A program made the translations under genes and the position numbers. From NCBI GenBank assembly GCA_963766735.1, contig CAVYBU010000006.1:88929-152928 (forward strand): DNA of 64,000 nucleotides, written 5' to 3'. How positions within the stretch are numbered: the first letter of the stretch is position 1; each line of letters opens with the position of its first letter. Under the pieces are notes generated by a model. The model did not search any database. It saw only the letters and a list, made by a program, of their open reading frames with translations, and had not been told where the DNA came from. This stretch comes from an uncultured Chloroflexia bacterium (lineage in GTDB: Bacteria; Chloroflexota; Limnocylindria; Limnocylindrales; CSP1-4). This document shows, in pieces, positions 1 to 64,000 of this stretch.

Positions 1-726
1 CTGGATGCGCGACAGGGTCGGCGTCCGCAGCTCGCCGCCGAACGTCTCGGGACCACCGAAGCCGGCGTCGTCCACGAGCACGATCAGGACGTTCGGGGCC
101 CCATCCGGCGCCTTGGGCCCGGGGATCATCGACCAGTCGCCGACGGACGTGTCCATCGTCCGGCCGACCACGCCCCCGAAGTTCCGGTCAGGGATCGGCA
201 GCACGGTCCGATCCTGGCTGAACTTGCCCATCGCCTCGGCGAGGGAATCCTTCAAGGCGGCCGTGCCCGACTTCTCCGTCTGGACAACGGAGCGCACGAG
301 CGCCCCGGCCAGGATCTGCTGGACGGCGAGGGCCTGGTCCTCCTCGAACATCGCAAGGATGGCGGCGGTGCCGGGCTTGAGCGCCTCGCCGATCTTGTCG
401 TGGAGGCCCGTCTCCATCTTGTGCTTCGCGAAGCGCCCGGCGATTCCGCCCGCCGCGGCCCCAACGACGGTGGCTGCGAGCAGCGGGGGAGCGGCAAGAC
501 CCACGAGGAAGCCGACCGAGCCGCCGTAGCCGAGCCCCTTGCGGCCGAGGTGGTCGCCGGTCTGCTGGACGATGACGTTGTCGTCCTTGTCGTGGCTGAC
601 GAGGATCGCGCCCTCGATGCTGACCTTCTTCGCCTTCACCGCGGCGACGAGGTCGTCGAATTCCTTCGTGGCGGTGTCGACGCTCGGGTACCCCGCAACC
701 AGGACGTCGGTCAACTCGTGAGCCAT
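1..726 (-). CDS. DUF1269-family membrane protein domain (about 165 aa) running in-frame, with no stop, into an arylsulfatase N-terminus; 3' end lies beyond the window start
   Basis: Reverse translation from the ATG at 726 gives MAHELTDVLVAGYPSVDTATKEFDD...GLGYGGSVGFLVGLAAPPLLAATVVGAAAGGIAGRF...ALKDSLAEAM, a DUF1269-like fold. It continues without a stop as GKFSQDRTVLPIPDRNFGGVVGRT...PNVLIVLVDDAGFGGPETFGG, the classic sulfatase N-terminus. This frame is absent from the ORF track. Confidence 0.65.
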   Translation of the reverse strand, partial: MAHELTDVLVAGYPSVDTATKEFDDLVAAVKAKKVSIEGAILVSHDKDDNVIVQQTGDHLGRKGLGYGGSVGFLVGLAAPPLLAATVVGAAAGGIAGRFAKHKMETGLHDKIGEALKPGTAAILAMFEEDQALAVQQILAGALVRSVVQTEKSGTAALKDSLAEAMGKFSQDRTVLPIPDRNFGGVVGRTMDTSVGDWSMIPGPKAPDGAPNVLIVLVDDAGFGGPETFGGELRTPTLSRIQ

Positions 727-932
727 GAGGTCGTCTCCCGTCAACGCTGTCCCGCCCAGCCCGCTGCCCAGGACGGGAGCTGATCATCATCGACAAGCCG
801 GGCAGGGCCCTCCTGCCAGGCGCCGCAACCAGTCCAGATTACATCCCTGATCCGGGGCATCGAACATCGAACCCCGCGGATGATGCGGCGACCTGGGAGC
901 GGGCCCCTGGCGCACCGGGACCGACTGATCGG

Positions 933-1634
933 CTACCGCCCCGGCCTGGATGCGCGGACCCGGTTCTGACCCAGGCGGATGAGCGGCAGCGCCAGCATCA
1001 GGGCGGTGGCCACCACGTAGAGGCCGACGGCGACGGGCGGAGCGACCAGGGCGCATGCGACCGCGATGATCCATATCCCGATCGAGATCCTTCGTTGGCG
1101 GGCCATCGCCGCCAGCTCCTCATCGGCGACGTCGTCGATCAGCAGCGTCCGTTCACGAGCAAGGTGGGCCATCAGGAAGGTCAGCAACAGCGATGCGACC
1201 AGCACGTTGATCCCGTAGATGAGCACCGCGACCTGGACATCGGGGCCGGCCAGGTGGCTCACCATCAGGCTGGTCGTGAACGGGAGCACGGCCACGAAGA
1301 GCAGGAACAGGAGGTTGAAGCTGAACGCGAGGGTGTCGCCGCGCTTCATGAGCCTCGTCATCCGGGTATGGGTGATCCAGTTGCCGCCGATGAAGGCGAA
1401 GCTGATGAGGTAGCCGAGGTACTCCGGCCACTGTTCGACCAGGGTCGGGAGCAATGGCTCGGGTCCGACCGGGACCGTCAGCTCCAGCACGAGCAGGGTG
1501 ATCGCGATCGCGAACACGCCGTCAGAGAAGGCGTTGAAGCGGTCCAGAGGCAGTTCGTCGGCCGGGCGGGGCGCTCCGGCGCCGGAGTCTCGATCAGACA
1601 CTGTCGCTCCTCCATCTCGCCGGCCTTCCAGCAA
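933..1634 (-). CDS. TMEM175-like / DUF1211 membrane protein (putative K+ channel family)
   Basis: The LDRFNAFSDGVFAIAITLLVLEL signature motif of DUF1211/TMEM175 is followed by multiple transmembrane helices. The true start may be internal. Confidence 0.75.
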   Translation of the reverse strand: MLEGRRDGGATVSDRDSGAGAPRPADELPLDRFNAFSDGVFAIAITLLVLELTVPVGPEPLLPTLVEQWPEYLGYLISFAFIGGNWITHTRMTRLMKRGDTLAFSFNLLFLLFVAVLPFTTSLMVSHLAGPDVQVAVLIYGINVLVASLLLTFLMAHLARERTLLIDDVADEELAAMARQRRISIGIWIIAVACALVAPPVAVGLYVVATALMLALPLIRLGQNRVRASRPGR

Positions 1635-1720
1635 CGAGGCGAGAACCCGGGCTGGGCGCCCGGGTTCTCGATCCTGTCAACCGGACCCGGGGGCCCAGCC
1701 GGCCAGTTGCTCCGTTGATC

Positions 1721-2692
1721 CTAGGCCTGGGCGTCCTCGGCTTCCTCGATCGCGACCTCCTCGGCGTCGCGCGACATGGAGACGACGTCCTCGGCCTCCT
1801 CGATCGCGACCTCTTCGACCTCGCGGGCGAGCGACACGACGTCCTCCGCCTCCTCGATCGCCGATTCCTCGACGTCCGCGGACAGCGCCACGACTGCCTC
1901 CGCCTCCTCGACGGCGGCCTCCTCGACCTCGATGGCCAGCGCCACGACCTCCGCGGCCTCCTCCATGGCGGCCTCTTCGATCAGCTCGGCAGCGAACAGC
2001 GTGTCGATGACGTCCTCGGCGGCGGCGTCCTCGATCGCCAGCGCCATTGCGACGACGTCGGCGGCCTCGGCGATGGCGGCCTCCTCGACGAGCTCCGCCA
2101 TGACCAGGGTCCGGGCGATGTCCATCGCGGCCATCACCTTGATGGCCTCGGCCGCCTCGATGGCCTCCTCGGCCTCCATCCTGACCCGCAGCTCCTCGCC
2201 GACGAGGGCCAGGGCGTCGGGCGAGATCATCGCCTGCATGAGCGAACGCCCCCCGGCCTCGCCGATCGCGTCGCGCAGGCTTGCCGCCCAGTGGTGCTCG
2301 ATCACGAGGATCGCGGCCGCCCCGCCGGCGGGAATGCTCTCGGCAAGCTCCTTCATGCGGTCCACGCCGAGGCCGGCGTCCCGCTCGGCCACGGCAAGCG
2401 CGCCCAGGATCTCGCCCTCGACCATGCCCTCGACGCCGCCCTCGTGCAGGCCGATGAGGCCGCCCGCGATCGCGCCCAGGCGCATCCGCTCGTTCTCGGA
2501 CAGGTCGGTCATGTGCATCGAGTTCTCGATGCTGCCGTGCCTGTCCTTCTGGACGAACAGGATGTCCACGATCCGGATCACGCCGCGCTTCCGTGCCCGG
2601 CGCAGCTCGGCCATGATCTTGCCGGTGGCCTCGAACTTGTCGAACCCGATCACGAACACCTGGATCGGGCCCGTCACGTGCTTCTCGCTCAT
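1721..2692 (-). CDS. DUF1269-like soluble protein with a C-terminal Glu/Ala-rich 18-aa tandem repeat array
   Basis: The N-terminus IQVFVIGFDKFEATGKIMAELRRARKRGVIRIVDILFVQKDRHG... resembles the DUF1269 / general-stress-protein fold. The C-terminus holds about 7 copies of EEVAIEEAEDVVSxxxxx. Confidence 0.7.
   Translation of the reverse strand: MSEKHVTGPIQVFVIGFDKFEATGKIMAELRRARKRGVIRIVDILFVQKDRHGSIENSMHMTDLSENERMRLGAIAGGLIGLHEGGVEGMVEGEILGALAVAERDAGLGVDRMKELAESIPAGGAAAILVIEHHWAASLRDAIGEAGGRSLMQAMISPDALALVGEELRVRMEAEEAIEAAEAIKVMAAMDIARTLVMAELVEEAAIAEAADVVAMALAIEDAAAEDVIDTLFAAELIEEAAMEEAAEVVALAIEVEEAAVEEAEAVVALSADVEESAIEEAEDVVSLAREVEEVAIEEAEDVVSMSRDAEEVAIEEAEDAQA
1740..2120 (-). repeat. 54-bp imperfect tandem repeats (about 7 copies), coding for acidic 18-aa units
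   Basis: The unit cctcctcgatcgc...gacgtcctcggc recurs on the DNA. The protein repeat is EE[AV]A[IVM]EEAE[DA]VV[AS].... Confidence 0.7.
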
Positions 2693-2823
2693 GTTGCCTG
2701 CTCTCCTGTGCTGACGATCGCGGGTGGTTGCCCCTGCGCGCGGCTCTCTCGGGGTCCGGATGATATCGAGCCCGGGCCGACGATCGACCCGGGCTCGATG
2801 ATTCGCGTGTTGCGGTGCCCGGA

Positions 2824-3450
2824 TCAGCCGGCGGCGGGTGCCCCACCCTCAGCGGCATCAGCGGCGGCCGCGGCGGCCTTGATCGCGTCCGCGGCTTCCT
2901 CGTCAACCGGGACCGCCTTGACCTCCTCGGCGTCCGGCATCTTGAGCCTGACGTCCTCGACGGCCGTTGCCGACACGAGGCACAGGATGCCCGACGTGCC
3001 GGGGGTGATGACGTCGGTCAGCTGCTTCTCGACCTCCACCCGGTGGTAGAGGTTGCGGGCCTTGCCCGCAGCCGCGCCGGCGAAGCCCAGCGCAACGGCA
3101 CCGCCGACGATCGTCGCCGGCAGGAAGATCCCGGCGACCACGCCGCCCACGATGCCCCACTTGAGGCCCTTGCGGGTGCTGTGCTCGGTCATCTTCTGGA
3201 TGTGGATCCGGCCGTCGGCGTCGGCCTTGGCGACGAGGACGCCGTCGATCTCGAGCGAGCCGTCGATCTCGGCCGACTGGAGGTCCCGGTAGACACCGAC
3301 GGCGGCGTTGGCGTCCGCGAAGCGGGCCACGATGAGGGCATGGTTGCCCTCGGCGGCGATGGCGGCCTCGGCGATCACGCCCTTGTCATCGGCCACCTGG
3401 GCAGCGACGACGACGACGTCCTCGGCCTGGGGGGTGGTCTCTTCGGTCAC
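2824..3450 (-). CDS. DUF1269-family membrane protein
   Basis: VLVAKADADGRIHIQKMTEHSTRKGLKWGIVGGVVAGIFLPATIVGGAVALGFAGAAAG and a KxxL acidic tail; typical DUF1269 architecture. Confidence 0.75.
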   Translation of the reverse strand: MTEETTPQAEDVVVVAAQVADDKGVIAEAAIAAEGNHALIVARFADANAAVGVYRDLQSAEIDGSLEIDGVLVAKADADGRIHIQKMTEHSTRKGLKWGIVGGVVAGIFLPATIVGGAVALGFAGAAAGKARNLYHRVEVEKQLTDVITPGTSGILCLVSATAVEDVRLKMPDAEEVKAVPVDEEAADAIKAAAAAADAAEGGAPAAG

Positions 3451-3644
3451 GTGGAACCTCCTGTGGGCTGGGCGCCGTCCCTGGGAGCCGCGGTGAGATG
3501 CGGCGCGATCGGGATGATGTCGGCGCGGTGGGTCCGTCCACGGTCGCGTGGCGGACGCGCGGTTGCTGCGCAGATCGATGGTACGCGGTTTCCGGAGAGA
3601 GGCGATTCCGTGGAGGGGAACCCGGGCCCGCTGCCACGCTCGGG

Positions 3645-4316
3645 TCAGGGTTCGGAGGCCGGCACCCCAGCGGCAGGTCCCGGCAGGTCTCGCTCCAGCG
3701 CCCGGGTGAGCCGGACGAGCGTGGCGGCAAGTGCCACGAACGCCACACCCGCCAGCCAGCCGGCGAGGACGTCAGTCGGCCAGTGGACCCCGAGCGCGAT
3801 CCTCGAGAGCCCGATGAGCACGGGGAGGATCACCGCGAGGATGAGCACTGCCCGGCGGACCGCGAGCGAGAGCCGGCTTCGCCAGGCGACGAGCGCCAGG
3901 ATCCCGTAGGTCACCGTGCTGTTGAGGGTATGGCCGGAGGGAAAGCTGTAGCCGGGCGCCGACACCAGGGGGTTCGCCGTCGGCCTGGGCCGGGCCACGA
4001 GCTCCTTCACGACCTCCGTGAACAGCGCCCCGGCGATGAGCACCAGAGCGACGATGATCGCAAGGTGGACACGCCGCGAGACCGCGGCGGCCAGAAAGAG
4101 CGCGATCCCGATCAGGACGAGGATCTCCGCGCCGAGGAACGTGCACGCCTCCCAGAACCCGACCGGGACGGGGAGGGACTGCAGGGCGGTCGCAAGCGGC
4201 TCGTCGAACGCAAGGCCGCCGCGACGGACGACCAGCATGCCAAGGACGAGGAAGGCGATCGCGCACGCGAGGCCCACCCAGGGCCAGGTGTCGCGGCGGG
4301 TTGGGCGCGGCGTCAT
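3645..4316 (-). CDS. PAP2-family phosphatase (phosphatidic acid phosphatase type 2 / undecaprenyl-PP phosphatase-like)
   Basis: Motifs KELVARPRP, PSGH and SRIALGVHWPTD within a polytopic membrane protein. Confidence 0.8.
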   Translation of the reverse strand: MTPRPTRRDTWPWVGLACAIAFLVLGMLVVRRGGLAFDEPLATALQSLPVPVGFWEACTFLGAEILVLIGIALFLAAAVSRRVHLAIIVALVLIAGALFTEVVKELVARPRPTANPLVSAPGYSFPSGHTLNSTVTYGILALVAWRSRLSLAVRRAVLILAVILPVLIGLSRIALGVHWPTDVLAGWLAGVAFVALAATLVRLTRALERDLPGPAAGVPASEP

Positions 4317-4400
4317 GGCGACGCAGCATAGGGGACACGGCGCTGGTGCCGCGCCCGGTCACGATGCCGGGGCTCCATACAGCGTGCCATACTCCGGCGT

Positions 4401-4664
4401 ATGGACCTCACATTCGTCGGCTGGATCGTCGTTGGCCTGATCGCAGGGTTGTTCTCCGGCGTCGTCGCCGGTGGCCGGACGCTCCGGGGCTGGATGCCGA
4501 GCCTCGTCATCGGCCTGGTGGCCGCGGTCATCACCGGCTGGCTGCTGGTGTCATTCGCCGGGGTGGACTCGATCACCAGCATCTGGGTCTCGGCGCTGTT
4601 CGCGTCGGTCGTCGCGGTCGTCCTCCGGCTGCTCATCAAGACGGTCTCGTTCAGCGGCGACTGA
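4401..4664 (+). CDS. GlsB/YeaQ/YmgE-family small membrane protein (transglycosylase-associated)
   Basis: 87 aa with three TM helices; WIVVGLIAGLFSG...VIGLVAAVITGWLL pattern. Confidence 0.7.
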   Translation: MDLTFVGWIVVGLIAGLFSGVVAGGRTLRGWMPSLVIGLVAAVITGWLLVSFAGVDSITSIWVSALFASVVAVVLRLLIKTVSFSGD

Positions 4665-4794
4665 CGGCCGGTAGGCGGGCGCCAGGTCCCAGCGGGGGTC
4701 GGGCGTCGGGCAGGGAAGGAACAGACGCGCCGATGGCACGGTACGAACCACGCGCCCTGACAGGTCACCCCGCGCGAAGCGGAGGGACGCACCG

Positions 4795-6957
4795 GTGACG
4801 GCACCGGCGGTACGGACCCCCGCGGTCATCCCCGACTGGCTGGTCAACCTCGCGGCCCTCGGCTGGCGGATGATCGTCATCGCGGCGCTCATCGTCGTGC
4901 TGTGGCAGCTCAGCGGGCTCCTGTGGACGGTCTCCGCCTCCATCGCGATCGCCATCGTCATCGCGGCCGCTTTCGCGCCGTTCGTCCTGCGGCTGCGCGC
5001 CCGCGGTCGATCGCAGGCTGCGGCGGCGGGGATCGTGTGGGTGGTCGCGATCGCCGTCCTCACCGGCGCTGCGTTGCTGCTCTCGTTCGCCTTGCTGCCG
5101 TCCATCGGCGAGCTGGTGACCAGGATCTCGGCCGCCATCGCGGAGGTCCAGGCACGGGTCGTCGAGAACGGCGTCCCACCGGACGTCGCGGCGTCTGCTC
5201 GAGCGGCCATCGATGCCGCCCGCGAGGCGATCGGCGCGGCCGTGGGCGACATCGTCGCGGCGGCCGGAGGCGTCATCACCGTCCTGGTCCTCGCCTCCTT
5301 CCTCGTGTTCTTCTTCCTGAAGGACGGCGACAGGGCCTGGATCTGGGTCTTCCAGGCCGTCAGCGACCAGAAGCGGGAGCGAATCACCGAGGCCGGTGAG
5401 GACGCGCTGGCACGCGTCGGCGGCTACCTCCGCGGAACGACGATCCTGTCCGCGATCATCGCGCTCACGGACCTCGTGTTCATGTGGGTTCTGGGCGTGC
5501 CGCTCGCGGTGCCGCTGGCCGTCCTCGTCTTCTTCAGCGGCTACATCCCGTACTTCGGCGGCATCGTCACGACGATGCTCATCCTGCTGGTCGCGTACGC
5601 GACCCTCGGCCTGGGACCGGTCGTGGTCTTCATCCTGCTGATCGCCATCCGCAACGCGATCCTCGGCTACGGCATCCGCCCGGCCGTGTATGGCCGAACC
5701 GTGAGCATCCATCCCGCACTCGTCCTCATGGCGCTGCCCGCGGGGTTCGCGCTGGCCGGGGTCGTGGGCCTGTTCGCGGCAGTGCCCGTGACGGCCGTCC
5801 TGCTCGCAGTGGCGGCGGCGACCGTGGCGATCGTTGACCCCGGTCCGCGCCCCGAGCTCCCTTCCCTGGTGCCGGCCTGGCTCGACCGGGTCGCACAGTG
5901 GAGCTGGCGCCTGCTGGTGGGCCTGGGCCTGATCACGCTGATCGTGCTGGTGATCGTTGCGGTGCCGATGGTCGTGGTCCCCATCGTCATGGCCACGATC
6001 CTCGCGGCCACGCTGCACCCCCTGGTTCGCGTCCTCGTCCGGCGCGGCCGGGGACGCGGGCAGGCCGCCGCGATATCAGTGGGCGGGGGGATCCTCGCGG
6101 TCACCGCGGTCATGGGGATCGCCCTGATGTCGCTGGTGGGCCAGGCCGGGGCCATCGGGCGGGAGGCCTCTGGCGGCGCCGGGTCCGTGAGCGATGCGGC
6201 GGGCGGCACCCTCGAGATCCTCACAGCCGCGGTGGCCACCGGGGGGACCGACCTGGTGACGACCGCGGCCTCCATCGTGTCCGACGTGGGCGCGCTTGTC
6301 GTGGTCATCGTCCTGAGCGCCCTGCTGTCGTTCTACTTCCTCAAGGACGGCGGACACCTGTGGAGCCGGACCCTTGCGCGTGTCCGACCCGAGGCGGCAG
6401 GCGCGATCGACGAGGCCGGCAGCCGTGCGTTCGAGGTGCTGAGCGGGTACATGATCGGGACCGGCGCCATCTCGCTGGTGGGCGCGGCCAGCCAGCTGGT
6501 CATCATGCTGGTCCTGGGCATCCCGCTCGCGGTGCCGATCTTCGTCCTCTCGTTCTTCCTGTGCTTCATCCCCTACATCGGCGGCTTCATCTCGACCGGC
6601 ATCGCGCTGCTGGTGACCATCGCCGTCGGCGTCCCATCGGACATCGTGATCATGGTCATCTGGACCCTCGTGTTCAACATCGTCACCGGCAACGTCGTCT
6701 CGCCGCTCGTCTACGGCAAGACGGTCCACCTGCACCCCGCGGTCGTGCTGGTCGCGATCCCGGCCGGAGGAGCCGTCGCCGGGATTGCCGGCATGTTCCT
6801 GGTCGTGCCCCTGATCGGCGTTGTCGCCGTGACCTGGCGCACAGTCCTCGCTGTCATCGGGATGCCGAGGATCCCGCGCGGGGCGGCGGTGCCGGCGTAC
6901 GCCGCGGCCGCCCCTGACCTCGTTGGTCCCGAGGCGGAGCCGGCCGAGGGCGGCTGA
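4795..6957 (+). CDS. Tandem-duplicated AI-2E (UPF0118 / PerM) family transporter, two complete domains in one polypeptide
   Basis: The FLVFFFLKDGDRAW and LSFYFLKDGGHLW motifs each sit in one roughly 350-aa half. Both halves carry the ...YGxxxxxHP... signature. GGAGGGA RBS upstream of the GTG start. Confidence 0.8.
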   Translation: MTAPAVRTPAVIPDWLVNLAALGWRMIVIAALIVVLWQLSGLLWTVSASIAIAIVIAAAFAPFVLRLRARGRSQAAAAGIVWVVAIAVLTGAALLLSFALLPSIGELVTRISAAIAEVQARVVENGVPPDVAASARAAIDAAREAIGAAVGDIVAAAGGVITVLVLASFLVFFFLKDGDRAWIWVFQAVSDQKRERITEAGEDALARVGGYLRGTTILSAIIALTDLVFMWVLGVPLAVPLAVLVFFSGYIPYFGGIVTTMLILLVAYATLGLGPVVVFILLIAIRNAILGYGIRPAVYGRTVSIHPALVLMALPAGFALAGVVGLFAAVPVTAVLLAVAAATVAIVDPGPRPELPSLVPAWLDRVAQWSWRLLVGLGLITLIVLVIVAVPMVVVPIVMATILAATLHPLVRVLVRRGRGRGQAAAISVGGGILAVTAVMGIALMSLVGQAGAIGREASGGAGSVSDAAGGTLEILTAAVATGGTDLVTTAASIVSDVGALVVVIVLSALLSFYFLKDGGHLWSRTLARVRPEAAGAIDEAGSRAFEVLSGYMIGTGAISLVGAASQLVIMLVLGIPLAVPIFVLSFFLCFIPYIGGFISTGIALLVTIAVGVPSDIVIMVIWTLVFNIVTGNVVSPLVYGKTVHLHPAVVLVAIPAGGAVAGIAGMFLVVPLIGVVAVTWRTVLAVIGMPRIPRGAAVPAYAAAAPDLVGPEAEPAEGG

Positions 6958-7176
6958 GCAGAGACCGAACCCGGGACGGCGCCTGGCCGTGGACAGAGGA
7001 ACATCCCTGTCTGCGCCCGGCGCTCAGCCCGCACGTCGGCCGGGATCACGCTCGCTCACATCGGCTGAGTTGCCTGCAGGCTCGCATCGGAGACGCCGAC
7101 TGGCGATACTGCTCGGGCACACGGGATGATTTCCGGGAGGAAGCCGTCTCGTCCACAGGTCAGGAGGAATGGGCAC

Positions 7177-9939
7177 ATGACAGAGGTGACCGGAGCAACC
7201 GCTGCCGCCGGCGCGACGGCGTGGCACGCCCTGAGCACGGAGGACGCTCTGCAGCAGCAGGGCGTCGACGCCGACCAGGGATTGTCCTCAGCCGAGGTCA
7301 CCGCACGCAGGACGAAGTTCGGTGCCAACCGGTTTGCGGAACAGGCCCCCGAGCCGCGCCTGCGCGCCTTCCTGCGCCAGTACGCCGACGCGATGCAGAT
7401 CGTCCTGCTGGTCGCCGGCGTGCTGAGCATCTACCCGGTGGGCCAGGTCTCCACCGGGGTGATGCTGATCCTGCTGACGGTCCTCAACGCCTACCTCGGC
7501 CTGAGCCAGGAGGGCAAGGCTGCGGCGGCCGTGGCGGCGCTCCAGAAGATGATGGTCGTCAAGGCGCGGGTGCGCCGGGACGGCGAGCTGGTGGAGGTGC
7601 CGGCCGAGGAGCTCGTCCCGGGAGACATCGTGGCCTTCGAGGCCGGCGATCTCGTCACCGCGGACGGACGGATCTTCGCGGCGGCAACCCTGGAGATCGA
7701 CGAAGCGGCCCTGACCGGCGAAAGCCTGCCCGTCGCCAAGGACGTGAACCCCGTCGCCGCCGATGCGCCGCTGGGCGACCGGCTCGGCATGGCGTTCATG
7801 AACACGAACGTGACCCGTGGCTCGGGGCGCTTCGTCGTGACTGCCACCGGCATGAACACCGAGGTGGGCCACATCTCCGGGATGCTGCAGGTCGACAAGG
7901 GACAGGAGACGCCCCTGACGCGGCAGATCAACGCCTTGACCAACCAGCTCCTGATCATCGCCGGCCTCGCCCTCCTTGCCTCGATCGCGATCGGCTACTT
8001 CCGCTACGGCCAGCCATTCGATGTCCTGTTCGTGACGGCCATCGCCTTCGCCGTGTCGGCCATTCCGACGGGCCTGCCTGCCGTCATCACCACCATCCTC
8101 TCGTACGGCACGCAGACGCTCGCGAAGGCCGGCGCCATCGTGAAGCAGTTGCGATCCGTGGAGACCCTTGGATCCACTTCGGCGATCAACTCCGACAAGA
8201 CCGGCACGCTCACCCTCAACCAGATGACGGCCGTCGAGATGGCGATCCCGGGCCGCCGGTTCACCGTCTCCGGCACCGGCTACGGGATCGAGGGCTCGAT
8301 CGCGCGCGTCGCGGGTGATGCGGACGTCCCGCTCGACCCGTTCCTCCTCCCGTGCGTCCTGGCCTCCGACGCCGTCGTCAAGGATGGCGCCTTGATCGGC
8401 GACCCGACCGAGGGCGCGCTCGTTGTCCTGGCCGAGAAGGGCGGGGTCAGCGCCATCGCCACGCGAGAGGCCTACCCGCGGGTCGCAACCCTGCCGTTCG
8501 ATGCGGCCTACAAGATGATGGCCACCTTCCACCGCATGAAGGACGAGGCGGGCAAGGATGTCGTCCGCTGCTTCGTCAAGGGTGCCCCCGACCAGCTGCT
8601 GGCCCGCGGCACGTTCGTGGTCACGCCGGACCTGTCCGGGGTCCGTCCCGTCGACGACGACATGCGGGCGAGGATCCTCGCGGAGAACGAGCGCCTCGGG
8701 GCCAAGGGACTGCGCGTGATGGCAACCGGGCGCAGGGACTTCGATCCCGCCAGCTTTGATCCCGGTGCCGATCTCCTGCCGCTGCTCGACGGGATGACCC
8801 TGCTCGCCCTCGTCGGGATCGTGGACCCGCCGCGACCGGCGGCCAGGAAATCGATCGCCGAGGCGCACAGCGCCGGGATCCAGGTCCGGATGATCACCGG
8901 CGATCATGCCGTCACGGCCCAGGCGATCGCACAGGACCTGGGCATCACCGGCCGCGCCATCACCGGCGCAGAGTTCCGGGCGATGAGCGACGACCAGGCC
9001 GTCCGGGAGATCGACGGCATCGGCGTGATAGCGCGAGTGACGCCGGAGGACAAGGTCCACCTGGTCGACATCCTTCGCAAGAAGGGCCACATCGTGGCGA
9101 TGACGGGCGACGGCGTGAACGACGCGCCGGCGCTCAAGAAGGCCGACATCGGCGTGGCCATGGGCATCACGGGTACCGAGGTCTCGAAGGAGGCCGCGGT
9201 GATGATCCTCACCGATGACGACTTCGCGACGATCGTGAAGGCAGTCAAGCTGGGTCGCGGGCTCTACGACAACCTCAAGAAGTACATCCGCTTCCAGGTC
9301 GGGCTCCTGCTCGGCTACATCGTCACGTTCCTGGGCTCCAGCATCCTGAACGTGCTCGGCGGCGTCCCGTTCGTGCCCATCCAGACGCTGTTCATGAACT
9401 TCACCGTCCAGGTCTTCCAGGCGGTCGGCCTCGGCTACGGCAAGGCCGCGGACGGCCTCATGGAGCGCAGGCCGCGCCCGTCCAGCGAGCCGCTCCTCAG
9501 CGGCCCACTCCTCATCTGGCTGGCCGTCGCCGGCCTCGTGATGGGTGGCGGCACGCTGGCCGTCATCGCCTGGGCCTCGAACGTCTACGACGAGACGGTC
9601 GCGCGCACCATGGGGATGATCGCCTTCTCGATCTCGAACGTCGCGTTCTCGTTCGCGACGAAGGACGAGCGGCGGTCGGTCTTCAGCCTCGACATCATGG
9701 GCGACCGGCCGTTCCTCTACGCGACGGCGGCCTCGATCGCGACGATCGTGCTGATGACCGAGTTCGGGTTCTTCAACCGGCTCCTCGACACGACCAACCT
9801 CAACCTCGACCAGTGGGTCGTCTGCATCCTCGTCGGGTTGCTGATCATCCCCGTCTCGGAGATCCGGAAGATCGTCATCAAGAAGCCCCTCGACGAGGTT
9901 CCGTCCGAGGCTCCCATGGCAGCCGCGTTGGCCGCCTGA
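7177..9939 (+). CDS. Cation-transporting P-type ATPase, type II (PMCA/SERCA-like, Ca2+/Mg2+ type)
   Basis: DKTGTLT, TGES and [20 protein letters not shown] motifs; AGGAGG RBS 9 nt upstream of the ATG at 7177 (an in-frame ATG at 7126 is an alternative start). Confidence 0.9.
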   Translation: MTEVTGATAAAGATAWHALSTEDALQQQGVDADQGLSSAEVTARRTKFGANRFAEQAPEPRLRAFLRQYADAMQIVLLVAGVLSIYPVGQVSTGVMLILLTVLNAYLGLSQEGKAAAAVAALQKMMVVKARVRRDGELVEVPAEELVPGDIVAFEAGDLVTADGRIFAAATLEIDEAALTGESLPVAKDVNPVAADAPLGDRLGMAFMNTNVTRGSGRFVVTATGMNTEVGHISGMLQVDKGQETPLTRQINALTNQLLIIAGLALLASIAIGYFRYGQPFDVLFVTAIAFAVSAIPTGLPAVITTILSYGTQTLAKAGAIVKQLRSVETLGSTSAINSDKTGTLTLNQMTAVEMAIPGRRFTVSGTGYGIEGSIARVAGDADVPLDPFLLPCVLASDAVVKDGALIGDPTEGALVVLAEKGGVSAIATREAYPRVATLPFDAAYKMMATFHRMKDEAGKDVVRCFVKGAPDQLLARGTFVVTPDLSGVRPVDDDMRARILAENERLGAKGLRVMATGRRDFDPASFDPGADLLPLLDGMTLLALVGIVDPPRPAARKSIAEAHSAGIQVRMITGDHAVTAQAIAQDLGITGRAITGAEFRAMSDDQAVREIDGIGVIARVTPEDKVHLVDILRKKGHIVAMTGDGVNDAPALKKADIGVAMGITGTEVSKEAAVMILTDDDFATIVKAVKLGRGLYDNLKKYIRFQVGLLLGYIVTFLGSSILNVLGGVPFVPIQTLFMNFTVQVFQAVGLGYGKAADGLMERRPRPSSEPLLSGPLLIWLAVAGLVMGGGTLAVIAWASNVYDETVARTMGMIAFSISNVAFSFATKDERRSVFSLDIMGDRPFLYATAASIATIVLMTEFGFFNRLLDTTNLNLDQWVVCILVGLLIIPVSEIRKIVIKKPLDEVPSEAPMAAALAA

Positions 9940-9942
9940 CGC

Positions 9943-9998
9943 GACGGGCTGGTCCCGTCCACCCCCGACGCGCGGGGCCGGCCTTCGGTTCGGCCCGC
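9943..9998 (+). terminator. Two GC-rich hairpins immediately after the ATPase stop codon (putative intrinsic terminator, no T-tract)
   Basis: gacggg-ctggt-cccgtc and gcggggccgg-ccttcggtt-cggcccgc stem-loops. Confidence 0.25.
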
Positions 9999-10147
9999 AC
10001 GTCCGTTGCCGGGACGGCAAGCGGGGCGACCGGCCCTGCGGGATGATATGCACCCACGGGACGCATCGTCGTCTCAGCGCCGGACCGCGTGCTCCGTAGC
10101 GTCCATCCACAGTCGGCCCCGGTCCGACATCACCCAAAGGAGAATCC

Positions 10148-10489
10148 ATGGGCTGTCTGCTGGTGCTGATGGGGGGCCTGTTCCCCCGCTTCGGCGTGTT
10201 GCTCGTCTACATCGCGCGGCCGGCGTACTTCACGGCCGCCTTCGGCGACATGTGGCTGTGGCCGATCCTCGGGATCATCTTCGCGCCGTTCACCACGCTG
10301 ATGTACGTCCTGCTGTGGGCGCCGTCGACCGGGATCAGCGGCTTCGACTGGCTGTGGCTGGCGATTGCCCTCGCGATCGACATCGGCCACTACGCCGGCA
10401 GCGCCTACGGGAACCGCGACCGGATGCCCGGCTACTCGAGTGGCACGGGCTACCCGGGCGACCCCAACAACCTCGGCCGCCCGATGTAG
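10148..10489 (+). CDS. Hypothetical small membrane protein (3 TM)
   Basis: AAAGGAG RBS 6 nt upstream of the ATG; hydrophobic helices; high GC3. Confidence 0.5.
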   Translation: MGCLLVLMGGLFPRFGVLLVYIARPAYFTAAFGDMWLWPILGIIFAPFTTLMYVLLWAPSTGISGFDWLWLAIALAIDIGHYAGSAYGNRDRMPGYSSGTGYPGDPNNLGRPM

Positions 10490-10496
10490 CTCGGCC

Positions 10497-11938
10497 TCAG
10501 CCCGTGGCCCCGTGGCAGGTCTTGGTCTTGCGGCCGCTGCCACAGGGACACGGGTCGTTGCGCCCCGCCTGCGCCACCGCCGTGCGGAGAGCTGCCGCTT
10601 CGCCGGCCAGGATGCCCATGGCCTCGTCCGCGTAGCGGCCCTGTCCCAGCAGCGTCGCCATCACCCGCATCGGCCGGTCGATGTGAGTGAAGAAGGACTT
10701 GTAGCCCGCGCACAGGTGGTTGAGCCCCGGCTCGCCGTCCGGGGTGTCGATGAAGCGGTTGCGCGGGCATTCCCCGTGGCACGCGAACCGCACGGGACAC
10801 TCGCGGCAGTAGCGAGGCAGCGTGTCCCGCTTGTCCGTTCCGAACGTGCGTTGCGCGGGCGACGCGACCATCTCCAGCAGGTGCTGTCGCGGATGTTGCC
10901 CAGGAGGTAGCGCGGCTCGACGAAATGGTCGCAGCTGAAGACGTCGCCGGTGTGCTCCACCGTCAGCGCGTTGCCGCATGTCTCGCCGAAGATGCAGACC
11001 GCGGGCGGGGCACCGACCCACGAGGCAAGCGCCGCATCGAAGATCTGCACGAACACGGTGCCCACGTCGCGCGCGACCCACTCGTCGAACACGCTCGAGA
11101 GGAAGCGGCCCCAGCCGTCCGCCGTGACGGAGCGTGAGGTCACCAGGCTCCCGTCGAGCGTGTACAGCGGCCGCACCTCGCGCCCAGTGGTGCCCCAGCC
11201 GGCATCGGCCACCGGCAGCGACTCGGGCGTGGCGCGCTCGACGATCGGGATGAACTGGAGGTATCGGGCCCCGACCTCGTCGCGGAAGTAGCGGTACACC
11301 TCCGCGCCCCGGTCCTGGTTCGCCTCGTGCACCGTGCACAGGATGTTGACGTCGACGCCCTGTTCCGCCATCAGCCGCGCGGCGGCGAGCACCCTGTGAT
11401 GGGTGGCCTTGCCGCCCTTGTCCACGCGGTAGCGGTCGTGGATGTCGGGCGGGCCATCCATCGAGAGCCCGACCAGGAACCGATGCTCCCGGAAGAACGA
11501 GCACCAGTCCTCGTCGATCAGCGTGCCGTTGGTCTGGATCGTGTGCTCGACCTGCTGGCCAGGCTTCCGGTACCGCTCGACCAGCTCGATCGAGCGCCGG
11601 AAGAAGTCGAGGCCCATCAGGGTGGGCTCGCCGCCCTGCCAGGCGACGGTCACGTTCGGGCTCTCGTGGGACTCGAGGAGCTGCTTGACGTACAGCTCCA
11701 GCAGATCGTCGGCCATCCGGAACGCGGAGCCCGGGTAGAGCGCCTCCTTGGACAGGAAGAAGCAGTAGGTGCAGTCGAGGTTGCACACCGCGCCCGTCGG
11801 CTTCGCCAGCAGGTGGAAGCCCGGCGGCGAGCCCGCGGGCCGCGGGTCGGGCAAGACGGGACCCGGCGCGGGGCCGGCACCGGGGCCAGAACTCCCGGTC
11901 AGAATGCCGTCGCGGGTGAGGGGGCTGCTGGGATCCAC
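10497..11938 (-). pseudogene. Radical SAM/SPASM anaerobic sulfatase-maturating enzyme (anSME-like), interrupted by a -1 frameshift near 10875-10897
   Basis: Frame A reads CNLDCTYCFF...GGEPTL...YLLGNIRDS. Frame B reads HLLEMVASPAQRTFG...CRECPVRFACHGECPRNRF...CPCGSG. A single missing base in cgcgac(c)agcacctg would restore one ORF. Confidence 0.7.
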
Positions 11939-12089
11939 GGGCCGGGTGATCTCCCTTCCTGGGGCATGGCGCGCATGGCGGCGAGGGGTCGCCGCCGGGG
12001 CTTCACTTCGGCCGGGTGAGGCAGGCCCGGACGGCGGGCACATATGATGTCAGGGACGGGCGTCTCCGGCGTGTGATGGAGGGGAGTTC

Positions 12090-12872
12090 ATGACGATCGA
12101 GGGTGCGCCCGCGCAACCCGATCCATCGGACGGCACCGCGTGGCCTAGGACCGGGACCCCCGCCGTCCTCGGCGAGGCCGCGCACCAGATGCGCGCGCCC
12201 TGGGCGGCCGGCGTCGCGGGCCTCCTGTTCGCGATCCTGTTCACCGCCGCACTCGTCCTGCTCCGCTCGGAGGCGTTGACCACTGCAACCGATGCGCAGC
12301 TGGCCGTGATGTTCGCCACTGGTGGTCACCTGCCGATCGTGATCGGCGGCCTGTACCTGGCGCCGTTCTCGGGGATCATGTTCCTGTGGTTCGTCGCCGT
12401 GGTGCGGGACCAGATCGGCGAGCGCGAGGACCGCTTCTTCGCGACGGTGTTCTTCGGCAGCGGTCTCCTGTTCGTCGCCCTCGTGTTCGTGGCGACGGCG
12501 ATCGCTAGCTCCGCGGTCGTCGGCTACCAGTACCTGGACCAGCCGGCACCGTCGGCGGACACCGTGGAGCTGCTCCGCGCGCTCTCATACACGGTGCTGT
12601 TCGCGTTCGCGACCCGGGCGGCCGCCGTCTTCCTGATCTCCATGGGCACGATCGGCCTGCGCAGCCGGACCTTCCCCAGATGGTTCGCATGGACCGCCTA
12701 CGCGCTGGGGCTCGTCCTGCTGGTCGCCGTGACGCTCTGGGACTGGATCATCCTCGTGCTCCCGGCATGGGTCGCGATCGTGAGCCTGTTCATCATGCGC
12801 CGCGAGCGGGCGCGCCGGCCCAGCCGCGGGCCTGGCGGCGTCAGCGAGCCCGGACCCGACCGGGTCCCCTGA
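12090..12872 (+). CDS. Hypothetical polytopic membrane protein
   Basis: GGAGGGGAG RBS, six or more predicted TM helices, coding-like GC3. Confidence 0.55.
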   Translation: MTIEGAPAQPDPSDGTAWPRTGTPAVLGEAAHQMRAPWAAGVAGLLFAILFTAALVLLRSEALTTATDAQLAVMFATGGHLPIVIGGLYLAPFSGIMFLWFVAVVRDQIGEREDRFFATVFFGSGLLFVALVFVATAIASSAVVGYQYLDQPAPSADTVELLRALSYTVLFAFATRAAAVFLISMGTIGLRSRTFPRWFAWTAYALGLVLLVAVTLWDWIILVLPAWVAIVSLFIMRRERARRPSRGPGGVSEPGPDRVP

Positions 12873-12877
12873 GGCTG

Positions 12878-15475
12878 ATGTCGGCCGCGGTCGGGCTGCG
12901 CAATCTCCTGGGCCGGGCCAGGCTCGCGATCGAGGGGCCGGAGGGGCCGGCAATCGCCTGGACGCTGCGCGGCTACCTCCCGAGCCAGCTCTCCGGCGAC
13001 GTCATCTCGGGCCTGACCGTCGCGGCCCTGATCGTCCCCCTGAGCATCGGCTACGCCGGCGTCGCCGGGCTGCCGCCGGAGGTGGGCCTGTACGCGTCGA
13101 TGGTGCCGCTTGCGGCGTATGCGATCTTCGGGTCGGCTCGGCAGGTGATCGTCGGTCCCGATGCGTCCACGGCGGCGCTGATCGCCGCGACCATTGCGCC
13201 GCTGGCGGTTGTCAGCGACGACCGCGTCCGGCTCGCCGGCGTGCTGGCCCTGATGGTTGCCGCGGTCTTCGTCGTCATGCGGCTCGGCCGGATGGGCTTC
13301 CTGGCCGACTTCCTCTCCCGCCCGATCCTGGTCGGCTACATGACGGGCGTGGGCATCACCGTCGCGGCCGGGCAGGTTGCGAAGATCGCAGGCGGATCGG
13401 CGATCGCGGACGCGATCGCGGTCCTGTCGGGTATCGACTGGAGCGCCGCCGACCCGAGGGCCGTCGCCGACGCGCTCCTGATCGCTGTCCGTGGCTCTGG
13501 CGCGGACCTCACCTCATTGGTCATCGGCATCGCCGTGGTGGTCGCCATGCTGCTCGGCCGTCGGTACCTGCCACGGGTCCCGATGGCGCTGGTGGCCATG
13601 ATCGTGGCAATGGTGGCGAGCGCGGCGTTCGACCTCCAGTCCAGGGGAGTCCAGGTGCTGGGTCCGGTGTCGCCCGGGCTGCCAGGGATCGGCATTCCGA
13701 CGGCGTCCGCGACGGAGCTCGTCGGGCTGCTGCCCGGAGCGCTCGGCCTCGCGATCCTGAGCTTCGCGGACACGGCGGCCACCGGACGAACGTTTGCGGC
13801 CCGCCGCCACGAGCGCACCGACGCGAACCGGGAGCTGGTGGCGCTGGCCGCGGCCGACGCCGGAGGGGCCCTCACCGGCGGCTACGCGATCAGCTCCAGC
13901 CCGTCACGGACGGCAGGGGCGGTGAATGCCGGGTCGAGCTCCCAGCTCACCGGGCTGATCGCGATGGCCTCGGTCGCCGTGGTCCTGGTGCTGCTGACCC
14001 GGCCGCTGTCCTACCTCCCGATACCCGCCCTGGGTGGCGTCATCTTCGTCGCCGTCCTCGGCCTCATCGACGTCCGCGGGATCGTCCGGATCCTGAACCT
14101 CAAGTCCAGCGAGGGCCTGATCGCGATCATCACGATGACCGGGGTGATCCTGTACGGAACGCTCATCGGCGTTGGTATCGCCGTGTTGCTGGCAGCCCTG
14201 AACATCGTGCGCCGGGCGGCGTGGCCGCAGATCGTCGAACAGGGCCGTCTCGACGACGGAACCTGGCGGGATCTCACCCGACAACCCGAGGCACGCCGCG
14301 TTCCCGGGGTGATCGTGATCCGGTTCACGGGTCCCCTGTTCTTTGCGAACGCCACGGCCCTCCAGGCGCTGACCCGCGAGCTCATGGCCGGTCGGCTCGA
14401 CACGAGGGCGGTGGTCCTCGACCTTGCCGCGACCGCCGACATCGACGTCACCGCCGGCGGCGCCATCAGGGAGCTGGCGGACGACCTGGCTCGCGCCGGC
14501 CGGCAGCTGACGGTCGCGGGGCCGCTGGGCCCCGTGCGCGACGAGCTGCGGGCATACGGGCTGGCCGACCTGATGGAGGCCACCGGAGGAACACGCGGCA
14601 GCATCGACGAAGCGATCGCCGGTCTCGGCCTGGACCCGTCGCGCGCGGTGGAGCCCGGCGAGAGGGGGAGCGGTGCGGCGTCCGCAGCGGACACGACGCC
14701 GGAACCCGGGGAGCCGGTGGCCGGCGAGCCCGAGGAGCCGGCGGCCGAGGAACCCCGGGCCGGCGAGCCCCGGCCCGGCGAAGGCCTCGTCGTGCGGGTC
14801 CTCGCCATCGCGCTGGGGATCGTGGTCGCCGCGACCCTGCTGGGGACGGCGCTCAACGCCTGGCGTGGTGAGGCGTCCGGTGTGTCTGTCGTCCCCAACC
14901 TGGTCGGGCTGTCCCTCGATCGTGCCTCGACGGCCGCAGGGGATGCGGGCTTCACGCTGGCGCCCCCGGTCTACGTCCAGCGGAACGATCGACCGGAGAA
15001 CACGGTCGTTGCCCAGGACCCGCCGGCCGGGACCGAGTTGGAGCGGGGATCCGTGATCCGCCCGGTGGTCAGCACCGCACGTGGGCTGGTGCGCGTGCCG
15101 GATGTCGTTGGCCAGGCCGAGTCCCAGGCCATCGCAACCCTGACCAGTGCGGGCCTCATCGTCCGCAGATCGGACAGCGTGTTCGATGAGGCGCTGCCCG
15201 CTGGTGCCGTCGTCACCACGAGCCCGGCGGCGGGCGTCTCGGTGGCGAAGGGCACGGTCGTCGACTACGTCGTGTCCGAAGGCGAGGAGCCCACACCGGC
15301 GCCCTCGGCAACGCCGGCTCCATCCCCGACGCCCTCGGCAACGCCGTCGCCGGCAACGACGGGCACGCCGACGGTTTCGCCATCACCGCCGGACGGGACG
15401 CCACCAGTTGAGGCGCCGACCGGGACGCCCCCGAATGCCACGCCTCCAGCCGGGACGGCCAGTCCCACCTTCTGA
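12878..15475 (+). CDS. SulP-family anion transporter with STAS domain, then an extra TM helix, two PASTA domains and a Pro/Thr/Ser-rich tail
   Basis: SulP core (GDVISGLTVAALIVPLSIGYA...), STAS (VIVIRFTGPLFFANATAL...), the TM helix LVVRVLAIALGIVVAATLLGTAL, and two PASTA units (VPNLVGLSLDRAS..., VPDVVGQAESQAIATLTSAGL...). Confidence 0.85.
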   Translation: MSAAVGLRNLLGRARLAIEGPEGPAIAWTLRGYLPSQLSGDVISGLTVAALIVPLSIGYAGVAGLPPEVGLYASMVPLAAYAIFGSARQVIVGPDASTAALIAATIAPLAVVSDDRVRLAGVLALMVAAVFVVMRLGRMGFLADFLSRPILVGYMTGVGITVAAGQVAKIAGGSAIADAIAVLSGIDWSAADPRAVADALLIAVRGSGADLTSLVIGIAVVVAMLLGRRYLPRVPMALVAMIVAMVASAAFDLQSRGVQVLGPVSPGLPGIGIPTASATELVGLLPGALGLAILSFADTAATGRTFAARRHERTDANRELVALAAADAGGALTGGYAISSSPSRTAGAVNAGSSSQLTGLIAMASVAVVLVLLTRPLSYLPIPALGGVIFVAVLGLIDVRGIVRILNLKSSEGLIAIITMTGVILYGTLIGVGIAVLLAALNIVRRAAWPQIVEQGRLDDGTWRDLTRQPEARRVPGVIVIRFTGPLFFANATALQALTRELMAGRLDTRAVVLDLAATADIDVTAGGAIRELADDLARAGRQLTVAGPLGPVRDELRAYGLADLMEATGGTRGSIDEAIAGLGLDPSRAVEPGERGSGAASAADTTPEPGEPVAGEPEEPAAEEPRAGEPRPGEGLVVRVLAIALGIVVAATLLGTALNAWRGEASGVSVVPNLVGLSLDRASTAAGDAGFTLAPPVYVQRNDRPENTVVAQDPPAGTELERGSVIRPVVSTARGLVRVPDVVGQAESQAIATLTSAGLIVRRSDSVFDEALPAGAVVTTSPAAGVSVAKGTVVDYVVSEGEEPTPAPSATPAPSPTPSATPSPATTGTPTVSPSPPDGTPPVEAPTGTPPNATPPAGTASPTF

Positions 15476-15498
15476 CGCGGACAGCGGACCCGCGTGCG

Positions 15499-17730
15499 AT
15501 GATCCCTCAACCGAACCCCGGGCATGACCCGGGAGGCAATCAGGAGACACCCGTGCGCCGGTTCCTGTTCGAAGCCCTGGTCGATGCGCTCATCCTCATC
15601 GGGCTCGCCTTCCTCCTGTCGCTGATTCACGTCCCGCAGCCGTTCCCGTTCGGGAGCGGACGCGCCCCGATCATGGTCGGCCAGGGCGCCGGGTTCATCG
15701 GATTCTTCGTGTTCGCCGTCGTCCTTGGCGTCGTGAACCGCGGAGTGCGGCCGGTGATCGTCGCGTTCACCGGCCGCCTGGTGCTCGCGACCGCCGGCAT
15801 GTTCATGGTCGTGATCACGTGGCTCGTGTTCTCGATCACGTCGTTCTTCGCCCCCGAACTGGTCGTGGTCGCGGCGCCGACGATTCTCTGGACGCTCGTT
15901 CTCGCGGCCCTCTACGGGTTCGTCTCGATCGTGCTGGACGCGGTGCTGGGGCTCAGCCGGCCATCGCTCGACGTCGAAGGCCGGGGGAAGTTCATCTGGC
16001 GCTTCCTGGACGGGCTCCCCACGCCTCGCCGCAACGCCATCATCGAGAACCTGCGGTTCCAGCAGGTGTACGACACCCTCTACCGCTACGGGCTCGACAT
16101 CTTCCTCGGCGGCACGTCGATCGGCCGGATCCGCGCCTGGATCCAGCGGGTCATCTTCCGCGAGGAGGAGCCGTTCGTCGGGCTGTCCACGCCCGCCCGG
16201 ATCCGGATGATGCTCCAGTCGCTCGGGCCGACGTACGTGAAGATCGGCCAGATGGTGGCGAGCCGCGGCGAGGCATTGCCCCCGGAGTGGCTCACGGAGC
16301 TGCAGATGCTGCAGAGCGACGTGGCGCCGTTCCCGTACGAGCAGGCGCGCGAGGTCATCACCAAGGAGCTGGGCAAGCCGCCCGAGGAGCTGTTCGCGAC
16401 GTTCGAGACGGAACCGTTCGCGGCGGCCTCCACCGCCCAGGTCCACCGCGCGACGCTCCACGACGGGACCCTCGTCGCGGTCAAGGTCCAGCGGCCCAAC
16501 ATCGTCGCCAAGACCAAGGCCGACCTGGGCGTCATGCAGGAGCTCGCCCGGCAGCTTGCCAGGCGCGTCGAGATTGCCCGCCAGCTCGACGTGGAGGGAA
16601 TCCTGCGCGAGTTCGCCAGCGGCGTGATCAGCGAGATGGACTATCGCAACGAGGCCTACAACGCGCGTCGGATCTCCGAGGCGATGGTCAAGTTCGAGCG
16701 GATGCACGTGCCCGTGGTCTATGGCCGCCTGTCGGGCGAGCGCGTCATGACGGCCGAGTTCGTGAAGGGGTTCAAGATCAGCGATGTCGCCGCGCTCGAC
16801 GCCGCCGGCATCGACCGCAAGGAGATCGGGGTGGTCTTCGTCAGGGCCCTGATCAAGCAGGTCCTGGTCGACGGCTTCTTCCACGGCGATCCGCATCCCG
16901 GCAACATCTTCGTCGAGCCCGACACCGGGCGGATCACGTTCCTCGATTTCGGGCTCGTCGGCCGGCTCACCCAGAACCAGCGCATGGACCTCCTGGACAT
17001 GATCAACGGGCTCCAGCTGAAGGACTCGTCGGCGGTGGCCAGGGCGCTCCAGGGCCTGAGCACGGTCGGACCCGACTTCAACGAGCGCGGGTTCACGGAG
17101 GCGGTCGACCGGATCGTCCGCGAGTACCTCGTGTATGGCGAGGGCGACGGCATCGCGGACGCGATGTCCGCGGTCATGGGCGCCGTATACGGGCATGGCC
17201 TGCGGCTGGACAACGACCTCACGCTCGCGATGAAGGCCGTCATCCAGGCACAGGAGACCGCCTCGATCCTCGACCCGTCGATCGACATCGGCAAGGCGGC
17301 CATGGAAGAGGCGCGGGACGCGCTGGTGGCGGGGCTGACACTCGACAACATCGAGAAGACCGCGACCGCCACGGGCCTCCGTGTCGGCAAGGAGCTGGTC
17401 CGCCGCCTGCCCACGCTGGAATCGGCCGCCTTCATGTGGATCGACCAGTTCGGCAAGGGCAAGATCACGGTGGCGATCGACACCAGCGAGCTGGACACCC
17501 AGTTCCGGCAGCTGGACGACACAGGACGGCGGCTCACGATGGGGCTGCTCACCGTCGGCCAGCTGATCGGCTCGGCGATCCTCGCCGTCGTCCTGCTCCA
17601 GCCGGCGATTGCAGATACGGTGGGGCCGCTGGCCTCGATCGCGGTGTTCGCCTTCTTCGGGGTCCTGGCCTACAGCCTGTTCATCACCTACCGCGTCGGC
17701 CGCCGGCCGGAAGACGACAGCAGGCGCTGA
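15499..17730 (+). CDS. ABC1/UbiB-family atypical protein kinase with an N-terminal 4-TM holin-like membrane domain and C-terminal TM helices
   Basis: ABC1 kinase core (YVKIGQMVASRGEALP, AAASTAQVHRATL, FFHGDPHPGNIF, LDFG) and flanking hydrophobic domains. Confidence 0.85.
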   Translation: MIPQPNPGHDPGGNQETPVRRFLFEALVDALILIGLAFLLSLIHVPQPFPFGSGRAPIMVGQGAGFIGFFVFAVVLGVVNRGVRPVIVAFTGRLVLATAGMFMVVITWLVFSITSFFAPELVVVAAPTILWTLVLAALYGFVSIVLDAVLGLSRPSLDVEGRGKFIWRFLDGLPTPRRNAIIENLRFQQVYDTLYRYGLDIFLGGTSIGRIRAWIQRVIFREEEPFVGLSTPARIRMMLQSLGPTYVKIGQMVASRGEALPPEWLTELQMLQSDVAPFPYEQAREVITKELGKPPEELFATFETEPFAAASTAQVHRATLHDGTLVAVKVQRPNIVAKTKADLGVMQELARQLARRVEIARQLDVEGILREFASGVISEMDYRNEAYNARRISEAMVKFERMHVPVVYGRLSGERVMTAEFVKGFKISDVAALDAAGIDRKEIGVVFVRALIKQVLVDGFFHGDPHPGNIFVEPDTGRITFLDFGLVGRLTQNQRMDLLDMINGLQLKDSSAVARALQGLSTVGPDFNERGFTEAVDRIVREYLVYGEGDGIADAMSAVMGAVYGHGLRLDNDLTLAMKAVIQAQETASILDPSIDIGKAAMEEARDALVAGLTLDNIEKTATATGLRVGKELVRRLPTLESAAFMWIDQFGKGKITVAIDTSELDTQFRQLDDTGRRLTMGLLTVGQLIGSAILAVVLLQPAIADTVGPLASIAVFAFFGVLAYSLFITYRVGRRPEDDSRR

Positions 17731-17816
17731 GCCGGCGGCCGCCCAATGCTGCACGGGACAGCCCGGGTGGTCTGGGCGACCGGGGTCGTCAGCCGGGCCG
17801 GGAGGAACCTGATCGC

Positions 17817-18518
17817 ATGAGCACCGCGTTCCCGGGCTTTCGCCCAGAGGCGCTGGACTTCCTCGTGGAGCTGGCCCTCAACAACGATCGATCGTGGTTC
17901 GGGCCGCGCAAGGCCTCCTTCGAGGCGCTGCTCAAGCGGCCCCTCGAACAACTCTGCGCCGCGGTCAACCTGGAGTTTCTGGCCCGCGACCTCCCGCTCG
18001 CCGCGGATCCGGCCAGGTCCCCGTTCCGGATCTACCGGGACGTCCGGTTCGCCAAGGACAAGTCGCCGTACAAGACCAACGTGGGCGCGAGCTTCCCGTG
18101 GATCGGAGACGGCGGCGGGGTGGGCGGCTACTTCCACCTGGAACCGGGCGGCGTGTTCGTCGGGGGCGGGATGTGGCACCCGGCGCCGGCCCGGCTGGCG
18201 GCGTGGCGGAGCGCCGTCATCGCGGACCGGGGGAGCATCCATGCCGTGGTGGAGGACCCGGGGTTCGTGTCGGAGTTCGGCGCCGTGGACGGTGATCGCC
18301 TGAAGCGGGCCCCGAAGGGGTTCGCCCAGGACGACCCCGACATCGAGCTCCTGAAGCTGAAGGACGTGGTCTTCGGGCGCCCGCTCGCGGACGCGGACGT
18401 GATGGGGTCAGACCTGCCGGCGAAGATCGCGGACACCCTGGTCCACGCCACGCCCCTGCTGCGCCTCCTGGCCGGCCTGCCGGGCCACGAGACGGACGCG
18501 AGGTGGCTCCGGGACTGA
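17817..18518 (+). CDS. DUF2461 / TIGR02453-family protein
   Basis: FRIYRDVRFAKDKSPYKT...GGYFHLEPGGVFVGGGMW signature; GGGAGGAA RBS. Confidence 0.8.
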   Translation: MSTAFPGFRPEALDFLVELALNNDRSWFGPRKASFEALLKRPLEQLCAAVNLEFLARDLPLAADPARSPFRIYRDVRFAKDKSPYKTNVGASFPWIGDGGGVGGYFHLEPGGVFVGGGMWHPAPARLAAWRSAVIADRGSIHAVVEDPGFVSEFGAVDGDRLKRAPKGFAQDDPDIELLKLKDVVFGRPLADADVMGSDLPAKIADTLVHATPLLRLLAGLPGHETDARWLRD

Positions 18519-18538
18519 TTCCGGTCGGGGTCGCGAGG

Positions 18539-19364
18539 TCAGCTGTCGATCGCGCGGTTGACCCAGTGCGCCGGCCGGGTGAGCGCCGGTGAGAGCCGGG
18601 TCCCGGGATTGCCGCTGGCGGCCTCGAGCTGGGATTGCGTCACGAACAGGGCGCCGCGCAGATCCGCGCCGGCAAGGTTCGCGCCGCGCAGGTCAGCGCC
18701 CGCGAGATCGGCCTTCCCCAGCTTGGCGCCGCGGAGGTCGGCCCCGATGAGCATCGCCCCGCGCAGGTTCGCACCCCGCAGGTCCTGGCCGCGGAGGTCG
18801 ACCCCGGCCAGATCGGCGCCCCGTTTGTCCGGCGCGCTGCGGCTGGTCGCCGGACCCGGCCCCCGCCCGCACCAGCTCGCTGGCCTTCCCCAGGAGCGCG
18901 CCGATCGCCTCCCGGCGGCCTGCCACGTCCACGGCCAGCAGGGCATCGGCCGGCTCCTCAGCCAGCGACTCGACCTCGTCCAGCGCCACCCGCAGCTCGG
19001 GGTGGATCGGGTGGGCCGCCGCCAGCGCCAGCGCTTCGGTCAGATACCAGGCCAGCTCGTGGAGCTGGCGCATGACCGTGAAGGCGTCGAACATGGGCTC
19101 GGCCAACTCAGGCGAGCGTCGCCAGTCCTTTTCGGCAAACGTGGCCTGGGCCAGGTGCTGGCCCGCCCCAAAGCAGTCGTAGGCGACACAGCCCGGGAAG
19201 CCCGCCACCCTGAGGCGGGCGTGGATCCGGCACCCGAAGTCGGGCCCCAGGTTGGGGCAGGCCTCCCCCACAGGCTTGTCGATGGCGAAGTCCGCGGATG
19301 CCGCGAAGGCCAGCGCGACGCAGCACAGCCCGACGCAGCGGCTGCAGTCCGCGCGAAGCTCCAA
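18539..19364 (-). pseudogene. Pentapeptide-repeat protein with a Cys-rich N-terminal domain; frames shift in a C/G run near 18855-18870
   Basis: N-terminal domain MELRADCSRCVGLCCVALAFAASADFAIDK...[15 protein letters not shown] in frame 2. [33 protein letters not shown] repeats in frame 1. The junction lies at the gcgggcgggggccggg run. Confidence 0.65.
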
Positions 19365-19373
19365 CGCCGGGGC

Positions 19374-19676
19374 CTACTCGCGCTCGTCGATCAGCAGCCG
19401 GACCCGCTTGCGGTTGTGGCCCATCGAGTCCGCCGCGACCGCCTTGCCGATCTCCGTGGCATAGGCCGCCTCGAAGTCCGCCTGCGTGTCGAACCAGAGC
19501 TCGGAGATGCCGTCGATCCCGCTCTCGGCGGGGTCAGCATCCACGATGTTGACGACCATCTTCCGCAGGCCCGGCAGCTGCAGGGCGAGCGGCCGGTGCT
19601 CCTCCAGCCACCAGCGGCGGAAGTCGTCGGGTGTCATGTCCTCGCGACGACTGAGCAGGATCATGGCCTTGAACAC
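19374..19676 (-). CDS. EthD-domain protein
   Basis: About 100 aa; MFKAMILLSRREDMTPDDFRRWWLEEHRPLA is the EthD-type N-terminus. Confidence 0.65.
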   Translation of the reverse strand: MFKAMILLSRREDMTPDDFRRWWLEEHRPLALQLPGLRKMVVNIVDADPAESGIDGISELWFDTQADFEAAYATEIGKAVAADSMGHNRKRVRLLIDERE

Positions 19677-19685
19677 GGTGCTCTC

Positions 19686-20246
19686 CTAGGCAGGCTTGCG
19701 GACCCGGGCGTTCGGCCGGCCGCCGGCGCTCAGGACCAGGGCGATGACGATCTCGTCCGGGCGCGGTGCGTCCGGGATGGCGACGTCGACGGCGTCCATG
19801 TCGTCGAAGACCCATCGGTCGTCCTTGTTGCCGATGGGCATCGTGATGGAGGCACCGGGCCCCGCGACCTTCTTGGTGCCCGGGATGATGTCGGCGCCGC
19901 CACCGATGGCCGCCCTGACCGGCGCCCCGAAGCGCGGGTGGAGGACTGCGGCCGTGTGCTCGCGATCGCCGTCGATCCCCACGATGGCGCCCTTGCCGTA
20001 CCCGCGGACGTCCGCCGGGGCCAGGCCGACCGACGCCAGGACGGCCAGGGCGCGCTCGACCAGCAGGCCGGCCGCGTCACGGCCAAGGTCTTCCAGCTCG
20101 CCGAGGTCCTCCACGCGGCCACGGCCGGCCAGCGGGTTCCGGACTGCGATCGCGGCGGTCGCCACCGTCGTGGGCGGGTCAACCTCCGCGCCGGCCTCCA
20201 CGAGCGTCTGCTGCACGGCCGCCACGATGACCCGCACTCCGTCCAC
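19686..20246 (-). CDS. Amino-acid-synthesis family protein (PF06684-like)
   Basis: GYGKGAIVGIDGDREHTAAVLHP...IIPGTKKVAGPGASITMPIGNKDD conserved block. Confidence 0.65.
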   Translation of the reverse strand: MDGVRVIVAAVQQTLVEAGAEVDPPTTVATAAIAVRNPLAGRGRVEDLGELEDLGRDAAGLLVERALAVLASVGLAPADVRGYGKGAIVGIDGDREHTAAVLHPRFGAPVRAAIGGGADIIPGTKKVAGPGASITMPIGNKDDRWVFDDMDAVDVAIPDAPRPDEIVIALVLSAGGRPNARVRKPA

Positions 20247-20361
20247 GATTGGCTCCTTTCGATCCGATTCCGGCGGGCGACCGTCCGTCGCGTCACCTCT
20301 ACTGTAGGGGCGCGGCCGGCGCGGCGGGCCCCGGAGCCGGCGCCCTCCCGGGCCGGCAGCC

Positions 20362-20832
20362 TCAGGGCCGTGTGGGAATGCGGTAGAGGAAGACCGCCAC
20401 GATCAGTCCGGTCACGCCGAGCGCCCCGCGCAGCAGGAGGCCGTCCACCAGAAGGATCGACACGCCGAACGACAGCGCGACCACGGCCAGCGCCCGGACG
20501 CGCACTCCGGGCGGCAGCGAGCGCGACGTGCGCCACTCCGTGATGATCGGCCCGAGGGAACGCTGGCCGACGAGCCAGCCATACAGGCGATCCGACGCCC
20601 GCGCATAGCAGGCTGCGGCCAGCAGCAGGAACGGCGTGGTCGGCAGGACAGGAAGGACGATCCCCAGCACGCCGATGACCAGGGACACGGTCCCGACCGT
20701 CACGAGGATCACGCGCAGGGGAAGCGACGCGCGGTCTGGCGGCCCGAGATCGACCGGTGAGGTGCCGGGATCGCCGGGGCACGGCGTCGGGCTCGGCGTC
20801 GGATCGGGAGTCTGGGGGTCCGACAGGTGCAT
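20362..20832 (-). CDS. DUF454 / YbaN-family inner-membrane protein
   Basis: RVILVTVGTVSLVIGVLGIVLPVLPTTPFLLLAAACYARASDRLYGWL motif. The upstream part of the 509-aa ORF is rejected. Confidence 0.7.
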   Translation of the reverse strand: MHLSDPQTPDPTPSPTPCPGDPGTSPVDLGPPDRASLPLRVILVTVGTVSLVIGVLGIVLPVLPTTPFLLLAAACYARASDRLYGWLVGQRSLGPIITEWRTSRSLPPGVRVRALAVVALSFGVSILLVDGLLLRGALGVTGLIVAVFLYRIPTRP

Positions 20833-21129
20833 CGCATAAGGATGCCCTGCCGTGGCGCCGGCGTCGCCCCACCCGAACCGGCGAGCACAGTGATCGCGAC
20901 CCGGGGCGACCCGCCAGGTCGGGCTGGCGTTCGCGTTTCGGGACCCCGGACCGGTCAGGCCGACCGGGCCCTCCGGTCGAGATCGATGGCTCTCCTCGCG
21001 TCCCGCCGCGGCTGAGATGCTTGATCCGGCCCAGCCGGCCTCCTGAACGCGGCCGCTAGCGCCCGCGCCCGGACGGACCAGCCCAGGTCGAGCATGGTTC
21101 CGGACGCGCACGGAGAGGAGTAGACGGCC

Positions 21130-22044
21130 GTGAAGATCATCGTCGCGGTCGACGGCTCGCCGCAGGCCAGTCTGGCGGTCGCCTGGATGGCGCAGATGCC
21201 GCTGACGGACGCAGATGAGATCCTCGTGACCTCGGTCGCCGAACGACCGGTGATCATCGGGGCCTGGGGATCTGCGTACCACGAGGGGTACGAGACGATC
21301 ACCCCAGAGATGCTGGCCTCGAACCGGGCTGCTGCGCAGCGAGCTGCGGATACGGCCGCCGCGGTCCTGTCCCCTGGAGCATGTCCGGTGAAGGTCCTGG
21401 TCCGGGAGGGGCATCCCATCGAGGAGCTCCTTGCGGCCATCGCGGAGGCCGGTGCGGACCTGATCGTCGTCGGCCCTCACGGCCACGGCGCGCTCGAGAC
21501 GATCCTCCTGGGCAGCGTGTCCCAGGCGCTGCTCCATGCCATGGCGACCTCCGTGCTCGTCGCCCGGGAGCCCATCGGTGCCCCGCGGCGCATCCTGCTG
21601 GCATCGGATGGTTCGACGCACAGCCTGGCGGCGGCTCGGTTCGTCGCGCAGCTCCCGCTCGCGGCCGACGTGAGGATCGACGTGCTGGTGGTGATCGATC
21701 GCTGGCCGCCGGCGCACGCGGATGACAAGGTCGTCGTCCCCGATGCGTTCGCCGCGGTCCAGCAGACCAGCTTGGAGGAGATCATCCAGGACACGGTCGG
21801 GGTCCTCGAGGCCGGCGGCAGGACCGGGGTACCGGTCATCCGGCACGGCAACGCCAAGCGGGAGATCCTGACCGCGGCGAGGGATCTCCACAGCGACCTC
21901 GTCGTGACCGGAGCCCGGGGTGTCGGCGGCTTCCGCGGCCTCCTGCTCGGGAGCGTCTCGCGCGCCGTCGGCAAGGCAGCACCGTGCTCGACACTGGTGG
22001 TGTGCGAGGAGAGCGCGTCACGCACGGCGGACGAGCCGGGGTGA
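21130..22044 (+). CDS. Tandem universal stress protein (two UspA domains)
   Basis: Two repeats of the ...VAVDGS.../...LASDGS... and GSVS/GSVSRAV USP motifs; GGAGAGGAG RBS. Confidence 0.85.
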   Translation: MKIIVAVDGSPQASLAVAWMAQMPLTDADEILVTSVAERPVIIGAWGSAYHEGYETITPEMLASNRAAAQRAADTAAAVLSPGACPVKVLVREGHPIEELLAAIAEAGADLIVVGPHGHGALETILLGSVSQALLHAMATSVLVAREPIGAPRRILLASDGSTHSLAAARFVAQLPLAADVRIDVLVVIDRWPPAHADDKVVVPDAFAAVQQTSLEEIIQDTVGVLEAGGRTGVPVIRHGNAKREILTAARDLHSDLVVTGARGVGGFRGLLLGSVSRAVGKAAPCSTLVVCEESASRTADEPG

Positions 22045-22243
22045 CCGGATGCATCGACCGGCGGATGCGCGGTGGCCCCAGCGGCGTCGGGCCGGCATGA
22101 CCACGCGCCCGGTCACGTCGGTGGCGGTGGCTCGTCTCCGTCGCCGCCGGGGCCATGAGGCTGGCTCCGAAGAGGTCGCTCGCCATCTGGCGGCCTCGGT
22201 CCTCGTCGTTCGCCCGGCATAGCACAGGGCGGGAGGGTTGCGA

Positions 22244-22402
22244 ATGGCCTCCCCGGCCGCCGTCCGGATCGGCGCCGACGACCCCGGCGTCGGCGACCCG
22301 TCCGGCAGCACTCGCTCCAGCATCACGATCCTGCGCGTGGCGATCGTCGTCCTGGTCACGTCCGTCGTCCTGCTCGCTGAAATCCGGAGGTCCAGCCGGT
22401 GA
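22244..22402 (+). CDS. Candidate 52-aa single-TM peptide, translationally coupled (GTGA overlap) to the downstream P-type ATPase
   Basis: GGGAGGG RBS 7 nt upstream of the ATG at 22244; [52 protein letters not shown]; high GC3; its stop overlaps the ATPase GTG start; not in the ORF track. Confidence 0.35.
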   Translation: MASPAAVRIGADDPGVGDPSGSTRSSITILRVAIVVLVTSVVLLAEIRRSSR

Positions 22403-25083
22403 CGAGCGCGACGATCGACCAGAGCGCAGCGCCGGCTCGTCCGTGGACGGTCGATGCATCGGTCGTCGCTGCGGCGCTCGCGACTGACGCCACGCGTGGG
22501 CTGACCGGTGCCGATGCCGCCGATCGCCTCGTTCGCTTCGGACCCAACGAGCTGGTGGAGCGCGCCGGCAAGCCGACGTGGCGCCTGTTCGTCGAGCAGT
22601 TCACCAACACAATGATCGTGGTGCTCATCATCGCCGCGATCGTCACGGCGATGATCGGCGACCTCAAGGACACCTTCGTCATCCTCGCCATCGTCGCGCT
22701 CAACGGGGTCATCGGCTTCGTCCAGGAGCATCGTGCCGAGCAGGCGATGGCGGCGCTCAAGCAGATGACGAGCCCGTCCGCGCGCGTCGTGCGCGACGGC
22801 GAGGTTCTCGTCGTCCGGGCTGCCGATCTGGTGCCCGGCGATGTCGTCCAGCTCGAGACGGGTGACATCGTCGCGGCCGACCTGCGGCTCAACGGGTCCG
22901 CAGCCCTCCAGATCAACGAGGCTGCGCTGACCGGCGAGTCCGAGCCTGCCGCCAAGGTGGTCGCAGCCCTCCCCGATGTCACCGAGGCGCTGCTCGCCGA
23001 CCAGCGGAACATGGCTTTCAAGGGAACCGCGGTGACCTACGGCAGGGGCGCCGGCATCGTCGTGACGACCGGCATGGCGACTGCCCTGGGACGGATCGCC
23101 GACCTGATGCAGCAGCGGCCGGCTGGGATCACGCCCCTGCAGCGGCGGCTCTCGACGTTGGGCAAAGGGCTGGCCGCGGCGGCGCTGGCCGTCTGCGCGA
23201 TCGTCTTCGTGGCAGGCGTGGCGCGAGGGGAATCCGTCGAGCTGATGTTCCTCACCGCCGTGAGCCTTGCGGTGGCGGCGATCCCTGAGGCGCTCCCGGC
23301 CGTCGTAACGGTGTCGCTCGCCCTCGGAGCACAGCGGATGGTCGCCCGCCGAGCCATCACCCGCAAGCTGCCGGCCGTTGAGACGCTGGGATCCGTGAAC
23401 GTCGTCTGTTCGGACAAGACGGGCACCCTCACCCAGAACCGCATGATCGTCGAGCGCGTCTGGACGCCCGTGGCCGAGTACAGCGTGGATGGCGTGGGCT
23501 ACGAGCCGGCTGGATCGATCACGGGAGAGGCTGACCCGGGAGGCGATGGCATCCTGTCGCACCTCGCCCTCGTGGCAGCGGCATGCAATGACGCAAGCCT
23601 CCACGGCCCAACGCGGAGTGGTGACCCGTGGACGATCACCGGCGATCCCACCGAGGGAGCGCTGCTGGCCCTTGCCGGCAAGCTGGGCGTCACCCGCGAG
23701 GACATCAACACTCGGTTGCCGCGCGTTTCCGAGGTCCCCTTCGACGCCACAAGGCGTCGCATGTCGACGCTCAATCGCCGAGAAGGCGGGGTGTGGGTGG
23801 CGATCAAGGGCGGCGTCGACGCCCTCGCGCCGCTCGGGCGGGACGTGGATCGCGACGCCTGGGATCTGGCGCAGGCTGCCGCCGATCGCTACGCAACCGA
23901 GGGCTACCGGGTGCTCGCGCTCGCCGAGCGGAACCTTGACGAGGTCCCCGGCGATCCGGCGAGCGCAGAAGCGGAGATCATGCTGCTCGGGCTGGTGGCG
24001 TTGGCCGACCCTCCGCGCGCCGAGTCGGCTGATGCGGTTGCCGCGGCACGAGCGGCAGGGATCACGCCTGTGATGATCACGGGCGATCATGCCCTGACCG
24101 CGCAGGCAATCGCCCGACGGGTCGGAATCCTGGCCGGGAGTGGCAGGGCCCTGACCGGGGTGGAGCTCGAGCTGCTCGATGAGGCGGCGTTCGACCGGAT
24201 CGTCGGCGACGTCGCCGTGTACGCCCGGACCAACCCGGAGCAGAAGCTGCGGATCGTCGACGCCTGGAAGCGGCATGGTGCCGTCGTCGCGATGACCGGC
24301 GATGGCGTCAACGATGCCCCTGCCCTCAAGCGGGCCGACATCGGGGTGGCGATGGGCATCACCGGGACCGCGGTGGCCAAGGAGGCCGCCGACATGGTCC
24401 TCGCGGACGACAACTTCGCGACGATCATTGCCGCGGTGGAGGAGGGGCGCCGGATCTACGACAACATCCGCCGCTTCGTCCGGTACGCCCTGACGGGCAA
24501 CTCGGCCGAGATCTGGGTCATGTTCCTGGCCCCGTTTGCGGGCCTCCCGATGCCTCTCCTGCCGGTGCACATCCTGTGGATCAACCTCGTGACGGACGGC
24601 CTGCCGGGGCTCGGTCTGAGCGTCGAACCGGCCGAGCGGGACACGATGCGGCGGCCTCCCCGCCCGATGAGCGAGTCGATCTTCGCCCGGGGCCTGTGGC
24701 AGCACGCACTGCTGGTCGGGCTCCTGATGGGCGGGGTGTGCCTGGGCGTGCAGGCCGCGGCGATCGGGCTGGGCGGTCACTGGCAGACGATGGTGTTCTC
24801 GACGCTTGCCTTCCTCCAGCTCGGCCTTGCCCTTGCCGTGCGCTCTGAGACGCAGAGCTTCATGGCCCTCGGCTGGCGTACCAACCTGCCGCTCGCGCGG
24901 GCGGTCATCGCCACGGTCGCGATTCAGCTCGCGATCATCTATGTCCCGCCGCTGCAGCCGATCTTCGAGACTGAGGCTCTCGCTCCTGGCGAGCTCGCGG
25001 CCATGCTGGCGGCGTCGTCGATCGGGTTCATCGCGGTCGAGACCCACAAGTGGGCGATCCGCCGCCGGACGCGCGTCGGGTGA
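22399..25083 (+). CDS. Cation-transporting P-type ATPase, type II (second PMCA-like paralogue)
   Basis: DKTGTLT, TGES and [20 protein letters not shown] motifs; GTG start with GGAGG RBS. Confidence 0.9.
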
Positions 25084-25088
25084 CCCCC

Positions 25089-25112
25089 GTCCGGCGCGCC
25101 CAGCGCCCGGAC
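25089..25112. terminator. Inverted repeat between convergent genes (gtccgg...ccggac)
   Basis: 6-bp stem with a GC loop in the 93-bp convergent intergenic spacer. Confidence 0.2.
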
Positions 25113-25176
25113 CCATGACGGGCCAGCCCGTCGGTCAGTGCGGAAGGGGAGCAGGCCCGGTCAACCGCCGCGTCGA

Positions 25177-26130
25177 TCAGCCAAACGGAACGGTCCGTCC
25201 GAGGCCACGTTCCACGGCTCGATCGTAGGCGAGCGCACCCAGCGCCACGTCGTCCATGGCAATGCCAAGGTGCATCAGCACGCTCCGCTTGTCGGCGGGG
25301 ATCGCAAGGCGACCGGCCACGATGTCCGCCAGCTCGCCGTGAGGCTCCGGGAAGCCCGCAAAGTTCTCGTGGAACGTGGAGCGGTACTGCCCCAGGTCGT
25401 CCACTGCGTACAGCGCCGCCGCGTGGGCTGCCGCGGGCGCGAGCGCGTCGTCGTAGTCGAGCGGCAGGAGCACGGCATCGGCCTCGGTGCCCTCGCCCGT
25501 GAGGCGCCCCTCGCCGAGAGAGACCGTTATGGCCGTGACCACGACATCCGCACCGTCCAGCGCCGCCTCCGGGGTGGGCGCGGCGAACGTCCGCCGGTCG
25601 CCGGCCAGCGCAAGGAGCGCGTCCGTCGCCACGGGGGCGCGGTCGTAGGCCCGGATCTCCTCGATCTCGGGGCGCTCTGCCAGGATCACGTCGAGGTTGC
25701 GCCGGCCCTGCGCGCCGCAGCCGACCATCCCGAGCCGCCTGGCACGCCGCGGCACGTGCCGGAGCGCGACACCGGTGACACCCGCGGTGCGGATCTCCGT
25801 GATCCAGGCACCGTCCATCACGGCCAGCGGGCGCCCGGTGGCGGCATCGGTGAGCAGGAACACGCCGTAGATGTACGGCAGGCCAAGAGCGCGGTTGCTC
25901 TCGTATCCCGCGACCCACTTGATGCCGGCGCGGTCCGAGCCGCCAAGGTAGGCGGGCATCGCGTTGATGAAGGATTCCGGGCGCGGGTGTATCGCCGGCT
26001 TGGGCGGGTTCTGGACGTACCCGGCCGCCTTCTGGCGGAACGCGTCCTCGAGCACGTCCACGACATCCGCCCAGCCGATGTCGAGCGCCTCGAGGTCCGC
26101 GCGGCCCAGGATCAGGAGTTCGTCGGGCAT
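25177..26130 (-). CDS. Ornithine cyclodeaminase / mu-crystallin family protein
   Basis: LILGRADLEALDIGWADVVDVLEDAF...GMVGCGAQGRRNLDV Rossmann and OCD motifs. The start is taken at the internal Met of the 386-aa ORF. Confidence 0.8.
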   Translation of the reverse strand: MPDELLILGRADLEALDIGWADVVDVLEDAFRQKAAGYVQNPPKPAIHPRPESFINAMPAYLGGSDRAGIKWVAGYESNRALGLPYIYGVFLLTDAATGRPLAVMDGAWITEIRTAGVTGVALRHVPRRARRLGMVGCGAQGRRNLDVILAERPEIEEIRAYDRAPVATDALLALAGDRRTFAAPTPEAALDGADVVVTAITVSLGEGRLTGEGTEADAVLLPLDYDDALAPAAAHAAALYAVDDLGQYRSTFHENFAGFPEPHGELADIVAGRLAIPADKRSVLMHLGIAMDDVALGALAYDRAVERGLGRTVPFG

Positions 26131-26236
26131 GGGTGGTGCGCCTCCGCGCTGCTGGCGATGAACAGGGGGAGTATCGGTGCCGGGGTATCGAAGTGGGCGA
26201 CCGCACCGACGTGTGTGGAAGGCGTGCGTCGCGTCA

Positions 26237-27547
26237 TCACGCGGGGTCCGGCGGCGCGGCCTCGCCGGCAGCGGCCGCCGCCTGCGCCTTCGCCATGTCC
26301 AGCCGGGCGAACTCGGGCATCGCGAGGGCGATCGCACCCAGGCCCAGCAGCGAGAGGACGCCGCCGGAGACGACGGAGAACTGCGTCCCCATGACCGCCG
26401 CGACGGCGCTCGCCTCAGCGTCCCCGATCCGCGGCCCGCCCGTCACGACGAGGATGTGGATCGAGCTGACCCGGCCGCGCAGTGCGTCCGGGGTCACCAG
26501 CTGGACGATCGCGCTCCGCAGGATGGCGCTGAACACGTCGGCACCGGCGGCAATGGCGAGGAACAGCAGCGCGAGCGGGAAGCTGAACGTCGCGAGCCCG
26601 AAACCCACGATCCCCAGGCTCCAGACCGCCACCGCGATCAGCACCGCCCGTCCCGGCCGGCGAACGCTCGACGTCCAGCCGCTGAAGATTGCCGCCAGGA
26701 ACGCACCGAGACCGACGGCGGAGGACATGAAGCCCACCCCTGCGGGTCCCACGCGGAACACGTCGAGAGCCAGGGGCGCGAACAGCGAACGCGGGGACCC
26801 GAACACCATCGCGTTGATGTCGACGAGGATGGTTGCCAGAACCTCTCGCCGGCTGCGGGCATACCGCAATCCCTCCGTCACCGTCCGCAGGCTTGGCCGG
26901 GCGGCCCCAGCTGCGGGCGGGATGGGCGCGATCATCAGGACGGCGATGATCGCCGCCCCGTAGGTGACGAGATCGATGAAGTAGGCGGCCCCGATGCCCG
27001 CCGTCGCCAGCACGATGCCACCGATCGCCGGCCCGATCACGGCCGCGCCGTTGAACACCAGCTGGTTCATCGAGATAGCCGCCGGGAGGCGCTCGGGGGG
27101 AACCAGCCGCGGGATGGCCGACGCACGCGCCGGCTGGTCCACGGCGCCGAGGCCGGCCGCGGCGAACGCAACCGCGTAGAGCGCGAGGACCGGCGGCGCG
27201 GGCAACGTCGCCAGCAGGACCAGGGCGAGGCTCGTCGTCGCCAGCCCCAGCTGCGTGATGAGGAGCAGGCGGCGCCGGTCCACCGCATCGGCGACCGCGC
27301 CGCCACCCAGCGCGAACAGCATGATCGGGACCAGCTGGACCAGCGACAGCACGCCCAGGGACCACACGTCGGACGTCAGGACGTAGATCTGGTAGGGCAG
27401 GACGACCGTCGTGATCATCCGGCCGGCAACGCTGATCGCCTGGCCGATCCACAGCATCCGGTAGTCGCGGTCGAGGCGGAGCGGCGCGGGATCGGCGAGC
27501 AGGCTCCCGATGCGGCGGGGCGGACGGGGCGGACGAGTGACCGTCAC
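26237..27547 (-). CDS. MFS transporter (EntS-like exporter family)
   Basis: 12-TM MFS pattern; MLWIGQAISVAGRMITTVVLPYQIYVLT N-terminus. Confidence 0.8.
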   Translation of the reverse strand: MTVTRPPRPPRRIGSLLADPAPLRLDRDYRMLWIGQAISVAGRMITTVVLPYQIYVLTSDVWSLGVLSLVQLVPIMLFALGGGAVADAVDRRRLLLITQLGLATTSLALVLLATLPAPPVLALYAVAFAAAGLGAVDQPARASAIPRLVPPERLPAAISMNQLVFNGAAVIGPAIGGIVLATAGIGAAYFIDLVTYGAAIIAVLMIAPIPPAAGAARPSLRTVTEGLRYARSRREVLATILVDINAMVFGSPRSLFAPLALDVFRVGPAGVGFMSSAVGLGAFLAAIFSGWTSSVRRPGRAVLIAVAVWSLGIVGFGLATFSFPLALLFLAIAAGADVFSAILRSAIVQLVTPDALRGRVSSIHILVVTGGPRIGDAEASAVAAVMGTQFSVVSGGVLSLLGLGAIALAMPEFARLDMAKAQAAAAAGEAAPPDPA

Positions 27548-27707
27548 GGAGCCGCGTCGGAACCGACGAGGCTGCTGAGCACCATGTCGGACGTCCCTCC
27601 ATCGCGAACCCGGCCGCGCTCCCGGGGGACCGCGCCGCTGGAGTCAAGTCTCCCCCCGCCGGCCGGTTCTCGCCCGCCGACCGGGCACGAGCCCGCAGCA
27701 TGATTCG

Positions 27708-28406
27708 TCAGGCCAGCCGGCCCGCCGGGCGGAGCGTCTCGTAGCGGAGGTCTCCGCGCCGAAGGACAAAGGCGTCCAGCGCCAGGCCGTTGGGGTCCAT
27801 CTCCGAGAACTCCTCGTTGATCCAGGCAACGAAGGCCCGGTCCACGTCCGCCGGCATCGAGATCAGGATGTCCCGCATCGGCGCGATCAGGCACTGGGGC
27901 GTCTCGCCGAAGATGCGCCGCAGCTCGTCCGGAACGAGGACCAGCGCGGATGCGCAGCCGACGCCCGACTGGAGCACGCGCACCGGGACGCCGTCCAGAG
28001 CCTGGCTCATCAGGTCCCGCGGCCGCACGCCCCGCAAACGGGCACGGAGGTTCTCCAGCGATGTCGCAACGAGGTCCGCCGGGCCGATGGGCCAGGACCC
28101 CAGCAGCGACTCCCCCACCACCAGGAACGCCGGCCCGATGTCGATCCCGAAACCCGTTGGGATCCCGGGCGGCAGCGTCACCCGGAACGGCTCGCCCGCC
28201 TGCGGCGGCATCGGCCTCCGGCGGGGCAGGATCGGGATGACGTTGGGGGCCATCACCTCCCAGTCCAGGTCCTGGGGCAGCTCGCCCATCGCGCGGAGGA
28301 CCGCCTCCGGGGAGGCCTGTTCCATGCCGTCGCCGATGTCCACGGTGCGGTAGGTCTTGCCGGCCTTCCGCCGGCGCTTGGCGCGTCGCTTCTCGGTGTC
28401 GTTCAT
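27708..28406 (-). CDS. Hypothetical protein with a basic N-terminus
   Basis: Coding-like composition; no recognisable family. Confidence 0.45.
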   Translation of the reverse strand: MNDTEKRRAKRRRKAGKTYRTVDIGDGMEQASPEAVLRAMGELPQDLDWEVMAPNVIPILPRRRPMPPQAGEPFRVTLPPGIPTGFGIDIGPAFLVVGESLLGSWPIGPADLVATSLENLRARLRGVRPRDLMSQALDGVPVRVLQSGVGCASALVLVPDELRRIFGETPQCLIAPMRDILISMPADVDRAFVAWINEEFSEMDPNGLALDAFVLRRGDLRYETLRPAGRLA

Positions 28407-28555
28407 GCGGCGCAGGATGACGATGGGGGCTTATCTCACGCCGCACCCGGACTTCATCCCCGCTTATCTGTCGACAGCAGGCGAGACCGGCTCTCGCGAT
28501 CGACTACCCTCCCGGTGCCGGGGCGATCGCTCCGGTCTGTTCGAGGTGTCACCCG

Positions 28556-29590
28556 GTGGAGCCCAACGTCGTCCTGCCGTTCCTGAGCTCGACGCTCAGC
28601 TTCGTGTTCGCGCTGTTCCTGCTGGACCAGTGGCTCGAGCGGCGGCGCCCATACCAGCTGATCTGGACCTTCGGCATGGTCTGGTACGGGATCTCGGCCG
28701 GAACCGAGTTCTGGGGTGGCGCCTTCGGCTGGAGCGAACCGCTCTACCGCGCCTGGTACCTCATCGGGGCGTTCTACGTGGCGGCCTGGCTGGGCCTCGG
28801 GACCATGTACCTCCTGGGCAAGACGCGGTTCGGGTACGGCGCCGCAATCAGCATCCTGTTTGCCGCGCCGATCATGCTGGCCTCGCAGGCGAGGCACCAG
28901 TACACGGATACCGGCGTCATCCCGGTCGTGGCGTTCGGCATCGCCGTGCTCGGGGGCCTGCTGATCATCGTCGAGACCTATCGCGCCAAGGGCACCTGGG
29001 CACGCGTCGCCGGCATCCTGATCGTGGGCGGCTCCATCGCGGTCGCCCCTCTGGTCGCCTTCGTGCCCCTGGCGGCTCCCGGGTACCTGGTCGACGCCAA
29101 CGGCATTCCGGTCGGCGACCTGATGCCGGGTGCCGTCCGCCTGCTGACGCCGCTGTTCAACATCACCGGGGCCTTCGCGCTGGCCCTGGGCGCCCTGTAC
29201 AGCACGTACATGTTCATGCCCAAGAAGCGCCTGGTCCGGTACGACCTGGCGCGCTCCCAGGGTCTTGGACGGTTCCTCGTCAACCTCGTCATCGCGCCGA
29301 TCGCGATCACGGTCAACCTGATTGTCTCGATCCCCGGGACCGTCCTCGCCCTGTTCAAGGGCAAGCTCAACAGCCGCGTCCCGGCCACGATCCTGTTGGC
29401 CGTCGGCGCCTTCATCCCATCGGTGACCTCGGGGCTGTCACGGTTCGGCATCACTGAGACGTTCTTCCTGGGCGAGCTCCTGGGCGTGGTGTTCCTGTTC
29501 GCCGGCACACTGGTCTCGGTGGAGGTGTTCCGCGAGTTCCGGGTCCCGTTCACGCACCGCGTTCTCTACGCGCGGAGCGAGGCCGAGTAG
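28556..29590 (+). CDS. Uncharacterised polytopic membrane protein, paralogue A (of 50843-51889)
   Basis: GTG start; LLDQWLERRRPYQLIWTFGM...YRAWYL...TRFGY...FMPKKR...SRVPATIL blocks are shared with the second copy. Confidence 0.7.
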   Translation: MEPNVVLPFLSSTLSFVFALFLLDQWLERRRPYQLIWTFGMVWYGISAGTEFWGGAFGWSEPLYRAWYLIGAFYVAAWLGLGTMYLLGKTRFGYGAAISILFAAPIMLASQARHQYTDTGVIPVVAFGIAVLGGLLIIVETYRAKGTWARVAGILIVGGSIAVAPLVAFVPLAAPGYLVDANGIPVGDLMPGAVRLLTPLFNITGAFALALGALYSTYMFMPKKRLVRYDLARSQGLGRFLVNLVIAPIAITVNLIVSIPGTVLALFKGKLNSRVPATILLAVGAFIPSVTSGLSRFGITETFFLGELLGVVFLFAGTLVSVEVFREFRVPFTHRVLYARSEAE

Positions 29591-29621
29591 GGCGGGACCG
29601 TTCGGCGGACTCACCACAGCC

Positions 29622-30470
29622 TCAGGTCCTGACGACCTCCACCCCGCGCACCGGCGGCAAGGCGTCCGCGCGCCGGTTGGCGAGGACCGGGATCTGGCGC
29701 CGCGCAGCCGCCACGCGTGACAGGTCCAGCTCGGCGCGCACGATCGCCTCGTCCATGCCCGCCTGTGCGACGACGCTCCCCCACGGATCCACGATCATCG
29801 AGTGGCCCCAGGCGGCGATCGCTCCCGGTCCACCGGCGCCGCATCCGGCCGCCGCGAGGACGTAGGAGCCATTCTCGATCGCACGCGCGCGAACCAGCAC
29901 CTCCCAGTGGTCACGCCCGGTCCGTTCGGTGAACACCGCCGGCACTGCCAGCACCTCCGCGCCGGCCAGGGAGAGCGCCCGGTACAGCTCCGGGAACCGC
30001 AGGTCGTAGCAGATCGACAGCCCCAGGCCCGTCCCCTCGACGGCTGCGACCACGGCCACGTCGCCCGGGGTCACCCGCGCCGACTCCAGGTCGGACGGAC
30101 CGTCGTCCACCGAGGCGTCGAACAGGTGGAGCTTGCGATAGCGGGCGACGAGCTCACCCGAACGGTCGAACAGGACGGCCGTGTTGAAGGGCCGCGCGGG
30201 ATCCCCCGAAGCCTCTGCGTGGCTTCCCGCCAGGACCCAGCAGCCGTGCTCGCGGGCAACGGCTGCGAGGGGTGCGGTCGTCGGGCCGGGTACCGCGCGC
30301 GCCGACGCCCGGTATCCCTTCGCAGACCCGCGGAACTGCACGTACTCGGGCAGCACGACCAGGTCCGAGCCCACGGCGGCCTCCGCCGCCAGGGCGGCCG
30401 CGCGGGCGATGTTCGCTTCAACATCATCGCGCGCCTCGAACTGGACCAGGGCAACCCGCATCGTCTGCAT
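29622..30470 (-). CDS. Carbon-nitrogen hydrolase (nitrilase superfamily, Nit/omega-amidase type)
   Basis: MRVALVQF...LVVLPEY...ICYDLRFPE...AENGSYV catalytic E-K-C signature. Confidence 0.85.
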   Translation of the reverse strand: MQTMRVALVQFEARDDVEANIARAAALAAEAAVGSDLVVLPEYVQFRGSAKGYRASARAVPGPTTAPLAAVAREHGCWVLAGSHAEASGDPARPFNTAVLFDRSGELVARYRKLHLFDASVDDGPSDLESARVTPGDVAVVAAVEGTGLGLSICYDLRFPELYRALSLAGAEVLAVPAVFTERTGRDHWEVLVRARAIENGSYVLAAAGCGAGGPGAIAAWGHSMIVDPWGSVVAQAGMDEAIVRAELDLSRVAAARRQIPVLANRRADALPPVRGVEVVRT

Positions 30471-30559
30471 GCGGGAATGGTACGGCCGTCGCACCGGCCC
30501 AGGCCGGGCCAACCACGTGGCCGGACCCCAGACTTGCCGCGGCGTGCGAGCATCTGCCC

Positions 30560-32032
30560 ATGCCACCCCGGAAGGAGATCCTGGAGATCGGCGGCCGCGA
30601 GGTCGCGGTCAGCAACCCCGACAAGGTGTACTTCCCCGGCCCCGGGTACACGAAGCTGGACGTCGTCCGCTACTTCATCGCCGTCGCTGACGGGGCTCTC
30701 GCCGGCGTCCGCGGCAGGCCGATGGCGCTCAAACGCTTCGTGGACGGCATCGAGAAGGAGCCGTTCTTCCAGAAGCGGGCCCCCGAGAACCGCCCGGAGT
30801 GGATGCGCGTCGCCACGCTCAGCTTCCCGTCCGGGAGAACTGCCGACGAGATCGTCATCGACGAGGTCGCCGGGCTGGCGTGGGTCGCCAATCTCGGCTG
30901 CATCGATCTCAACCCGCACCCTGTCCGCGCCGACGACCTCGACCACCCCGACGAGTTGCGGGTTGACCTGGACCCGGTGCCCGGGGTGCCCTGGTCGCAG
31001 ATCCGCGAGGTCGCGCTGGTCGTCCGGGAATCGCTGGAGTCGGTGGGGCTCACCGGCTGGCCCAAGACCTCCGGGTCTCGCGGCATCCACGTCAACGTCC
31101 GGATCGAGCGGCGATGGACCTTTCCGCAGGTCCGGCGGGCGGCCCTGGCCCTGGCAAGGGACGTGGAGCGGAGGGCGCCGTCGATTGCTACCAGCCGGTG
31201 GTGGAAGGAGGAGCGCCATGGCGTGTTCCTCGACTACAACCAGAACGCGAAGGACCGGACCGTCGCCTCCGCCTACTCGATCCGGCCGCTCCCCGATGGA
31301 CGGGTGTCATTCCCGCTGCGCTGGGACGAGGTGGCCGAGGTGGTGGCCGAGGACTTCACGCTGGCGACGGTACCGGCCATCTATGCCGCGCGAGGTGATG
31401 CCGGCGCCGGGATCGATGCTGCCGTGGGCTCCCTGGACGCACTGCTGGAGCTGTCCGCCCGCCACGAGGGCGACGGCCAGGGGGATGCCCCGTGGCCGCC
31501 CAACTACGCCAAGCAGGAGGGCGAACCGCCGCGGGTCCAGCCGTCCCGCAAGCGCCGTGCGGATACCGAGTACCGGGGCCGGGGCATCGACGGCGGGCCG
31601 CCGCCGGAGGTCGCCGAGGCGCGTGCGGCGGCGGTCGCCGCGGGCGATGCCAACGCCGGCCTGCCGACCGGGTGGGAGGGCTCGCGTCCCTCGCCGACCG
31701 GACGACGCCGATCCAGCATCCCGGTCATCGAGATCGGGCGAGCGCCCACGAAGGCCGAGGTGTACGACGGGCTCGAGCGCTGGAAGGGGCGTCATCCCGA
31801 GGCAGCCACCCACCTGCAGCCCGCGGACGTGATCGAGACGGCCATGCGAGGCCGCGCGTACGCCTGGTACCGTCTGCGGCTCAACCTGGTCCACGTCCCC
31901 GAGGGTCTCCGGCCCGGGCAGGAACCGCTCGATCCAGACGCCCAGCCGGACGACTGGGCGAACGTCGCGGACGAGGAGCGGGCTGCATGGATGGCGGGTC
32001 GGCCACCACGCGACCGAGACCCGGAGACCTGA
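30560..32032 (+). CDS. Stand-alone LigD-type polymerase/primase domain protein (NHEJ PolDom) with a roughly 180-aa C-terminal extension
   Basis: LEIGGREVAVSNPDKVYFP...KRF...WVANLGCIDLNPHP...DLDP...SGSRGIHV LigD-Pol signature. Confidence 0.8.
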   Translation: MPPRKEILEIGGREVAVSNPDKVYFPGPGYTKLDVVRYFIAVADGALAGVRGRPMALKRFVDGIEKEPFFQKRAPENRPEWMRVATLSFPSGRTADEIVIDEVAGLAWVANLGCIDLNPHPVRADDLDHPDELRVDLDPVPGVPWSQIREVALVVRESLESVGLTGWPKTSGSRGIHVNVRIERRWTFPQVRRAALALARDVERRAPSIATSRWWKEERHGVFLDYNQNAKDRTVASAYSIRPLPDGRVSFPLRWDEVAEVVAEDFTLATVPAIYAARGDAGAGIDAAVGSLDALLELSARHEGDGQGDAPWPPNYAKQEGEPPRVQPSRKRRADTEYRGRGIDGGPPPEVAEARAAAVAAGDANAGLPTGWEGSRPSPTGRRRSSIPVIEIGRAPTKAEVYDGLERWKGRHPEAATHLQPADVIETAMRGRAYAWYRLRLNLVHVPEGLRPGQEPLDPDAQPDDWANVADEERAAWMAGRPPRDRDPET

Positions 32033-32049
32033 CGCGCAGGCGCCCGGCC

Positions 32050-33459
32050 CTAGTCCAGGTCCTCGTTGATCCCCTGGTCGCCTGCGAGGGGAGCCAGGCC
32101 CTGCAGCGACCGGAGCCGGTTCACGCGATCGATGGTCCGCGGGTGCGTCGCAAAGATCCGGGAGGCCCGCCGCTCGGTTGCCCGGATCGGGTTGACGAAC
32201 CAGATCGGCGCGGTGGCGCGGTTGGCGGCCAACAGCACCTCGCTCGTGCTCGCCGCTGCGAGCAGCGCGCTCTCGAGGGCCGCCGGGTTGCGACCCAGCT
32301 CGACGGCCGTCGCGTCGGCCAGGTACTCACGCTCGCGCGACACGGAGACCTGGGTTAGCCGGGCGAACAGCGGCGCGATGGCGTTGAGCACGGTGGCAAC
32401 GAGCAGAAGCACGAGCACGAAGATGATGATCGCCAGGATGACCGCAATGGCCGAGCCTGAGCCATCGCCACCGCCTCCACCGCCGCCGCCTCCCCCGCCG
32501 CTGCTTCCGCCGCCGCCGCTTCCGCCGCCGCCTCCCCCGCCGCTGCTTCCGCCGCCGCCCCAGCTGCCGAAGCCCCAGGAGCCGCCGCTGCCCCCACCGC
32601 CGGCGGTGTCGACGATCAGCCGGGGCACCCGCAGCGGGAACGTGACGACCCGGAAGAACCCGTCCGCGATGAGCACGACGAGGCCCACCCCGATGGCGAC
32701 GACCAGGCTGTACCGGCTGTCGTAGTTGCGGATGTGCGAGAGCTCGTGGGCAACGACGCCCTGCAACTGCTCGCGGTCCAGTGCCCGGAGCAGGCCGCGG
32801 GTCACGACGATCACCGCGTGCGTGGGATCGCGGCCCGCCGCGAACGCGTTCGGCGCCGCCTCCTCGATCACGTACGCGCCCGGGGCGGGTATGCCCGCTG
32901 CCAGCGAGAGCTCCCGCACGACATCGAGGAACCGCGCATCCAGCGGGGAGCCCGGCTCGGTTGGCCGGGCGCTCGACATCCGCAGCAGGGCCCGATCCCC
33001 CAGCCTGAATGACGCGACCGCCGACGCCACGCCCGCGGCGATCGCCCCACCGGCGACCGCAAGCCCGACAGAGGTCCGCAGCGACACGACGATCGCCACG
33101 ATGTAGGCGGTGAGAGCAAGCGTGACGACGATCGCCGCGGACAGGAACAGGCTGTTGCGCCGGTTCTCGGCAGCCTGGGACCAGAAGGTGGAGCCAGGAG
33201 GCGAGATCCGGTGCCAGGCGACCGGCACGGCAACCAGCAGGACCAGCGCCAGCACCATGACCAGCGGCGGCTCCCAGGGCGTGATCCCGAGCGGCCCTGA
33301 CCGGAAGGTGAACGGGAGGTTCCCGTACTCGGCAACGTAGTAGATGACCAGGCCCGTGATGGCCGGCACCAGCACGAGGATCGCGACGAACGCGAGCGCG
33401 ATCCGCCCGTAGTCCGCATCACCGACTCCGGACGCGATGCCCGATCGGGAGCGGCTCAC
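32050..33459 (-). CDS. M48-family (HtpX-like) zinc metalloprotease with a glycine/serine-rich insert
   Basis: HELSHIRNYD (HEXXH) and a long GGGGSGG... low-complexity stretch between TM segments. A GTG start at 33459 is assumed. Confidence 0.75.
   Translation of the reverse strand: MSRSRSGIASGVGDADYGRIALAFVAILVLVPAITGLVIYYVAEYGNLPFTFRSGPLGITPWEPPLVMVLALVLLVAVPVAWHRISPPGSTFWSQAAENRRNSLFLSAAIVVTLALTAYIVAIVVSLRTSVGLAVAGGAIAAGVASAVASFRLGDRALLRMSSARPTEPGSPLDARFLDVVRELSLAAGIPAPGAYVIEEAAPNAFAAGRDPTHAVIVVTRGLLRALDREQLQGVVAHELSHIRNYDSRYSLVVAIGVGLVVLIADGFFRVVTFPLRVPRLIVDTAGGGGSGGSWGFGSWGGGGSSGGGGGGGSGGGGSSGGGGGGGGGGGDGSGSAIAVILAIIIFVLVLLLVATVLNAIAPLFARLTQVSVSREREYLADATAVELGRNPAALESALLAAASTSEVLLAANRATAPIWFVNPIRATERRASRIFATHPRTIDRVNRLRSLQGLAPLAGDQGINEDLD
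32455..32580 (-). repeat. 33-bp direct repeat / GGC-rich low-complexity tract encoding the poly-Gly/Ser insert
   Basis: gccgccgcctcccccgccgctgcttccgccgcc occurs twice in tandem. Confidence 0.6.
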
Positions 33460-33463
33460 GACA

Positions 33464-34555
33464 TCAGCCGCCGAAGATCCGGGACAGCTCGAACGGGACG
33501 CTGGTCTCAAGCTGGTCGTAGCGGCAGTCTGCGATCGGCTTGTCCGGGCGCCAGCGCCGGAACGTCGTCCCGTGGCGGAACCGGTCGCCCTGGAGGTGGT
33601 CGTACGCGACCTCGGCCACGCGCTCGGTGCGCAGCGGCTCCCACGAGAGGTCCTTGCCGCGGTTCCACCGGGACCCCGCGCCCGGCATGCGCTGTCCGGG
33701 CACTTCGGCGGCAGCATCGAAGGCCGCCCAGGCCGCCCACTCAGCCCAGGGGTGCCCGTCCAGCGCCCCCTCGCGCAGCGGCGCCAGCTCCTCCACCAGG
33801 GCCGCCCGCCGCTCCCACGTGAACGAGGACGTGACGCCGGCGTGATGGAGCGTGCCCTCGTCGTCGAACAGGCCCAGCAGCAGCGAGCCGACGTGGGTCC
33901 CCGGCCCGTTCTTGTGCCACCGGAACCCGGCCACCACGCAGTCCGCCGTCCGCTCGTGCTTGATCTTCAGCATCGCGCGCTTGCCGGGCTGGTACGCCCC
34001 GTCCAGGCGCTTCGCCATCACGCCGTCCAGGCCCGCGCCCTCGAACCGATCGAACCAGTCCGCCGCCAGCGCCCGGTCGAGCGTCGCCGGCGTGAGGTGG
34101 ACGGGAGGCTGAGCGCCGCCCAGCACCGCCTCCAGCCGCGCCCTGCGCTCTCCCTGGGGCACGCCGCGGAGATCCTCGTCACCCAGCGCCAGCAGGTCCC
34201 ACGCGACGAACGATGCCGGCGACTCGGCCGCGAGCATCCGCACCCGCGATGCAGCCGGGTGGATCCGCAGCAGGAGCGCCTCGAAATCCAGCGCGCCGTC
34301 GCGCGCGATCACCACCTCGCCGTCCAGCACGCAGCGCTCTGGAAGCTGGGCGAGGAACGGTGCCTCGAGCTCGGGGAAGTAGCGGTCAAGGGGCTTCCGA
34401 TCCCGGCTCTGCGTGAAGACCTGGTCGCCGTCCCGAAAGACGAGCGCCCGGAAACCATCCCACTTGGGCTCGAACAGCCAGCCGTCCCCCTCCGGGAGTG
34501 ATGACGACGCCTTCGCCAGCATGGGCTCCAGCGGGGGCGGGAACGGGAGTGCCAT
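33464..34555 (-). CDS. ATP-dependent DNA ligase (LigC / LigD ligase-domain type)
   Basis: MLAKASSSLPEGDGWLFEPKWDGFRALVFRDGDQVFTQSRDRKPLDRYFPEL adenylation motif I (K-x-DG) and the OB domain. Confidence 0.85.
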   Translation of the reverse strand: MALPFPPPLEPMLAKASSSLPEGDGWLFEPKWDGFRALVFRDGDQVFTQSRDRKPLDRYFPELEAPFLAQLPERCVLDGEVVIARDGALDFEALLLRIHPAASRVRMLAAESPASFVAWDLLALGDEDLRGVPQGERRARLEAVLGGAQPPVHLTPATLDRALAADWFDRFEGAGLDGVMAKRLDGAYQPGKRAMLKIKHERTADCVVAGFRWHKNGPGTHVGSLLLGLFDDEGTLHHAGVTSSFTWERRAALVEELAPLREGALDGHPWAEWAAWAAFDAAAEVPGQRMPGAGSRWNRGKDLSWEPLRTERVAEVAYDHLQGDRFRHGTTFRRWRPDKPIADCRYDQLETSVPFELSRIFGG

Positions 34556-34701
34556 GGCGCGAACGATACCCCGCACGGTGCGCCCGCAGCGAGGGCGAGG
34601 AACCGACGCGCCGCCGGCCGCGTCCTCGGCGCACGTCCCCCATCGCCAACGCGACATGCAACTGTCCGGCACCAACCGGTGCCACCCGGAGGTGACATCA
34701 C

Positions 34702-35700
34702 ATGAGGATCCCGCAGCGGCAGGACCACAGCGTCCGCCTGGTTCTCGTCCTCGGTCTCGTGGCCGCGATCCTCCTCGCCGCGTGCGGCGGCAGCGCCTCG
34801 GCGCCGCTGGAGAACGTCGGCGCCCCGATCCCCGGTAGCGAACGAACCGGGCAGAGCCAGGGCGCCCCCGTCTCGCCCGAAGACGCCGCCCTCTCGCCCG
34901 ATGAGCAGGGCCCCGCGACCGGGGGCACGGACGGGAACGGCAACCCGGCAAGCCCCCTGCGCGATGACCTCAAGATCGTCTACACGGGCGCCCTCCAGCT
35001 CGTCGTGGCGGACCTGCCGCAGGCCCTGGCCAAGGGGCGCGCGGCCGTCGCGGCGGTGGGTGGCTACATCGGCGCCTCGCAGGAGTCCAACACCGACGAC
35101 CGCTCCGTCGCGACCATCACCTACCGCATCCCGGCGAGTCGCTGGGAAGAGGTCATCGCGGCCCTGCGCGGCCTCGCCACCGAGGTCGTGTTCGAGCAGA
35201 CCCAGGCCACCGAGGTCGGCGGCCAGATCGTCGACGTAGAGGCCCGGCTCAGGAACCTCCGCGCCAGCGAGAGCTCGCTGGTCGAGATCGCGAAGGGCAC
35301 CGGCAAGATCAGCGACCTGCTCCTGGTCGAGGAGCAGCTGACCCAGGTCCGGGGCCAGATCGAGCAGCTCGACGCGCAGCGTGCCCAGCTGGAGGACCAG
35401 GTGGCCTACGGCACCCTGGTCACGACGTACGGCACCGAGGTCCTCGCCGTCCAGGAGACGGCGAAGGGCTGGGATCCGACCGGGGACGTGGACGGAGCCC
35501 TCGCGACGCTCATCGGCGTGGGCCAGGCGATCGTCAGCGGCGGCATCTGGTTCGCCATCGTGTGGCTGCCGCTGATCCTGGTGCTGCTCCTCCTGGCGCT
35601 CGTCATCCGGTTTGCCTACCGCCGGTACGGCCCGAAGCCGAAGCCGACGCAGCATGACCCGATCCCGGGCTGGGGCGGCAGCGGAGACGCCAGCGCCTGA
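34702..35700 (+). CDS. DUF4349-domain lipoprotein
   Basis: Signal/lipobox-like N-terminus (LLAACGGSAS), a coiled-coil central region and a C-terminal TM helix. Confidence 0.7.
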   Translation: MRIPQRQDHSVRLVLVLGLVAAILLAACGGSASAPLENVGAPIPGSERTGQSQGAPVSPEDAALSPDEQGPATGGTDGNGNPASPLRDDLKIVYTGALQLVVADLPQALAKGRAAVAAVGGYIGASQESNTDDRSVATITYRIPASRWEEVIAALRGLATEVVFEQTQATEVGGQIVDVEARLRNLRASESSLVEIAKGTGKISDLLLVEEQLTQVRGQIEQLDAQRAQLEDQVAYGTLVTTYGTEVLAVQETAKGWDPTGDVDGALATLIGVGQAIVSGGIWFAIVWLPLILVLLLLALVIRFAYRRYGPKPKPTQHDPIPGWGGSGDASA

Positions 35701-35716
35701 AGCTGCGCAGGACGCG

Positions 35717-36118
35717 TCAGCGGGCGACGATCACCGTGACGTGGGCGTGCGCGGCGACGTGTTCGGAGACGCTGCCCTGGAGCGTCCTGGCCAGGGCGCC
35801 GAGGCCGCGGGTCCCGATCACGATCGTGTCGTACCCGCGCTCGTCGGCGATCCTCTCGATGGTCTTCGCGGGGTCACCCCCCGGCTCAAGCAGGTCGGCT
35901 TCGATGCCGGCATCCCGCAGCAGCCTGCGGGCCTCGAGCAACTCCTCTGCATGGACCGTGCGGTCGTCCCACGGATCGATGGGTGCCCGACCGGCCCGGA
36001 CCGGCACCACGCTGATCACGCCGACCGTGGCCTCGTAGAACCTTGCCAGCTCGACGGCCTGCTCCAGCGCGCGCTTCGCGGGCTCGCCCCCGTCATAGGC
36101 GAGCAGGATCTTCTTCAT
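35717..36118 (-). CDS. Universal stress protein (single UspA domain)
   Basis: MKKILLAYDGGEPAKRAL...TIVIGTRGLGALARTLQGSVSEHVAAHAHVTVIV. Confidence 0.8.
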   Translation of the reverse strand: MKKILLAYDGGEPAKRALEQAVELARFYEATVGVISVVPVRAGRAPIDPWDDRTVHAEELLEARRLLRDAGIEADLLEPGGDPAKTIERIADERGYDTIVIGTRGLGALARTLQGSVSEHVAAHAHVTVIVAR

Positions 36119-36285
36119 GGCCTCGACTCCCTTCCGGAGGCGCGCCGGCACTGGACGTTCTCTTGCCACGGCGGGTCTTCAACAGCGAAGCATGGATGCC
36201 GCGAGGGGCGACGCCCAGCGGCCCATGGCCGGGCGCGCCGTGCCGAAGGGCACGATTCGGTCATGGCTCGAACCGGTCTGGCACC

Positions 36286-37113
36286 ATGTCCGGCATGTCC
36301 GACCAGCAGGTGCGCTACGACAGGATCGCCCAGGGCTACGCCAGGTGGTGGTCGCCGATCCACCGCGCGTCCACCCTGCGGCTCCTGGACGAAGCCGATA
36401 CCGACGTAGCGGGAGGGGCGCGGCGGATCCTCGACGTCGGGTGCGGCACGGGGGCGATGGCGGTTGCCGCCGCCGAGCGCTGGCCGACGGTGACGGTGGA
36501 CGGGGTCGACGCGTCGGAGGGCATGCTCGCGATCGCACGCGGCGAGCTCGACAAGGTGCCGGGCTCGGTGCGGGATCGTGTCCGGTACGGGCACGGGTAT
36601 GCGGAGGGGCTGCCATTTGCGGATGCCACCTTCGACGTCGTGCTGGTCGCATTCGTGTTGCAGCTCGTCCCGTCCCGACCGCGCGCGCTGCGCGAGATGC
36701 GGCGGGTGCTCCGGCCCGGCGGCCGCCTGGCCTGCGTCCGGTGGCTCGACGGCGGCGAGCGGCTGGGCGCGGACGACGCCTACGACGAAGCGCTGGAGGC
36801 GGCGGGCATCGATCCGCGGGGCGAGGGAGATGACCGCCCAGACGCGGTGTCACCCGCCGCTGCCACAGCGCAGCTCCGCAGGGCCGGGTTCCGGGGAGTG
36901 ACCTCGCACGTGGCCGACCTTGAGCACGCGTTCACCCCGGAGGGGTTCGCAGGGTTCATCACGCGATTCGATGACGAGGACCTGTTCGCCACGATGGAGC
37001 CGGTGGCACGCGCCACCCTGGAAGCGGACCTGGTCCGACGGCTGCGCGTGCTGCCGCCGGACGGGCTCCGTCTGAGGCTGCCGACCGTGTATGCCAGCGG
37101 GTACCGGGGGTAG
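36286..37113 (+). CDS. Class I SAM-dependent methyltransferase
   Basis: ILDVGCGTGAMAV motif I; the start is taken at an internal Met of the 356-aa ORF. Confidence 0.7.
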   Translation: MSGMSDQQVRYDRIAQGYARWWSPIHRASTLRLLDEADTDVAGGARRILDVGCGTGAMAVAAAERWPTVTVDGVDASEGMLAIARGELDKVPGSVRDRVRYGHGYAEGLPFADATFDVVLVAFVLQLVPSRPRALREMRRVLRPGGRLACVRWLDGGERLGADDAYDEALEAAGIDPRGEGDDRPDAVSPAAATAQLRRAGFRGVTSHVADLEHAFTPEGFAGFITRFDDEDLFATMEPVARATLEADLVRRLRVLPPDGLRLRLPTVYASGYRG

Positions 37114-37128
37114 CCGGCACCCGGCGGA

Positions 37129-37767
37129 TCAGACCTCGGCGGCCGGTTCCGCTTCGGGCTCGACGACCGGCTCCTCGCCGAGGGCCACGACGACCTCCTC
37201 GACGATCTCCTCGCGCGGCTCCAGCACCCGGGCGATCACATCGGCGGGATCGGCCAGGATCGTCACGCCTTCGGGCACGGCCAGGTCGGCGACGGTGATC
37301 GTGTCGTCATAGGTCGCCAGCGACCCGAGGTCGTAGTGGATCGACTCCGGCAGGTTGGCCGGCAGCGCCCGCGCCTTGATCATGGAGACGGGGTGCACGA
37401 GCGAGCCGCCCTGGGCGGCTGCCGGTGCGGCACCCTCTGCCACGAGCTGGACCTCGACCGTGAGTTCCTCGGTCATCCGGACCACGAACAGGTCCACGTG
37501 GAGCGGCCGCCTGGTGAGCGGATGGATCTGGATGCCCTGGAGCAGGACCGGGCGAGCGTCGCCACCATCCACCGAGAGGTCGACGAGCGTGGAGCGCCCG
37601 GTCCGGCGGCGCAGCTGGTCGAAGGCGTGGGCGTCGATCATCACGGACTCGCTTTCCGTGCCATGACCGAACACGACAGCCGGCAGGCGTCCCTCCTTGC
37701 GGAGTCGGGCGACCTTCTTGCCGGTGATGGTGCGGCGCTCCGCCGCGAGACGGGGACGATCGGCCAT
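37129..37767 (-). CDS. rplY: 50S ribosomal protein L25 / general stress protein Ctc
   Basis: RRTITGKKVARLRKEGRLPAVVFGHG...IQIHPLTRRPLHVDL and an acidic C-terminal tail. Confidence 0.85.
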   Translation of the reverse strand: MADRPRLAAERRTITGKKVARLRKEGRLPAVVFGHGTESESVMIDAHAFDQLRRRTGRSTLVDLSVDGGDARPVLLQGIQIHPLTRRPLHVDLFVVRMTEELTVEVQLVAEGAAPAAAQGGSLVHPVSMIKARALPANLPESIHYDLGSLATYDDTITVADLAVPEGVTILADPADVIARVLEPREEIVEEVVVALGEEPVVEPEAEPAAEV

Positions 37768-38000
37768 TGATGCGAGCCTCCAGCTCTGTCGGCATCCGGA
37801 CGGGGTCTGGCATCCGGTCCGGCGGCGCCCGGGGCGAGCAGTAGCCCGGGGCGAGCGGGCCTCCGGCCCGTGCATATCGCTGCCGAGGCTATCACGAGCG
37901 TCCACGGCGGTACGTCCGCGGCCCCGTCCGGGGTCGCGGGACCCGCTGCGCTGCACCCATCGCCCACCCCGGCGGCCTCCCGGTGTAGGATCGCCGAGCC

Positions 38001-38699
38001 GTGGCAGCCACCATCCTGATCGTCGAAGACGAGTTCGCCGTTGCGCGTGGGATCCAGTACGCCCTCCAGCAGGAAGGGTACGAGGTCACCGTCGCGCGGT
38101 CGGGCGAGGAGGGGCTGGACTTCGCCACCAACCAGGCCCCCGATCTCATCGTCCTGGACGTCCGCCTCCCGGGCATCGACGGCTTCGAGGTGCTGCGCCG
38201 CCTCCGCGCCGTCGGCTCCAAGGCGCCGGTCCTGTTCCTCACCGCCCGCGGCGACGAGTTCGACAAGGTGGTCGGCCTCGAGCTGGGCGCCGACGACTAC
38301 GTCACCAAGCCGTTCGCCCTCCGGGAGCTGATGAGCCGCATCCGGGCCCTGCTGCGCCGCGCGTACGGGGACCTGGCCAACGCCGCCGGCGGGCGGGTGA
38401 TCCGCCACGAGGACCTCGTCATCGATCTCGAGCGCCGGCGCGTCCAGCGCGGCAACCGGCGCATCGCCCTGACGGCGACCGAGTTCGAGATCCTCCGCCA
38501 CCTGGCCAGCCGCCCGGGGCGGGTGTTCACCCGTCGGGAGCTGCTGGAGCTGCTGCGCGACTACGACGCCCTGGACCAGGACGAGAAGACGATCAACGTC
38601 CACGTCAGCCACCTGCGCGAGAAGATCGAGGACGATCCCTCGCTGCCCCACTTCGTGCTGACGGTCCGGGGTGCGGGCTACCAGTTCGCCGAGCGCTGA
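38001..38699 (+). CDS. OmpR-family response regulator
   Basis: ILIVEDE...DLIVLDVRLPGIDG receiver domain and a winged-helix C-terminus (VHVSHLREKIE). Confidence 0.9.
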   Translation: MAATILIVEDEFAVARGIQYALQQEGYEVTVARSGEEGLDFATNQAPDLIVLDVRLPGIDGFEVLRRLRAVGSKAPVLFLTARGDEFDKVVGLELGADDYVTKPFALRELMSRIRALLRRAYGDLANAAGGRVIRHEDLVIDLERRRVQRGNRRIALTATEFEILRHLASRPGRVFTRRELLELLRDYDALDQDEKTINVHVSHLREKIEDDPSLPHFVLTVRGAGYQFAER

Positions 38700-38700
38700 C

Positions 38701-40443
38701 ATGGGCGATCCCCGCCCGCCCCGGGGCCGCCGCGACCCGCGGCCGCCGCTCCGCCCGACGGTCCCGAGGTCGTTCCAGACCCGGTTGACCATCGCGTTCA
38801 TGGGCGTCGTCGCCCTGACCCTCGCGCTGGTGGCACCGGTGGTGATCAACCGCCTCGACGACTACTTCCGGATCCAGGAGGAACAGAGCCTCCGCGCGCA
38901 GGCCGCGGCCACCGCGGCCATCCTCGACCGGTTCATCTCGGAGTCGGTCGGTACCAATGGCGTGGTAGCGGTCGTGGACGGCACACTCCAGCTGAACCCC
39001 GCCGTCGAGGCGGCGCTGATCGGAGGCGACCTCCTGGCGCTCGCCGCCCAGAACATCGCCCACGCCGACGTCCAGCTGCGGTTCGGGCTCGCCCAACCGG
39101 ACACGGACGGGATCCTCGTGCCCAATCCCGAAGCCAACCTGGGCTTCGACATGCCGCTGGACACGGAGCCCGCGAGAGGCCAGGTGCGAGATCCGGCGAT
39201 CGCCCCGGCTCGCTCCGACGTTGCCCATACAAACGCGGTGCAGGACTGGGGCATGAGCGTGACGCTCTCCAACCCCTATACCAGCCGCGCCACGACGCTG
39301 GCGGCCGTCACCGGCCTGCTGTTGGTCATGGCATCGGTCGCGTTCATGATCGCCGTGCTGGTGGCCGCGTTCATCGCCCACCGCTTCACCACGCCGATCA
39401 CGCGCCTCACCGAGGCCTCCCGACGGCTCGCCGAGGGCGACTTCACGTCACGCGTCGCCACCGACGAGCTCTCCTCCGGGACGCTCGAGCTGCGCGCCCT
39501 GTCGACGCAGTTCAACATGATGGCCGACCAGCTCGAGGAGAGCGTGTCCATCATCCGTCGGGACCGGGACCGGGGCCGGGACTTCCTGGCGGATGTCAGC
39601 CACGAGCTGCGCACGCCAATCGCCGCGATGCGCACGTTTGTCGAGCTGCTCCAGGGCCCGGCGGGAACGGATCCGGCGGCGCGGACGGAGTTCCTCGACT
39701 CCTCGGCCGTCCAGTTGGACCGGCTCGACTGGATGGCCCAGAACCTCCTGGAGCTGTCCAAGCTCGACTCGGGGCTGGTGTTGCTCGACCTGCGGCCGGA
39801 CGACGTGCGCGGGACGATCGAGTCCGCGGTCGAGCAGCAGCTGGCAGCAGCCGAGCGCAAGGGAATCGCCCTGACCTCGACCCTCCCCGATCACCCCCTC
39901 CGGATCCACCACGATGCGCCCAGGATCGGCCAGGTGGTCACCAACCTCGTCGGCAACGCCCTCAAGTTCACCAGGCGAGGCGGCGAGGTGCGGGTGTCGG
40001 CGCGCCTCGACGGCGAAGGCGGGGCGCGGATCGAGGTTGCCGACACGGGGGTCGGCATCAGTCCGGGCGAGCTTCCCCAGATCTTCGATCGCTTCTACCG
40101 TGGCGCGGAAGCGAACGAGGCACGGAGCACGGGCTCCGGCCTCGGCCTGGCCATCGTCAAGTCCATCGTGGACATGCACCACGGGACGATCGAGGTGGAG
40201 AGTCGCGTCGGGTCGGGCACCCGGTTCACGGTGGCGCTGCCGCGCGACCCGCGCCAGACCCTCGACCCGCGCGAGACCGACGGTCCGGAACTCGCCGGAG
40301 CCGAACCGGCGCGGAAGGTGGACAATTCTTCACCAACTGACGCCCCGGTGCTGAACCCCGCTCCGGCACCCTTGACCCCGTCCCCAGGCCGACCCGACCC
40401 CGATCAGCCCCCCGTCACGCATGGAAGCCCATCCTCCACATGA
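38701..40443 (+). CDS. Sensor histidine kinase (HAMP, HisKA, HATPase)
   Basis: SHELRTPIAA H-box and ATPase N/G boxes (GGEVRVSA, DTGVGI, GSGLGLAIV). Confidence 0.9.
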   Translation: MGDPRPPRGRRDPRPPLRPTVPRSFQTRLTIAFMGVVALTLALVAPVVINRLDDYFRIQEEQSLRAQAAATAAILDRFISESVGTNGVVAVVDGTLQLNPAVEAALIGGDLLALAAQNIAHADVQLRFGLAQPDTDGILVPNPEANLGFDMPLDTEPARGQVRDPAIAPARSDVAHTNAVQDWGMSVTLSNPYTSRATTLAAVTGLLLVMASVAFMIAVLVAAFIAHRFTTPITRLTEASRRLAEGDFTSRVATDELSSGTLELRALSTQFNMMADQLEESVSIIRRDRDRGRDFLADVSHELRTPIAAMRTFVELLQGPAGTDPAARTEFLDSSAVQLDRLDWMAQNLLELSKLDSGLVLLDLRPDDVRGTIESAVEQQLAAAERKGIALTSTLPDHPLRIHHDAPRIGQVVTNLVGNALKFTRRGGEVRVSARLDGEGGARIEVADTGVGISPGELPQIFDRFYRGAEANEARSTGSGLGLAIVKSIVDMHHGTIEVESRVGSGTRFTVALPRDPRQTLDPRETDGPELAGAEPARKVDNSSPTDAPVLNPAPAPLTPSPGRPDPDQPPVTHGSPSST

Positions 40444-41939
40444 ACGACGACCAGGACCCGACCCCCCGGGAGGGCGCCGGCGACGCCGGCGCCCTCGAAG
40501 ACACGCAGCCCATCGAGGTTGAGCGCTACGCGCCTGCACCCGATCCGCGGCCCGACGACCGCTGGGCCTGGGCGTCCCCCTCGACCGGCGCGGCGGGGGG
40601 CGCGGCCCCGGGGTCGGCGGGTGACCACTGGTATGAGCCGGCCCCGGCCGAGCCCGTCCCCGCCTCGGGCACCGCCTTCGCGTCGGATCACGTCCCCGGC
40701 GGCCAGGACACCTCCCCCTGGGCAAGGCCGGCGGAGCCCGTCCCGGGCCCGTTCGCCCCGCCGCCGTCGTACGGCACGCCTGCGCCCGCCCCCACCGGAC
40801 CGGCTCACCGCCGCGGTGGTGCGGGCATCGGCAGCATCGTGGTGGCCTCCGTGCTGTCCGCAGTGCTGGCATCCGGCGGCACGGTCCTGATCCTGGACCG
40901 CGCCGGAGCACTGGACCATCCGGTGGTCGTCACGAATGCGGGAACTGTCCAGCAGACCGCCAGCCAGCAGCCGGTCACGATCGACGAGTCGTCCGCCGTC
41001 ATCGACGCAGCGGCGAAGGTCGGCCCGGCCGTGGTCAAGATCAACGTTGCGGGCCAGTCCACCGATCCGTTCGGGTCCGTGCCCACCGAGGGCATCGGGT
41101 CCGGCTTCATCTACGACGCATCGGGCTGGATCCTCACCAACCGTCACGTCATCACGGGCGCCGACACCCTTGTGGTGGAGCTCAAGGATGGCCGTCGTTT
41201 CGACGGCACGGTCTACGGCATCGACACCCTGACCGATCTCGCGATCGTCAAGGTGGACGCCACCGGTCTGCCCACGGCCCCGGTCGGCCGGTCCGACGGC
41301 CTCAAGATCGGCCAGCTCGTCGTCGCGATCGGCAGCCCTCTCGGCCTGTACTCCTTCTCGGTCACGAGCGGGATCGTCTCGGGCAAGGGCCGTGATATCC
41401 GGGTGGAGGACGGGAAGACCCAGATCTCCAACCTGATCCAGACCGACGCGGCCATCAACCCCGGCAACTCGGGTGGCCCGCTGGTGGACGGCTCCGGCGC
41501 CGTGGTCGGAGTCAACACGGCCGTCGCAACCGACTCGAGCGGCATCGGCTTCGCCATCCCGATCGACATCGCCCGGCCGATCATGGAGCAGGCGGTCCGC
41601 GGCGAGGCGCTGTCCCGGCCCTGGATCGGCATCCGGTTCCAGCCCATCGACCTCCAGGTCAAGGAGGACCTTGGCCTGAGCGTGGAGGCGGGCGCGCTGG
41701 TCACCACCAGCGGCGGTTCGGATCCCGCGGTGGTGGACGGCAGCCCGGCGGCACAGGCGGGCATCGAGGACGGCGACATCATCGTGGCCATCAACGGGAT
41801 CGGGATCGACCCGGAGCACCCGCTCAATGTCCTGCTGACCCAGTTCTCGCCGAGCGAGACGGTCGAGCTGGACATCCTGCGTGCCGGCGCCCCGATGAAG
41901 GTCAACGTCACGCTCGGAACCCGCCCGGCCAACCTCTAG
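40440..41939 (+). CDS. htrA: HtrA/DegP-family serine protease with a PDZ domain
   Basis: GSGFIYDASGWILTNRHV, TDAAINPGNSGGPL and a PDZ domain; ATGA overlap with the kinase. Confidence 0.9.
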   Translation: MNDDQDPTPREGAGDAGALEDTQPIEVERYAPAPDPRPDDRWAWASPSTGAAGGAAPGSAGDHWYEPAPAEPVPASGTAFASDHVPGGQDTSPWARPAEPVPGPFAPPPSYGTPAPAPTGPAHRRGGAGIGSIVVASVLSAVLASGGTVLILDRAGALDHPVVVTNAGTVQQTASQQPVTIDESSAVIDAAAKVGPAVVKINVAGQSTDPFGSVPTEGIGSGFIYDASGWILTNRHVITGADTLVVELKDGRRFDGTVYGIDTLTDLAIVKVDATGLPTAPVGRSDGLKIGQLVVAIGSPLGLYSFSVTSGIVSGKGRDIRVEDGKTQISNLIQTDAAINPGNSGGPLVDGSGAVVGVNTAVATDSSGIGFAIPIDIARPIMEQAVRGEALSRPWIGIRFQPIDLQVKEDLGLSVEAGALVTTSGGSDPAVVDGSPAAQAGIEDGDIIVAINGIGIDPEHPLNVLLTQFSPSETVELDILRAGAPMKVNVTLGTRPANL

Positions 41940-41972
41940 CCGGGTCCGCGTCCTTCGAAGAACCTGCCAGGG

Positions 41973-42338
41973 TCAGCTCGTTCGGCGGCGGTGGATCTCC
42001 ACGCCCGCGCTCCGGAACGGCCCCGAGAGTGTCACGGCGGGCTTGCGGATGCGCACGGTCACCTCGTCGGCCGGGTAGTTGGCCAGGAGCTCATGGGCGA
42101 TCGCCTCCGCCAGCGCCTCGATCAGGTTGAAGCGGGTCGACTCCACGATCTGGCGGCAGGCGTCGTACACGGCCGCGTAGTCGATCGTCTGCGCGAGATC
42201 GTCGCTCAGACCGGCGGGCTGCAGGTTCAGCGCCAGGTCCACGTCAACCTCGAAGGGCTGCGGACTGGCCTGCTCCTCGGGGAACACGCCGTGCGTGCCC
42301 CGGAGGACCATCGCCTCGAGATAGATCCTGTCGCTCAC
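41973..42338 (-). CDS. folB: Dihydroneopterin aldolase
   Basis: DRIYLEAMVLRGTHGVFPEEQ...QPFEVDVDL. Confidence 0.8.
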   Translation of the reverse strand: MSDRIYLEAMVLRGTHGVFPEEQASPQPFEVDVDLALNLQPAGLSDDLAQTIDYAAVYDACRQIVESTRFNLIEALAEAIAHELLANYPADEVTVRIRKPAVTLSGPFRSAGVEIHRRRTS

Positions 42339-43321
42339 GTGCCCGTCCCATCTGGCCACCCGGCAGGCCGCCACCCCCGAAGGATCGCATCCGCGATCCT
42401 CGCCGTGCGGACGTTCTCGCGCACGTCGTGGACCCGGACCACGTCGACACCCGCCGCGATGCCCAGCGCCGTGGTTGCAGCGGTGGCCTCCACGCGCTCT
42501 GTCGGGGGCAGGTCCAGCACCTTGCCGAGAGTGGACTTGCGCGAGGTTCCCAGCAGGACCGGGCGGCCCAGCACCCGTAGCGAACCCAGATCCCGGAGCA
42601 GCGCGAGGTTGTGGTCCGGGGTCTTGCCGAAGCCGAAACCTGGATCCAGGATGAGCTGGTCCCAGGCCACCCCGGCATCCAGGGCCCGCTCCAGCGCCCG
42701 TTGCAGGTCCGCCACGACCTCCGACACCAGGTTGCGATAGCGGGCCTCCGCCCGGTTGTGCATGAGCACGATCGGGACCGCCCTCTCGGCGGCCAGGCGG
42801 ACCATCCCCGGGTCGTCGGCCACGCCCCAGATGTCGTTGAGCAGGTGCGCTCCGGCGTCCAGGGCGGCGGCTGCCACGGTCGGGCTGGTGGTGTCGACGG
42901 AGAGCGGCATCCCGGGGAGCGCGGCGGCGACCGCCCGGATCACGGGCACGACACGCCCCGACTCCGCCTCCACATCGATTGGAGCGTGGCCAGGCCGGCT
43001 GGACGCGCCTCCGATGTCGAGCAGGTCGGCTCCCTCATCGGCCATCCGTCGGGCCTGGTCAACCGCCGCTGCGACCGGGTCACCAGCGGCGAGCAGCCCG
43101 TCGCCGGAGAACGAGTCCGGCGTGACGTTGAGGACGCCCATCACGAACGTCCGATCACCCCAGGCGAAGGTGGCAGGCCCGATCGCCAGCGGCTGTGGCG
43201 ACCCCGGCAGACCGGGACCGGCGCCTTCCGGCAACCCGTACGAGGGAGTGGCCGCACCACCGCCCTCCTCGGGCCGCTCGTGGATGACGCCACCCTCCCC
43301 GGGGAGCCGTCGATCGCTCAT
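42335..43321 (-). CDS. folP: Dihydropteroate synthase with an N-terminal extension of about 60 aa
   Basis: VMGVLNVTPDSFSGDG...DIGGASSRPG...MHNR pterin-binding motifs. Confidence 0.85.
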   Translation of the reverse strand: MSDRRLPGEGGVIHERPEEGGGAATPSYGLPEGAGPGLPGSPQPLAIGPATFAWGDRTFVMGVLNVTPDSFSGDGLLAAGDPVAAAVDQARRMADEGADLLDIGGASSRPGHAPIDVEAESGRVVPVIRAVAAALPGMPLSVDTTSPTVAAAALDAGAHLLNDIWGVADDPGMVRLAAERAVPIVLMHNRAEARYRNLVSEVVADLQRALERALDAGVAWDQLILDPGFGFGKTPDHNLALLRDLGSLRVLGRPVLLGTSRKSTLGKVLDLPPTERVEATAATTALGIAAGVDVVRVHDVRENVRTARIADAILRGWRPAGWPDGTGT

Positions 43322-44718
43322 GCGGGCACCGGGTCCCGGAGCCCCGGATCATCCACGAGTCGGGTTCGCACGGCACCAACCAGGTACAGCGAGCCCGCCA
43401 CGACCACCGGTCCCTCCGCCCGGGCGAGGGCGCGATCCAGCGCGGCACCCGGGTCCGGTGCGGTCAACACCGTGCCGCCGGGCAACGCTGCACGCCACGC
43501 GGCGGCAAGATCCGCGGGTGCCATCGCCCGTGGCAGGTCCACAGCGGTGCAGACGACAGTCGCACCGGCAAGGGCGTCCGATCGGGCGGCGGCGGCGACG
43601 GTGCCGGGGACGTCCTTGTCCACCATCGCCGCCCAGACGAGCGTGAGGGGAACCGGCGGGGTGACGTCGCCCCCGGCGAGGTGGGGGCGCAGGTCGTCCA
43701 GGGCCGTCGCGAGGGCGGCGGCCCCGTCCGGATTGTGTGCGCCATCGAGGAGGACCTCCCGTCGGCCGCGCCCCGGCACGGGAGCCTCGAGCAACTCCAG
43801 CCGACCTGGCCAGGATGCGGTCGCATAGCCCTCCCGTCGCGCCGCATCCGGCACCGTCACCATCCCGGCGGCCTCGAGCGCGTCGAGCAGCGCGTCCGCA
43901 ATCGCGACGTTGGCGGCCTGGTGGCGGCCCCGGAGCCCCACCGCGGTGGCACCCAGCCGCGGCAGGTCCACCGTGAGCGCGTCGCGCGTCCACCCAAGCA
44001 CGGGCGGCGGCGGGGCAACGGCCAGCGGGACGCCAAGCCGGGTGCAGCGGCGGCGTACGATCGCGAGCGCCTCGCCGGAGGTGCCTGTCACGGCACGGTC
44101 GCCGCGCATCACGATGGCGGCCTTCTCCCGGGCGATCGCCGGGACCGTGGCGCCCAGCCGGTCCGTGTGGTCCAGGCCGACGTTGGTGATCACGGCCACG
44201 CCGCCGTCCCACGCGTGGGTGGCGTCGAGGCGTCCGCCGAGACCGACCTCGACGAGCGCGACGTCCGGTCGCACCTCCGCGAAGCGGCGAAACATGATCG
44301 CGGTCAGCAGCTCGAACTCGGTCGGCTGGCCCAGGCGGCGCGCCACACGGTCGGCCAGGGGCAGGGCCTCCGTCACGAGGCGGCTGAAGTCCTCGGCCGC
44401 GATCGGCTGCCCATCGACGACGATGCGCTCCCGGTACGTGACAAGGTGAGGCTTGGGGGTTTCGCCGACGCGGTACCCGGCAGCTCGGAGTGCCGATCCG
44501 GCCAGCGCGATAACGCTCCCCTTGCCGTTGGTCCCGGCGACCAGCGCGCCACGCACGGCCAGCTGGGGATCACCCATGGCACGCAGGAGCGCGTTCGTCC
44601 GGCCAAGCCCCAGGCGAATGCCGAACCGCCCACGGGCCTCGATCGCCGCGAGGGCTTCCGCGTAGGTGAGGTCGCCGCTCGCAGCGGAGGGCGGCGGCTC
44701 GCGGCGGGGCACGTTCAC
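43318..44718 (-). CDS. folC: Dihydrofolate synthase / folylpolyglutamate synthase
   Basis: VAGTNGKGSV P-loop and Mur-ligase fold. The GTG start overlaps the upstream stop (GTGA). Confidence 0.85.
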   Translation of the reverse strand: MNVPRREPPPSAASGDLTYAEALAAIEARGRFGIRLGLGRTNALLRAMGDPQLAVRGALVAGTNGKGSVIALAGSALRAAGYRVGETPKPHLVTYRERIVVDGQPIAAEDFSRLVTEALPLADRVARRLGQPTEFELLTAIMFRRFAEVRPDVALVEVGLGGRLDATHAWDGGVAVITNVGLDHTDRLGATVPAIAREKAAIVMRGDRAVTGTSGEALAIVRRRCTRLGVPLAVAPPPPVLGWTRDALTVDLPRLGATAVGLRGRHQAANVAIADALLDALEAAGMVTVPDAARREGYATASWPGRLELLEAPVPGRGRREVLLDGAHNPDGAAALATALDDLRPHLAGGDVTPPVPLTLVWAAMVDKDVPGTVAAAARSDALAGATVVCTAVDLPRAMAPADLAAAWRAALPGGTVLTAPDPGAALDRALARAEGPVVVAGSLYLVGAVRTRLVDDPGLRDPVPA

Positions 44719-45005
44719 TCGCGGGTCAGCTCGTCCTCGTAGAAGACGCACTGGTTGAAGCGGGGCGTGAGGCACACGTCGTTGACGAAGCCGTCTTCGA
44801 GATGGACCCCGCCGCGCAACTGGCAGCGAGAGACGTTGTTCGGCTGGCGAAGCAGCCCCTTGAGCAGGTGCGGGGCCTGAATGGGGATCGCGCCACGGGA
44901 CCCGGTCATGTAGAAGTGCGGGCAGACGTTGCGCCGGAGGCTGGGGAGGCCGAACCCGCCGCGGATCGGCGGGGAGTACGGGCGGGCGGGCGCGGCGCCA
45001 CGCAT
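44715..45005 (-). CDS. Hypothetical small protein with four spaced Cys/His residues, translationally coupled to folC
   Basis: Conserved-looking C-terminal 96 aa (CPHFY...CQLRGG...CLTPRFNQCVFYEDE). The upstream part of the 330-aa ORF overlaps an opposite-strand gene and is rejected. Confidence 0.35.
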   Translation of the reverse strand: MRGAAPARPYSPPIRGGFGLPSLRRNVCPHFYMTGSRGAIPIQAPHLLKGLLRQPNNVSRCQLRGGVHLEDGFVNDVCLTPRFNQCVFYEDELTRE

Positions 45006-45306
45006 CGGATACCCGGGGTCCGGTGGCCGGCGGGCCGGCGGCATGCGCGGGGCAACCGGCTCGGGAGGCGCCGCTTCCTCGACCGGTGCCGCATGGCGCG
45101 TCTGCACGCGGGCGATCGGTCCGTGGCTCCAGGCGCTGCGGTCTCCCGGGCTCGGGCGCACCGGCCTGCGGTCTCGGGGCTCCACTCCATCCCTCTCTCC
45201 GTGACCCTCGGGGACGACGGGGCCACGTGGACGCAGCGTACCACCGGGTCCCACAACCGCACCGGGCGGCGCCGCCCACAATCCGGCGGGTCGGCTCCGT
45301 CGCTTC

Positions 45307-46533
45307 ATGCGACAATCCCGCCCGATGGATCCCCGCCAGGGTGGCCGACCGCCGCAGGTCCGCCCCCGTCCCTCGTCCAACGGCCGTCCGCGACGCGTGA
45401 AGGTTCGCCCTGTCGGTCCGTCGCCGACCCGCCTTGGGCGATACCGGCGCCTCGAGCGCCGCCGTGGGCTGCCGATCGTGGCCAAGGCCTTCCTCGTTGC
45501 CTCGATCGTGGTCATGGGCGGGTTCATCGTGTGGGCCGGGAGTGGCGGCGTGGGCCCGTTCCTTGCCTCCGTCGCGAGCGGGTTCGGCGGCTTCGTCGAG
45601 ACCGTGGGTGCGGCCGTCGGCAGCGCACCGCCGACCGCGGCCCCGATGACGAGCGACGCCCCCGCCATCACCATGCCCGAGCAGCCGTACACGAACGCGG
45701 AGACCATCGACGTGACCGTGACGGTCCCGGCCGCCGTCGCGGGCAGGACGGGCTACACCGTGCGGCTGTACGTGACCGTGCCCGACACGGCTCCGACGAT
45801 CCTTGCCCAGGAGCCCGTCGGAGCCACGTCCGTCCTGGTCATCCCGCATGTCACGCTCGCCAAGGGGCCCAACGACCTGCAGGCGTCCATCGTGGGGCCG
45901 GGCGGCGAGAGCGAGCTGTCGGCGGTCGTCTCCTGGGTTCGCGACAACGTCAAGCCCAAGGTCTCCGTGACATCGCCCAAGAGCGGCGCCTCCATCAAGA
46001 AGACCAAGACGGCCGTGAAGGGCAAGACCCAGGCCCTCAGCACGGTCCGCCTCAACAACAGCGTCAACGGGGCCACGACCACGGTCGCGGCCGACGAGGA
46101 CGGTCTGTGGGAGACCAGCATCGCGCTGGGCGACGGTCTCAACACCATCACCATCACCATCACCGACCCTGCTGGCAACGAGAACACCGGCACGCTGGAC
46201 GTGCGCCACGGATCCGGCGAGCTCCGCGCGGATCTCACGGGCAGCGCCTACCGCTTCAAGGCCTCGAAGCTGCCCACGCGAGTGACCTTCACCGTCACGG
46301 TCACCGACCCGGGTGGTCGCCGCCTCTCCGGAGCCACGGCGCTGTTCGCGGTGACCGTGCCCGGCCTCGAGCCGATCGTCTCGGGCCAGCTCCGCACGAA
46401 CGGTTCCGGGATCGCGACGTTCACGACGAACCTCCCGAAGGGCGTGGCCAAGGGCAGCGGCCTCGCTGTCGTGCAGGTGACCACGAAGGGTTACGGGACG
46501 ATCACCGACCGCCAGGTGCTCACCGTCGAATAG
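45307..46533 (+). CDS. Membrane-anchored protein with Ig-like (Big-type) beta-sandwich repeats
   Basis: Arg-rich cytoplasmic N-terminus, the TM helix IVAKAFLVASIVVMGGFIVWA, and repeated ...TVTVTD.../...TITITITDPAGN... beta-rich segments. Confidence 0.6.
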   Translation: MRQSRPMDPRQGGRPPQVRPRPSSNGRPRRVKVRPVGPSPTRLGRYRRLERRRGLPIVAKAFLVASIVVMGGFIVWAGSGGVGPFLASVASGFGGFVETVGAAVGSAPPTAAPMTSDAPAITMPEQPYTNAETIDVTVTVPAAVAGRTGYTVRLYVTVPDTAPTILAQEPVGATSVLVIPHVTLAKGPNDLQASIVGPGGESELSAVVSWVRDNVKPKVSVTSPKSGASIKKTKTAVKGKTQALSTVRLNNSVNGATTTVAADEDGLWETSIALGDGLNTITITITDPAGNENTGTLDVRHGSGELRADLTGSAYRFKASKLPTRVTFTVTVTDPGGRRLSGATALFAVTVPGLEPIVSGQLRTNGSGIATFTTNLPKGVAKGSGLAVVQVTTKGYGTITDRQVLTVE

Positions 46534-46593
46534 GCGTTCGATCCGGGGCAGAAACGCCTCGACAAAGGGCGAGGGCGCAGCTACGATCCCCGC

Positions 46594-47052
46594 ATGCCGC
46601 TCTGGCGCTGTCCCCACTGCGGGACCCCGCAGGTCGAGAGCTCGCGCTGCTGGGTCTGCCGGCGTTCGACCACGTCGTGCGCCGCGTGCCGCCACTTCCG
46701 CCGCGGCGTCGCGGGTGGGCTGGGCGTCTGCGGGCTCGACCCACGCCGCCTGGCGCTGCGGGGCTCCGAGATGCGAGCCTGCTGGGAGGCGGCCACCACC
46801 ACCGGCTCGCTCGGGCCCGTCGCCCCGAGGCCCGGAAGCCCCGAGATGATCCCGGTGATGGCCGCGGCCTCGTTCCCCGCCGACCGACCGGTTCGAACGT
46901 TCGTTCCGGTTGTCACGGGCGAACCGGCCGCGGACAGGCAGTTCGCTGGGTTCCCGGTCCAGGCCACGTTCGAGGATGAAACGCCCGTTCCGGCGGTCAG
47001 GCCGCGGCGGATCCCCGGCTACTGGTCGCTCTGGGGCGACTTCGAGCCCTAG
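46594..47052 (+). CDS. Putative zinc-ribbon protein (N-terminal CPHCG...CWVC...C..C..H)
   Basis: Cys-rich N-terminus and high GC3; weak RBS. Confidence 0.3.
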   Translation: MPLWRCPHCGTPQVESSRCWVCRRSTTSCAACRHFRRGVAGGLGVCGLDPRRLALRGSEMRACWEAATTTGSLGPVAPRPGSPEMIPVMAAASFPADRPVRTFVPVVTGEPAADRQFAGFPVQATFEDETPVPAVRPRRIPGYWSLWGDFEP

Positions 47053-47079
47053 GCTCAGTGTTGGCGGCGGGTGCTTCCG

Positions 47080-49002
47080 TCAGGGGGTGCAGGTCCCCAC
47101 GACCGCCGGGTCCTCAAAGTCGAGCTTGATCGGCGTGCCGGCCGGGTTCTTGGTGCCCGCCGCGGGCGACTGGCTCGTCACGATCCAATCCGCCGGAACC
47201 GGGTCGGGATTGAGCGTCCCGAGGCTGAACCCGTCGTCGTCGATCGTCGTCGTGGCCTTGTCGAGCTTCATGCACTTGTAGTTGCCCACGTTGGCCGGCG
47301 CCGGCGTCGGCGTCGGTGTGGGCGGCGGGGTCGGCGGCGGAGTGGGGCTCGGTGTCGGGCTCGGGGTGGGTGTGGGCGTCGGGCTCGGGGTGGGCTCAGG
47401 CCCCATCGAGACGACGTAGGCCACCGGCGACTCGGGCGCCATCAGCTGGCCGGGTCCGGGTGACTGGTCGATGACGGACCCGAGCGGGACCTGCGGGTCG
47501 AAGGCCTCTGAGCGCGATCCCACGACGAGGCCCTCGCTGACGATCAGCTGCAGCGCCTCGGCCTCGGTCAGGCCGCTGAGGTCCGGAACGGCGACCGCGA
47601 CCTTTCCCCGCGCGAGGATCAGCTTGATCTCGGCACCCTCGGCCACGAGGGCACCTTCGACGGGAGTCTGCTTGAGGACCGTCTCCGGTTCGACGTCCGC
47701 CCGCTCCTCGGTGCCATCGATGACGACGACCAGCCCGAGCTCCTTGGCGGCAACGTCGGCATCGGCATACAGCATGTCCACGAAGCTGGGGACCGTCACT
47801 TCGGCGGCCGCGCTGGGCGACGGCTCGTCCCGACCGCCGGTCAGTGTCTGGAACAGGAGGAAGCCAACGACGATCAGGATGCCGACGCCCAGCAGTCCTG
47901 CGACCCAGGCCCACGGGGACCCACCCGTCGGCTCATCGTCGGAGATGGGCGGGGGAGGCGGCGCACCCGTCGTGGACACGGAAGGAGTGGACGACGCCGA
48001 GCGGGCGTACGCGTCGGGCGGGTAGGGCACGGGGTTCGGACGAGCCTGGGCGGACGCGACGGTCGCGGCAGCCGCGGTGGCGGCAGCCGCGCCCGCGGCG
48101 GACGCTCCGGCGGCGGTGGCACTGCTGGGATCCGCGAGATACCCCTCCAGGGCGCTGGCCATGGCGGCGGCAGTCGCATAGCGGGCGGCCGGATCCAGGG
48201 CCATCGCGCGCTGGACGACGGTGTCCAGCTGTGCCGGCACGCCGGCACGCAGGGACGAGGGGCGCGGCGGCGTGGTCGTGAGCCGGGCAAGGGCAACCGC
48301 GGCGGCACCATCGCCTGAGAACGGGCGCTGTCCGGTCAGCGTCTCGAACAGGACGATGCCCAGGGCGTAGATGTCGGAGGCGACCGTCGCCGGCTCGCCG
48401 CGGGCCTGCTCCGGGCTGAAGTAGTGGACGGATCCCATCGTGACGCCCGGCATCGTCAGCTGGGACTCGGCGAGGGCACGCGCGATGCCGAAGTCGGCAA
48501 CCTTCACGCGGCCGTCGCGACCGACGAGGACGTTGGACGGCTTGACGTCCCGGTGGACGATCCCGCGGACATGCGCGGCGTGCAGCGCCTTCGCGACCTC
48601 CACGGAAACCCGCGCGGCCTGCCGGGGGGCCAGGGGACCGTTCTCCCGGAGGATGGCGCCAAGATCCTGGCCGTCCACCAGCTCCATGACGATGTACGGG
48701 CCGGATGCGTCCTCGCCAAAGTCGAAGACGGCCACGATGTTCGGGTGGTTGAGCGACGCGGCGGCACGCGCCTCGTCCCGGAACCGGGCGAGGAAGTCCG
48801 GGTCCTTGCCGAACTCCGGGCGGAGGAGCTTCACGGCAACATCCCGCTCGAGCTGCGCGTCGCGCGCCCGGTAGATGGTGGCCATGCCGCCCTGTCCGAG
48901 GAGCTCCAGGAGGCGGTAACGACCGCCGAGCGTGCTCCCGATCTCCGTCACAGTGTGCTCGTCTCCCTCTTCGGTTGCGATGGTCCGTCGCAGCGGACGC
49001 AT
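47080..49002 (-). CDS. Ser/Thr protein kinase, PknB-like, with a TM helix and extracellular PASTA domains
   Basis: Hanks kinase motifs (GQGGMATIY, HRDVKPSNVL, DFGIA, SPEQ), a TM helix (WAWVAGLLGVGILIVVGFLLF) and PASTA repeats. Confidence 0.9.
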   Translation of the reverse strand: MRPLRRTIATEEGDEHTVTEIGSTLGGRYRLLELLGQGGMATIYRARDAQLERDVAVKLLRPEFGKDPDFLARFRDEARAAASLNHPNIVAVFDFGEDASGPYIVMELVDGQDLGAILRENGPLAPRQAARVSVEVAKALHAAHVRGIVHRDVKPSNVLVGRDGRVKVADFGIARALAESQLTMPGVTMGSVHYFSPEQARGEPATVASDIYALGIVLFETLTGQRPFSGDGAAAVALARLTTTPPRPSSLRAGVPAQLDTVVQRAMALDPAARYATAAAMASALEGYLADPSSATAAGASAAGAAAATAAAATVASAQARPNPVPYPPDAYARSASSTPSVSTTGAPPPPPISDDEPTGGSPWAWVAGLLGVGILIVVGFLLFQTLTGGRDEPSPSAAAEVTVPSFVDMLYADADVAAKELGLVVVIDGTEERADVEPETVLKQTPVEGALVAEGAEIKLILARGKVAVAVPDLSGLTEAEALQLIVSEGLVVGSRSEAFDPQVPLGSVIDQSPGPGQLMAPESPVAYVVSMGPEPTPSPTPTPTPSPTPSPTPPPTPPPTPTPTPAPANVGNYKCMKLDKATTTIDDDGFSLGTLNPDPVPADWIVTSQSPAAGTKNPAGTPIKLDFEDPAVVGTCTP

Positions 49003-49054
49003 CCTAGCGCGCGGGCGGTCTGGCCGCCGAGCGCGCGGGCGGTCTGGCCGCCGG

Positions 49055-49933
49055 TCAGATGTCCAACGTGTGCAGGTAGTCGCGGAAGGCGCCGCCGAAC
49101 TCGGGGCGGGCGAGCGCCATCTCCACCGACGCCTGGAGCCAGCCCATCGTGGTGCCGGCGTCGTAGCGGACCCCCTCGAACGCGTAGCCGAACACGCTCT
49201 GCTCGTCCATCAGCGCGTGGATCGCGTCGGTGAGCTGGATCTCGCCCCCGGACCCGCGCTGCGTCTGCTCCAGCTTCTCGAAGATCTTCGGCGTCAGGAC
49301 GTACCGCCCGATGACGGCCAGGTTGGATGGGGCCTCCTCCGGGCTCGGCTTCTCCACCACCTCCGTGATGCGGTACGTCCGATCGCGGTCCGGCCCATCG
49401 GTGACACGCTCGCCGCCGATGACGCCGTAGCGGGGCGTGTCTTCGTGCGGGACCTCCATGACCGCGACCACGGAGCCGTGATGCTGGTGGTAGGCGTGGA
49501 TCAGCTGGCCGATGCACGGACGGTCCGAGACCACCACGTCGTCCGGCAGGATCACTGCGAACGGCTCGTTTCCGATCAGGTCCTTCGCCATCAGGACAGC
49601 GTGCCCGAGGCCCAGCTGCTCCTTCTGGCGGATGTAGGCGATCTGCGCGAGGTCGCTGATGTGCCGGACCTGGCGCAGCTTCTCGATCTCGCCCTTCTCC
49701 TCGAGCAGGTGCTCCAGCTCGAAGTTGAGATCGAAGTGGTCCTCGATCGCCCGCTTCTGCGAGGAGGTGACGATGATGACCTGCTCGATGCCGGCGGCGA
49801 CCGCCTCCTCGACGGCGTACTGGATGACGGGTTTGTCGACGAGGGGGAGCATCTCCTTCGGCTGGGCCTTCGTGGCCGGCAGGAAGCGGGTACCCCAGCC
49901 GGCGGCAGGGAAGACAGCTTTTCGGACGCGCAT
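49055..49933 (-). CDS. galU: UTP--glucose-1-phosphate uridylyltransferase
   Basis: AVFPAAGWGTRFLPATKAQPKEMLPLVDKP...VEKP signature. Confidence 0.9.
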   Translation of the reverse strand: MRVRKAVFPAAGWGTRFLPATKAQPKEMLPLVDKPVIQYAVEEAVAAGIEQVIIVTSSQKRAIEDHFDLNFELEHLLEEKGEIEKLRQVRHISDLAQIAYIRQKEQLGLGHAVLMAKDLIGNEPFAVILPDDVVVSDRPCIGQLIHAYHQHHGSVVAVMEVPHEDTPRYGVIGGERVTDGPDRDRTYRITEVVEKPSPEEAPSNLAVIGRYVLTPKIFEKLEQTQRGSGGEIQLTDAIHALMDEQSVFGYAFEGVRYDAGTTMGWLQASVEMALARPEFGGAFRDYLHTLDI

Positions 49934-50040
49934 CGAACCTCTCGGACGGGGGGAAGGAGCCAGCCCAGTATACCCGTCACCTTCTCGCAACCATCGTGGG
50001 CCGCCCGGGATGTGGTGGCTGCGGGCCGGGGCGCCGCTGG

Positions 50041-50832
50041 TCAGGAGCGACCGGCAACCCCGTCCACGAAGCGTGCGACATGCCCGGAGAAGATCCGCGG
50101 CTGATCGAGGCTGGAGAGGTGCATGGCCCACGGGATGACGACCCGGCGGCCCTGCCGACAGGACGCAGCCCACAGGTCGCCACCGGGCGCGAACACCGGG
50201 TCCAGCGCCCCGTTGATGATCAGGACGGGCGTCCACAACCGGCCGAGCCGCTCCAGGACCCGGCGGCCCACCAGGGACCGGACCGCGCGCGCGCCACCTG
50301 CGGGCCAGAAGCCGCCGGCGATGATCGGCTCGGCGATCGATCGGCGGTACCGGAGCCGGAAGAACCCGACATTGAGCAGCTGGAGGACGCGCTGCGGCAG
50401 GTGCTCCAGGGCCCGGGCAAAGGCGCGGAACGGGAGCGCCATGAATCCGAGGGCCTCGCCAGAGCATCCCGCGAGCACCAGGCCCGCGACGCGGTCCGGA
50501 GCCGCATCCGCCACCTCGATGGCGACGAACCCGCCCAGGGAGAGCCCCACGAGGACCGCCCGTCCGGACGGCACCTCGGCTTCGATGGCGGCGATCACGC
50601 CTGCCCGCGCGGCCTCGATCGACCACGGTTCGCCACCACGCTCGCCATGTCCGGGCAGGTCCACCGCAACGCACCGGTACCGCGCGGAGAGGCGTCGCAG
50701 CTGCGGGCGCCACTGGCTGCGCGACAGTCGCGTCCCGTGCAGGAACACGATCGCGGGCGCATCGCGGGGACCGACCGCTGTCCAGGGACCGTGTCCGGTC
50801 GTGGCCGGGGCATCATTCATCGTCGTCAGCAT
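50041..50832 (-). CDS. Alpha/beta-fold hydrolase
   Basis: AIVFLHGTRLS...LVGLSLGG (GxSxG nucleophile elbow). Confidence 0.8.
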   Translation of the reverse strand: MLTTMNDAPATTGHGPWTAVGPRDAPAIVFLHGTRLSRSQWRPQLRRLSARYRCVAVDLPGHGERGGEPWSIEAARAGVIAAIEAEVPSGRAVLVGLSLGGFVAIEVADAAPDRVAGLVLAGCSGEALGFMALPFRAFARALEHLPQRVLQLLNVGFFRLRYRRSIAEPIIAGGFWPAGGARAVRSLVGRRVLERLGRLWTPVLIINGALDPVFAPGGDLWAASCRQGRRVVIPWAMHLSSLDQPRIFSGHVARFVDGVAGRS

Positions 50833-50842
50833 AGCCCGGTGG

Positions 50843-51889
50843 TCAGGGAGGCCCCGCGCGCTCCCGTCGAGCCGTGGCCAGGCGGACGGAGGTGAACGGT
50901 ATCCGGAACTCGCGGAAGACCTCCGACGAGACGAGGAACCCGGCCAGGAGGAAGACGACGCCCAGCAGCTTGCCGATCCCGAACAGCTCCGTGGAGCCGG
51001 CGCGATTGAGCGAGTCGGCGATGGTGGGAAAGAACGCGCCGAGGGCAATCAGGATCGTGGCGGGCACCCGCGAGTGCAGCCTGCCGGCGACAAGGTCCCG
51101 GCCCGCGGCCGGCAGCGAGGCCACGAGGTTGACCGCGATCGCCACCGGAGCGATGCACAGGTTGAACAGGAACTGGTCGCCGGGCTGGTTGGGGTCCAGC
51201 GAGTACGGCAGAACGCGCTTCTTGGGCATGAACGTGTACGTGGAGAACACCGCGCCCAGCAGCAGCGACAGGGCCCCCGGGATGTTCATCACGGGGGTGA
51301 GCAGCCGGAGATAGCCCGGCATCGCGTCACCCACGGGCTGGCCTGTTGCGGGGTCCAGCGCGTAGCCGGGCGCGGATAGCGGGGGCATCACGACGGTCAG
51401 AACCGTCGCCAGCACGGTCACGGCGATGATCGCGCCCGCGGCAAAGCGCGGCCACCGCTCGTTGCCAAAGTAGGTCTCCATCCCGATCGCCAGGGCCAGG
51501 ATGACCGTGCCGATGAGGTAGAGGAGCGGCAGCGGCCCCGCGCCCGCGTAGGCGGGGCTGTTGCGGATCATCAGCGCCACGATGCCCGACAGCAGGAGCA
51601 GGACCGCGTACGTGTAGCCGAAGCGGGTCCGGCCCAGCAGGAACGCCGTCCCCAGGCCCAGCCAGGCGGCCGTCAGCACGGCCCCCGCCAGGTACCAGGC
51701 CCGGTACAGGGTCTCGCTCCAGCCGGAGGCGGCGGCCAGGGCCTCCGAACCCGAACCAACGGCGTAGCACAGCATCCCGAACGCCCACACCAGCTGGAAG
51801 CCGTGCCGCCGGTCCCGCCACTGGTCCAGCAGCAGCACGGCGAACAGGAGGGCCAGCAGCGAGGTGACGGTGGGCAGGAGGACGGACAC
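50843..51889 (-). CDS. Uncharacterised polytopic membrane protein, paralogue B (of 28556-29590)
   Basis: LLLDQWRDRRHGFQLVWAFGM...YRAWYL...TRFGY...FMPKKR...SRVPATIL blocks shared with paralogue A. Confidence 0.7.
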   Translation of the reverse strand: MSVLLPTVTSLLALLFAVLLLDQWRDRRHGFQLVWAFGMLCYAVGSGSEALAAASGWSETLYRAWYLAGAVLTAAWLGLGTAFLLGRTRFGYTYAVLLLLSGIVALMIRNSPAYAGAGPLPLLYLIGTVILALAIGMETYFGNERWPRFAAGAIIAVTVLATVLTVVMPPLSAPGYALDPATGQPVGDAMPGYLRLLTPVMNIPGALSLLLGAVFSTYTFMPKKRVLPYSLDPNQPGDQFLFNLCIAPVAIAVNLVASLPAAGRDLVAGRLHSRVPATILIALGAFFPTIADSLNRAGSTELFGIGKLLGVVFLLAGFLVSSEVFREFRIPFTSVRLATARRERAGPP

Positions 51890-51903
51890 GGGCGACGCGG
51901 GGG

Positions 51904-52731
51904 TCAGGTTTCGGCCGGGGGCGCTTCGGGCTCGGGCTGGACGACAGACAGCTCCCCGGCAGCAGCCTCGTGGCCCGCCACGAACGCCAGCAGGAGCCGA
52001 TCCAGAAGGCCGGTGGACACGTCGTACAGGTCCCCGATCCGGACCGCGTCAACGCCCCTGCGCCGGGTGACCATGCTCATCTCCGCGAGGAACGGCCGTC
52101 GAGCGGACACGAACATCGCGACCCCATCCGCGAGCGGCACCCCGTTGAGCGCGAGCCGCTCTCCCAGGTGGGTGGCGAGGTCGACGGCGTCGCGCTCCGC
52201 CATCGCGCGGGCAGGCCCGGTCTCGTCCAGGTGGCGAACCAGGGCATCGACCAGGCGGCGGCCCGTCTCGCGAAACGACTCCCGCTCGGCGGCAGGGACA
52301 TAGGCACGCGGGTCCAGACCGCTCCCGTGGGACTCGCCGTAGCGACGGCGGTACGCTGCGCTCAGGCGGTCCTGGCTGGCGCCCAGCCCGGCGAGGCCGT
52401 TGGCGGGGCCGGTCCGCCTGGATGCGATCAGGCGCTCGAGCGCCCGTCGATCGAAGCGACGATGGCCGCCGGGCGTGGTGAACGCGGGCACGCGACCCTC
52501 GTCCGCCCAGCGGCGCAGGGTGTCGGGGTCCACCCCCAGCAGGCGGCTCGCCGCACCCAGTGCGAGGCGATCGGGCAGCGGGCGGTCGTCGGGCAGCGGG
52601 CGGTCGTCGGACACGGGATCTCCGGATGGGGCTCCGGGGCCATGGTCACGCGAGCACAGAACCTGAGTAAATCTGGGTATGGTTGGCCGACCGGACCGGG
52701 CGAGTGTAGGAGCGGTCGGACCGGGCGTCAA
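51904..52731 (-). CDS. MerR/excisionase-type helix-turn-helix transcriptional regulator with a C-terminal effector domain
   Basis: LGAASRLLGVDPDTLRRWADEGRVPAFTTPGGHRRF HTH. The start may be the internal GTG near 52614. Confidence 0.65.
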   Translation of the reverse strand: MTPGPTAPTLARSGRPTIPRFTQVLCSRDHGPGAPSGDPVSDDRPLPDDRPLPDRLALGAASRLLGVDPDTLRRWADEGRVPAFTTPGGHRRFDRRALERLIASRRTGPANGLAGLGASQDRLSAAYRRRYGESHGSGLDPRAYVPAAERESFRETGRRLVDALVRHLDETGPARAMAERDAVDLATHLGERLALNGVPLADGVAMFVSARRPFLAEMSMVTRRRGVDAVRIGDLYDVSTGLLDRLLLAFVAGHEAAAGELSVVQPEPEAPPAET

Positions 52732-52800
52732 ACGAGGCCAACTGGAGCCGGGGTCGGGTCGACGACCGGCCGGCGCCCGTCAGGCGGGCACGGGCGAACG

Positions 52801-53154
52801 TCAGGCGGGCACGAACTCGTGATCGTCCCGGTGGAGCCCATCACACAGCCCCCAGGCGGGCGGTTCGCCCGGCAACGGGACGGGGCGCATGATCTCGCGT
52901 ACCTCGCCGCGACGGCAGAACAGGTGACCGCGCTCGGCCATCCAGCGGCGAACGCACGCTGGGTCCGAGTGGAACTGGTGCGGGCCTGGGTTGAGCGGCG
53001 TGGACTCCGCCCAGCCAACCGCCACCTCGGGAGCGACGATGTCCAGGAGGCTCACGCGCCACGGCGTCCCCGGGATGGTCTCCCGGCAGCCGTCACACCG
53101 GATCGCGAGGTTGTCGTTGACGATCGTACGGATCGTCACACCCATGATCTCCAT
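52801..53154 (-). CDS. Hypothetical protein
   Basis: 117 aa with a non-artefactual composition (MEIMGVTIRTIVNDNLAIRCDGCRETIP...). Confidence 0.4.
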   Translation of the reverse strand: MEIMGVTIRTIVNDNLAIRCDGCRETIPGTPWRVSLLDIVAPEVAVGWAESTPLNPGPHQFHSDPACVRRWMAERGHLFCRRGEVREIMRPVPLPGEPPAWGLCDGLHRDDHEFVPA

Positions 53155-53184
53155 CGCCTCCGAGAATAGCAGGAGGGACGATGC

Positions 53185-54183
53185 TCAGGGCATCACGTCG
53201 GGCACGGTCCTGGGCGGCAGACGGCGGGCCAGGGAGATCGCGACGGGTGCCAGGTGGCGGGCCCAGAAGCGGCCGGCCTCGCCGTTCGCGGCCTCGTGGT
53301 CAGCCGCGCAGCGCACGTACCCGCCGTCGCGCGCCCACGCGACCGCCGCGCCCAGGAGCGCGCTGGCGACGCCCCGGCCACGGGTGGTCGGGATCGTGTA
53401 GGCCGCGGTGATGCTGGCCGTTCCCGGGTCACGGACGATGGTCGCCACGTCGTCGGCGGAGGGGCCGATGCGCAGGTAGGCGATGGGCTGGTCGTCCGCG
53501 AACGCGACGAACGTGGCGCTCGCAGGATCCTCCAGCCGGCGACGCTGGATCTCCAGGACCGGGGCACTCGGGGTGCGCAGGAACACGGGCGAGGCCCGCA
53601 GGTGCCGGACAAGCCCCGCGTGGAGCTCGAGGACAGCGGCCGCATCGGCCGGGGATACGCGCCGGATGGTGACGCCCAACGGGACGTCCGCCCCGGCCAG
53701 GGGCGACACGTCGCGGACCAGGTCCACGACGTGGGGAGCGAACCCCAGCCGGCCGAATGCTGCCAGTGCGGGCGCGTCGTCGGCGAGGACGGTGACCACG
53801 TGCTCCACGCACGCCGCGCGGACCCAGCCGTCGGCCAAGGAAGCGTAGAGACGTTCCACGACGCGCTCGACGTCCAGCGATCCGCCCGCCGCCATGCCGG
53901 CCGTCGCGTGCCCGATGTCCGGCGTGTAGGCCCAGCGGCTGCCGTGCCCATCGAGCAGCGTGGCCGCCTGGAAGCCCACGAGCTCACCCCCGGCGAGCAG
54001 TGCGGCGCCGTTGCCACGCTCCGCGAGGGCGCGGGTCAGCCGTTCCACGACGGCCGTATCGGACCACGCGGCCGGCAGGACGGGGACGGCCAGGCGCATG
54101 CGGCGCACGCCGACCGTGACGAGGGCCGCGGCAGCCGCGGCATGGGACGCGTCGAGCGGCACGACGGCAAGGGCACGGGTCAT
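53185..54183 (-). CDS. GNAT-family N-acetyltransferase (double GNAT fold)
   Basis: Two acetyltransferase-like halves (RRMRLAVPVLPAAW... / ...IAYLRIGPSADDVATIVRDPGTASITAAYTIPTTRGRGVASALL). The start is set at the internal Met to avoid the tRNA. Confidence 0.65.
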   Translation of the reverse strand: MTRALAVVPLDASHAAAAAALVTVGVRRMRLAVPVLPAAWSDTAVVERLTRALAERGNGAALLAGGELVGFQAATLLDGHGSRWAYTPDIGHATAGMAAGGSLDVERVVERLYASLADGWVRAACVEHVVTVLADDAPALAAFGRLGFAPHVVDLVRDVSPLAGADVPLGVTIRRVSPADAAAVLELHAGLVRHLRASPVFLRTPSAPVLEIQRRRLEDPASATFVAFADDQPIAYLRIGPSADDVATIVRDPGTASITAAYTIPTTRGRGVASALLGAAVAWARDGGYVRCAADHEAANGEAGRFWARHLAPVAISLARRLPPRTVPDVMP

Positions 54184-54252
54184 GAGACAAGGATGCCGAG
54201 TCGGCGCAACCGGCGTCGAGTCACCGAGTGCGTCCTCAAGCGGTGCGGGAGG

Positions 54253-54329
54253 TGGTACCCCCAAGGGGATTCGAACCCCTGATCTCCACCTTGAAAGGGT
54301 GGCGTCCTAGGCCTCTAGACGATGGGGGC
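54253..54329 (-). tRNA. tRNA-Glu: tRNA-Glu (anticodon TTC), CCA encoded
   Basis: Minus-strand sequence GCCCCCATCGTCTAGAGGCCTAGGACGCCACCCTTTCAAGGTGGAGATCAGGGGTTCGAATCCCCTTGGGGGTACCA forms a cloverleaf with a CTTTCAA anticodon loop. Confidence 0.85.
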
Positions 54330-54437
54330 CCGTGCCCGCGTGGGGCCGGCCGAGTGTACCAGAGGGGGTTCTCGGCCCCGGCCGGCGCGTCACCCTGCCG
54401 GGCCGGCGCATCCAGGCATCCGTCCGTCAAGACCGCC

Positions 54438-54839
54438 TCAGGCGCCGGGCGTGCCTCGCCAGATGAGGCTCGCGATCCACGCGGCGGCCAGGGACATCAG
54501 GGCTGCGATGGCAAACAGCCCTCCCAGCAGGGCCGTCAGCACCGCGGCCCCATCCCTGCCCTCGCGGCCGGCCCGCGCGACCGCCGCGACCGACAGGACC
54601 GCAGTTGCGGCGAAGACGAGCCCGCAGGTCGCGAAGCCGGTCGCCATCAGCGGCACCTGGAGATGGTCTCGGACCAGCACCGACCAGGCGAGGAACCCAA
54701 GACCCCCTGCAAGCGCGACGAGCAGCATCACCCGAACGGGTGTGATCCGGATCGGCCCGACATGGTGCCCTGCACGACGGCGGCCCGACGGATCCCGCGG
54801 CACGGCGTGCGAGCGGGCGTCGTACTGGTGGCGGCTCAT
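54438..54839 (-). CDS. Hypothetical small membrane protein (3 TM)
   Basis: Hydrophobic helices and high GC3; a 7-bp-stem hairpin downstream (54338-54378). Confidence 0.45.
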   Translation of the reverse strand: MSRHQYDARSHAVPRDPSGRRRAGHHVGPIRITPVRVMLLVALAGGLGFLAWSVLVRDHLQVPLMATGFATCGLVFAATAVLSVAAVARAGREGRDGAAVLTALLGGLFAIAALMSLAAAWIASLIWRGTPGA

Positions 54840-54874
54840 CGCGGCGAGCGTAGCAGGGCGGGGCTGGCCGTGGC

Positions 54875-55510
54875 CTACTCGACCACTCCGGCCGGTGCCT
54901 CGCCACCCCGCCAGCGGTGATAGACCGCAACGTTCCAGGCGAGTCGCGGCCGCTTGAGCGCAGCGCCGGCCGCGACTCCCCGCTCCCCGAAGGCATCCGC
55001 CAGAAGGTCCTGCGCCTCCTCGACCGTGGCGAACGTCCAGAAGCAGTGCAGCACGCGGATCTTGAACCCGCCACCCGCCAGGAACGGGCCGTCACGCCGG
55101 CCCCACGAGGCGTACTCGGGCGCGTCGGCGTCGCGCAGGGCGGAGACGTCGTCGCGCCCGTAGTCGTGGACGACCAGCAGGCGCCCGCCCGGGCGCAGCG
55201 CCCGGTCGACCTCGGCCAGCTCCGCCCCGTCAACGCCGCGGAACCCGGACCAGAGGCTGACCACCGCGTCCAGGCTGGCATCGGGCACGTCCAGCCGGAA
55301 GGGATCCGCAAGGGGGAGGGCGAGCCCGGTGATGCCCGCCGCGGCAAGCCGATCGAGGAGGGGGCCGGCGGGCACGTCGATCAGGGCCAGGTCGCGTCCC
55401 GCGAGCGGGCCGAGCGCCTCGAGGGCCCGGATGATCTTGCCCTCCACGTCGGCGGCCGCCCTGAGACGTTCGGCCTGCGGAGCCGCAAGCTGGAACGGTA
55501 GGTCTGACAC
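54875..55510 (-). CDS. SAM-dependent methyltransferase (type 11)
   Basis: LIDVPAGPLLDRLAAAGI...LRPGGRLLVV motifs. Confidence 0.7.
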   Translation of the reverse strand: MSDLPFQLAAPQAERLRAAADVEGKIIRALEALGPLAGRDLALIDVPAGPLLDRLAAAGITGLALPLADPFRLDVPDASLDAVVSLWSGFRGVDGAELAEVDRALRPGGRLLVVHDYGRDDVSALRDADAPEYASWGRRDGPFLAGGGFKIRVLHCFWTFATVEEAQDLLADAFGERGVAAGAALKRPRLAWNVAVYHRWRGGEAPAGVVE

Positions 55511-55571
55511 GTCCCCACGAGCATACGTCGTCGGTTGGCGCCGGACTCACCCAAGTCGGACGGGAGCCGGG

Positions 55572-57119
<1,548 letters not shown>

Positions 57120-57285
57120 GCGGCGGACCTCTGTGCGAGCGGGAACGATACAGGCCGCAGTGCAGGAGAGCCGCCCCGCCCTGCACCACGCCAGGAGGCG
57201 CGCGGGCATCGGCTGTCGGGACCGAGCCGGGTGATGAGGGCAGGAACCCTGCCCGGGCCTGGCCGCCAGGCGTCGCAGCCGACCC

Positions 57286-57305
57286 CACCGGCGGGCCCGC
57301 CGGTG
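57286..57305. promoter_or_regulatory. Perfect 20-bp palindrome CACCGGCGGGCCCGCCGGTG, 14 bp upstream of the start of 57320-57691
   Basis: Self-complementary sequence in the divergent GH13/membrane-protein intergenic region. Confidence 0.3.
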
Positions 57306-57319
57306 GCATCATCAGGCGT

Positions 57320-57691
57320 GTGTTCGCCCAGCTTCGCGCGATGCCCCCCGGGATCCGCATCTTCCTCGGCTACGCCTTCCTCGTCCTGGGCCTGATCGGC
57401 CTGTCGCTGCGCTGGGTCGTGGACCAGGCCATCAGCACTCCCATCTCGCTGCCGGGTCTGGTCGTGATGATCCTGCTCGCCTACACGATCTTCACCACGA
57501 CGCTGGTGCTCCAGCGCAAGGAGGCGGCGCGGGGATTGGCGCTCGGCCTCTCCACCCTGACGATTCCCGCCGTGCCGCTGGCGCTGCTTGCGGCCCAGCC
57601 GCTGTTCGCAGTGATCGTGGGGGCGCTCGCGATCCTGCTCTTCTCCGGCCTCACCCGCCCCGCAGTCCGCGACTGGCTCAACGAGCCCTGA
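57320..57691 (+). CDS. Hypothetical small membrane protein (4 TM)
   Basis: GTG start; hydrophobic helices. Confidence 0.45.
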   Translation: MFAQLRAMPPGIRIFLGYAFLVLGLIGLSLRWVVDQAISTPISLPGLVVMILLAYTIFTTTLVLQRKEAARGLALGLSTLTIPAVPLALLAAQPLFAVIVGALAILLFSGLTRPAVRDWLNEP

Positions 57692-57870
57692 CCGACCACG
57701 CCCGGGGGAAGTGCCCGCCACGGGCCCATCGCCGATGGCACGACGACGGCAGCAACACGGGCACGGGCGCATGGCCACGCGGGGCGCTACGCTTCGGGAA
57801 GCGGCACGGTCCTCCGTGCCGCCCGCGATCGGACGTCCCGCGGTCGCGGCCTCGAACAGGGAGCCCCGCT

Positions 57871-58677
57871 TTGACCGATCCCAGCAGCCGGCCAAGCCGT
57901 CGCGATCACAGCACCAGCCCAACCGGCACCTCACGCGCCGGTCGCCGCCAGACGGATCGCCGCAGGCATCACGAGGTGTCCACGCTCGAGCGGCTGCGCA
58001 CGCCGGTGCTGGCGCTCGTGGTCATTGCCGCCCTCGTGGGCATCGGTCTCTTCGTGTTCACCTCCGCGACGTCGCCCGCCTACGCGTGCTCGAGCATCGA
58101 CACGATCCAGGCGCCCGCCGAGGGCGAGCTGGGCCAGGTCCAGCCGGACCAGGGCAGCGCCCATGTCCAGGTCGGCGACCGGATCACATACCCCGTCTGT
58201 CCGCCCGCCTCGGGCAAGCACGTCAACCGCGAAGGCTTCGGGCCGCTGGCGCCCAAGATCTTCGGACCGGACGACCGGAGCGCTCCCGACGGCTGGGTCC
58301 ACAACCTGGAGCATGGCGCGCTCGTGCTGCTCTACTCGTGCGAGAAGGGTGCCTGCGACGAGGCATCCCTCGAGGCGCTCAAGGGCTTCAGCGCCGGGTT
58401 CCCCGACAGCCCGGTCTGCGGCCTCCCTGCCGGAACGGTCGGTCCGGTCGTCGCGCGGTTCGAGGAGATGCCGGCGAAGTACGCGGCGCTCGTCTGGGAC
58501 CGCGTCCTGTACCTCGACACGCTGGACGCCGCCGCGGCGTACGACTTCTTCCTGCGCTACGCCGAGCGCGTCGCCGATGATGGGACGTGGCTCGCTCCGC
58601 CCGAGCAGCAGTGCCCCACGCCGACATCCACGCCGGTCCCCTCGGCGGATGCCAGTCCCAGCCCGTCCGGCGGCTGA
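57871..58677 (+). CDS. DUF3105-domain protein, membrane-anchored, with a Pro/Thr/Ser-rich tail
   Basis: TM helix VLALVVIAALVGIGLFVF, then a Cys/His-containing domain (YPVCPPASGKH...HNLEHGALVLLYSC). Confidence 0.65.
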   Translation: MTDPSSRPSRRDHSTSPTGTSRAGRRQTDRRRHHEVSTLERLRTPVLALVVIAALVGIGLFVFTSATSPAYACSSIDTIQAPAEGELGQVQPDQGSAHVQVGDRITYPVCPPASGKHVNREGFGPLAPKIFGPDDRSAPDGWVHNLEHGALVLLYSCEKGACDEASLEALKGFSAGFPDSPVCGLPAGTVGPVVARFEEMPAKYAALVWDRVLYLDTLDAAAAYDFFLRYAERVADDGTWLAPPEQQCPTPTSTPVPSADASPSPSGG

Positions 58678-58687
58678 AAGGAGACCC

Positions 58688-59671
58688 ATGCGGCTGTACG
58701 CCTACGAGGACCGGTACGGGGACGAGCGTTTTGGCGTCCTGGTGCTGGGCCGCCTGCTGACCGGAGCGCAGCTCGAGAAGCGAGGGGGACTCGACCCCGC
58801 GGTGGACACCCACCTGGGCATCGGCTTCCAGCTCTCGTTCCAGGACGGCTGGCTGCAGGAGGTCGCCCGCGCCGCGCGGCGCGCGCTCAAGCGCGGTGCC
58901 CCGCTGCTTGACCCCGGGGCGCGACGACCAAGTGCGGCGATCAGCGCGGCGAGCCTCGGCGAGAAGATCGTGTGCGTCGGCCTCAACTACGCCGACCACG
59001 CCGCAGAGGGCGGACGCGCCACGCCGGATCGTCCGATGCTGTTCGCGAAGTTCGCGAACGCGATCGTTGGGGACGGCGAGGCCATCGTCCGGCCGCCCGG
59101 CACCCGCGCCCTGGACCTCGAGGTGGAGCTGGGGGTGGTGATCGGCCGGTCAGCCCGACGCGTGACCCCGGACGAGGCGCAGGATCGCGTCGCCGGCTAC
59201 GTGGTCGTCAACGACGTCAGCGCCCGGGACTGGCAGGGCAACCCGGGGGCGTTGCGCGAGGGAGAGAAGGGCGACGGCCAGTGGCTGCGGGCCAAGGGCA
59301 GTGACACCTTCCTTCCGGTCGGGCCGGTGTTCGTCACGGCGGACGAGGCGGACCCGGCGGCCGGGATGGCGCTCCGCAGCTGGCGGATCCCGGGGGACGG
59401 CCCCAGCGCAGGCATCCCGGTCCCGATGCAGGACGGCAACACGGCCGACATGCTGTTCACCGTCCCGCAGCTCGTCAGCTTCATCTCGCAACAGGTCACG
59501 CTCCGGCCGGGTGACCTCATCGCCACCGGCACGCCCTCGGGCGTCGGCGTGTTCCGCGACCCGCCCGTGTTCCTGCAGCCCGGCGATCGCGTCCGGTGCG
59601 AGATCGAGGGCATCGGCGCCGTGGAGAACCCGGTCGTCGACTGGACCGACGACACGCGCCAGGACATCTGA
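58688..59671 (+). CDS. Fumarylacetoacetate hydrolase (FAH) family protein
   Basis: [13 protein letters not shown]...EVELGVVIG...GTPSGVG signature; AAAGGAG RBS. Confidence 0.85.
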
Positions 59672-59711
59672 CCACGCCACGGCCGGCGAGGCCGGGAAGG
59701 AGGAAGGGTCC

Positions 59712-60740
59712 ATGCTCGCGCTCGTGAAGACCGCGCCCGGCCCGGGGCTCAGCCTCCTGACGGTCCCCGACCCCGTGGTGGGCATCAACGACGTCCTCAT
59801 CCGGGTCCGCCGGACCGGGATCTGCGGGACGGACCTCCACATCGAGTCCTGGGACCCGTGGGCCGCCAGGACGATCAAGCCCCCGCTGATCGTCGGCCAC
59901 GAGTTCGTGGGCGAGATCGTCGAGGTCGGCTCCAACGTCGCGGACTACTCGCCGGGCGACATCGTGAGCGGCGAGGGGCACGTGACGTGCGGTCGCTGCC
60001 GCCACTGCCTGGCCGGCCGCCGGCACCTGTGCGCCAACACCGTCGGCCTGGGCGTCGGGCGGGACGGTGCCTTCGCCGAGTACGTGGTGCTGCCCATGGC
60101 CAACATCTGGCGCCACTGGCCGGGGATCGACGAGGAGGTCGCCTCGATCTTCGACCCGTTCGGCAACGCCGTGCACACGGCCCTGGCGTTCCCGGTGCTG
60201 GGCGAGGACGTCCTGATCACGGGCGCCGGCCCGATCGGGCTCATGGCCACGGCGGTCGTCCGCCACGCCGGCGCCCGCTTCGTCGTGGTGTCGGAGCCCA
60301 ACCCGGTCCGCCGGGAGCTTGCGATGCGCATGGGCGCCACGGTGGCCGTGGACCCGCTGGAGCAGGACCTCGGCGACGTCCAGCGGGACCTGGGGATGGT
60401 CGAGGGCTTCGACGTGGCCCTGGAGATGTCCGGCAACCCCGCGGCCATCCGGAGCGCGATGGACAACATGGCCCACGGCGGCTCGATCGCCATCCTGGGC
60501 ATTCCCACCCAGGACATCAGCATCGACGTCAACGAGATCGTGTTCAAGCTTCTGACCATCCGGGGCATCTACGGCCGGGAGATGTACGAGACCTGGTACA
60601 AGATGACGGTGATGCTCCAGTCCGGACTGGACATTCGGCCCGCGATCACGCACCGCTTCCCGTTCCGGGAGTTCGAGGCGGCCTTCGCGACCGCCCGCTC
60701 CGGCGACTCGGGCAAGGTCATCCTGGACTGGACCGCGTGA
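59712..60740 (+). CDS. tdh: L-threonine 3-dehydrogenase
   Basis: Zn-ADH fold ([27 protein letters not shown]) and high similarity to Tdh; GGAGG RBS. Confidence 0.9.
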
Positions 60741-60753
60741 GCGGCACGGAGGA

Positions 60754-61986
60754 ATGACGATGGGCAGCGCATCCCGCCCCAACCCGCTCGGGTTCCTGGA
60801 CGAGGACCTGGCCGCCATGCGGGAGCGGCACCTGTACCGGCCATTGCGGATCATGTCGTCCGCGCAGGGCCCGATCGTCTCCCTCGACGACCGCCGGGTC
60901 ATCAGCCTCTCATCCAACGACTACCTGGGCCTCACGCACCACCCGCGCATGAAGAAGGCGGCCATCGAGGCCGTCGAGCGGTACGGGGCGGGGTCGGGGG
61001 CCGTGCGCACGATCGCGGGAACGATGACCCTCCACGAGGCCCTGGAGGCGGATCTCGCCGTGTTCAAGCACACCGAGGCCGTCCTGACCTTCCAGTCCGG
61101 CTTCACGACCAACACGGGCGTCATCCCCACGATCACCGGTGAGACGGACCTGATCGTCTCCGACGAGCTCAACCACGCCAGCATCATCGACGGCATGCGC
61201 CTGTCGAAGGCGCCGCGCAGGATCTTCCCGCACGCGGACGTGGACTCGCTGCGCGAGGTGCTGCGCGAGGCCCGGGCGAAGGGCCGTGACGGCGGCGGCA
61301 GCCCCCACCGCCTGATCCTCGTGGTGACCGACGGCGTGTTCAGCATGGACGGCGACATCGCGCCGCTGCCCGGCATCGTGGAGGCAGCCGAGGCATATGG
61401 CGCGGCGGTCATGGTCGATGACGCCCACGCATCCGGCGTCCTGGGCAGGGACGGGCGCGGTACGGTCAGCCACTTCGGCCTCGAGGGACGGGTGGCAATC
61501 CAGGTCGGCACGATGTCCAAGGCGGTGGGCGTCCTGGGCGGGTACGTGGCGGGGTCGCAGGCCCTGCGCGACGTCCTCGTCCAGCGCGCGCGGCCGTTCC
61601 TGTTCTCCAACAGCCACCCGCCCGCCGTCGCCGCGGCCTGCCGGGAGGCCATCGCGATCATGCAGGAGGAGCCGGAGCTGATCGAGCGGCTGTGGACCAA
61701 CACCCGCCGGTTCAAGGCGGAGCTGGCACGCCTGGGCTTCGACATCGGCCGCAGCGAGACCCCGATCACGCCGGTGATGCTGGGCGACAGCGAGACCGCG
61801 ATCCGGTTCTCGGACCGCCTGTTCGCGGAGGGTGTGTTCGGGACGAGCGTGGTGTTCCCAACGGTGGCCCTGGACCGCGCCCGGATCCGGACGATCGTCA
61901 CGGCCGCGCACACCGACGACATGCTGGACGAGGCCGTTGCGGCGTTCGATCGGGTCGGCCGCGAACTGGGCGTGATCGCAGGGTGA
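60754..61986 (+). CDS. kbl: 2-amino-3-ketobutyrate CoA ligase (glycine C-acetyltransferase)
   Basis: PLP-dependent class II aminotransferase motifs (SNDYLGL, FQSGFTTN, DDAHASG, GTMSKA). Confidence 0.9.
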   Translation: MTMGSASRPNPLGFLDEDLAAMRERHLYRPLRIMSSAQGPIVSLDDRRVISLSSNDYLGLTHHPRMKKAAIEAVERYGAGSGAVRTIAGTMTLHEALEADLAVFKHTEAVLTFQSGFTTNTGVIPTITGETDLIVSDELNHASIIDGMRLSKAPRRIFPHADVDSLREVLREARAKGRDGGGSPHRLILVVTDGVFSMDGDIAPLPGIVEAAEAYGAAVMVDDAHASGVLGRDGRGTVSHFGLEGRVAIQVGTMSKAVGVLGGYVAGSQALRDVLVQRARPFLFSNSHPPAVAAACREAIAIMQEEPELIERLWTNTRRFKAELARLGFDIGRSETPITPVMLGDSETAIRFSDRLFAEGVFGTSVVFPTVALDRARIRTIVTAAHTDDMLDEAVAAFDRVGRELGVIAG

Positions 61987-62927
61987 CCCACCACCGCCAG
62001 GGGTTGCCGGACGCCGCGGACACGCGGCCGCGCGCGGAGGTCGAGCGCGACGTGTGGAGGGCGGGCGTGGCCGCGGGCCTGGGTGGGTCGCGGGACCTGC
62101 CGCTCGACTCGCATCTCCATACCGTCCGGTCCCCGGACGCCAACGCGATGCTTGACGCGTACTGTGCGCTGGCCCTGGAGCGCGGCATCCCGGAGCTGGC
62201 GATCACGGATCACGTCGACTTCGACCCCACGATGCCGGCGTACGGGTTCTCGTCCTTCGCCGACCGCGAACGGGACGTGCGTGAGGCGGCCACGCGCTGG
62301 GCTGACAGGGGCCTTGCGATCCGGTTCGGCGTCGAGGTCACGTACGAACGCCGTCTGGAGCACGACATCCGGGGCTGGCTCGCCCGCCACCCGCACGACT
62401 ACGTGATCGGCAGCGTCCACATCAGCGAGGTGTCACCGTACAAGGCCTCGAACGTGCGCGCGTTCGTCGCCGGTCGCTCGCTGGGAGACATCGTGGCGCC
62501 GTACTTCGACGAGGTGATCGGCGCGGCGCGATCGGGCCTGTTCGACACGATCGGCCACCTGGACTTCGTCAAGCGGTACCTGGTCCCGCACGTCATGCCG
62601 GCAGACCTCGCCCTGGCGCCCGAGCTGTACGAGCCCGTCCTGGCTGCCCTGGTCGAGACCGGCACCGCCCTCGAGGTCAACGCCTCGGGGCTGCGACAGC
62701 TGCCGCGGGAGACGTACCCGGCAGCGCCGATCGTGGCTCGCTACCGGGAGATGGGCGGGCGGCACGTGACTATCGGCTCGGATGCCCACCGAACGGAGTG
62801 GTTCGCCTACGGCCTGGCCCAGGCGTATCGTCAGGCTGCGAGCGCCGGGTTCGAGGCTCTCGCGTTCAGGCGCGGCGGTGAGCGCGTGGCGGTCGCGAAC
62901 CCCGCATACGGAACTCCACCTACCTGA
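61983..62927 (+). CDS. PHP-family histidinol-phosphatase-like protein
   Basis: DSHLHT...ITDHVDF...GSVH...GHLD...IGSDAHR metal-binding motifs. The start is uncertain: GTG at 61983 overlapping the kbl stop, or GTG near 62052. Confidence 0.7.
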   Translation: MTHHRQGLPDAADTRPRAEVERDVWRAGVAAGLGGSRDLPLDSHLHTVRSPDANAMLDAYCALALERGIPELAITDHVDFDPTMPAYGFSSFADRERDVREAATRWADRGLAIRFGVEVTYERRLEHDIRGWLARHPHDYVIGSVHISEVSPYKASNVRAFVAGRSLGDIVAPYFDEVIGAARSGLFDTIGHLDFVKRYLVPHVMPADLALAPELYEPVLAALVETGTALEVNASGLRQLPRETYPAAPIVARYREMGGRHVTIGSDAHRTEWFAYGLAQAYRQAASAGFEALAFRRGGERVAVANPAYGTPPT

Positions 62928-62958
62928 GCCGCCCTAACACCGGGGAGCACGGATCGTT

Positions 62959-63546
62959 ATGACGATCGACGACGAGGCGGTCGAACGCCTCGTGGTTGCG
63001 GCGAAGGACGGTGATCCCGAGGCATTCGGGTCGCTCTTCGACCACTTCCACGGGCCGGTCTACCGTTACGTCGCCGCCCGCGTCGGCCGCCCGAGCGACG
63101 CGGAGGACCTGGCGCAGCTTGTCTTCGTCAAGGCCCTGGAGGCGCTGCCGCGGTACGAATCGCGGGGCGTCCCCTTCGGGGGCTGGCTGTTCCGGCTGGC
63201 CAGGAATGTCGTCATCGACCATGTCCGGACGCGTCGCGAGCACGCGACGCTCGATCTCATCGTGGAGTGCTCCGGCAACGATGAGGGACCAGACGATCTG
63301 GCGGTGCTCCGCCAGGAAATGGACTGCGTCGCGAGGGCACTGCGAAGGCTGACGCCGGAGCAGCGCGAGGCGATCGAGCTGAGGTTCTTCGCGGGACTCT
63401 CCGCGAGGGAGGCGGCCGATGCCATGGGCCGGCAGGAGGGCACCGTTCGGGGCCTCCAGTTCCGGGCCATCGCGGCGCTCCGCCGGGAGCTGGGCGTGGA
63501 GCCCGACTCGGACGAGCTGGGCCGGGTCGCCGGGACGACCCGGTGA
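62959..63546 (+). CDS. ECF-subfamily RNA polymerase sigma factor
   Basis: Region 2 (FGSLFDHFHGPVYRYVAARV...DAEDLAQLVFVKA) and region 4 (REAIELRFFAGLSAREAADAMG...GTVRGLQFRAIAALR). Confidence 0.85.
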   Translation: MTIDDEAVERLVVAAKDGDPEAFGSLFDHFHGPVYRYVAARVGRPSDAEDLAQLVFVKALEALPRYESRGVPFGGWLFRLARNVVIDHVRTRREHATLDLIVECSGNDEGPDDLAVLRQEMDCVARALRRLTPEQREAIELRFFAGLSAREAADAMGRQEGTVRGLQFRAIAALRRELGVEPDSDELGRVAGTTR

Positions 63547-64000
63547 ACGAGGACGAGATGCAGGCACTTGAGCCGCAGGCGGGCGAGACGCTCGAGCGGA
63601 TGCTGGCGCGGTACGCGCGGGTGAGGCTGGACCCCACCCCCGCCGCGGCTCGGCGCGCCCGCGCGGCCGTGATGGAGGAGGCCTGGCGCCGCCGGTTCGA
63701 GCTGCCGTCCGGAGCCGGGGCCGATCCGTCCGGATCTCGGGCTGCGTCCGCCGTGATCGCCCCGGTCGCCAGAGCCCGCCGTTGGCCGTTCGCCGGCTGG
63801 GGCGCGCGCCGAGTCTCGAGCGCCGTCTCCGCCGCCGTCCTCGCGGGCATGCTCCTGGGAACGACAGCCTTTGCGACGTCGCGGGCCGGCGGCCCCCTCT
63901 ACGAGACACGGCTGGCCGTCGAGGAGCTCACGCTGCCCTCGGACCCCGCCTCGCACGTCGAGGCGGAGATCGCCATGGCGCAGGCGCGCATCGCCGAGAT
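63543..64000 (+). CDS. Putative anti-sigma factor (partial; continues beyond the window)
   Basis: GTG start overlapping the sigma-factor stop (GTGA); a single TM helix (SAAVLAGMLLGTTAFA) follows a cytoplasmic N-terminus. Confidence 0.45.
   Translation, partial: MNEDEMQALEPQAGETLERMLARYARVRLDPTPAAARRARAAVMEEAWRRRFELPSGAGADPSGSRAASAVIAPVARARRWPFAGWGARRVSSAVSAAVLAGMLLGTTAFATSRAGGPLYETRLAVEELTLPSDPASHVEAEIAMAQARIAE

Follow-up and report, generated by a model that had tools for sequence, protein, structure and literature searches.

A conserved DUF1269a-REP gene pair in a neighbourhood of interchangeable ion channels and pumps in soil Chloroflexota

The conserved unit of the locus described here is a pair of genes, DUF1269a followed by REP, to which most relatives add a third DUF1269 gene. 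The pair occupies a variable neighbourhood that is rich in interchangeable ion channels and pumps in soil Chloroflexota. We analysed a window, meaning the whole stretch of 64,000 nucleotides, from a high-GC genome that probably belongs to the Chloroflexota. The original prediction had described five minus-strand genes in this window as one module related to membrane stress or ion homeostasis. Translation placed the five ORFs exactly where they had been claimed to lie, and all five show coding-type codon bias with a GC3 of 0.87-0.96. The features of the locus are as follows.

1..726, minus strand: N-terminal 242 residues of a DUF1269-arylsulfatase fusion, whose gene runs off the window
933..1634, minus strand: TMEM175-family putative channel gene (Pfam PF06736, 87.6 bits)
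1640..1670, minus strand: hairpin with a 13-bp stem, directly after the REP stop (fold z-score -3.66; 0/200 shuffles as good)
1721..2692, minus strand: REP, 323 aa, second half of the conserved pair
1732..1980, minus strand: 54-bp tandem repeat array encoding the best-preserved 18-residue repeats of the REP tail
2765..2799, minus strand: hairpin with a 16-bp stem in the DUF1269a-REP spacer (fold z-score -3.06; no U-tract)
2824..3450, minus strand: DUF1269a, 208 aa, first half of the conserved pair
3645..4316, minus strand: PAP2-family lipid phosphatase (Pfam PF01569, 78.7 bits)
4401..4664, plus strand: divergent gene for an 87-aa protein with three hydrophobic segments and weak family matches only
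4795..6957, plus strand: AI-2E family transporter of double length, 720 aa (Pfam PF01594 matched over two stretches, 267.9 bits)
7126..9939, plus strand: P2-type cation ATPase (assigned by Pfam), closest to a Listeria Ca2+-ATPase

DUF454, SulP and two P2-ATPases are also encoded within the window; PPK2 and CHAD are absent from it.

The domain calls made for the five ORFs (PAP2, DUF1269, DUF1269-like with an acidic repeat tail, TMEM175 and DUF1269-sulfatase) hold when judged by Pfam, profile comparison and orthologues. The Pfam gathering cutoffs (GA) are 27.2 bits for PAP2, 26.9 for DUF1269 and 25 for TMEM175. Pfam DUF1269 (PF06897) scored above its cutoff at residues 98-191 of DUF1269a (27.7 bits) and at residues 68-151 of the fusion ORF (42.6 bits), whereas REP, with 24.8 bits, stayed just under it. 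Despite this sub-threshold score the REP N-domain is homologous to DUF1269. Most REP homologues (n = 348) have a precomputed PF06897.18 match, and profile-profile comparison of REP with bona fide DUF1269 proteins using hhalign gave a probability of 95.1% (E 3.2e-8, 135 columns). The secondary-structure elements in the AF2 model of REP come in the same order as in the DUF1269a model. All three ORFs are thus of DUF1269 type as proposed, by Pfam for two of them and by profile-profile comparison for REP, so the original prediction does not fall for want of a DUF1269 assignment.

The three DUF1269 genes are distant paralogues, none of which retrieves another by tblastn. Common to all three is the core of the DUF1269 family (PF06897/COG4803, 'uncharacterized membrane protein'), which overlaps DUF6325 (PF19850); remoter relatives of the REP N-domain match both families. 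In the literature searched, DUF1269 is mentioned in few papers, none of which tests its function. Tandem DUF1269 genes occur also in Microcystis (bioRxiv 10.1101/2024.07.07.602159).

Structure prediction gave a layout common to the DUF1269 models, beta-alpha-beta-beta / hairpin / beta-alpha-beta. In the models the core adopts a ferredoxin-like fold of the CutA1/PII kind, into which a glycine-zipper hairpin is inserted. Mean pLDDT values of 67 and 58 put the confidence of these models at a moderate level, with low confidence in the hairpins. No ORF matched the CutA1 or P-II Pfam family, PDB sequence searches were also empty, and no sequence similarity was detected between the core and CutA1/PII-like proteins such as GlnK, SbtB and CPII. 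The DUF1269 insert is a long glycine-zipper hairpin and not a T-loop as in PII. In DUF1269a an acidic, Ala-rich N-terminus is followed by the modelled CutA1/PII-like core, and the hairpin (residues 96-128) is hydrophobic, with Pro at its centre and basic residues to either side. Hydropathy analysis found one hydrophobic segment each in DUF1269a and the DUF1269-sulfatase and none in REP.

The N-domain of REP (residues 1-165) is of DUF1269/DUF6325 type, with a polar glycine-zipper hairpin and an EHHWA motif that is invariant in the alignments. Compared with the DUF1269 family, the REP hairpin has Glu in place of hydrophobic residues and lacks the central Pro, and both the EHHWA motif and the poly-acidic tail of 18-mers are specific to REP. 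The acidic repeat tail that had been noted earlier is genuine: it covers residues 166-323 (158 residues, ~8.5 repeats with a period of 18) and has a net charge of -45, in a protein with a net charge of -50 and no transmembrane segment. In the DNA, TRF reported the tandem array with period 54, 4.6 copies and 77% matches. Close relatives differ by -2, -1 or +1 exact 18-aa units, and the poly-acidic tail is mainly confined to the close clade of REP. Pfam and PDB searches with the tail gave no match.

Conservation was assessed by a genome scan around REP in 54 related loci, with a distance limit of 10 kb for TMEM175, PAP2 and the sulfatase fusion, and in a wider set of 59 related loci (62 for the full five-gene arrangement). 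The locus had been expected in actinobacteria, which is probably wrong: 50 of the 59 related loci are labelled 'uncultured Chloroflexia' and others Chloroflexota, Caldilineae or Anaerolineae. The source genomes are soil MAGs. DUF1269a lies directly upstream of REP in 27/47 loci, and a DUF1269a-like third gene directly downstream of REP in 40/52. Dozens of genomes, counted at species level, have the pair, frequently as several copies in one genome, and its order is retained in L060 and L062, the latter being the closest relative at about 90-95% DNA identity. More distant REP homologues (L039, L040, L056-L058) are found without DUF1269a.

Ion transport genes of several families recur around the pair. 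TMEM175 lies within 10 kb of REP in 21 of the 54 scanned loci and adjacent to it in 7; a P-type ATPase is near REP in 15/54 and AI-2E in 9/54, and a Na+/H+ exchanger was found in 11 related loci and SulP in 7. At least one of these five families is present in 45/59 loci. Read as raw counts, the figures for TMEM175 and for the ion-transport families together make the proposed theme of ion homeostasis a reasonable one. Other recurrent neighbours have no obvious ion role, namely a MalT-like regulator, DUF2252, PPK2 (directly upstream of the ATPase in at least 10 loci), CHAD (5 loci) and a phosphodiesterase. ClC and SulP genes are seen in L061 and a 2TM K+ channel in L039, and the cluster has SulP genes at its flanks both in L062 and in the window. 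No specific partner of the pair can be named, because the nearby transporters are of many unrelated types; CutA1/PII-like proteins, in contrast, have one fixed partner.

The idea that the five genes form one module is not supported by this comparison, as their order is not conserved and the full arrangement was found in 0/62 related loci. The neighbourhood is not unique to one genome, since L062 shares four of the five genes, with PAP2, DUF1269a, REP and the DUF1269-sulfatase in the same order as in the window. TMEM175 and the Ca-ATPase-like pump nearby are missing from L062, in both cases as a clean indel the size of a gene: the segments absent from it are one of ~0.8 kb (~866-1673) holding TMEM175, with CCGG at both edges, and one of 3.2 kb (~6953-10123) with the P2-type ATPase. 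By tblastn, PAP2 was found in one of the 54 scanned loci in addition to L062 (81%), and the same count was obtained for the DUF1269-sulfatase. PAP2 and the DUF1269-sulfatase are lineage-specific neighbours, outside the conserved core.

The TMEM175 call itself is sound, although GTG 1601, with its GGAGGAG Shine-Dalgarno sequence, is a likelier start than TTG 1634, the original choice; from GTG 1601 the protein has 222 aa. Its closest PDB match is CmTMEM175 (5vre, E 5.7e-29), with which the TM1 sequence RFNAFSDGVFAIAITLLVLE aligns and is identical over the FSDGVFAIAITLLVLE portion. The RxxxFSD signature of TM1 and the pore-lining helix are both present. Like CmTMEM175, which is a single six-helix repeat of ~220 aa with the same FSDGVFAIAITLLVLE in TM1, it is an ordinary bacterial TMEM175 protein; what is new is its context, a gene-sized indel beside DUF1269 genes. 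The P2-type ATPase matches 6zhf in the PDB (E 4.5e-146) and is most like LMCA1.

The gaps between genes in the five-gene run measure 86-206 bp. The hairpin at 2765..2799 is terminator-like or an intercistronic stabiliser, and most related loci have a different conserved hairpin, GTCCGGCG..CGCCGGAC, in the DUF1269a-REP spacer. Together, the strong hairpins and the long gaps argue against tight co-translation. Promoter and riboswitch signals were searched for at the locus and none was found.

These observations fit the explanation that competes best with ours, namely that independent genes lie side by side where membrane proteins are plentiful, each expressed and acting alone and resembling one another through the DUF1269 domain only. 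We consider this possible but rather unlikely. Besides the spacers, the hairpins after the DUF1269a and REP stops and the empty signal searches, it would account for the absence of the full arrangement elsewhere, the indels of TMEM175 and the ATPase against the nearest relative, the rarity of PAP2 and of the sulfatase fusion, and the divergence of the three DUF1269 genes beyond mutual retrieval by tblastn. It would not lead one to expect that DUF1269a and the downstream DUF1269 gene recur beside REP across species-level genomes, or that PAP2, DUF1269a, REP and the fusion keep their order in L062. The frequency of TMEM175 near REP may also be far above what one would expect for a few-copy gene.

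For the DUF1269a-REP pair we favour a putative accessory role in ion homeostasis, close to the membrane, through cation binding or the sensing of ionic strength; we regard this as quite possible though short of probable. The hydrophobic hairpin would anchor both DUF1269a and the DUF1269-sulfatase at the membrane from its cytoplasmic side, leaving the two ends inside the cell. The DUF1269 cores may oligomerise in the manner of CutA and PII, and REP would join this assembly or dock on it. The poly-anionic REP tail could then act via its bulk charge, either as a high-capacity, low-affinity binder of K+, Mg2+ or Ca2+ or as a sensor of ionic strength, and in either role it would support whichever channels and pumps are encoded alongside. 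Calsequestrin-type cation buffers offer an analogy only, in that REP shares their very high net negative charge and also neighbours a gene for a SERCA/LMCA1-like pump. There is no homology between the two: calsequestrin consists of thioredoxin-like domains, whereas the REP tail is a predicted helical tandem repeat, and REP lacks a signal peptide and is presumably cytoplasmic, its cation binding being putative.

An improbable alternative is a desiccation or dormancy set, in which the REP tail would be a hydrophilin- or LEA-like amphipathic charged helix that shields membranes or proteins, and DUF1269 and YmgE/GlsB-like proteins would be general membrane-stress proteins. The soil origin of the MAGs would suit such a function, as would the hydrophilic, repetitive character of the tail, its variable copy number and its predicted helicity. 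A DUF1269 gene also belongs to a regulon with WhiD during Streptomyces development (PMC8914203). The small, weakly YeaQ/YmgE-like membrane protein encoded divergently has conserved counterparts in the corresponding place in L062 (91%) and L061 (82%). However, its earlier identification as YmgE/GlsB is weak: NCBIfam PRK10457 gave E 1.1e-4 and 22.7 bits vs a cutoff of 129, PF04226 (GlsB/YeaQ/YmgE) gave no match even at E<=5, and Pfam DUF5518 reached 20.5 bits vs a threshold of 27. Classical LEA repeats are 11-mers. The REP tail appears unlike these, as it consists of E/A/V/I, nearly lacks K, T and G and has a period of 18, and it has no Pfam match.

A very unlikely explanation is lipid head-group remodelling or nutrient scavenging at the inner leaflet, with DUF1269 tethering the sulfatase beside PAP2 and the SulP sulfate permeases. 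The catalytic motifs of PAP2 (KxxxxxxRP / PSGH / SRxxxxxHxxxD) are indeed intact in the translation, as KELVARPRP, FPSGHT and SRIALGVHWPTD. Only ~32 residues of the sulfatase domain lie within the window, which ends before the C-x-P-x-R formylglycine motif. The full architecture was confirmed in two orthologues, that of L062 (96% identical over the 242 shared residues, 968 aa, DUF1269 + Sulfatase) and that of L030 (68% identical, 967 aa, Pfam DUF1269 + Sulfatase at 220.9 bits + SGSH_C, with a CSPTR motif). These orthologues have the full Sulfatase domain and C-x-P-x-R motif of Cys-type arylsulfatases (PF00884) and differ from those in their N-terminal DUF1269 domain of ~170 residues. The PF06897 + PF00884 architecture is found in many database matches, which carry no functional description. 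This widespread fusion with its intact CSPTR, the SulP genes flanking the cluster in L062 and the window, and the recurrence of phosphodiesterase and PPK2 nearby would all agree with such a function. It is opposed by the rarity of PAP2 and the sulfatase beside DUF1269a-REP (1/54 each), it leaves REP and its acidic tail unexplained, and its placing of the sulfatase domain relative to the membrane is inferred.

Least probable of all is a function in mineral or polyphosphate granules, in which REP would serve inclusions of Ca/Mg carbonate or polyphosphate as an acidic matrix protein or as a control on nucleation, and the Ca-ATPase-like pump and a SulP of the bicarbonate-capable kind would supply these inclusions. 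REP-type proteins would then make up a class of prokaryotic proteins not recognised before, poly-anionic stores or nucleators of cations close to the membrane. DUF1269 glycine-zipper partners would hold them there, and together with Ca-ATPase-like pumps, TMEM175/K+ channels and SulP they would build or control reserves of Ca/Mg (as carbonate or polyphosphate) inside the cells of soil Chloroflexota; REP would by analogy correspond in bacteria to calsequestrin or to the acidic matrix proteins of biomineralisation. In Microcystis, the iACC marker ccyA and a Ca2+/H+ exchanger have DUF1269 genes and DUF454 in their vicinity, and the glycine zipper of DUF1269 is similar to the one in calcyanin (bioRxiv 10.1101/2024.07.07.602159). 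The extreme acidity of the REP tail, the DUF454, SulP and two P2-ATPases of the window, and the PPK2 and CHAD genes of other loci point the same way, but the Microcystis link is one of gene proximity only, calcyanin and CoBaHMA domains were looked for here and neither was detected, the window lacks PPK2 and CHAD, and these uncultured organisms are not known to form inclusions.

The locus gives a concrete handle on the widespread DUF1269 family, in the form of a conserved DUF1269a-REP(-DUF1269) set, a contrast between hydrophobic and polar glycine-zipper hairpins, a fast-evolving poly-acidic repeat, and channels and pumps gained or lost around the pair as single-gene indels. Should the favoured role not be true, the region is a correctly annotated set of membrane-related genes. 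If cation binding or sensing at the membrane is indeed what the DUF1269a-REP pair does, ion homeostasis in bacteria would have a further, accessory layer, and bacterial TMEM175 channels would gain a testable genomic partner.

All five minus-strand open reading frames (ORFs) of the original prediction were recovered, four of them complete in the ORF list and the fifth running from 726 off the window. These ORFs and the divergent 87-aa ORF at 4401–4664 have GC3 values of 0.87–0.96, and a simple GC3-based gene call retained them all. As the values are well above the regional GC of ~0.70, we regard these ORFs as coding and not as the shadow ORFs that are abundant in this DNA. Searching Pfam gave the following scores.

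Pfam matches of the five minus-strand genes
3645–4316, minus strand, PAP2, 78.7 bits (threshold 27.2)
2824–3450, minus strand, DUF1269 (208-aa protein, DUF1269a), 27.7 bits (threshold 26.9)
1721–2692, minus strand, DUF1269 (REP, the DUF1269-like protein with an acidic repeat tail), 24.8 bits, just below the threshold of 26.9
933–1634, minus strand, TMEM175, 87.6 bits (threshold 25)
1–726, minus strand, DUF1269 (DUF1269-sulfatase fusion), 42.6 bits (threshold 26.9)

A profile built from 69 REP homologues matched a DUF1269a/fusion-type profile over 135 columns (probability 95.1%, E 3.2e-8). By this profile similarity, REP is genuinely related to the other two DUF1269 ORFs despite its sub-threshold Pfam score. 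DUF1269 can thus be assigned to all three ORFs for which it was predicted, to two by Pfam and to REP by the profile–profile match. The three window genes are distant paralogues and did not detect each other in tblastn.

Read from its translation, PAP2 keeps the three catalytic motifs. TMEM175 aligns at 5.7e-29 with CmTMEM175, a bacterial channel of solved structure (5vre), and the pore-lining TM1 is identical. Translation probably begins at GTG 1601, preceded by a GGAGGAG motif; the alternative TTG at 1634 adjoins a hairpin. The divergent 87-aa protein had been labelled YmgE/GlsB, and family searches support this label weakly. PADLOC returned no match for any of the six proteins, and a defence-system reading was therefore dropped.

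About 32 residues of the sulfatase part of the fusion lie within the window. In L062, the nearest related locus, the orthologue is 968 aa long, contains DUF1269 and Sulfatase and is 96% identical over the 242 shared residues. The orthologue in a second related locus, L030 (967 aa, 68% identical), contains DUF1269, Sulfatase (220.9 bits) and SGSH_C, and the CSPTR formylglycine motif is present. PF06897 and PF00884 are combined in many other database proteins.

L062 was reached via a DUF1269a homologue that is 94–96% identical, and the locus is collinear with the window at ~90–95% DNA identity. One strand carries an ABC1 kinase, a SulP-STAS-PASTA protein, a radical SAM protein, a 113-aa gene, AI-2E and the 87-aa gene, and the divergent set consists of PAP2, DUF1269a, REP and the DUF1269-sulfatase. 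Two stretches of the window have no counterpart in L062: ~6953–10123, which holds a P2-type ATPase (L062 site 6470–6492), and ~866–1673, which holds TMEM175 (L062 site 11633–11641) and has CCGG at both edges. TMEM175 and the P2-type ATPase are clean gene-sized indels between the two loci. The five genes had been proposed to form a membrane-stress or ion-homeostasis module; four of them are syntenic in L062, and the fifth, TMEM175, differs by an indel of a single gene, as does the neighbouring pump gene.

A genome scan with one genome per species yielded 59 loci encoding REP relatives, and several genomes have two or three copies. Fifty of the 59 loci come from metagenome-assembled genomes labelled "uncultured Chloroflexia". 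Others are labelled Chloroflexota, Caldilineae or Anaerolineae, and only a few have actinobacterial labels (Actinomycetes, Acidimicrobiales, Acidimicrobiaceae). The actinobacterial host that had been assumed is therefore probably wrong. Neighbours were counted where a close REP was present (54 loci), and further recurrent neighbours were found by unsupervised clustering of all called genes of the REP loci.

Neighbours of REP in related loci
DUF1269a immediately upstream, same strand: 27 of 47 loci with enough flank
Second DUF1269a-like gene (~53% identical) immediately downstream: 40 of 52
TMEM175 within the locus: 21 of 54, of which 7 adjacent
P2-type ATPase homologue: 15 of 54
AI-2E transporter: 9 of 54
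PAP2: 1 of 54
DUF1269-sulfatase fusion: 1 of 54
MalT-like LuxR regulator: 35 loci
DUF2252: 18 loci
Small PLDc_N-SHOCT membrane protein: 18 loci
MFS: 14 loci
PPK2: 12 loci, typically directly upstream of the ATPase
Na+/H+ exchanger: 11 loci
Membrane-anchored phosphodiesterase: 9 loci
DUF1622: 8 loci
SulP: 7 loci
CHAD: 5 loci

The conserved gene set is DUF1269a-REP(-DUF1269), which sits amid variable ion-transport genes. Of the 59 loci, 45 carry one or more of TMEM175, P-type ATPase, Na+/H+ exchanger, AI-2E and SulP, and L061 has a ClC channel; an excess of ion-transport genes around REP is plausible. REP or a DUF1269 gene is directly followed by TMEM175 in other genomes (L001, L032, L033, L041, L043, L048), which makes this association recurrent though not fixed. 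The more distant Chloroflexota locus L039 encodes a small 2TM K+ channel with a TVGFGD filter (12042–12401, plus strand) two genes downstream of its REP homologue, echoing the TMEM175 association with a different channel family.

PPK2 lies directly upstream of a P2-type ATPase homologue in at least 10 loci (e.g., L003, L013, L025, L028, L033, L043, L048). This order, along with the CHAD genes, suggests that polyphosphate and cation pumping may be linked. The whole 64-kb window contains no MalT-like regulator, PPK2, DUF2252, SHOCT, Na+/H+ exchanger or CHAD gene, and with PPK2 and CHAD absent the link cannot be claimed for the window locus.

Further genes of the window were noted alongside the cluster.

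Other genes in the window
4401–4664, plus strand, 87-aa membrane protein, 82–91% conserved and divergent from the DUF1269 genes in two relatives (L062 8804–9064, L061 8381–8641); a second L062 copy (19211–19471) lies ~9 kb downstream
4795–6957, plus strand, AI-2E transporter of double length (720 aa; 737 aa in L062) with two tandem AI-2E domains
12680–15475, plus strand, SulP-STAS anion transporter with two C-terminal PASTA domains, an unusual combination kept in L062 (963 aa)
15499–17730, plus strand, ABC1 atypical kinase whose N-terminus carries a fused Phage_holin_4_2 (DUF360) membrane domain
20362–21891, minus strand, ORF with a DUF454 (YbaN-like) domain near 20362–20710, ~16 kb from the DUF1269 genes
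22399–25083, plus strand, second P2-type cation ATPase, 894 aa long and sharing 37% identity with the first

In nine related loci, the Phage_holin_4_2 domain has a phosphodiesterase as its fusion partner. In Microcystis, DUF454 and DUF1269 genes occur together in the vicinity of ccyA, the calcyanin gene, and of a Ca2+/H+ exchanger (bioRxiv 10.1101/2024.07.07.602159). No CoBaHMA domain was detected in the window.

DUF1269a and REP share a CutA1/PII-like core into which a glycine zipper is inserted. DUF1269a has a single hydrophobic stretch (residues 96–128), which in the translation is glycine-rich with a central proline and basic residues on either side, and we infer that it forms a hairpin with both ends cytoplasmic. 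The AlphaFold model gives the beta-alpha-beta core a confident pLDDT of 80–90 and the hairpin poor confidence. It agrees with the one published description of DUF1269, as a CutA1/NikR-like ferredoxin fold that contains a long glycine zipper (bioRxiv 10.1101/2024.07.07.602159). The hairpin is hydrophobic in DUF1269a and polar in REP, which also carries a poly-anionic repeat of variable length. REP has a net charge of -50 and no hydrophobic segment; its zipper contains glutamates and lacks the proline, and an EHHWA motif is invariant in 69 of 69 homologues. The tail (residues 166–323, window 1721–2197) is composed of A, E, V, I and D and has a net charge of -45 and a period of 18, with a consensus of roughly (V/I)EEAAIEEAEDVVxLAxE; a 54-bp tandem repeat encodes the best-kept repeats. 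No match to the tail was found in Pfam or the PDB. Repeat number differs by exact 18-residue units, being two lower in the L062 REP (L062 10751–11614), one lower in homologue P0009 and one higher in homologue P0006, a pattern typical for tandem repeats that evolve fast. Among 1.84 billion cluster representatives, searched exhaustively, were 1,764 relatives of the REP N-domain, mostly tail-less proteins of 160–190 aa. Those tested match DUF6325 and/or DUF1269, several below threshold, and the strongly acidic 18-mer tail is mainly confined to the close clade of REP.

From PAP2 to the fusion the spacers measure 194, 131, 86 and 206 bp, the 86 bp becoming 119 if TMEM175 starts at 1601. Two GC-rich, strong hairpins without U-tracts follow stop codons.

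Spacer hairpins
2765–2799, minus strand, 16-bp stem after the DUF1269a stop codon, z -3.1
1640–1670, minus strand, 13-bp stem after the REP stop codon, z -3.7

In most related loci (among L002–L053) the DUF1269a-REP spacer contains another hairpin, GTCCGGCG..CGCCGGAC, which is conserved, and in at least L009 its arms co-vary with pairing retained. The spacer hairpins could act as terminators lacking U-tracts or as intercistronic stabilisers, and are compatible with co-transcription as well as with separate transcription. Rfam at gathering thresholds found one tRNA and nothing else in the whole window, and so no riboswitch that would explain the cluster. A promoter/terminator scan, uninformative in 70% GC DNA, found no consensus promoter.

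We tentatively propose, at somewhat less than an even chance for the reading as a whole, that the hydrophobic hairpin would hold DUF1269a, like the fusion enzyme, at the membrane's inner face, and that the DUF1269 cores would oligomerise into an assembly that REP may enter. Near channels and pumps, the REP tail would then act by bulk charge, as a high-capacity, low-affinity cation binder or as an ionic-strength sensor. The variable repeat number fits such a bulk property rather than a precise structure. The neighbouring pump most closely resembles the Listeria Ca2+-ATPase (4.5e-146), which makes divalent cations a reasonable guess. Within this reading, the description is far better supported than the mechanism. 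That the five genes are mere neighbours is unlikely, though it is the strongest of the alternatives. A protective role of the tail in desiccation or dormancy is improbable, and lipid head-group remodelling around PAP2 and the tethered sulfatase is more improbable still. Least probable is a role in mineral or polyphosphate granules, which the extreme acidity of the tail, the Microcystis ccyA/cax neighbourhood and the PPK2/CHAD genes of related loci would favour, but PPK2 and CHAD are missing from the window.

Already known are a Pfam family for every gene and the DUF1269-sulfatase architecture, which is common in databases. We found no description in the searchable literature of the REP architecture, of the conserved DUF1269a-REP-DUF1269 arrangement, or of its recurrent yet changeable association with ion transporters such as TMEM175. 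On sequence evidence, the locus is a useful entry to the DUF1269 family and to the physiology of bacterial TMEM175.

Follow-up and report, generated by a model that had tools for sequence, protein, structure and literature searches.

The window analysed here spans 64,000 nucleotides, and positions 12878–15475 of its plus strand form a single unbroken gene that joins an anion transporter to a further transmembrane (TM) helix, two PASTA domains and a Pro/Thr (PT)-rich tail. The stop-free reading frame extends over 12680–15475 (+), with an ATG at 12878 that begins 5 nt past the stop codon of the upstream gene, and a public gene call (P0001) of 100% identity uses the same start. The gene comprises 865 codons and a stop; the original prediction had the extent of the reading frame right, but its figure of 866 aa included the stop codon, and the product is 865 aa long. 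The fusion gene, its parts and the neighbouring genes, each with the evidence for its assignment, are as follows.

12878..15475, +, whole fusion gene, SulP–STAS–linker–TM–PASTA–PASTA–PT tail (uninterrupted frame, GC3, P0001)
12989..14215, +, SLC26/SulP transmembrane domain, aa 38–446 (Pfam, AF2, Foldseek, invariant site residues)
14282..14590, +, cytoplasmic STAS domain, aa 469–571 (Pfam STAS, 2kln match, dN/dS)
14594..14779, +, cytoplasmic linker, aa 573–634 (AF2, family length, dN/dS)
14780..14854, +, extra (15th) TM helix, predicted N-in/C-out, aa 635–659 (Kyte–Doolittle, K+R counts)
14885..15085, +, PASTA domain 1, aa ~670–736 (Pfam, AF2, Stk1 alignment)
15086..15283, +, PASTA domain 2, aa 737–802 (Pfam, PDB matches)
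15284..15472, +, predicted extracellular Pro/Ser/Ala/Thr-rich low-complexity tail, aa 803–865 (family composition, AF2)
12090..12872, +, multi-TM protein of 260 aa, no family assignment (5 nt upstream of the fusion gene)
10661..12043, −, anaerobic sulfatase maturase, radical SAM/SPASM (TIGR03942, 376 bits, above the cutoff of 349)
15499..17730, +, ABC1/UbiB-type atypical kinase with an N-terminal 4-TM holin_4_2-like region (Pfam ABC1, 3.8e-75)
4..231, −, sulfatase N-terminal fragment, cut at the window edge (tblastn with the sulfatase of locus L003, E 8e-11)
47080..49002, −, canonical PASTA Ser/Thr kinase of the same genome (Pfam Pkinase 1.7e-48, PASTA 1.1e-28)

A single gene with a SulP–STAS core

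GC3 in the annotated frame remains at 0.80–0.97 across the STAS domain, linker, TM helix and PASTA domains and drops, to about 0.72–0.75, in the Pro-rich tail alone; between 14500 and 14950 this frame has no stop, and both other frames do. The missed stop or frameshift between STAS and PASTA regions that would have refuted the original prediction is thus not found, and neither is a sub-threshold PASTA score. In the profile scan that it proposed, Sulfate_transp, STAS and PASTA all lie above their Pfam gathering scores, with PASTA (PF03793) matching two stretches at 8.3e-23 and 80.6 bits against 23.2, so that SulP–STAS, TM helix, PASTA pair and PT-rich tail do reside in one gene, as described there. 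Among the 96 best protein clusters from a search for relatives, suggested as a check for chimerism, 83 contain the TM helix and two PASTA domains; they stem from independent metagenomes and MAGs and reach down to about 45% identity. Mis-assembly, or a missed frameshift that attached the 3′ part of a PASTA kinase gene to a SulP gene, might be suspected from the several database relatives that are frameshifted in this GC-rich region, but the continuous frame, the constant codon bias, the spread of those 83 clusters over many samples and assemblers, the synteny of the fusion in a second locus (L004) and the PASTA sequence still lying downstream in frameshifted copies effectively refute such an artefact. 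The fusion is real, encoded by one gene, and not an assembly chimera.

The SulP domain comprises 14 TM segments, including two short half-helices, TM3 and TM10. Pfam Sulfate_transp (PF00916) matches residues 38–419 over its entire profile (1–380 of 380; 2.2e-74, 250.9 bits against a cutoff of 23.2), and the AF2 model of the domain (pLDDT >90) has short helices at residues 96–106 and 342–350. Foldseek comparison yields TM-scores of 0.82–0.88 against the TM domains of SLC26Dg and BicA and E-values as low as 1e-33 against prestin and SLC26A6, and by these measures the modelled domain has the 7+7 inverted-repeat SLC26 fold with short TM3 and TM10. The NCBIfam sulP model (TIGR00815) aligns over 2–554 of 565 profile positions with 318.2 bits, below the cutoff of 380.45; this low score marks a divergent subfamily of the same fold. 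Five residues, Tyr59, Ser341, Ser343, Arg344 and Asp298, are invariant in 52 homologs and correspond to AtSULTR4;1 Tyr116, Ser390, Ser392, Arg393 and Glu347, so that the fusion retains the Tyr/Ser/Arg anion site and the TM8 acidic residue of SulP/SLC26 proteins. A Glu or Asp at the Glu347 position is a mark of H+/Na+-coupled SLC26 members (PMC8298490). The position of AtSULTR4;1 Gln112 in TM1 is occupied by an invariant Leu (Leu55) in the fusion family, whereas the Gln is universal in eukaryotic SLC26 members, and an invariant Asp (Asp95) lies just before TM3.

The STAS domain is recognised by Pfam (PF01740; residues 469–571, 7.3e-15, above the gathering score), matches the STAS domain of Rv1739c in the PDB (2kln) and scores weakly, under the cutoff, against TIGR00377, the family of anti-sigma-factor antagonists (2e-4). 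The SulP/SLC26 transporters compared (TC 2.A.53), namely AtSULTR4;1 (7lhv), rice SPDT (9u9f), prestin and other SLC26A members, M. tuberculosis Rv1739c, BicA and SLC26Dg, share with the fusion the complete Sulfate_transp domain, the cytoplasmic STAS domain behind it and the SLC26 fold. In current understanding such transporters consist of a membrane domain and a cytoplasmic STAS domain and lack an extracellular receptor, and we know of no described member that runs beyond STAS into another TM helix and an extracytoplasmic domain. The fusion differs by about 295 added residues, which make up the 15th TM helix, the two PASTA domains and the PT tail. A SulP–carbonic anhydrase fusion (Rv3273), reportedly described by Felce and Saier in 2004, is a precedent for a SulP–STAS core gaining a C-terminal accessory domain that hints at function; accessory domains of that type are cytoplasmic and enzymatic, whereas that of the fusion is a binding-type module put outside by the extra TM helix. 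No paper describing a SulP–STAS–TM–PASTA architecture was found in the searchable literature, and databases label these proteins solely ‘SulP family inorganic anion transporter’, both in keeping with the earlier view that the architecture is undescribed.

With regard to substrate, the best sequence matches are SULTR-type transporters, and among PDB matches a plant sulfate transporter (5e-51) is far closer than BicA (9e-13). These nearest relatives, together with sulfatase-system genes that recur nearby, suggest sulfate as the transported anion and do not favour the bicarbonate that had been proposed as an option. The binding-site residues of SLC26 proteins do not reveal substrate selectivity (PMC8298490).

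The C-terminal PASTA module and its kinase relatives

The linker that follows STAS is acidic, Pro/Ala-rich and disordered (AF2 pLDDT <50 at residues 597–631), and it varies between 42 and 92 aa across the family with a mean pairwise identity of 0.20. It leads to the helix quoted in the original prediction, LVVRVLAIALGIVVAATLLGTAL (residues 637–659), which is the highest Kyte–Doolittle peak of the whole protein (2.66). Flanking Lys and Arg residues average 2.8 before the helix and 0.83 after it; the N-side count is the higher one in 48 of 52 homologs, and an Arg at position 636, the cytoplasmic end of the helix, is kept in 40 of the 52. Conservation along the helix has no helical periodicity (p = 0.51) and defines no conserved face, pairwise identity is 0.28, and AF2 pLDDT reaches just 55–67; the model is a monomer, with dimer geometry outside its reach. 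Solved structures have established that the N- and C-termini of SLC26 proteins are cytoplasmic. This topology, the positive-inside rule and the tail composition together place the PASTA pair outside the membrane in silico, in agreement with the location first assigned to it.

PASTA1 begins 10–13 aa beyond the membrane, and this ecto-linker length is fixed in the family. AF2 models (pLDDT >90) give PASTA1 a helix at residues 680–689 and strands at 698–701, 709–714 and 726–733, and PASTA2 a helix at 748–757 and strands at 761–768, 777–782 and 794–800; each unit is thus predicted to adopt the helix-on-three-stranded-sheet fold of PASTA domains. The best-scoring unit spans residues 738–800 (profile 1–63 of 64). 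PASTA1 aligns with PASTA1 of S. aureus Stk1 and is constant in length in the family (66–67 aa), and PASTA2 has PDB matches to the PASTA domains of Mtb PknB and Stk1. The tail, which across the family is composed of 33% Pro, 18% Ser, 16% Ala and 13% Thr and ranges from 1 to 109 aa, has pLDDT <50, and no sortase or other sorting motif was found in it.

A likely origin of this module can be read from the PASTA kinase at 47080–49002. The linker, TM helix, PASTA1, PASTA2 and PT tail of the fusion align in order with kinase residues 356–550 (34% identity over 199 aa, E 1e-14), and by sequence this kinase represents a paralogous source type for the TM–PASTA–PASTA–PT module; PASTA1–2 of Stk1 also align with the fusion. 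The NCBIfam PASTA kinase model (PknB_PASTA_kin, NF033483) aligns residues 618–809 to profile positions 314–504 with 85.9 bits against a cutoff of 450, and Pfam finds no Pkinase domain in the 865-aa protein; as judged from these matches the fusion is not a PASTA kinase, and homology is confined to its C-terminal half. PDB matches of the ectodomain at E ≤ 0.01 are kinase PASTA structures only, with no PBP among them, and the nearest stand-alone matches are PknB fragments in fhaA–pstP–rodA–pbpA operons. The SulP–STAS unit in effect occupies the kinase-domain position of a PknB-type layout.

Work on PASTA domains has dealt almost solely with the external portions of PknB-type kinases and PBP2x-type transpeptidases. 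In the kinases (PknB, Stk1, PrkC and StkP; NF033483) a juxtamembrane linker, one TM helix and membrane-proximal PASTA repeats follow each other in the order and register seen in the fusion, PknB likewise joins its cytoplasmic unit to the TM helix through a disordered linker, and the PT-rich stretch after PASTA2 is common to the fusion and the kinase of its own genome. The fusion has a transporter and STAS domain in place of the kinase domain, and just two PASTA repeats compared with four in PknB and three in Stk1 and PrkC. Class B PBPs of the PBP2x type likewise have two tandem PASTA repeats at their C-terminus, outside the membrane; unlike them, the fusion has no Pfam match to a Transpeptidase or PBP_dimer domain. 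Multi-PASTA proteins from metagenomes show that the repeats are not restricted to kinases and PBPs, but these stand-alone or giant proteins are secreted or anchored arrays of 5–25 units with BACON, fn3 or DUF domains, and none of the 10 examined has a transporter domain.

Conservation and gene neighbourhood

The fusion proteins are monophyletic, set apart by a long branch from the ordinary SulPs around them. The fusion became fixed a single time, in a Chloroflexota clade (Ca. Limnocylindria) to which the present host belongs; the actinobacterial affiliation supposed earlier was wrong. Apparent PASTA-less members are, to judge by their tails, probably frameshifted or truncated copies, and in one of them (P0079, locus L090) a frameshift was verified and PASTA sequence remains downstream. 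Conservation is highest in the transport domain (pairwise identity 0.64, dN/dS 0.11), followed in dN/dS by STAS (identity 0.49, dN/dS 0.13) and PASTA1+2 (0.48–0.49 and 0.26), and dN/dS rises to 0.74 in the linker and 0.87 in the extra TM helix. The PASTA pair is therefore under purifying selection, and the linker and TM anchor evolve almost freely. Over roughly 55% sequence divergence there are always exactly two PASTA units, of constant length.

The 260-aa multi-TM protein encoded just upstream has no Pfam or NCBIfam match; it occupies the same position in L004 (88% identity), and in L087 a homolog of 61% identity overlaps the start of the fusion gene by 4 nt, so it is likely a co-transcribed partner in part of the clade. 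The anaerobic sulfatase maturase gene is divergent from the fusion gene and recurs as a divergent neighbour in L004, L001 and L002, and a full sulfatase gene stands in L004 at the position syntenic to the fragment at the window edge. Counting maturase, sulfatase or FGE genes within about 13 kb, sulfatase-system genes accompany the fusion in 3 of ~9 independent contexts and are missing from the other 6. The ABC1/UbiB-type kinase gene, 23 nt downstream on the same strand, recurs near the fusion in L004, L087 and L089, and a MalT-like STAND/LuxR regulator lies immediately downstream in L003, L089 and L090. The neighbourhoods consist largely of ion transporters and differ between loci; among the loci compared, neither a conserved cell-wall or peptidoglycan-synthesis neighbour nor a partner gene conserved throughout the clade was found.

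Possible role of the fusion

We favour, at a probability of roughly 0.45, a model in which a cation-coupled anion transporter is positioned or clustered by its PASTA pair on nascent peptidoglycan or lipid II. Retention of the Tyr/Ser/Arg anion site and of the acidic residue in TM8 points to a cation (H+ or Na+)-coupled symporter, for which sulfate would be the most likely substrate. The PASTA pair may bind a peptidoglycan-related ligand, e.g. lipid II or un-crosslinked stem peptides, and since the transporter would normally be dimeric, and hence bivalent, binding could position or cluster it where wall is made or exposed, by analogy with what is proposed for PknB. Coupling would then operate through location and avidity, with no rigid conformational relay. 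Given the PASTA kinase in the same genome, a single signal from outside could act on phosphorylation and anion transport alike. In PknB, lipid II binding steers localisation (PMC6428115), whereas in B. subtilis the septal localisation of PrkC during growth does not need its PASTA domains (PMC5786024), so that PASTA-driven targeting is not universal; peptidoglycan fragments do induce PrkC oligomerisation (PMC5786024). The lipid II contact motif of Mtb PknB is S556-K557-x-N559-Q560 (PMC6428115). It is not conserved in the fusion, where the aligned segment reads VSEGEE and the PASTA1–2 linker VSTARG. To our knowledge, this motif is not universal among PASTA proteins.

The original prediction went further and coupled anion transport to the state of cell-wall growth. 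Such coupling is not shown by a nearly neutral, disordered linker of variable length, a TM helix with no conserved face, PknB contacts that are not conserved and loci with no conserved cell-wall neighbour. In one reading, an external PASTA sensor of a peptidoglycan-derived ligand would allosterically switch or tune the transport rate, through packing of the extra TM helix on the gate or core domain or through altered STAS or dimer geometry. STAS domains are known to regulate transport by SLC26 proteins, and the selection on the PASTA pair, its constant distance from the membrane and the conserved Arg636 would all fit; the same linker, the near-neutral and aperiodic TM helix and its low-confidence placement speak against it, and we regard rigid allosteric gating as unlikely and less likely than positioning or clustering. 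Somewhat more doubtful still is that the PASTA pair and PT tail merely anchor or space the transporter at the wall without specific sensing, serving stability or exclusion from some membrane zones. PT-rich tails are usual in extracellular linkers that span the wall, this one varies widely in length and lacks a sorting motif, known ligand-contact residues are not conserved, and structural-looking giant multi-PASTA proteins are abundant in metagenomes, but PASTA domains as conserved as STAS and fixed in number and length are under more constraint than a simple spacer needs.

The resemblance to PknB, with cytoplasmic output, linker, TM helix and PASTA in series, also raises the idea of a protein devoted mainly to signalling, in which PASTA input would change what the STAS domain binds, giving an output of the anti-sigma-antagonist kind, and transport would take second place. 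The TIGR00377 match and the downstream STAND/LuxR regulators are compatible with it, yet the greater conservation of the transport domain, its fully invariant anion site and the lack of a clade-wide partner gene make it improbable. We give least credence, among functional readings, to PASTA domains that concentrate an anionic wall-derived substrate (muropeptide-derived D-Glu, DAP or dicarboxylates) for uptake in the manner of a tethered binding protein. Kinase PASTA domains do bind stem-peptide moieties (PMC6428115), and some SulPs carry organic dicarboxylates, SLC26Dg being a fumarate transporter (PMC8298490). The similarity of the fusion to DauA is weak, however, at 112 bits, far under the profile cutoff of 614, and its closest relatives are inorganic-anion transporters of the SULTR type. 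We know of no tethered binding domains in SLC26 transporters.

Should ligand gating nevertheless hold, which we consider unlikely, anion flux would be tuned directly to the state of peptidoglycan synthesis, and the flux of sulfate or another anion, with turgor or sulfur supply, would be adjusted; the protein would then be the first SLC26 transporter of prokaryotes under ligand control and the first PASTA output other than a kinase or PBP, parallel to the PASTA kinase of the same genome. A lineage-wide, selected fusion shows that the TM–PASTA cassette is a portable module, here set on a different kind of output, and would give a first indication that anion uptake or homeostasis is tied to wall growth in some monoderm-type bacteria. 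The role of PASTA domains is still disputed for the kinases (PMC6428115; PMC5786024), and the fusion offers a simple test system, with a transporter read-out in place of a phosphorylation network, that could help to settle whether they act in ligand sensing, localisation or clustering. About 80 database entries with the generic SulP name conceal this PASTA module.

Architecture, integrity and topology of the fusion protein

The fusion gene lies in an open reading frame on the + strand (12680–15475) without an internal stop codon. Its start ATG at 12878, 5 nt past the stop of the upstream gene at 12090–12872, gives an 865-aa product, and the public gene call, which is 100% identical to this protein, uses the same start. 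Pfam profiles place Sulfate_transp at aa 38–419 (2.2e-74, whole profile covered), STAS at aa 469–571 (7.3e-15), and PASTA in two stretches (8.3e-23; best unit aa 738–800), all three far over the gathering score. The extra helix quoted in the original prediction corresponds to aa 637–659 and is the top hydropathy peak of the protein. The continuous frame, the Pfam matches and this peak thus bear out the proposal that SulP, STAS, a transmembrane (TM) helix and two PASTA domains are encoded by one gene.

The same prediction had raised three ways in which the architecture could be spurious: a missed stop codon or frameshift between the STAS and PASTA regions, PASTA scores below threshold, and a chimeric assembly. 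Third-position GC (GC3) stays at 0.80–0.97 in the annotated frame from STAS through the linker and TM helix into PASTA, and between 14500 and 14950 this frame has no stop codon, while both other frames do. PASTA reaches 80.6 bits, far over its cutoff of 23.2. A search over 5.8 billion proteins yielded 96 close clusters, and scoring by phmmer with aa 631–805 found the TM helix and two PASTA domains retained in 83 of them, down to ~45% identity. The continuous frame, the constant GC3 and these 83 homologous clusters of the same architecture rule out a frameshift or chimera, and the probability that the fusion is an artefact is negligible.

An AlphaFold2 model built on a 52-sequence family alignment (mean pLDDT 84.9, pTM 0.77) has pLDDT above 90 for the transporter, the STAS and both PASTA domains; residues 597–631 and the C-terminal tail are disordered, and the extra helix (635–658) reaches only 55–67. 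Foldseek recovers a complete SLC26 fold, with TM-scores of 0.82–0.88 against the membrane domains of SLC26Dg and BicA. Both termini and the STAS domain of SLC26 proteins are cytoplasmic, as established from solved structures, so that one further TM helix would place the C-terminus outside. Lys and Arg average 2.8 in the 15 residues before the helix versus 0.83 in the 15 after it, the excess lies on the N-terminal side in 48 of 52 sequences, and the Arg at position 636 is conserved in 40 of 52. The tail is composed of 33% Pro, 18% Ser, 16% Ala and 13% Thr, and a search of it for C-terminal sorting signals (LPXTG and similar) found none; tails of this composition that lack a sorting motif are typical of extracellular linkers. 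The in silico topology, drawn from the SLC26 fold, the charge bias and the tail, thus predicts that the PASTA pair is outside the cell, where the original prediction had put it.

Conservation is distributed unevenly along the protein.

Mean pairwise identity across the family, length range, and dN/dS between the window and L004 (the closest related locus), by segment
Transporter: identity 0.64; dN/dS 0.11
STAS: identity 0.49; dN/dS 0.13
Cytoplasmic linker: identity 0.20; 42–92 aa; dN/dS 0.74
TM helix: identity 0.28; dN/dS 0.87
Ecto-linker: 10–13 aa
PASTA1: identity 0.48; 66–67 aa; dN/dS 0.26 (PASTA1 and 2 together)
PASTA2: identity 0.49; 65–66 aa; dN/dS 0.26 (PASTA1 and 2 together)
Tail: dN/dS 0.66

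Constraint falls on the PASTA module, whose two domains are under purifying selection, and on its spacing from the membrane; the segments that join it to the transporter form a loose tether. Conservation in the TM helix has no helical periodicity (p=0.51), and this helical moment gives no support to a conserved packing face, despite an apparent small-residue pattern.

Source of the PASTA module and spread of the fusion

Several observations relate the module to PASTA kinases. Residues 618–809 match positions 314–504 of the NCBIfam model PknB_PASTA_kin, its linker-TM-PASTA part; among solved structures the ectodomain matches only kinase PASTA regions (Mtb PknB and S. aureus Stk1), and PASTA1-2 of Stk1 lines up with the tandem without a shift of register. 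Outside the fusion family, the closest proteins are the PASTA halves of pknB genes, which lie in fhaA-fhaB-pstP-rodA-pbpA operons; entries that looked like stand-alone PASTA-only proteins proved to be pieces of pknB genes in such fhaA-pstP-rodA-pbpA operons. The window itself encodes a canonical PASTA kinase.

47080–49002, − strand: PASTA Ser/Thr kinase, 640 aa (Pkinase, linker, TM helix, two PASTA domains, a PT-rich stretch and a third, degenerate PASTA-like domain)

Its juxtamembrane-TM-PASTA1-PASTA2-PT segment aligns in order with the C-terminus of the fusion (34% identity over 199 aa, E 1e-14), and the same genome thus bears PASTA modules on two different outputs, a kinase and a transporter. 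Taken together, these sequence relationships assign the module to the kinase type, and the fusion protein looks like a PknB whose kinase domain has been replaced by SulP-STAS.

A word-indexed search with the 169-aa module as query returned only matches of 98–292 aa and missed fusions of 800+ aa that carry a 60–90% identical copy; the search appears biased toward matches of similar length. In an exhaustive search with the TM-PASTA module for other transporter fusions and a donor kinase, 18,722 representative clusters matched at E<=1e-3, and giant multi-PASTA repeat proteins dominated the ranking. These proteins (P0152–P0299 of the representative library) carry 5–25 tandem PASTA repeats, reach about 3500 aa and are abundant in metagenomes; some have BACON_2, fn3, DUF6777 or DUF3466 parts. 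No other PASTA-transporter fusion was found among those examined.

Ordinary SulP-STAS proteins appear only from ~42% identity downward. When only the SulP-STAS part is used for a neighbour-joining tree, the fusion proteins fall into a single long-branched clade, which points to one fusion event. Split SulP and PASTA gene pairs were not found: 76 other SulP loci had no PASTA ORF in the 10 kb to either side. Named members belong to Chloroflexota ('Candidatus Limnocylindrales'), and among GTDB species representatives the full fusion occurs at only four loci, all in Chloroflexota MAGs, the closest of which (L004) is 89% identical and syntenic with the window. The window has ~70% GC, close to the 68.9% reported for Ca. 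Limnocylindria (PMC10608941). The original prediction was therefore mistaken in looking to related actinobacteria.

A few entries seem to lack PASTA domains; they have Arg-rich out-of-frame tails or end at contig ends. The reading that they mark the module as dispensable was rejected, as they nest inside the fusion clade and their tails are out of frame or truncated. Inspection of their DNA covered the cluster P0079, whose ORF breaks off within the linker; its PASTA sequence is still there, in the next, frameshifted ORF. At its locus (L090) the public gene call merges the PASTA region with a MalT-like regulator in a 1000-aa frameshift chimera. Arg-rich tails of this kind occur in P0028, P0036, P0067, P0071, P0083, P0087, P0089 and P0096, and a neighbouring gene in L004 (9211–9979) is likewise frameshifted. 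This pattern suggests indel errors of high-GC MAG assemblies that inflate the apparent count of PASTA-less variants.

Relation to known systems and proposed role of the PASTA pair

By fold, domains and site residues the fusion is a member of SulP/SLC26, although it falls below the NCBIfam sulP cutoff (318 versus 380). Its PASTA domains are bona fide, but the lack of a kinase domain sets it apart from the PASTA kinases, and the lack of a transpeptidase domain from the penicillin-binding proteins. The accessory domains known from other SulP fusions, such as carbonic anhydrase, are cytoplasmic, whereas the binding module here is predicted to be extracytoplasmic. The original prediction did not recognise the architecture as a described one; the literature searched indeed contains no account of an SLC26 protein with an extracytoplasmic binding module, and in databases the fusion proteins bear no more specific name than 'SulP family inorganic anion transporter' or 'high affinity sulfate transporter'. 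The architecture is clean, conserved and unexpected, and a transport read-out makes PASTA function testable; the mechanism we infer is as follows.

SLC26 transporters are normally dimers, and a dimeric fusion would present two PASTA arms near the outer face of the membrane. The kinase PASTA ectodomain binds mDAP-type lipid II, and PknB is mislocalised when binding is lost (PMC6428115); PrkC oligomerisation is induced by peptidoglycan fragments (PMC5786024). Carried over to the fusion in the simplest way, these findings suggest that the PASTA pair would position the transporter, or cluster it, at nascent or exposed peptidoglycan or lipid II, and any effect on transport would then arise through location or avidity, with no rigid relay. 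We give this reading a probability of roughly 0.45. Several points stand against it. The lipid II contact residues of Mtb PknB are not conserved by alignment (the motif S-K-x-N-Q aligns with VSEGEE, and the PASTA1-2 linker reads VSTARG), PrkC does not need PASTA to reach the septum while B. subtilis is growing (PMC5786024), and the gene has no genomic link to cell-wall genes, no linked peptidoglycan-synthesis genes being found in the neighbourhoods examined. True allosteric gating of transport is an unlikely alternative to positioning, and a purely passive wall tether somewhat less likely still. A 'transceptor' with its output through STAS is improbable, and substrate capture more so.

Transporter site, substrate and neighbourhood

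Among solved structures, the sequence is closest to prestin and SULTR-type transporters (rice SPDT 2e-52, AtSULTR4;1 5e-51), with BicA (9e-13) and SLC26Dg (2e-11) as distant matches. The site residues of PMC8298490 were transferred by alignment to AtSULTR4;1.

Site residues, with conservation in the fusion family
AtSULTR4;1 Y116: fusion Y59, invariant
AtSULTR4;1 S390: fusion S341, invariant
AtSULTR4;1 S392: fusion S343, invariant
AtSULTR4;1 R393: fusion R344, invariant
AtSULTR4;1 E347 (proton-sensing): fusion D298, invariant
AtSULTR4;1 Q112: fusion L55, invariant Leu

An invariant D95 lies just before TM3. Acidic residues at the position of E347 are the mark of H+- or Na+-coupled members (PMC8298490), and D298 thus makes the protein a likely cation-coupled symporter. 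Assignment of the substrate from binding-site residues was dropped, since no residue pattern predicts selectivity according to the same structural paper (PMC8298490). Sulfate, favoured in part by sulfatase-system genes nearby, has about even odds of being the substrate.

10661–12043, − strand: anaerobic sulfatase maturase, divergent upstream gene (equivalog cutoff passed, 376 versus 349 bits)
4–231, − strand: sulfatase gene cut by the window start, complete in L004
1161–2729, 4621–5598 and 16458–18824 in the distant locus L003: two sulfatases and an FGE gene

The maturase holds the same position in L004 and two further related loci (L001, L002); the N-terminal ~76 aa of its ORF lie outside the profile match, and the true start may be further downstream. 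Sulfatase-system genes (maturase, sulfatases, FGE) lie within about 13 kb of the fusion in three clade lineages and are absent from six other contexts.

No operon partner conserved across the clade was found, and neighbours vary. In the window, a tight same-strand run comprises a 260-aa membrane protein, the fusion, an ABC1/UbiB-type kinase and a DUF2461 gene. Recurrent but non-universal neighbours are the ABC1 kinase, sulfatase-system genes, the 260-aa protein, a MalT-like regulator with CMD, a Na+/H+ exchanger, AI-2E transporters and DUF6325.

12090–12872, + strand: 260-aa multi-TM protein of no Pfam or NCBIfam family, 5-nt gap to the fusion
15499–17730, + strand: ABC1/UbiB-type atypical kinase with an N-terminal 4-TM 'Phage_holin_4_2'-like region, 23 nt downstream of the fusion
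L003 13993–16386, L089 9540–11837, L090 6881–9883: MalT-like regulator

Counterparts of the 260-aa protein occur in L004 (9211–9979) and L087 (6237–7004) at 61–88% identity, the rest of the clade being without one; the L087 copy (61%) overlaps the fusion gene by 4 nt, and the two genes are probably translationally coupled. The ABC1 kinase recurs near the fusion in L004, L087 and L089, as a PLDc_2-ABC1 version in L089; in L090 a holin_4_2-Phosphodiest protein takes its place. In a subclade at ~50% identity, a MalT-like STAND/LuxR regulator (AAA_16-WHD_MalT-GerE) and then CMD directly follow the fusion. A promoter and terminator scan of 11800–19000 gave nothing above chance.

Among the genes often encountered near the fusion are those for Na+/H+ exchangers, AI-2E transporters, P-type ATPases and K+ channels. 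Its surroundings in the window are rich in ion-homeostasis genes (933–1634 on the − strand, 4795–6957, 7126–9939, 21130–22044 and 22399–25083), which encode a TMEM175-like K+ channel, an AI-2E transporter of double length (720 aa), two P-type Ca2+/cation ATPases and a tandem Usp protein. Na+/H+ exchangers, an Ion_trans channel and an MS channel occur in addition at related loci. Elsewhere in the window are a non-homologous end-joining pair (LigD primase-polymerase domain protein, 30272–32032, + strand; ATP-dependent DNA ligase, 33464–34951, − strand) and, in a row at 38001–41939 (+ strand), genes for an OmpR-type response regulator, a HAMP/HisKA sensor kinase and an HtrA-like Trypsin_2-PDZ protease, an arrangement that resembles an envelope-stress module. 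An ECF sigma factor (62959–63546, + strand) lies near the window end.
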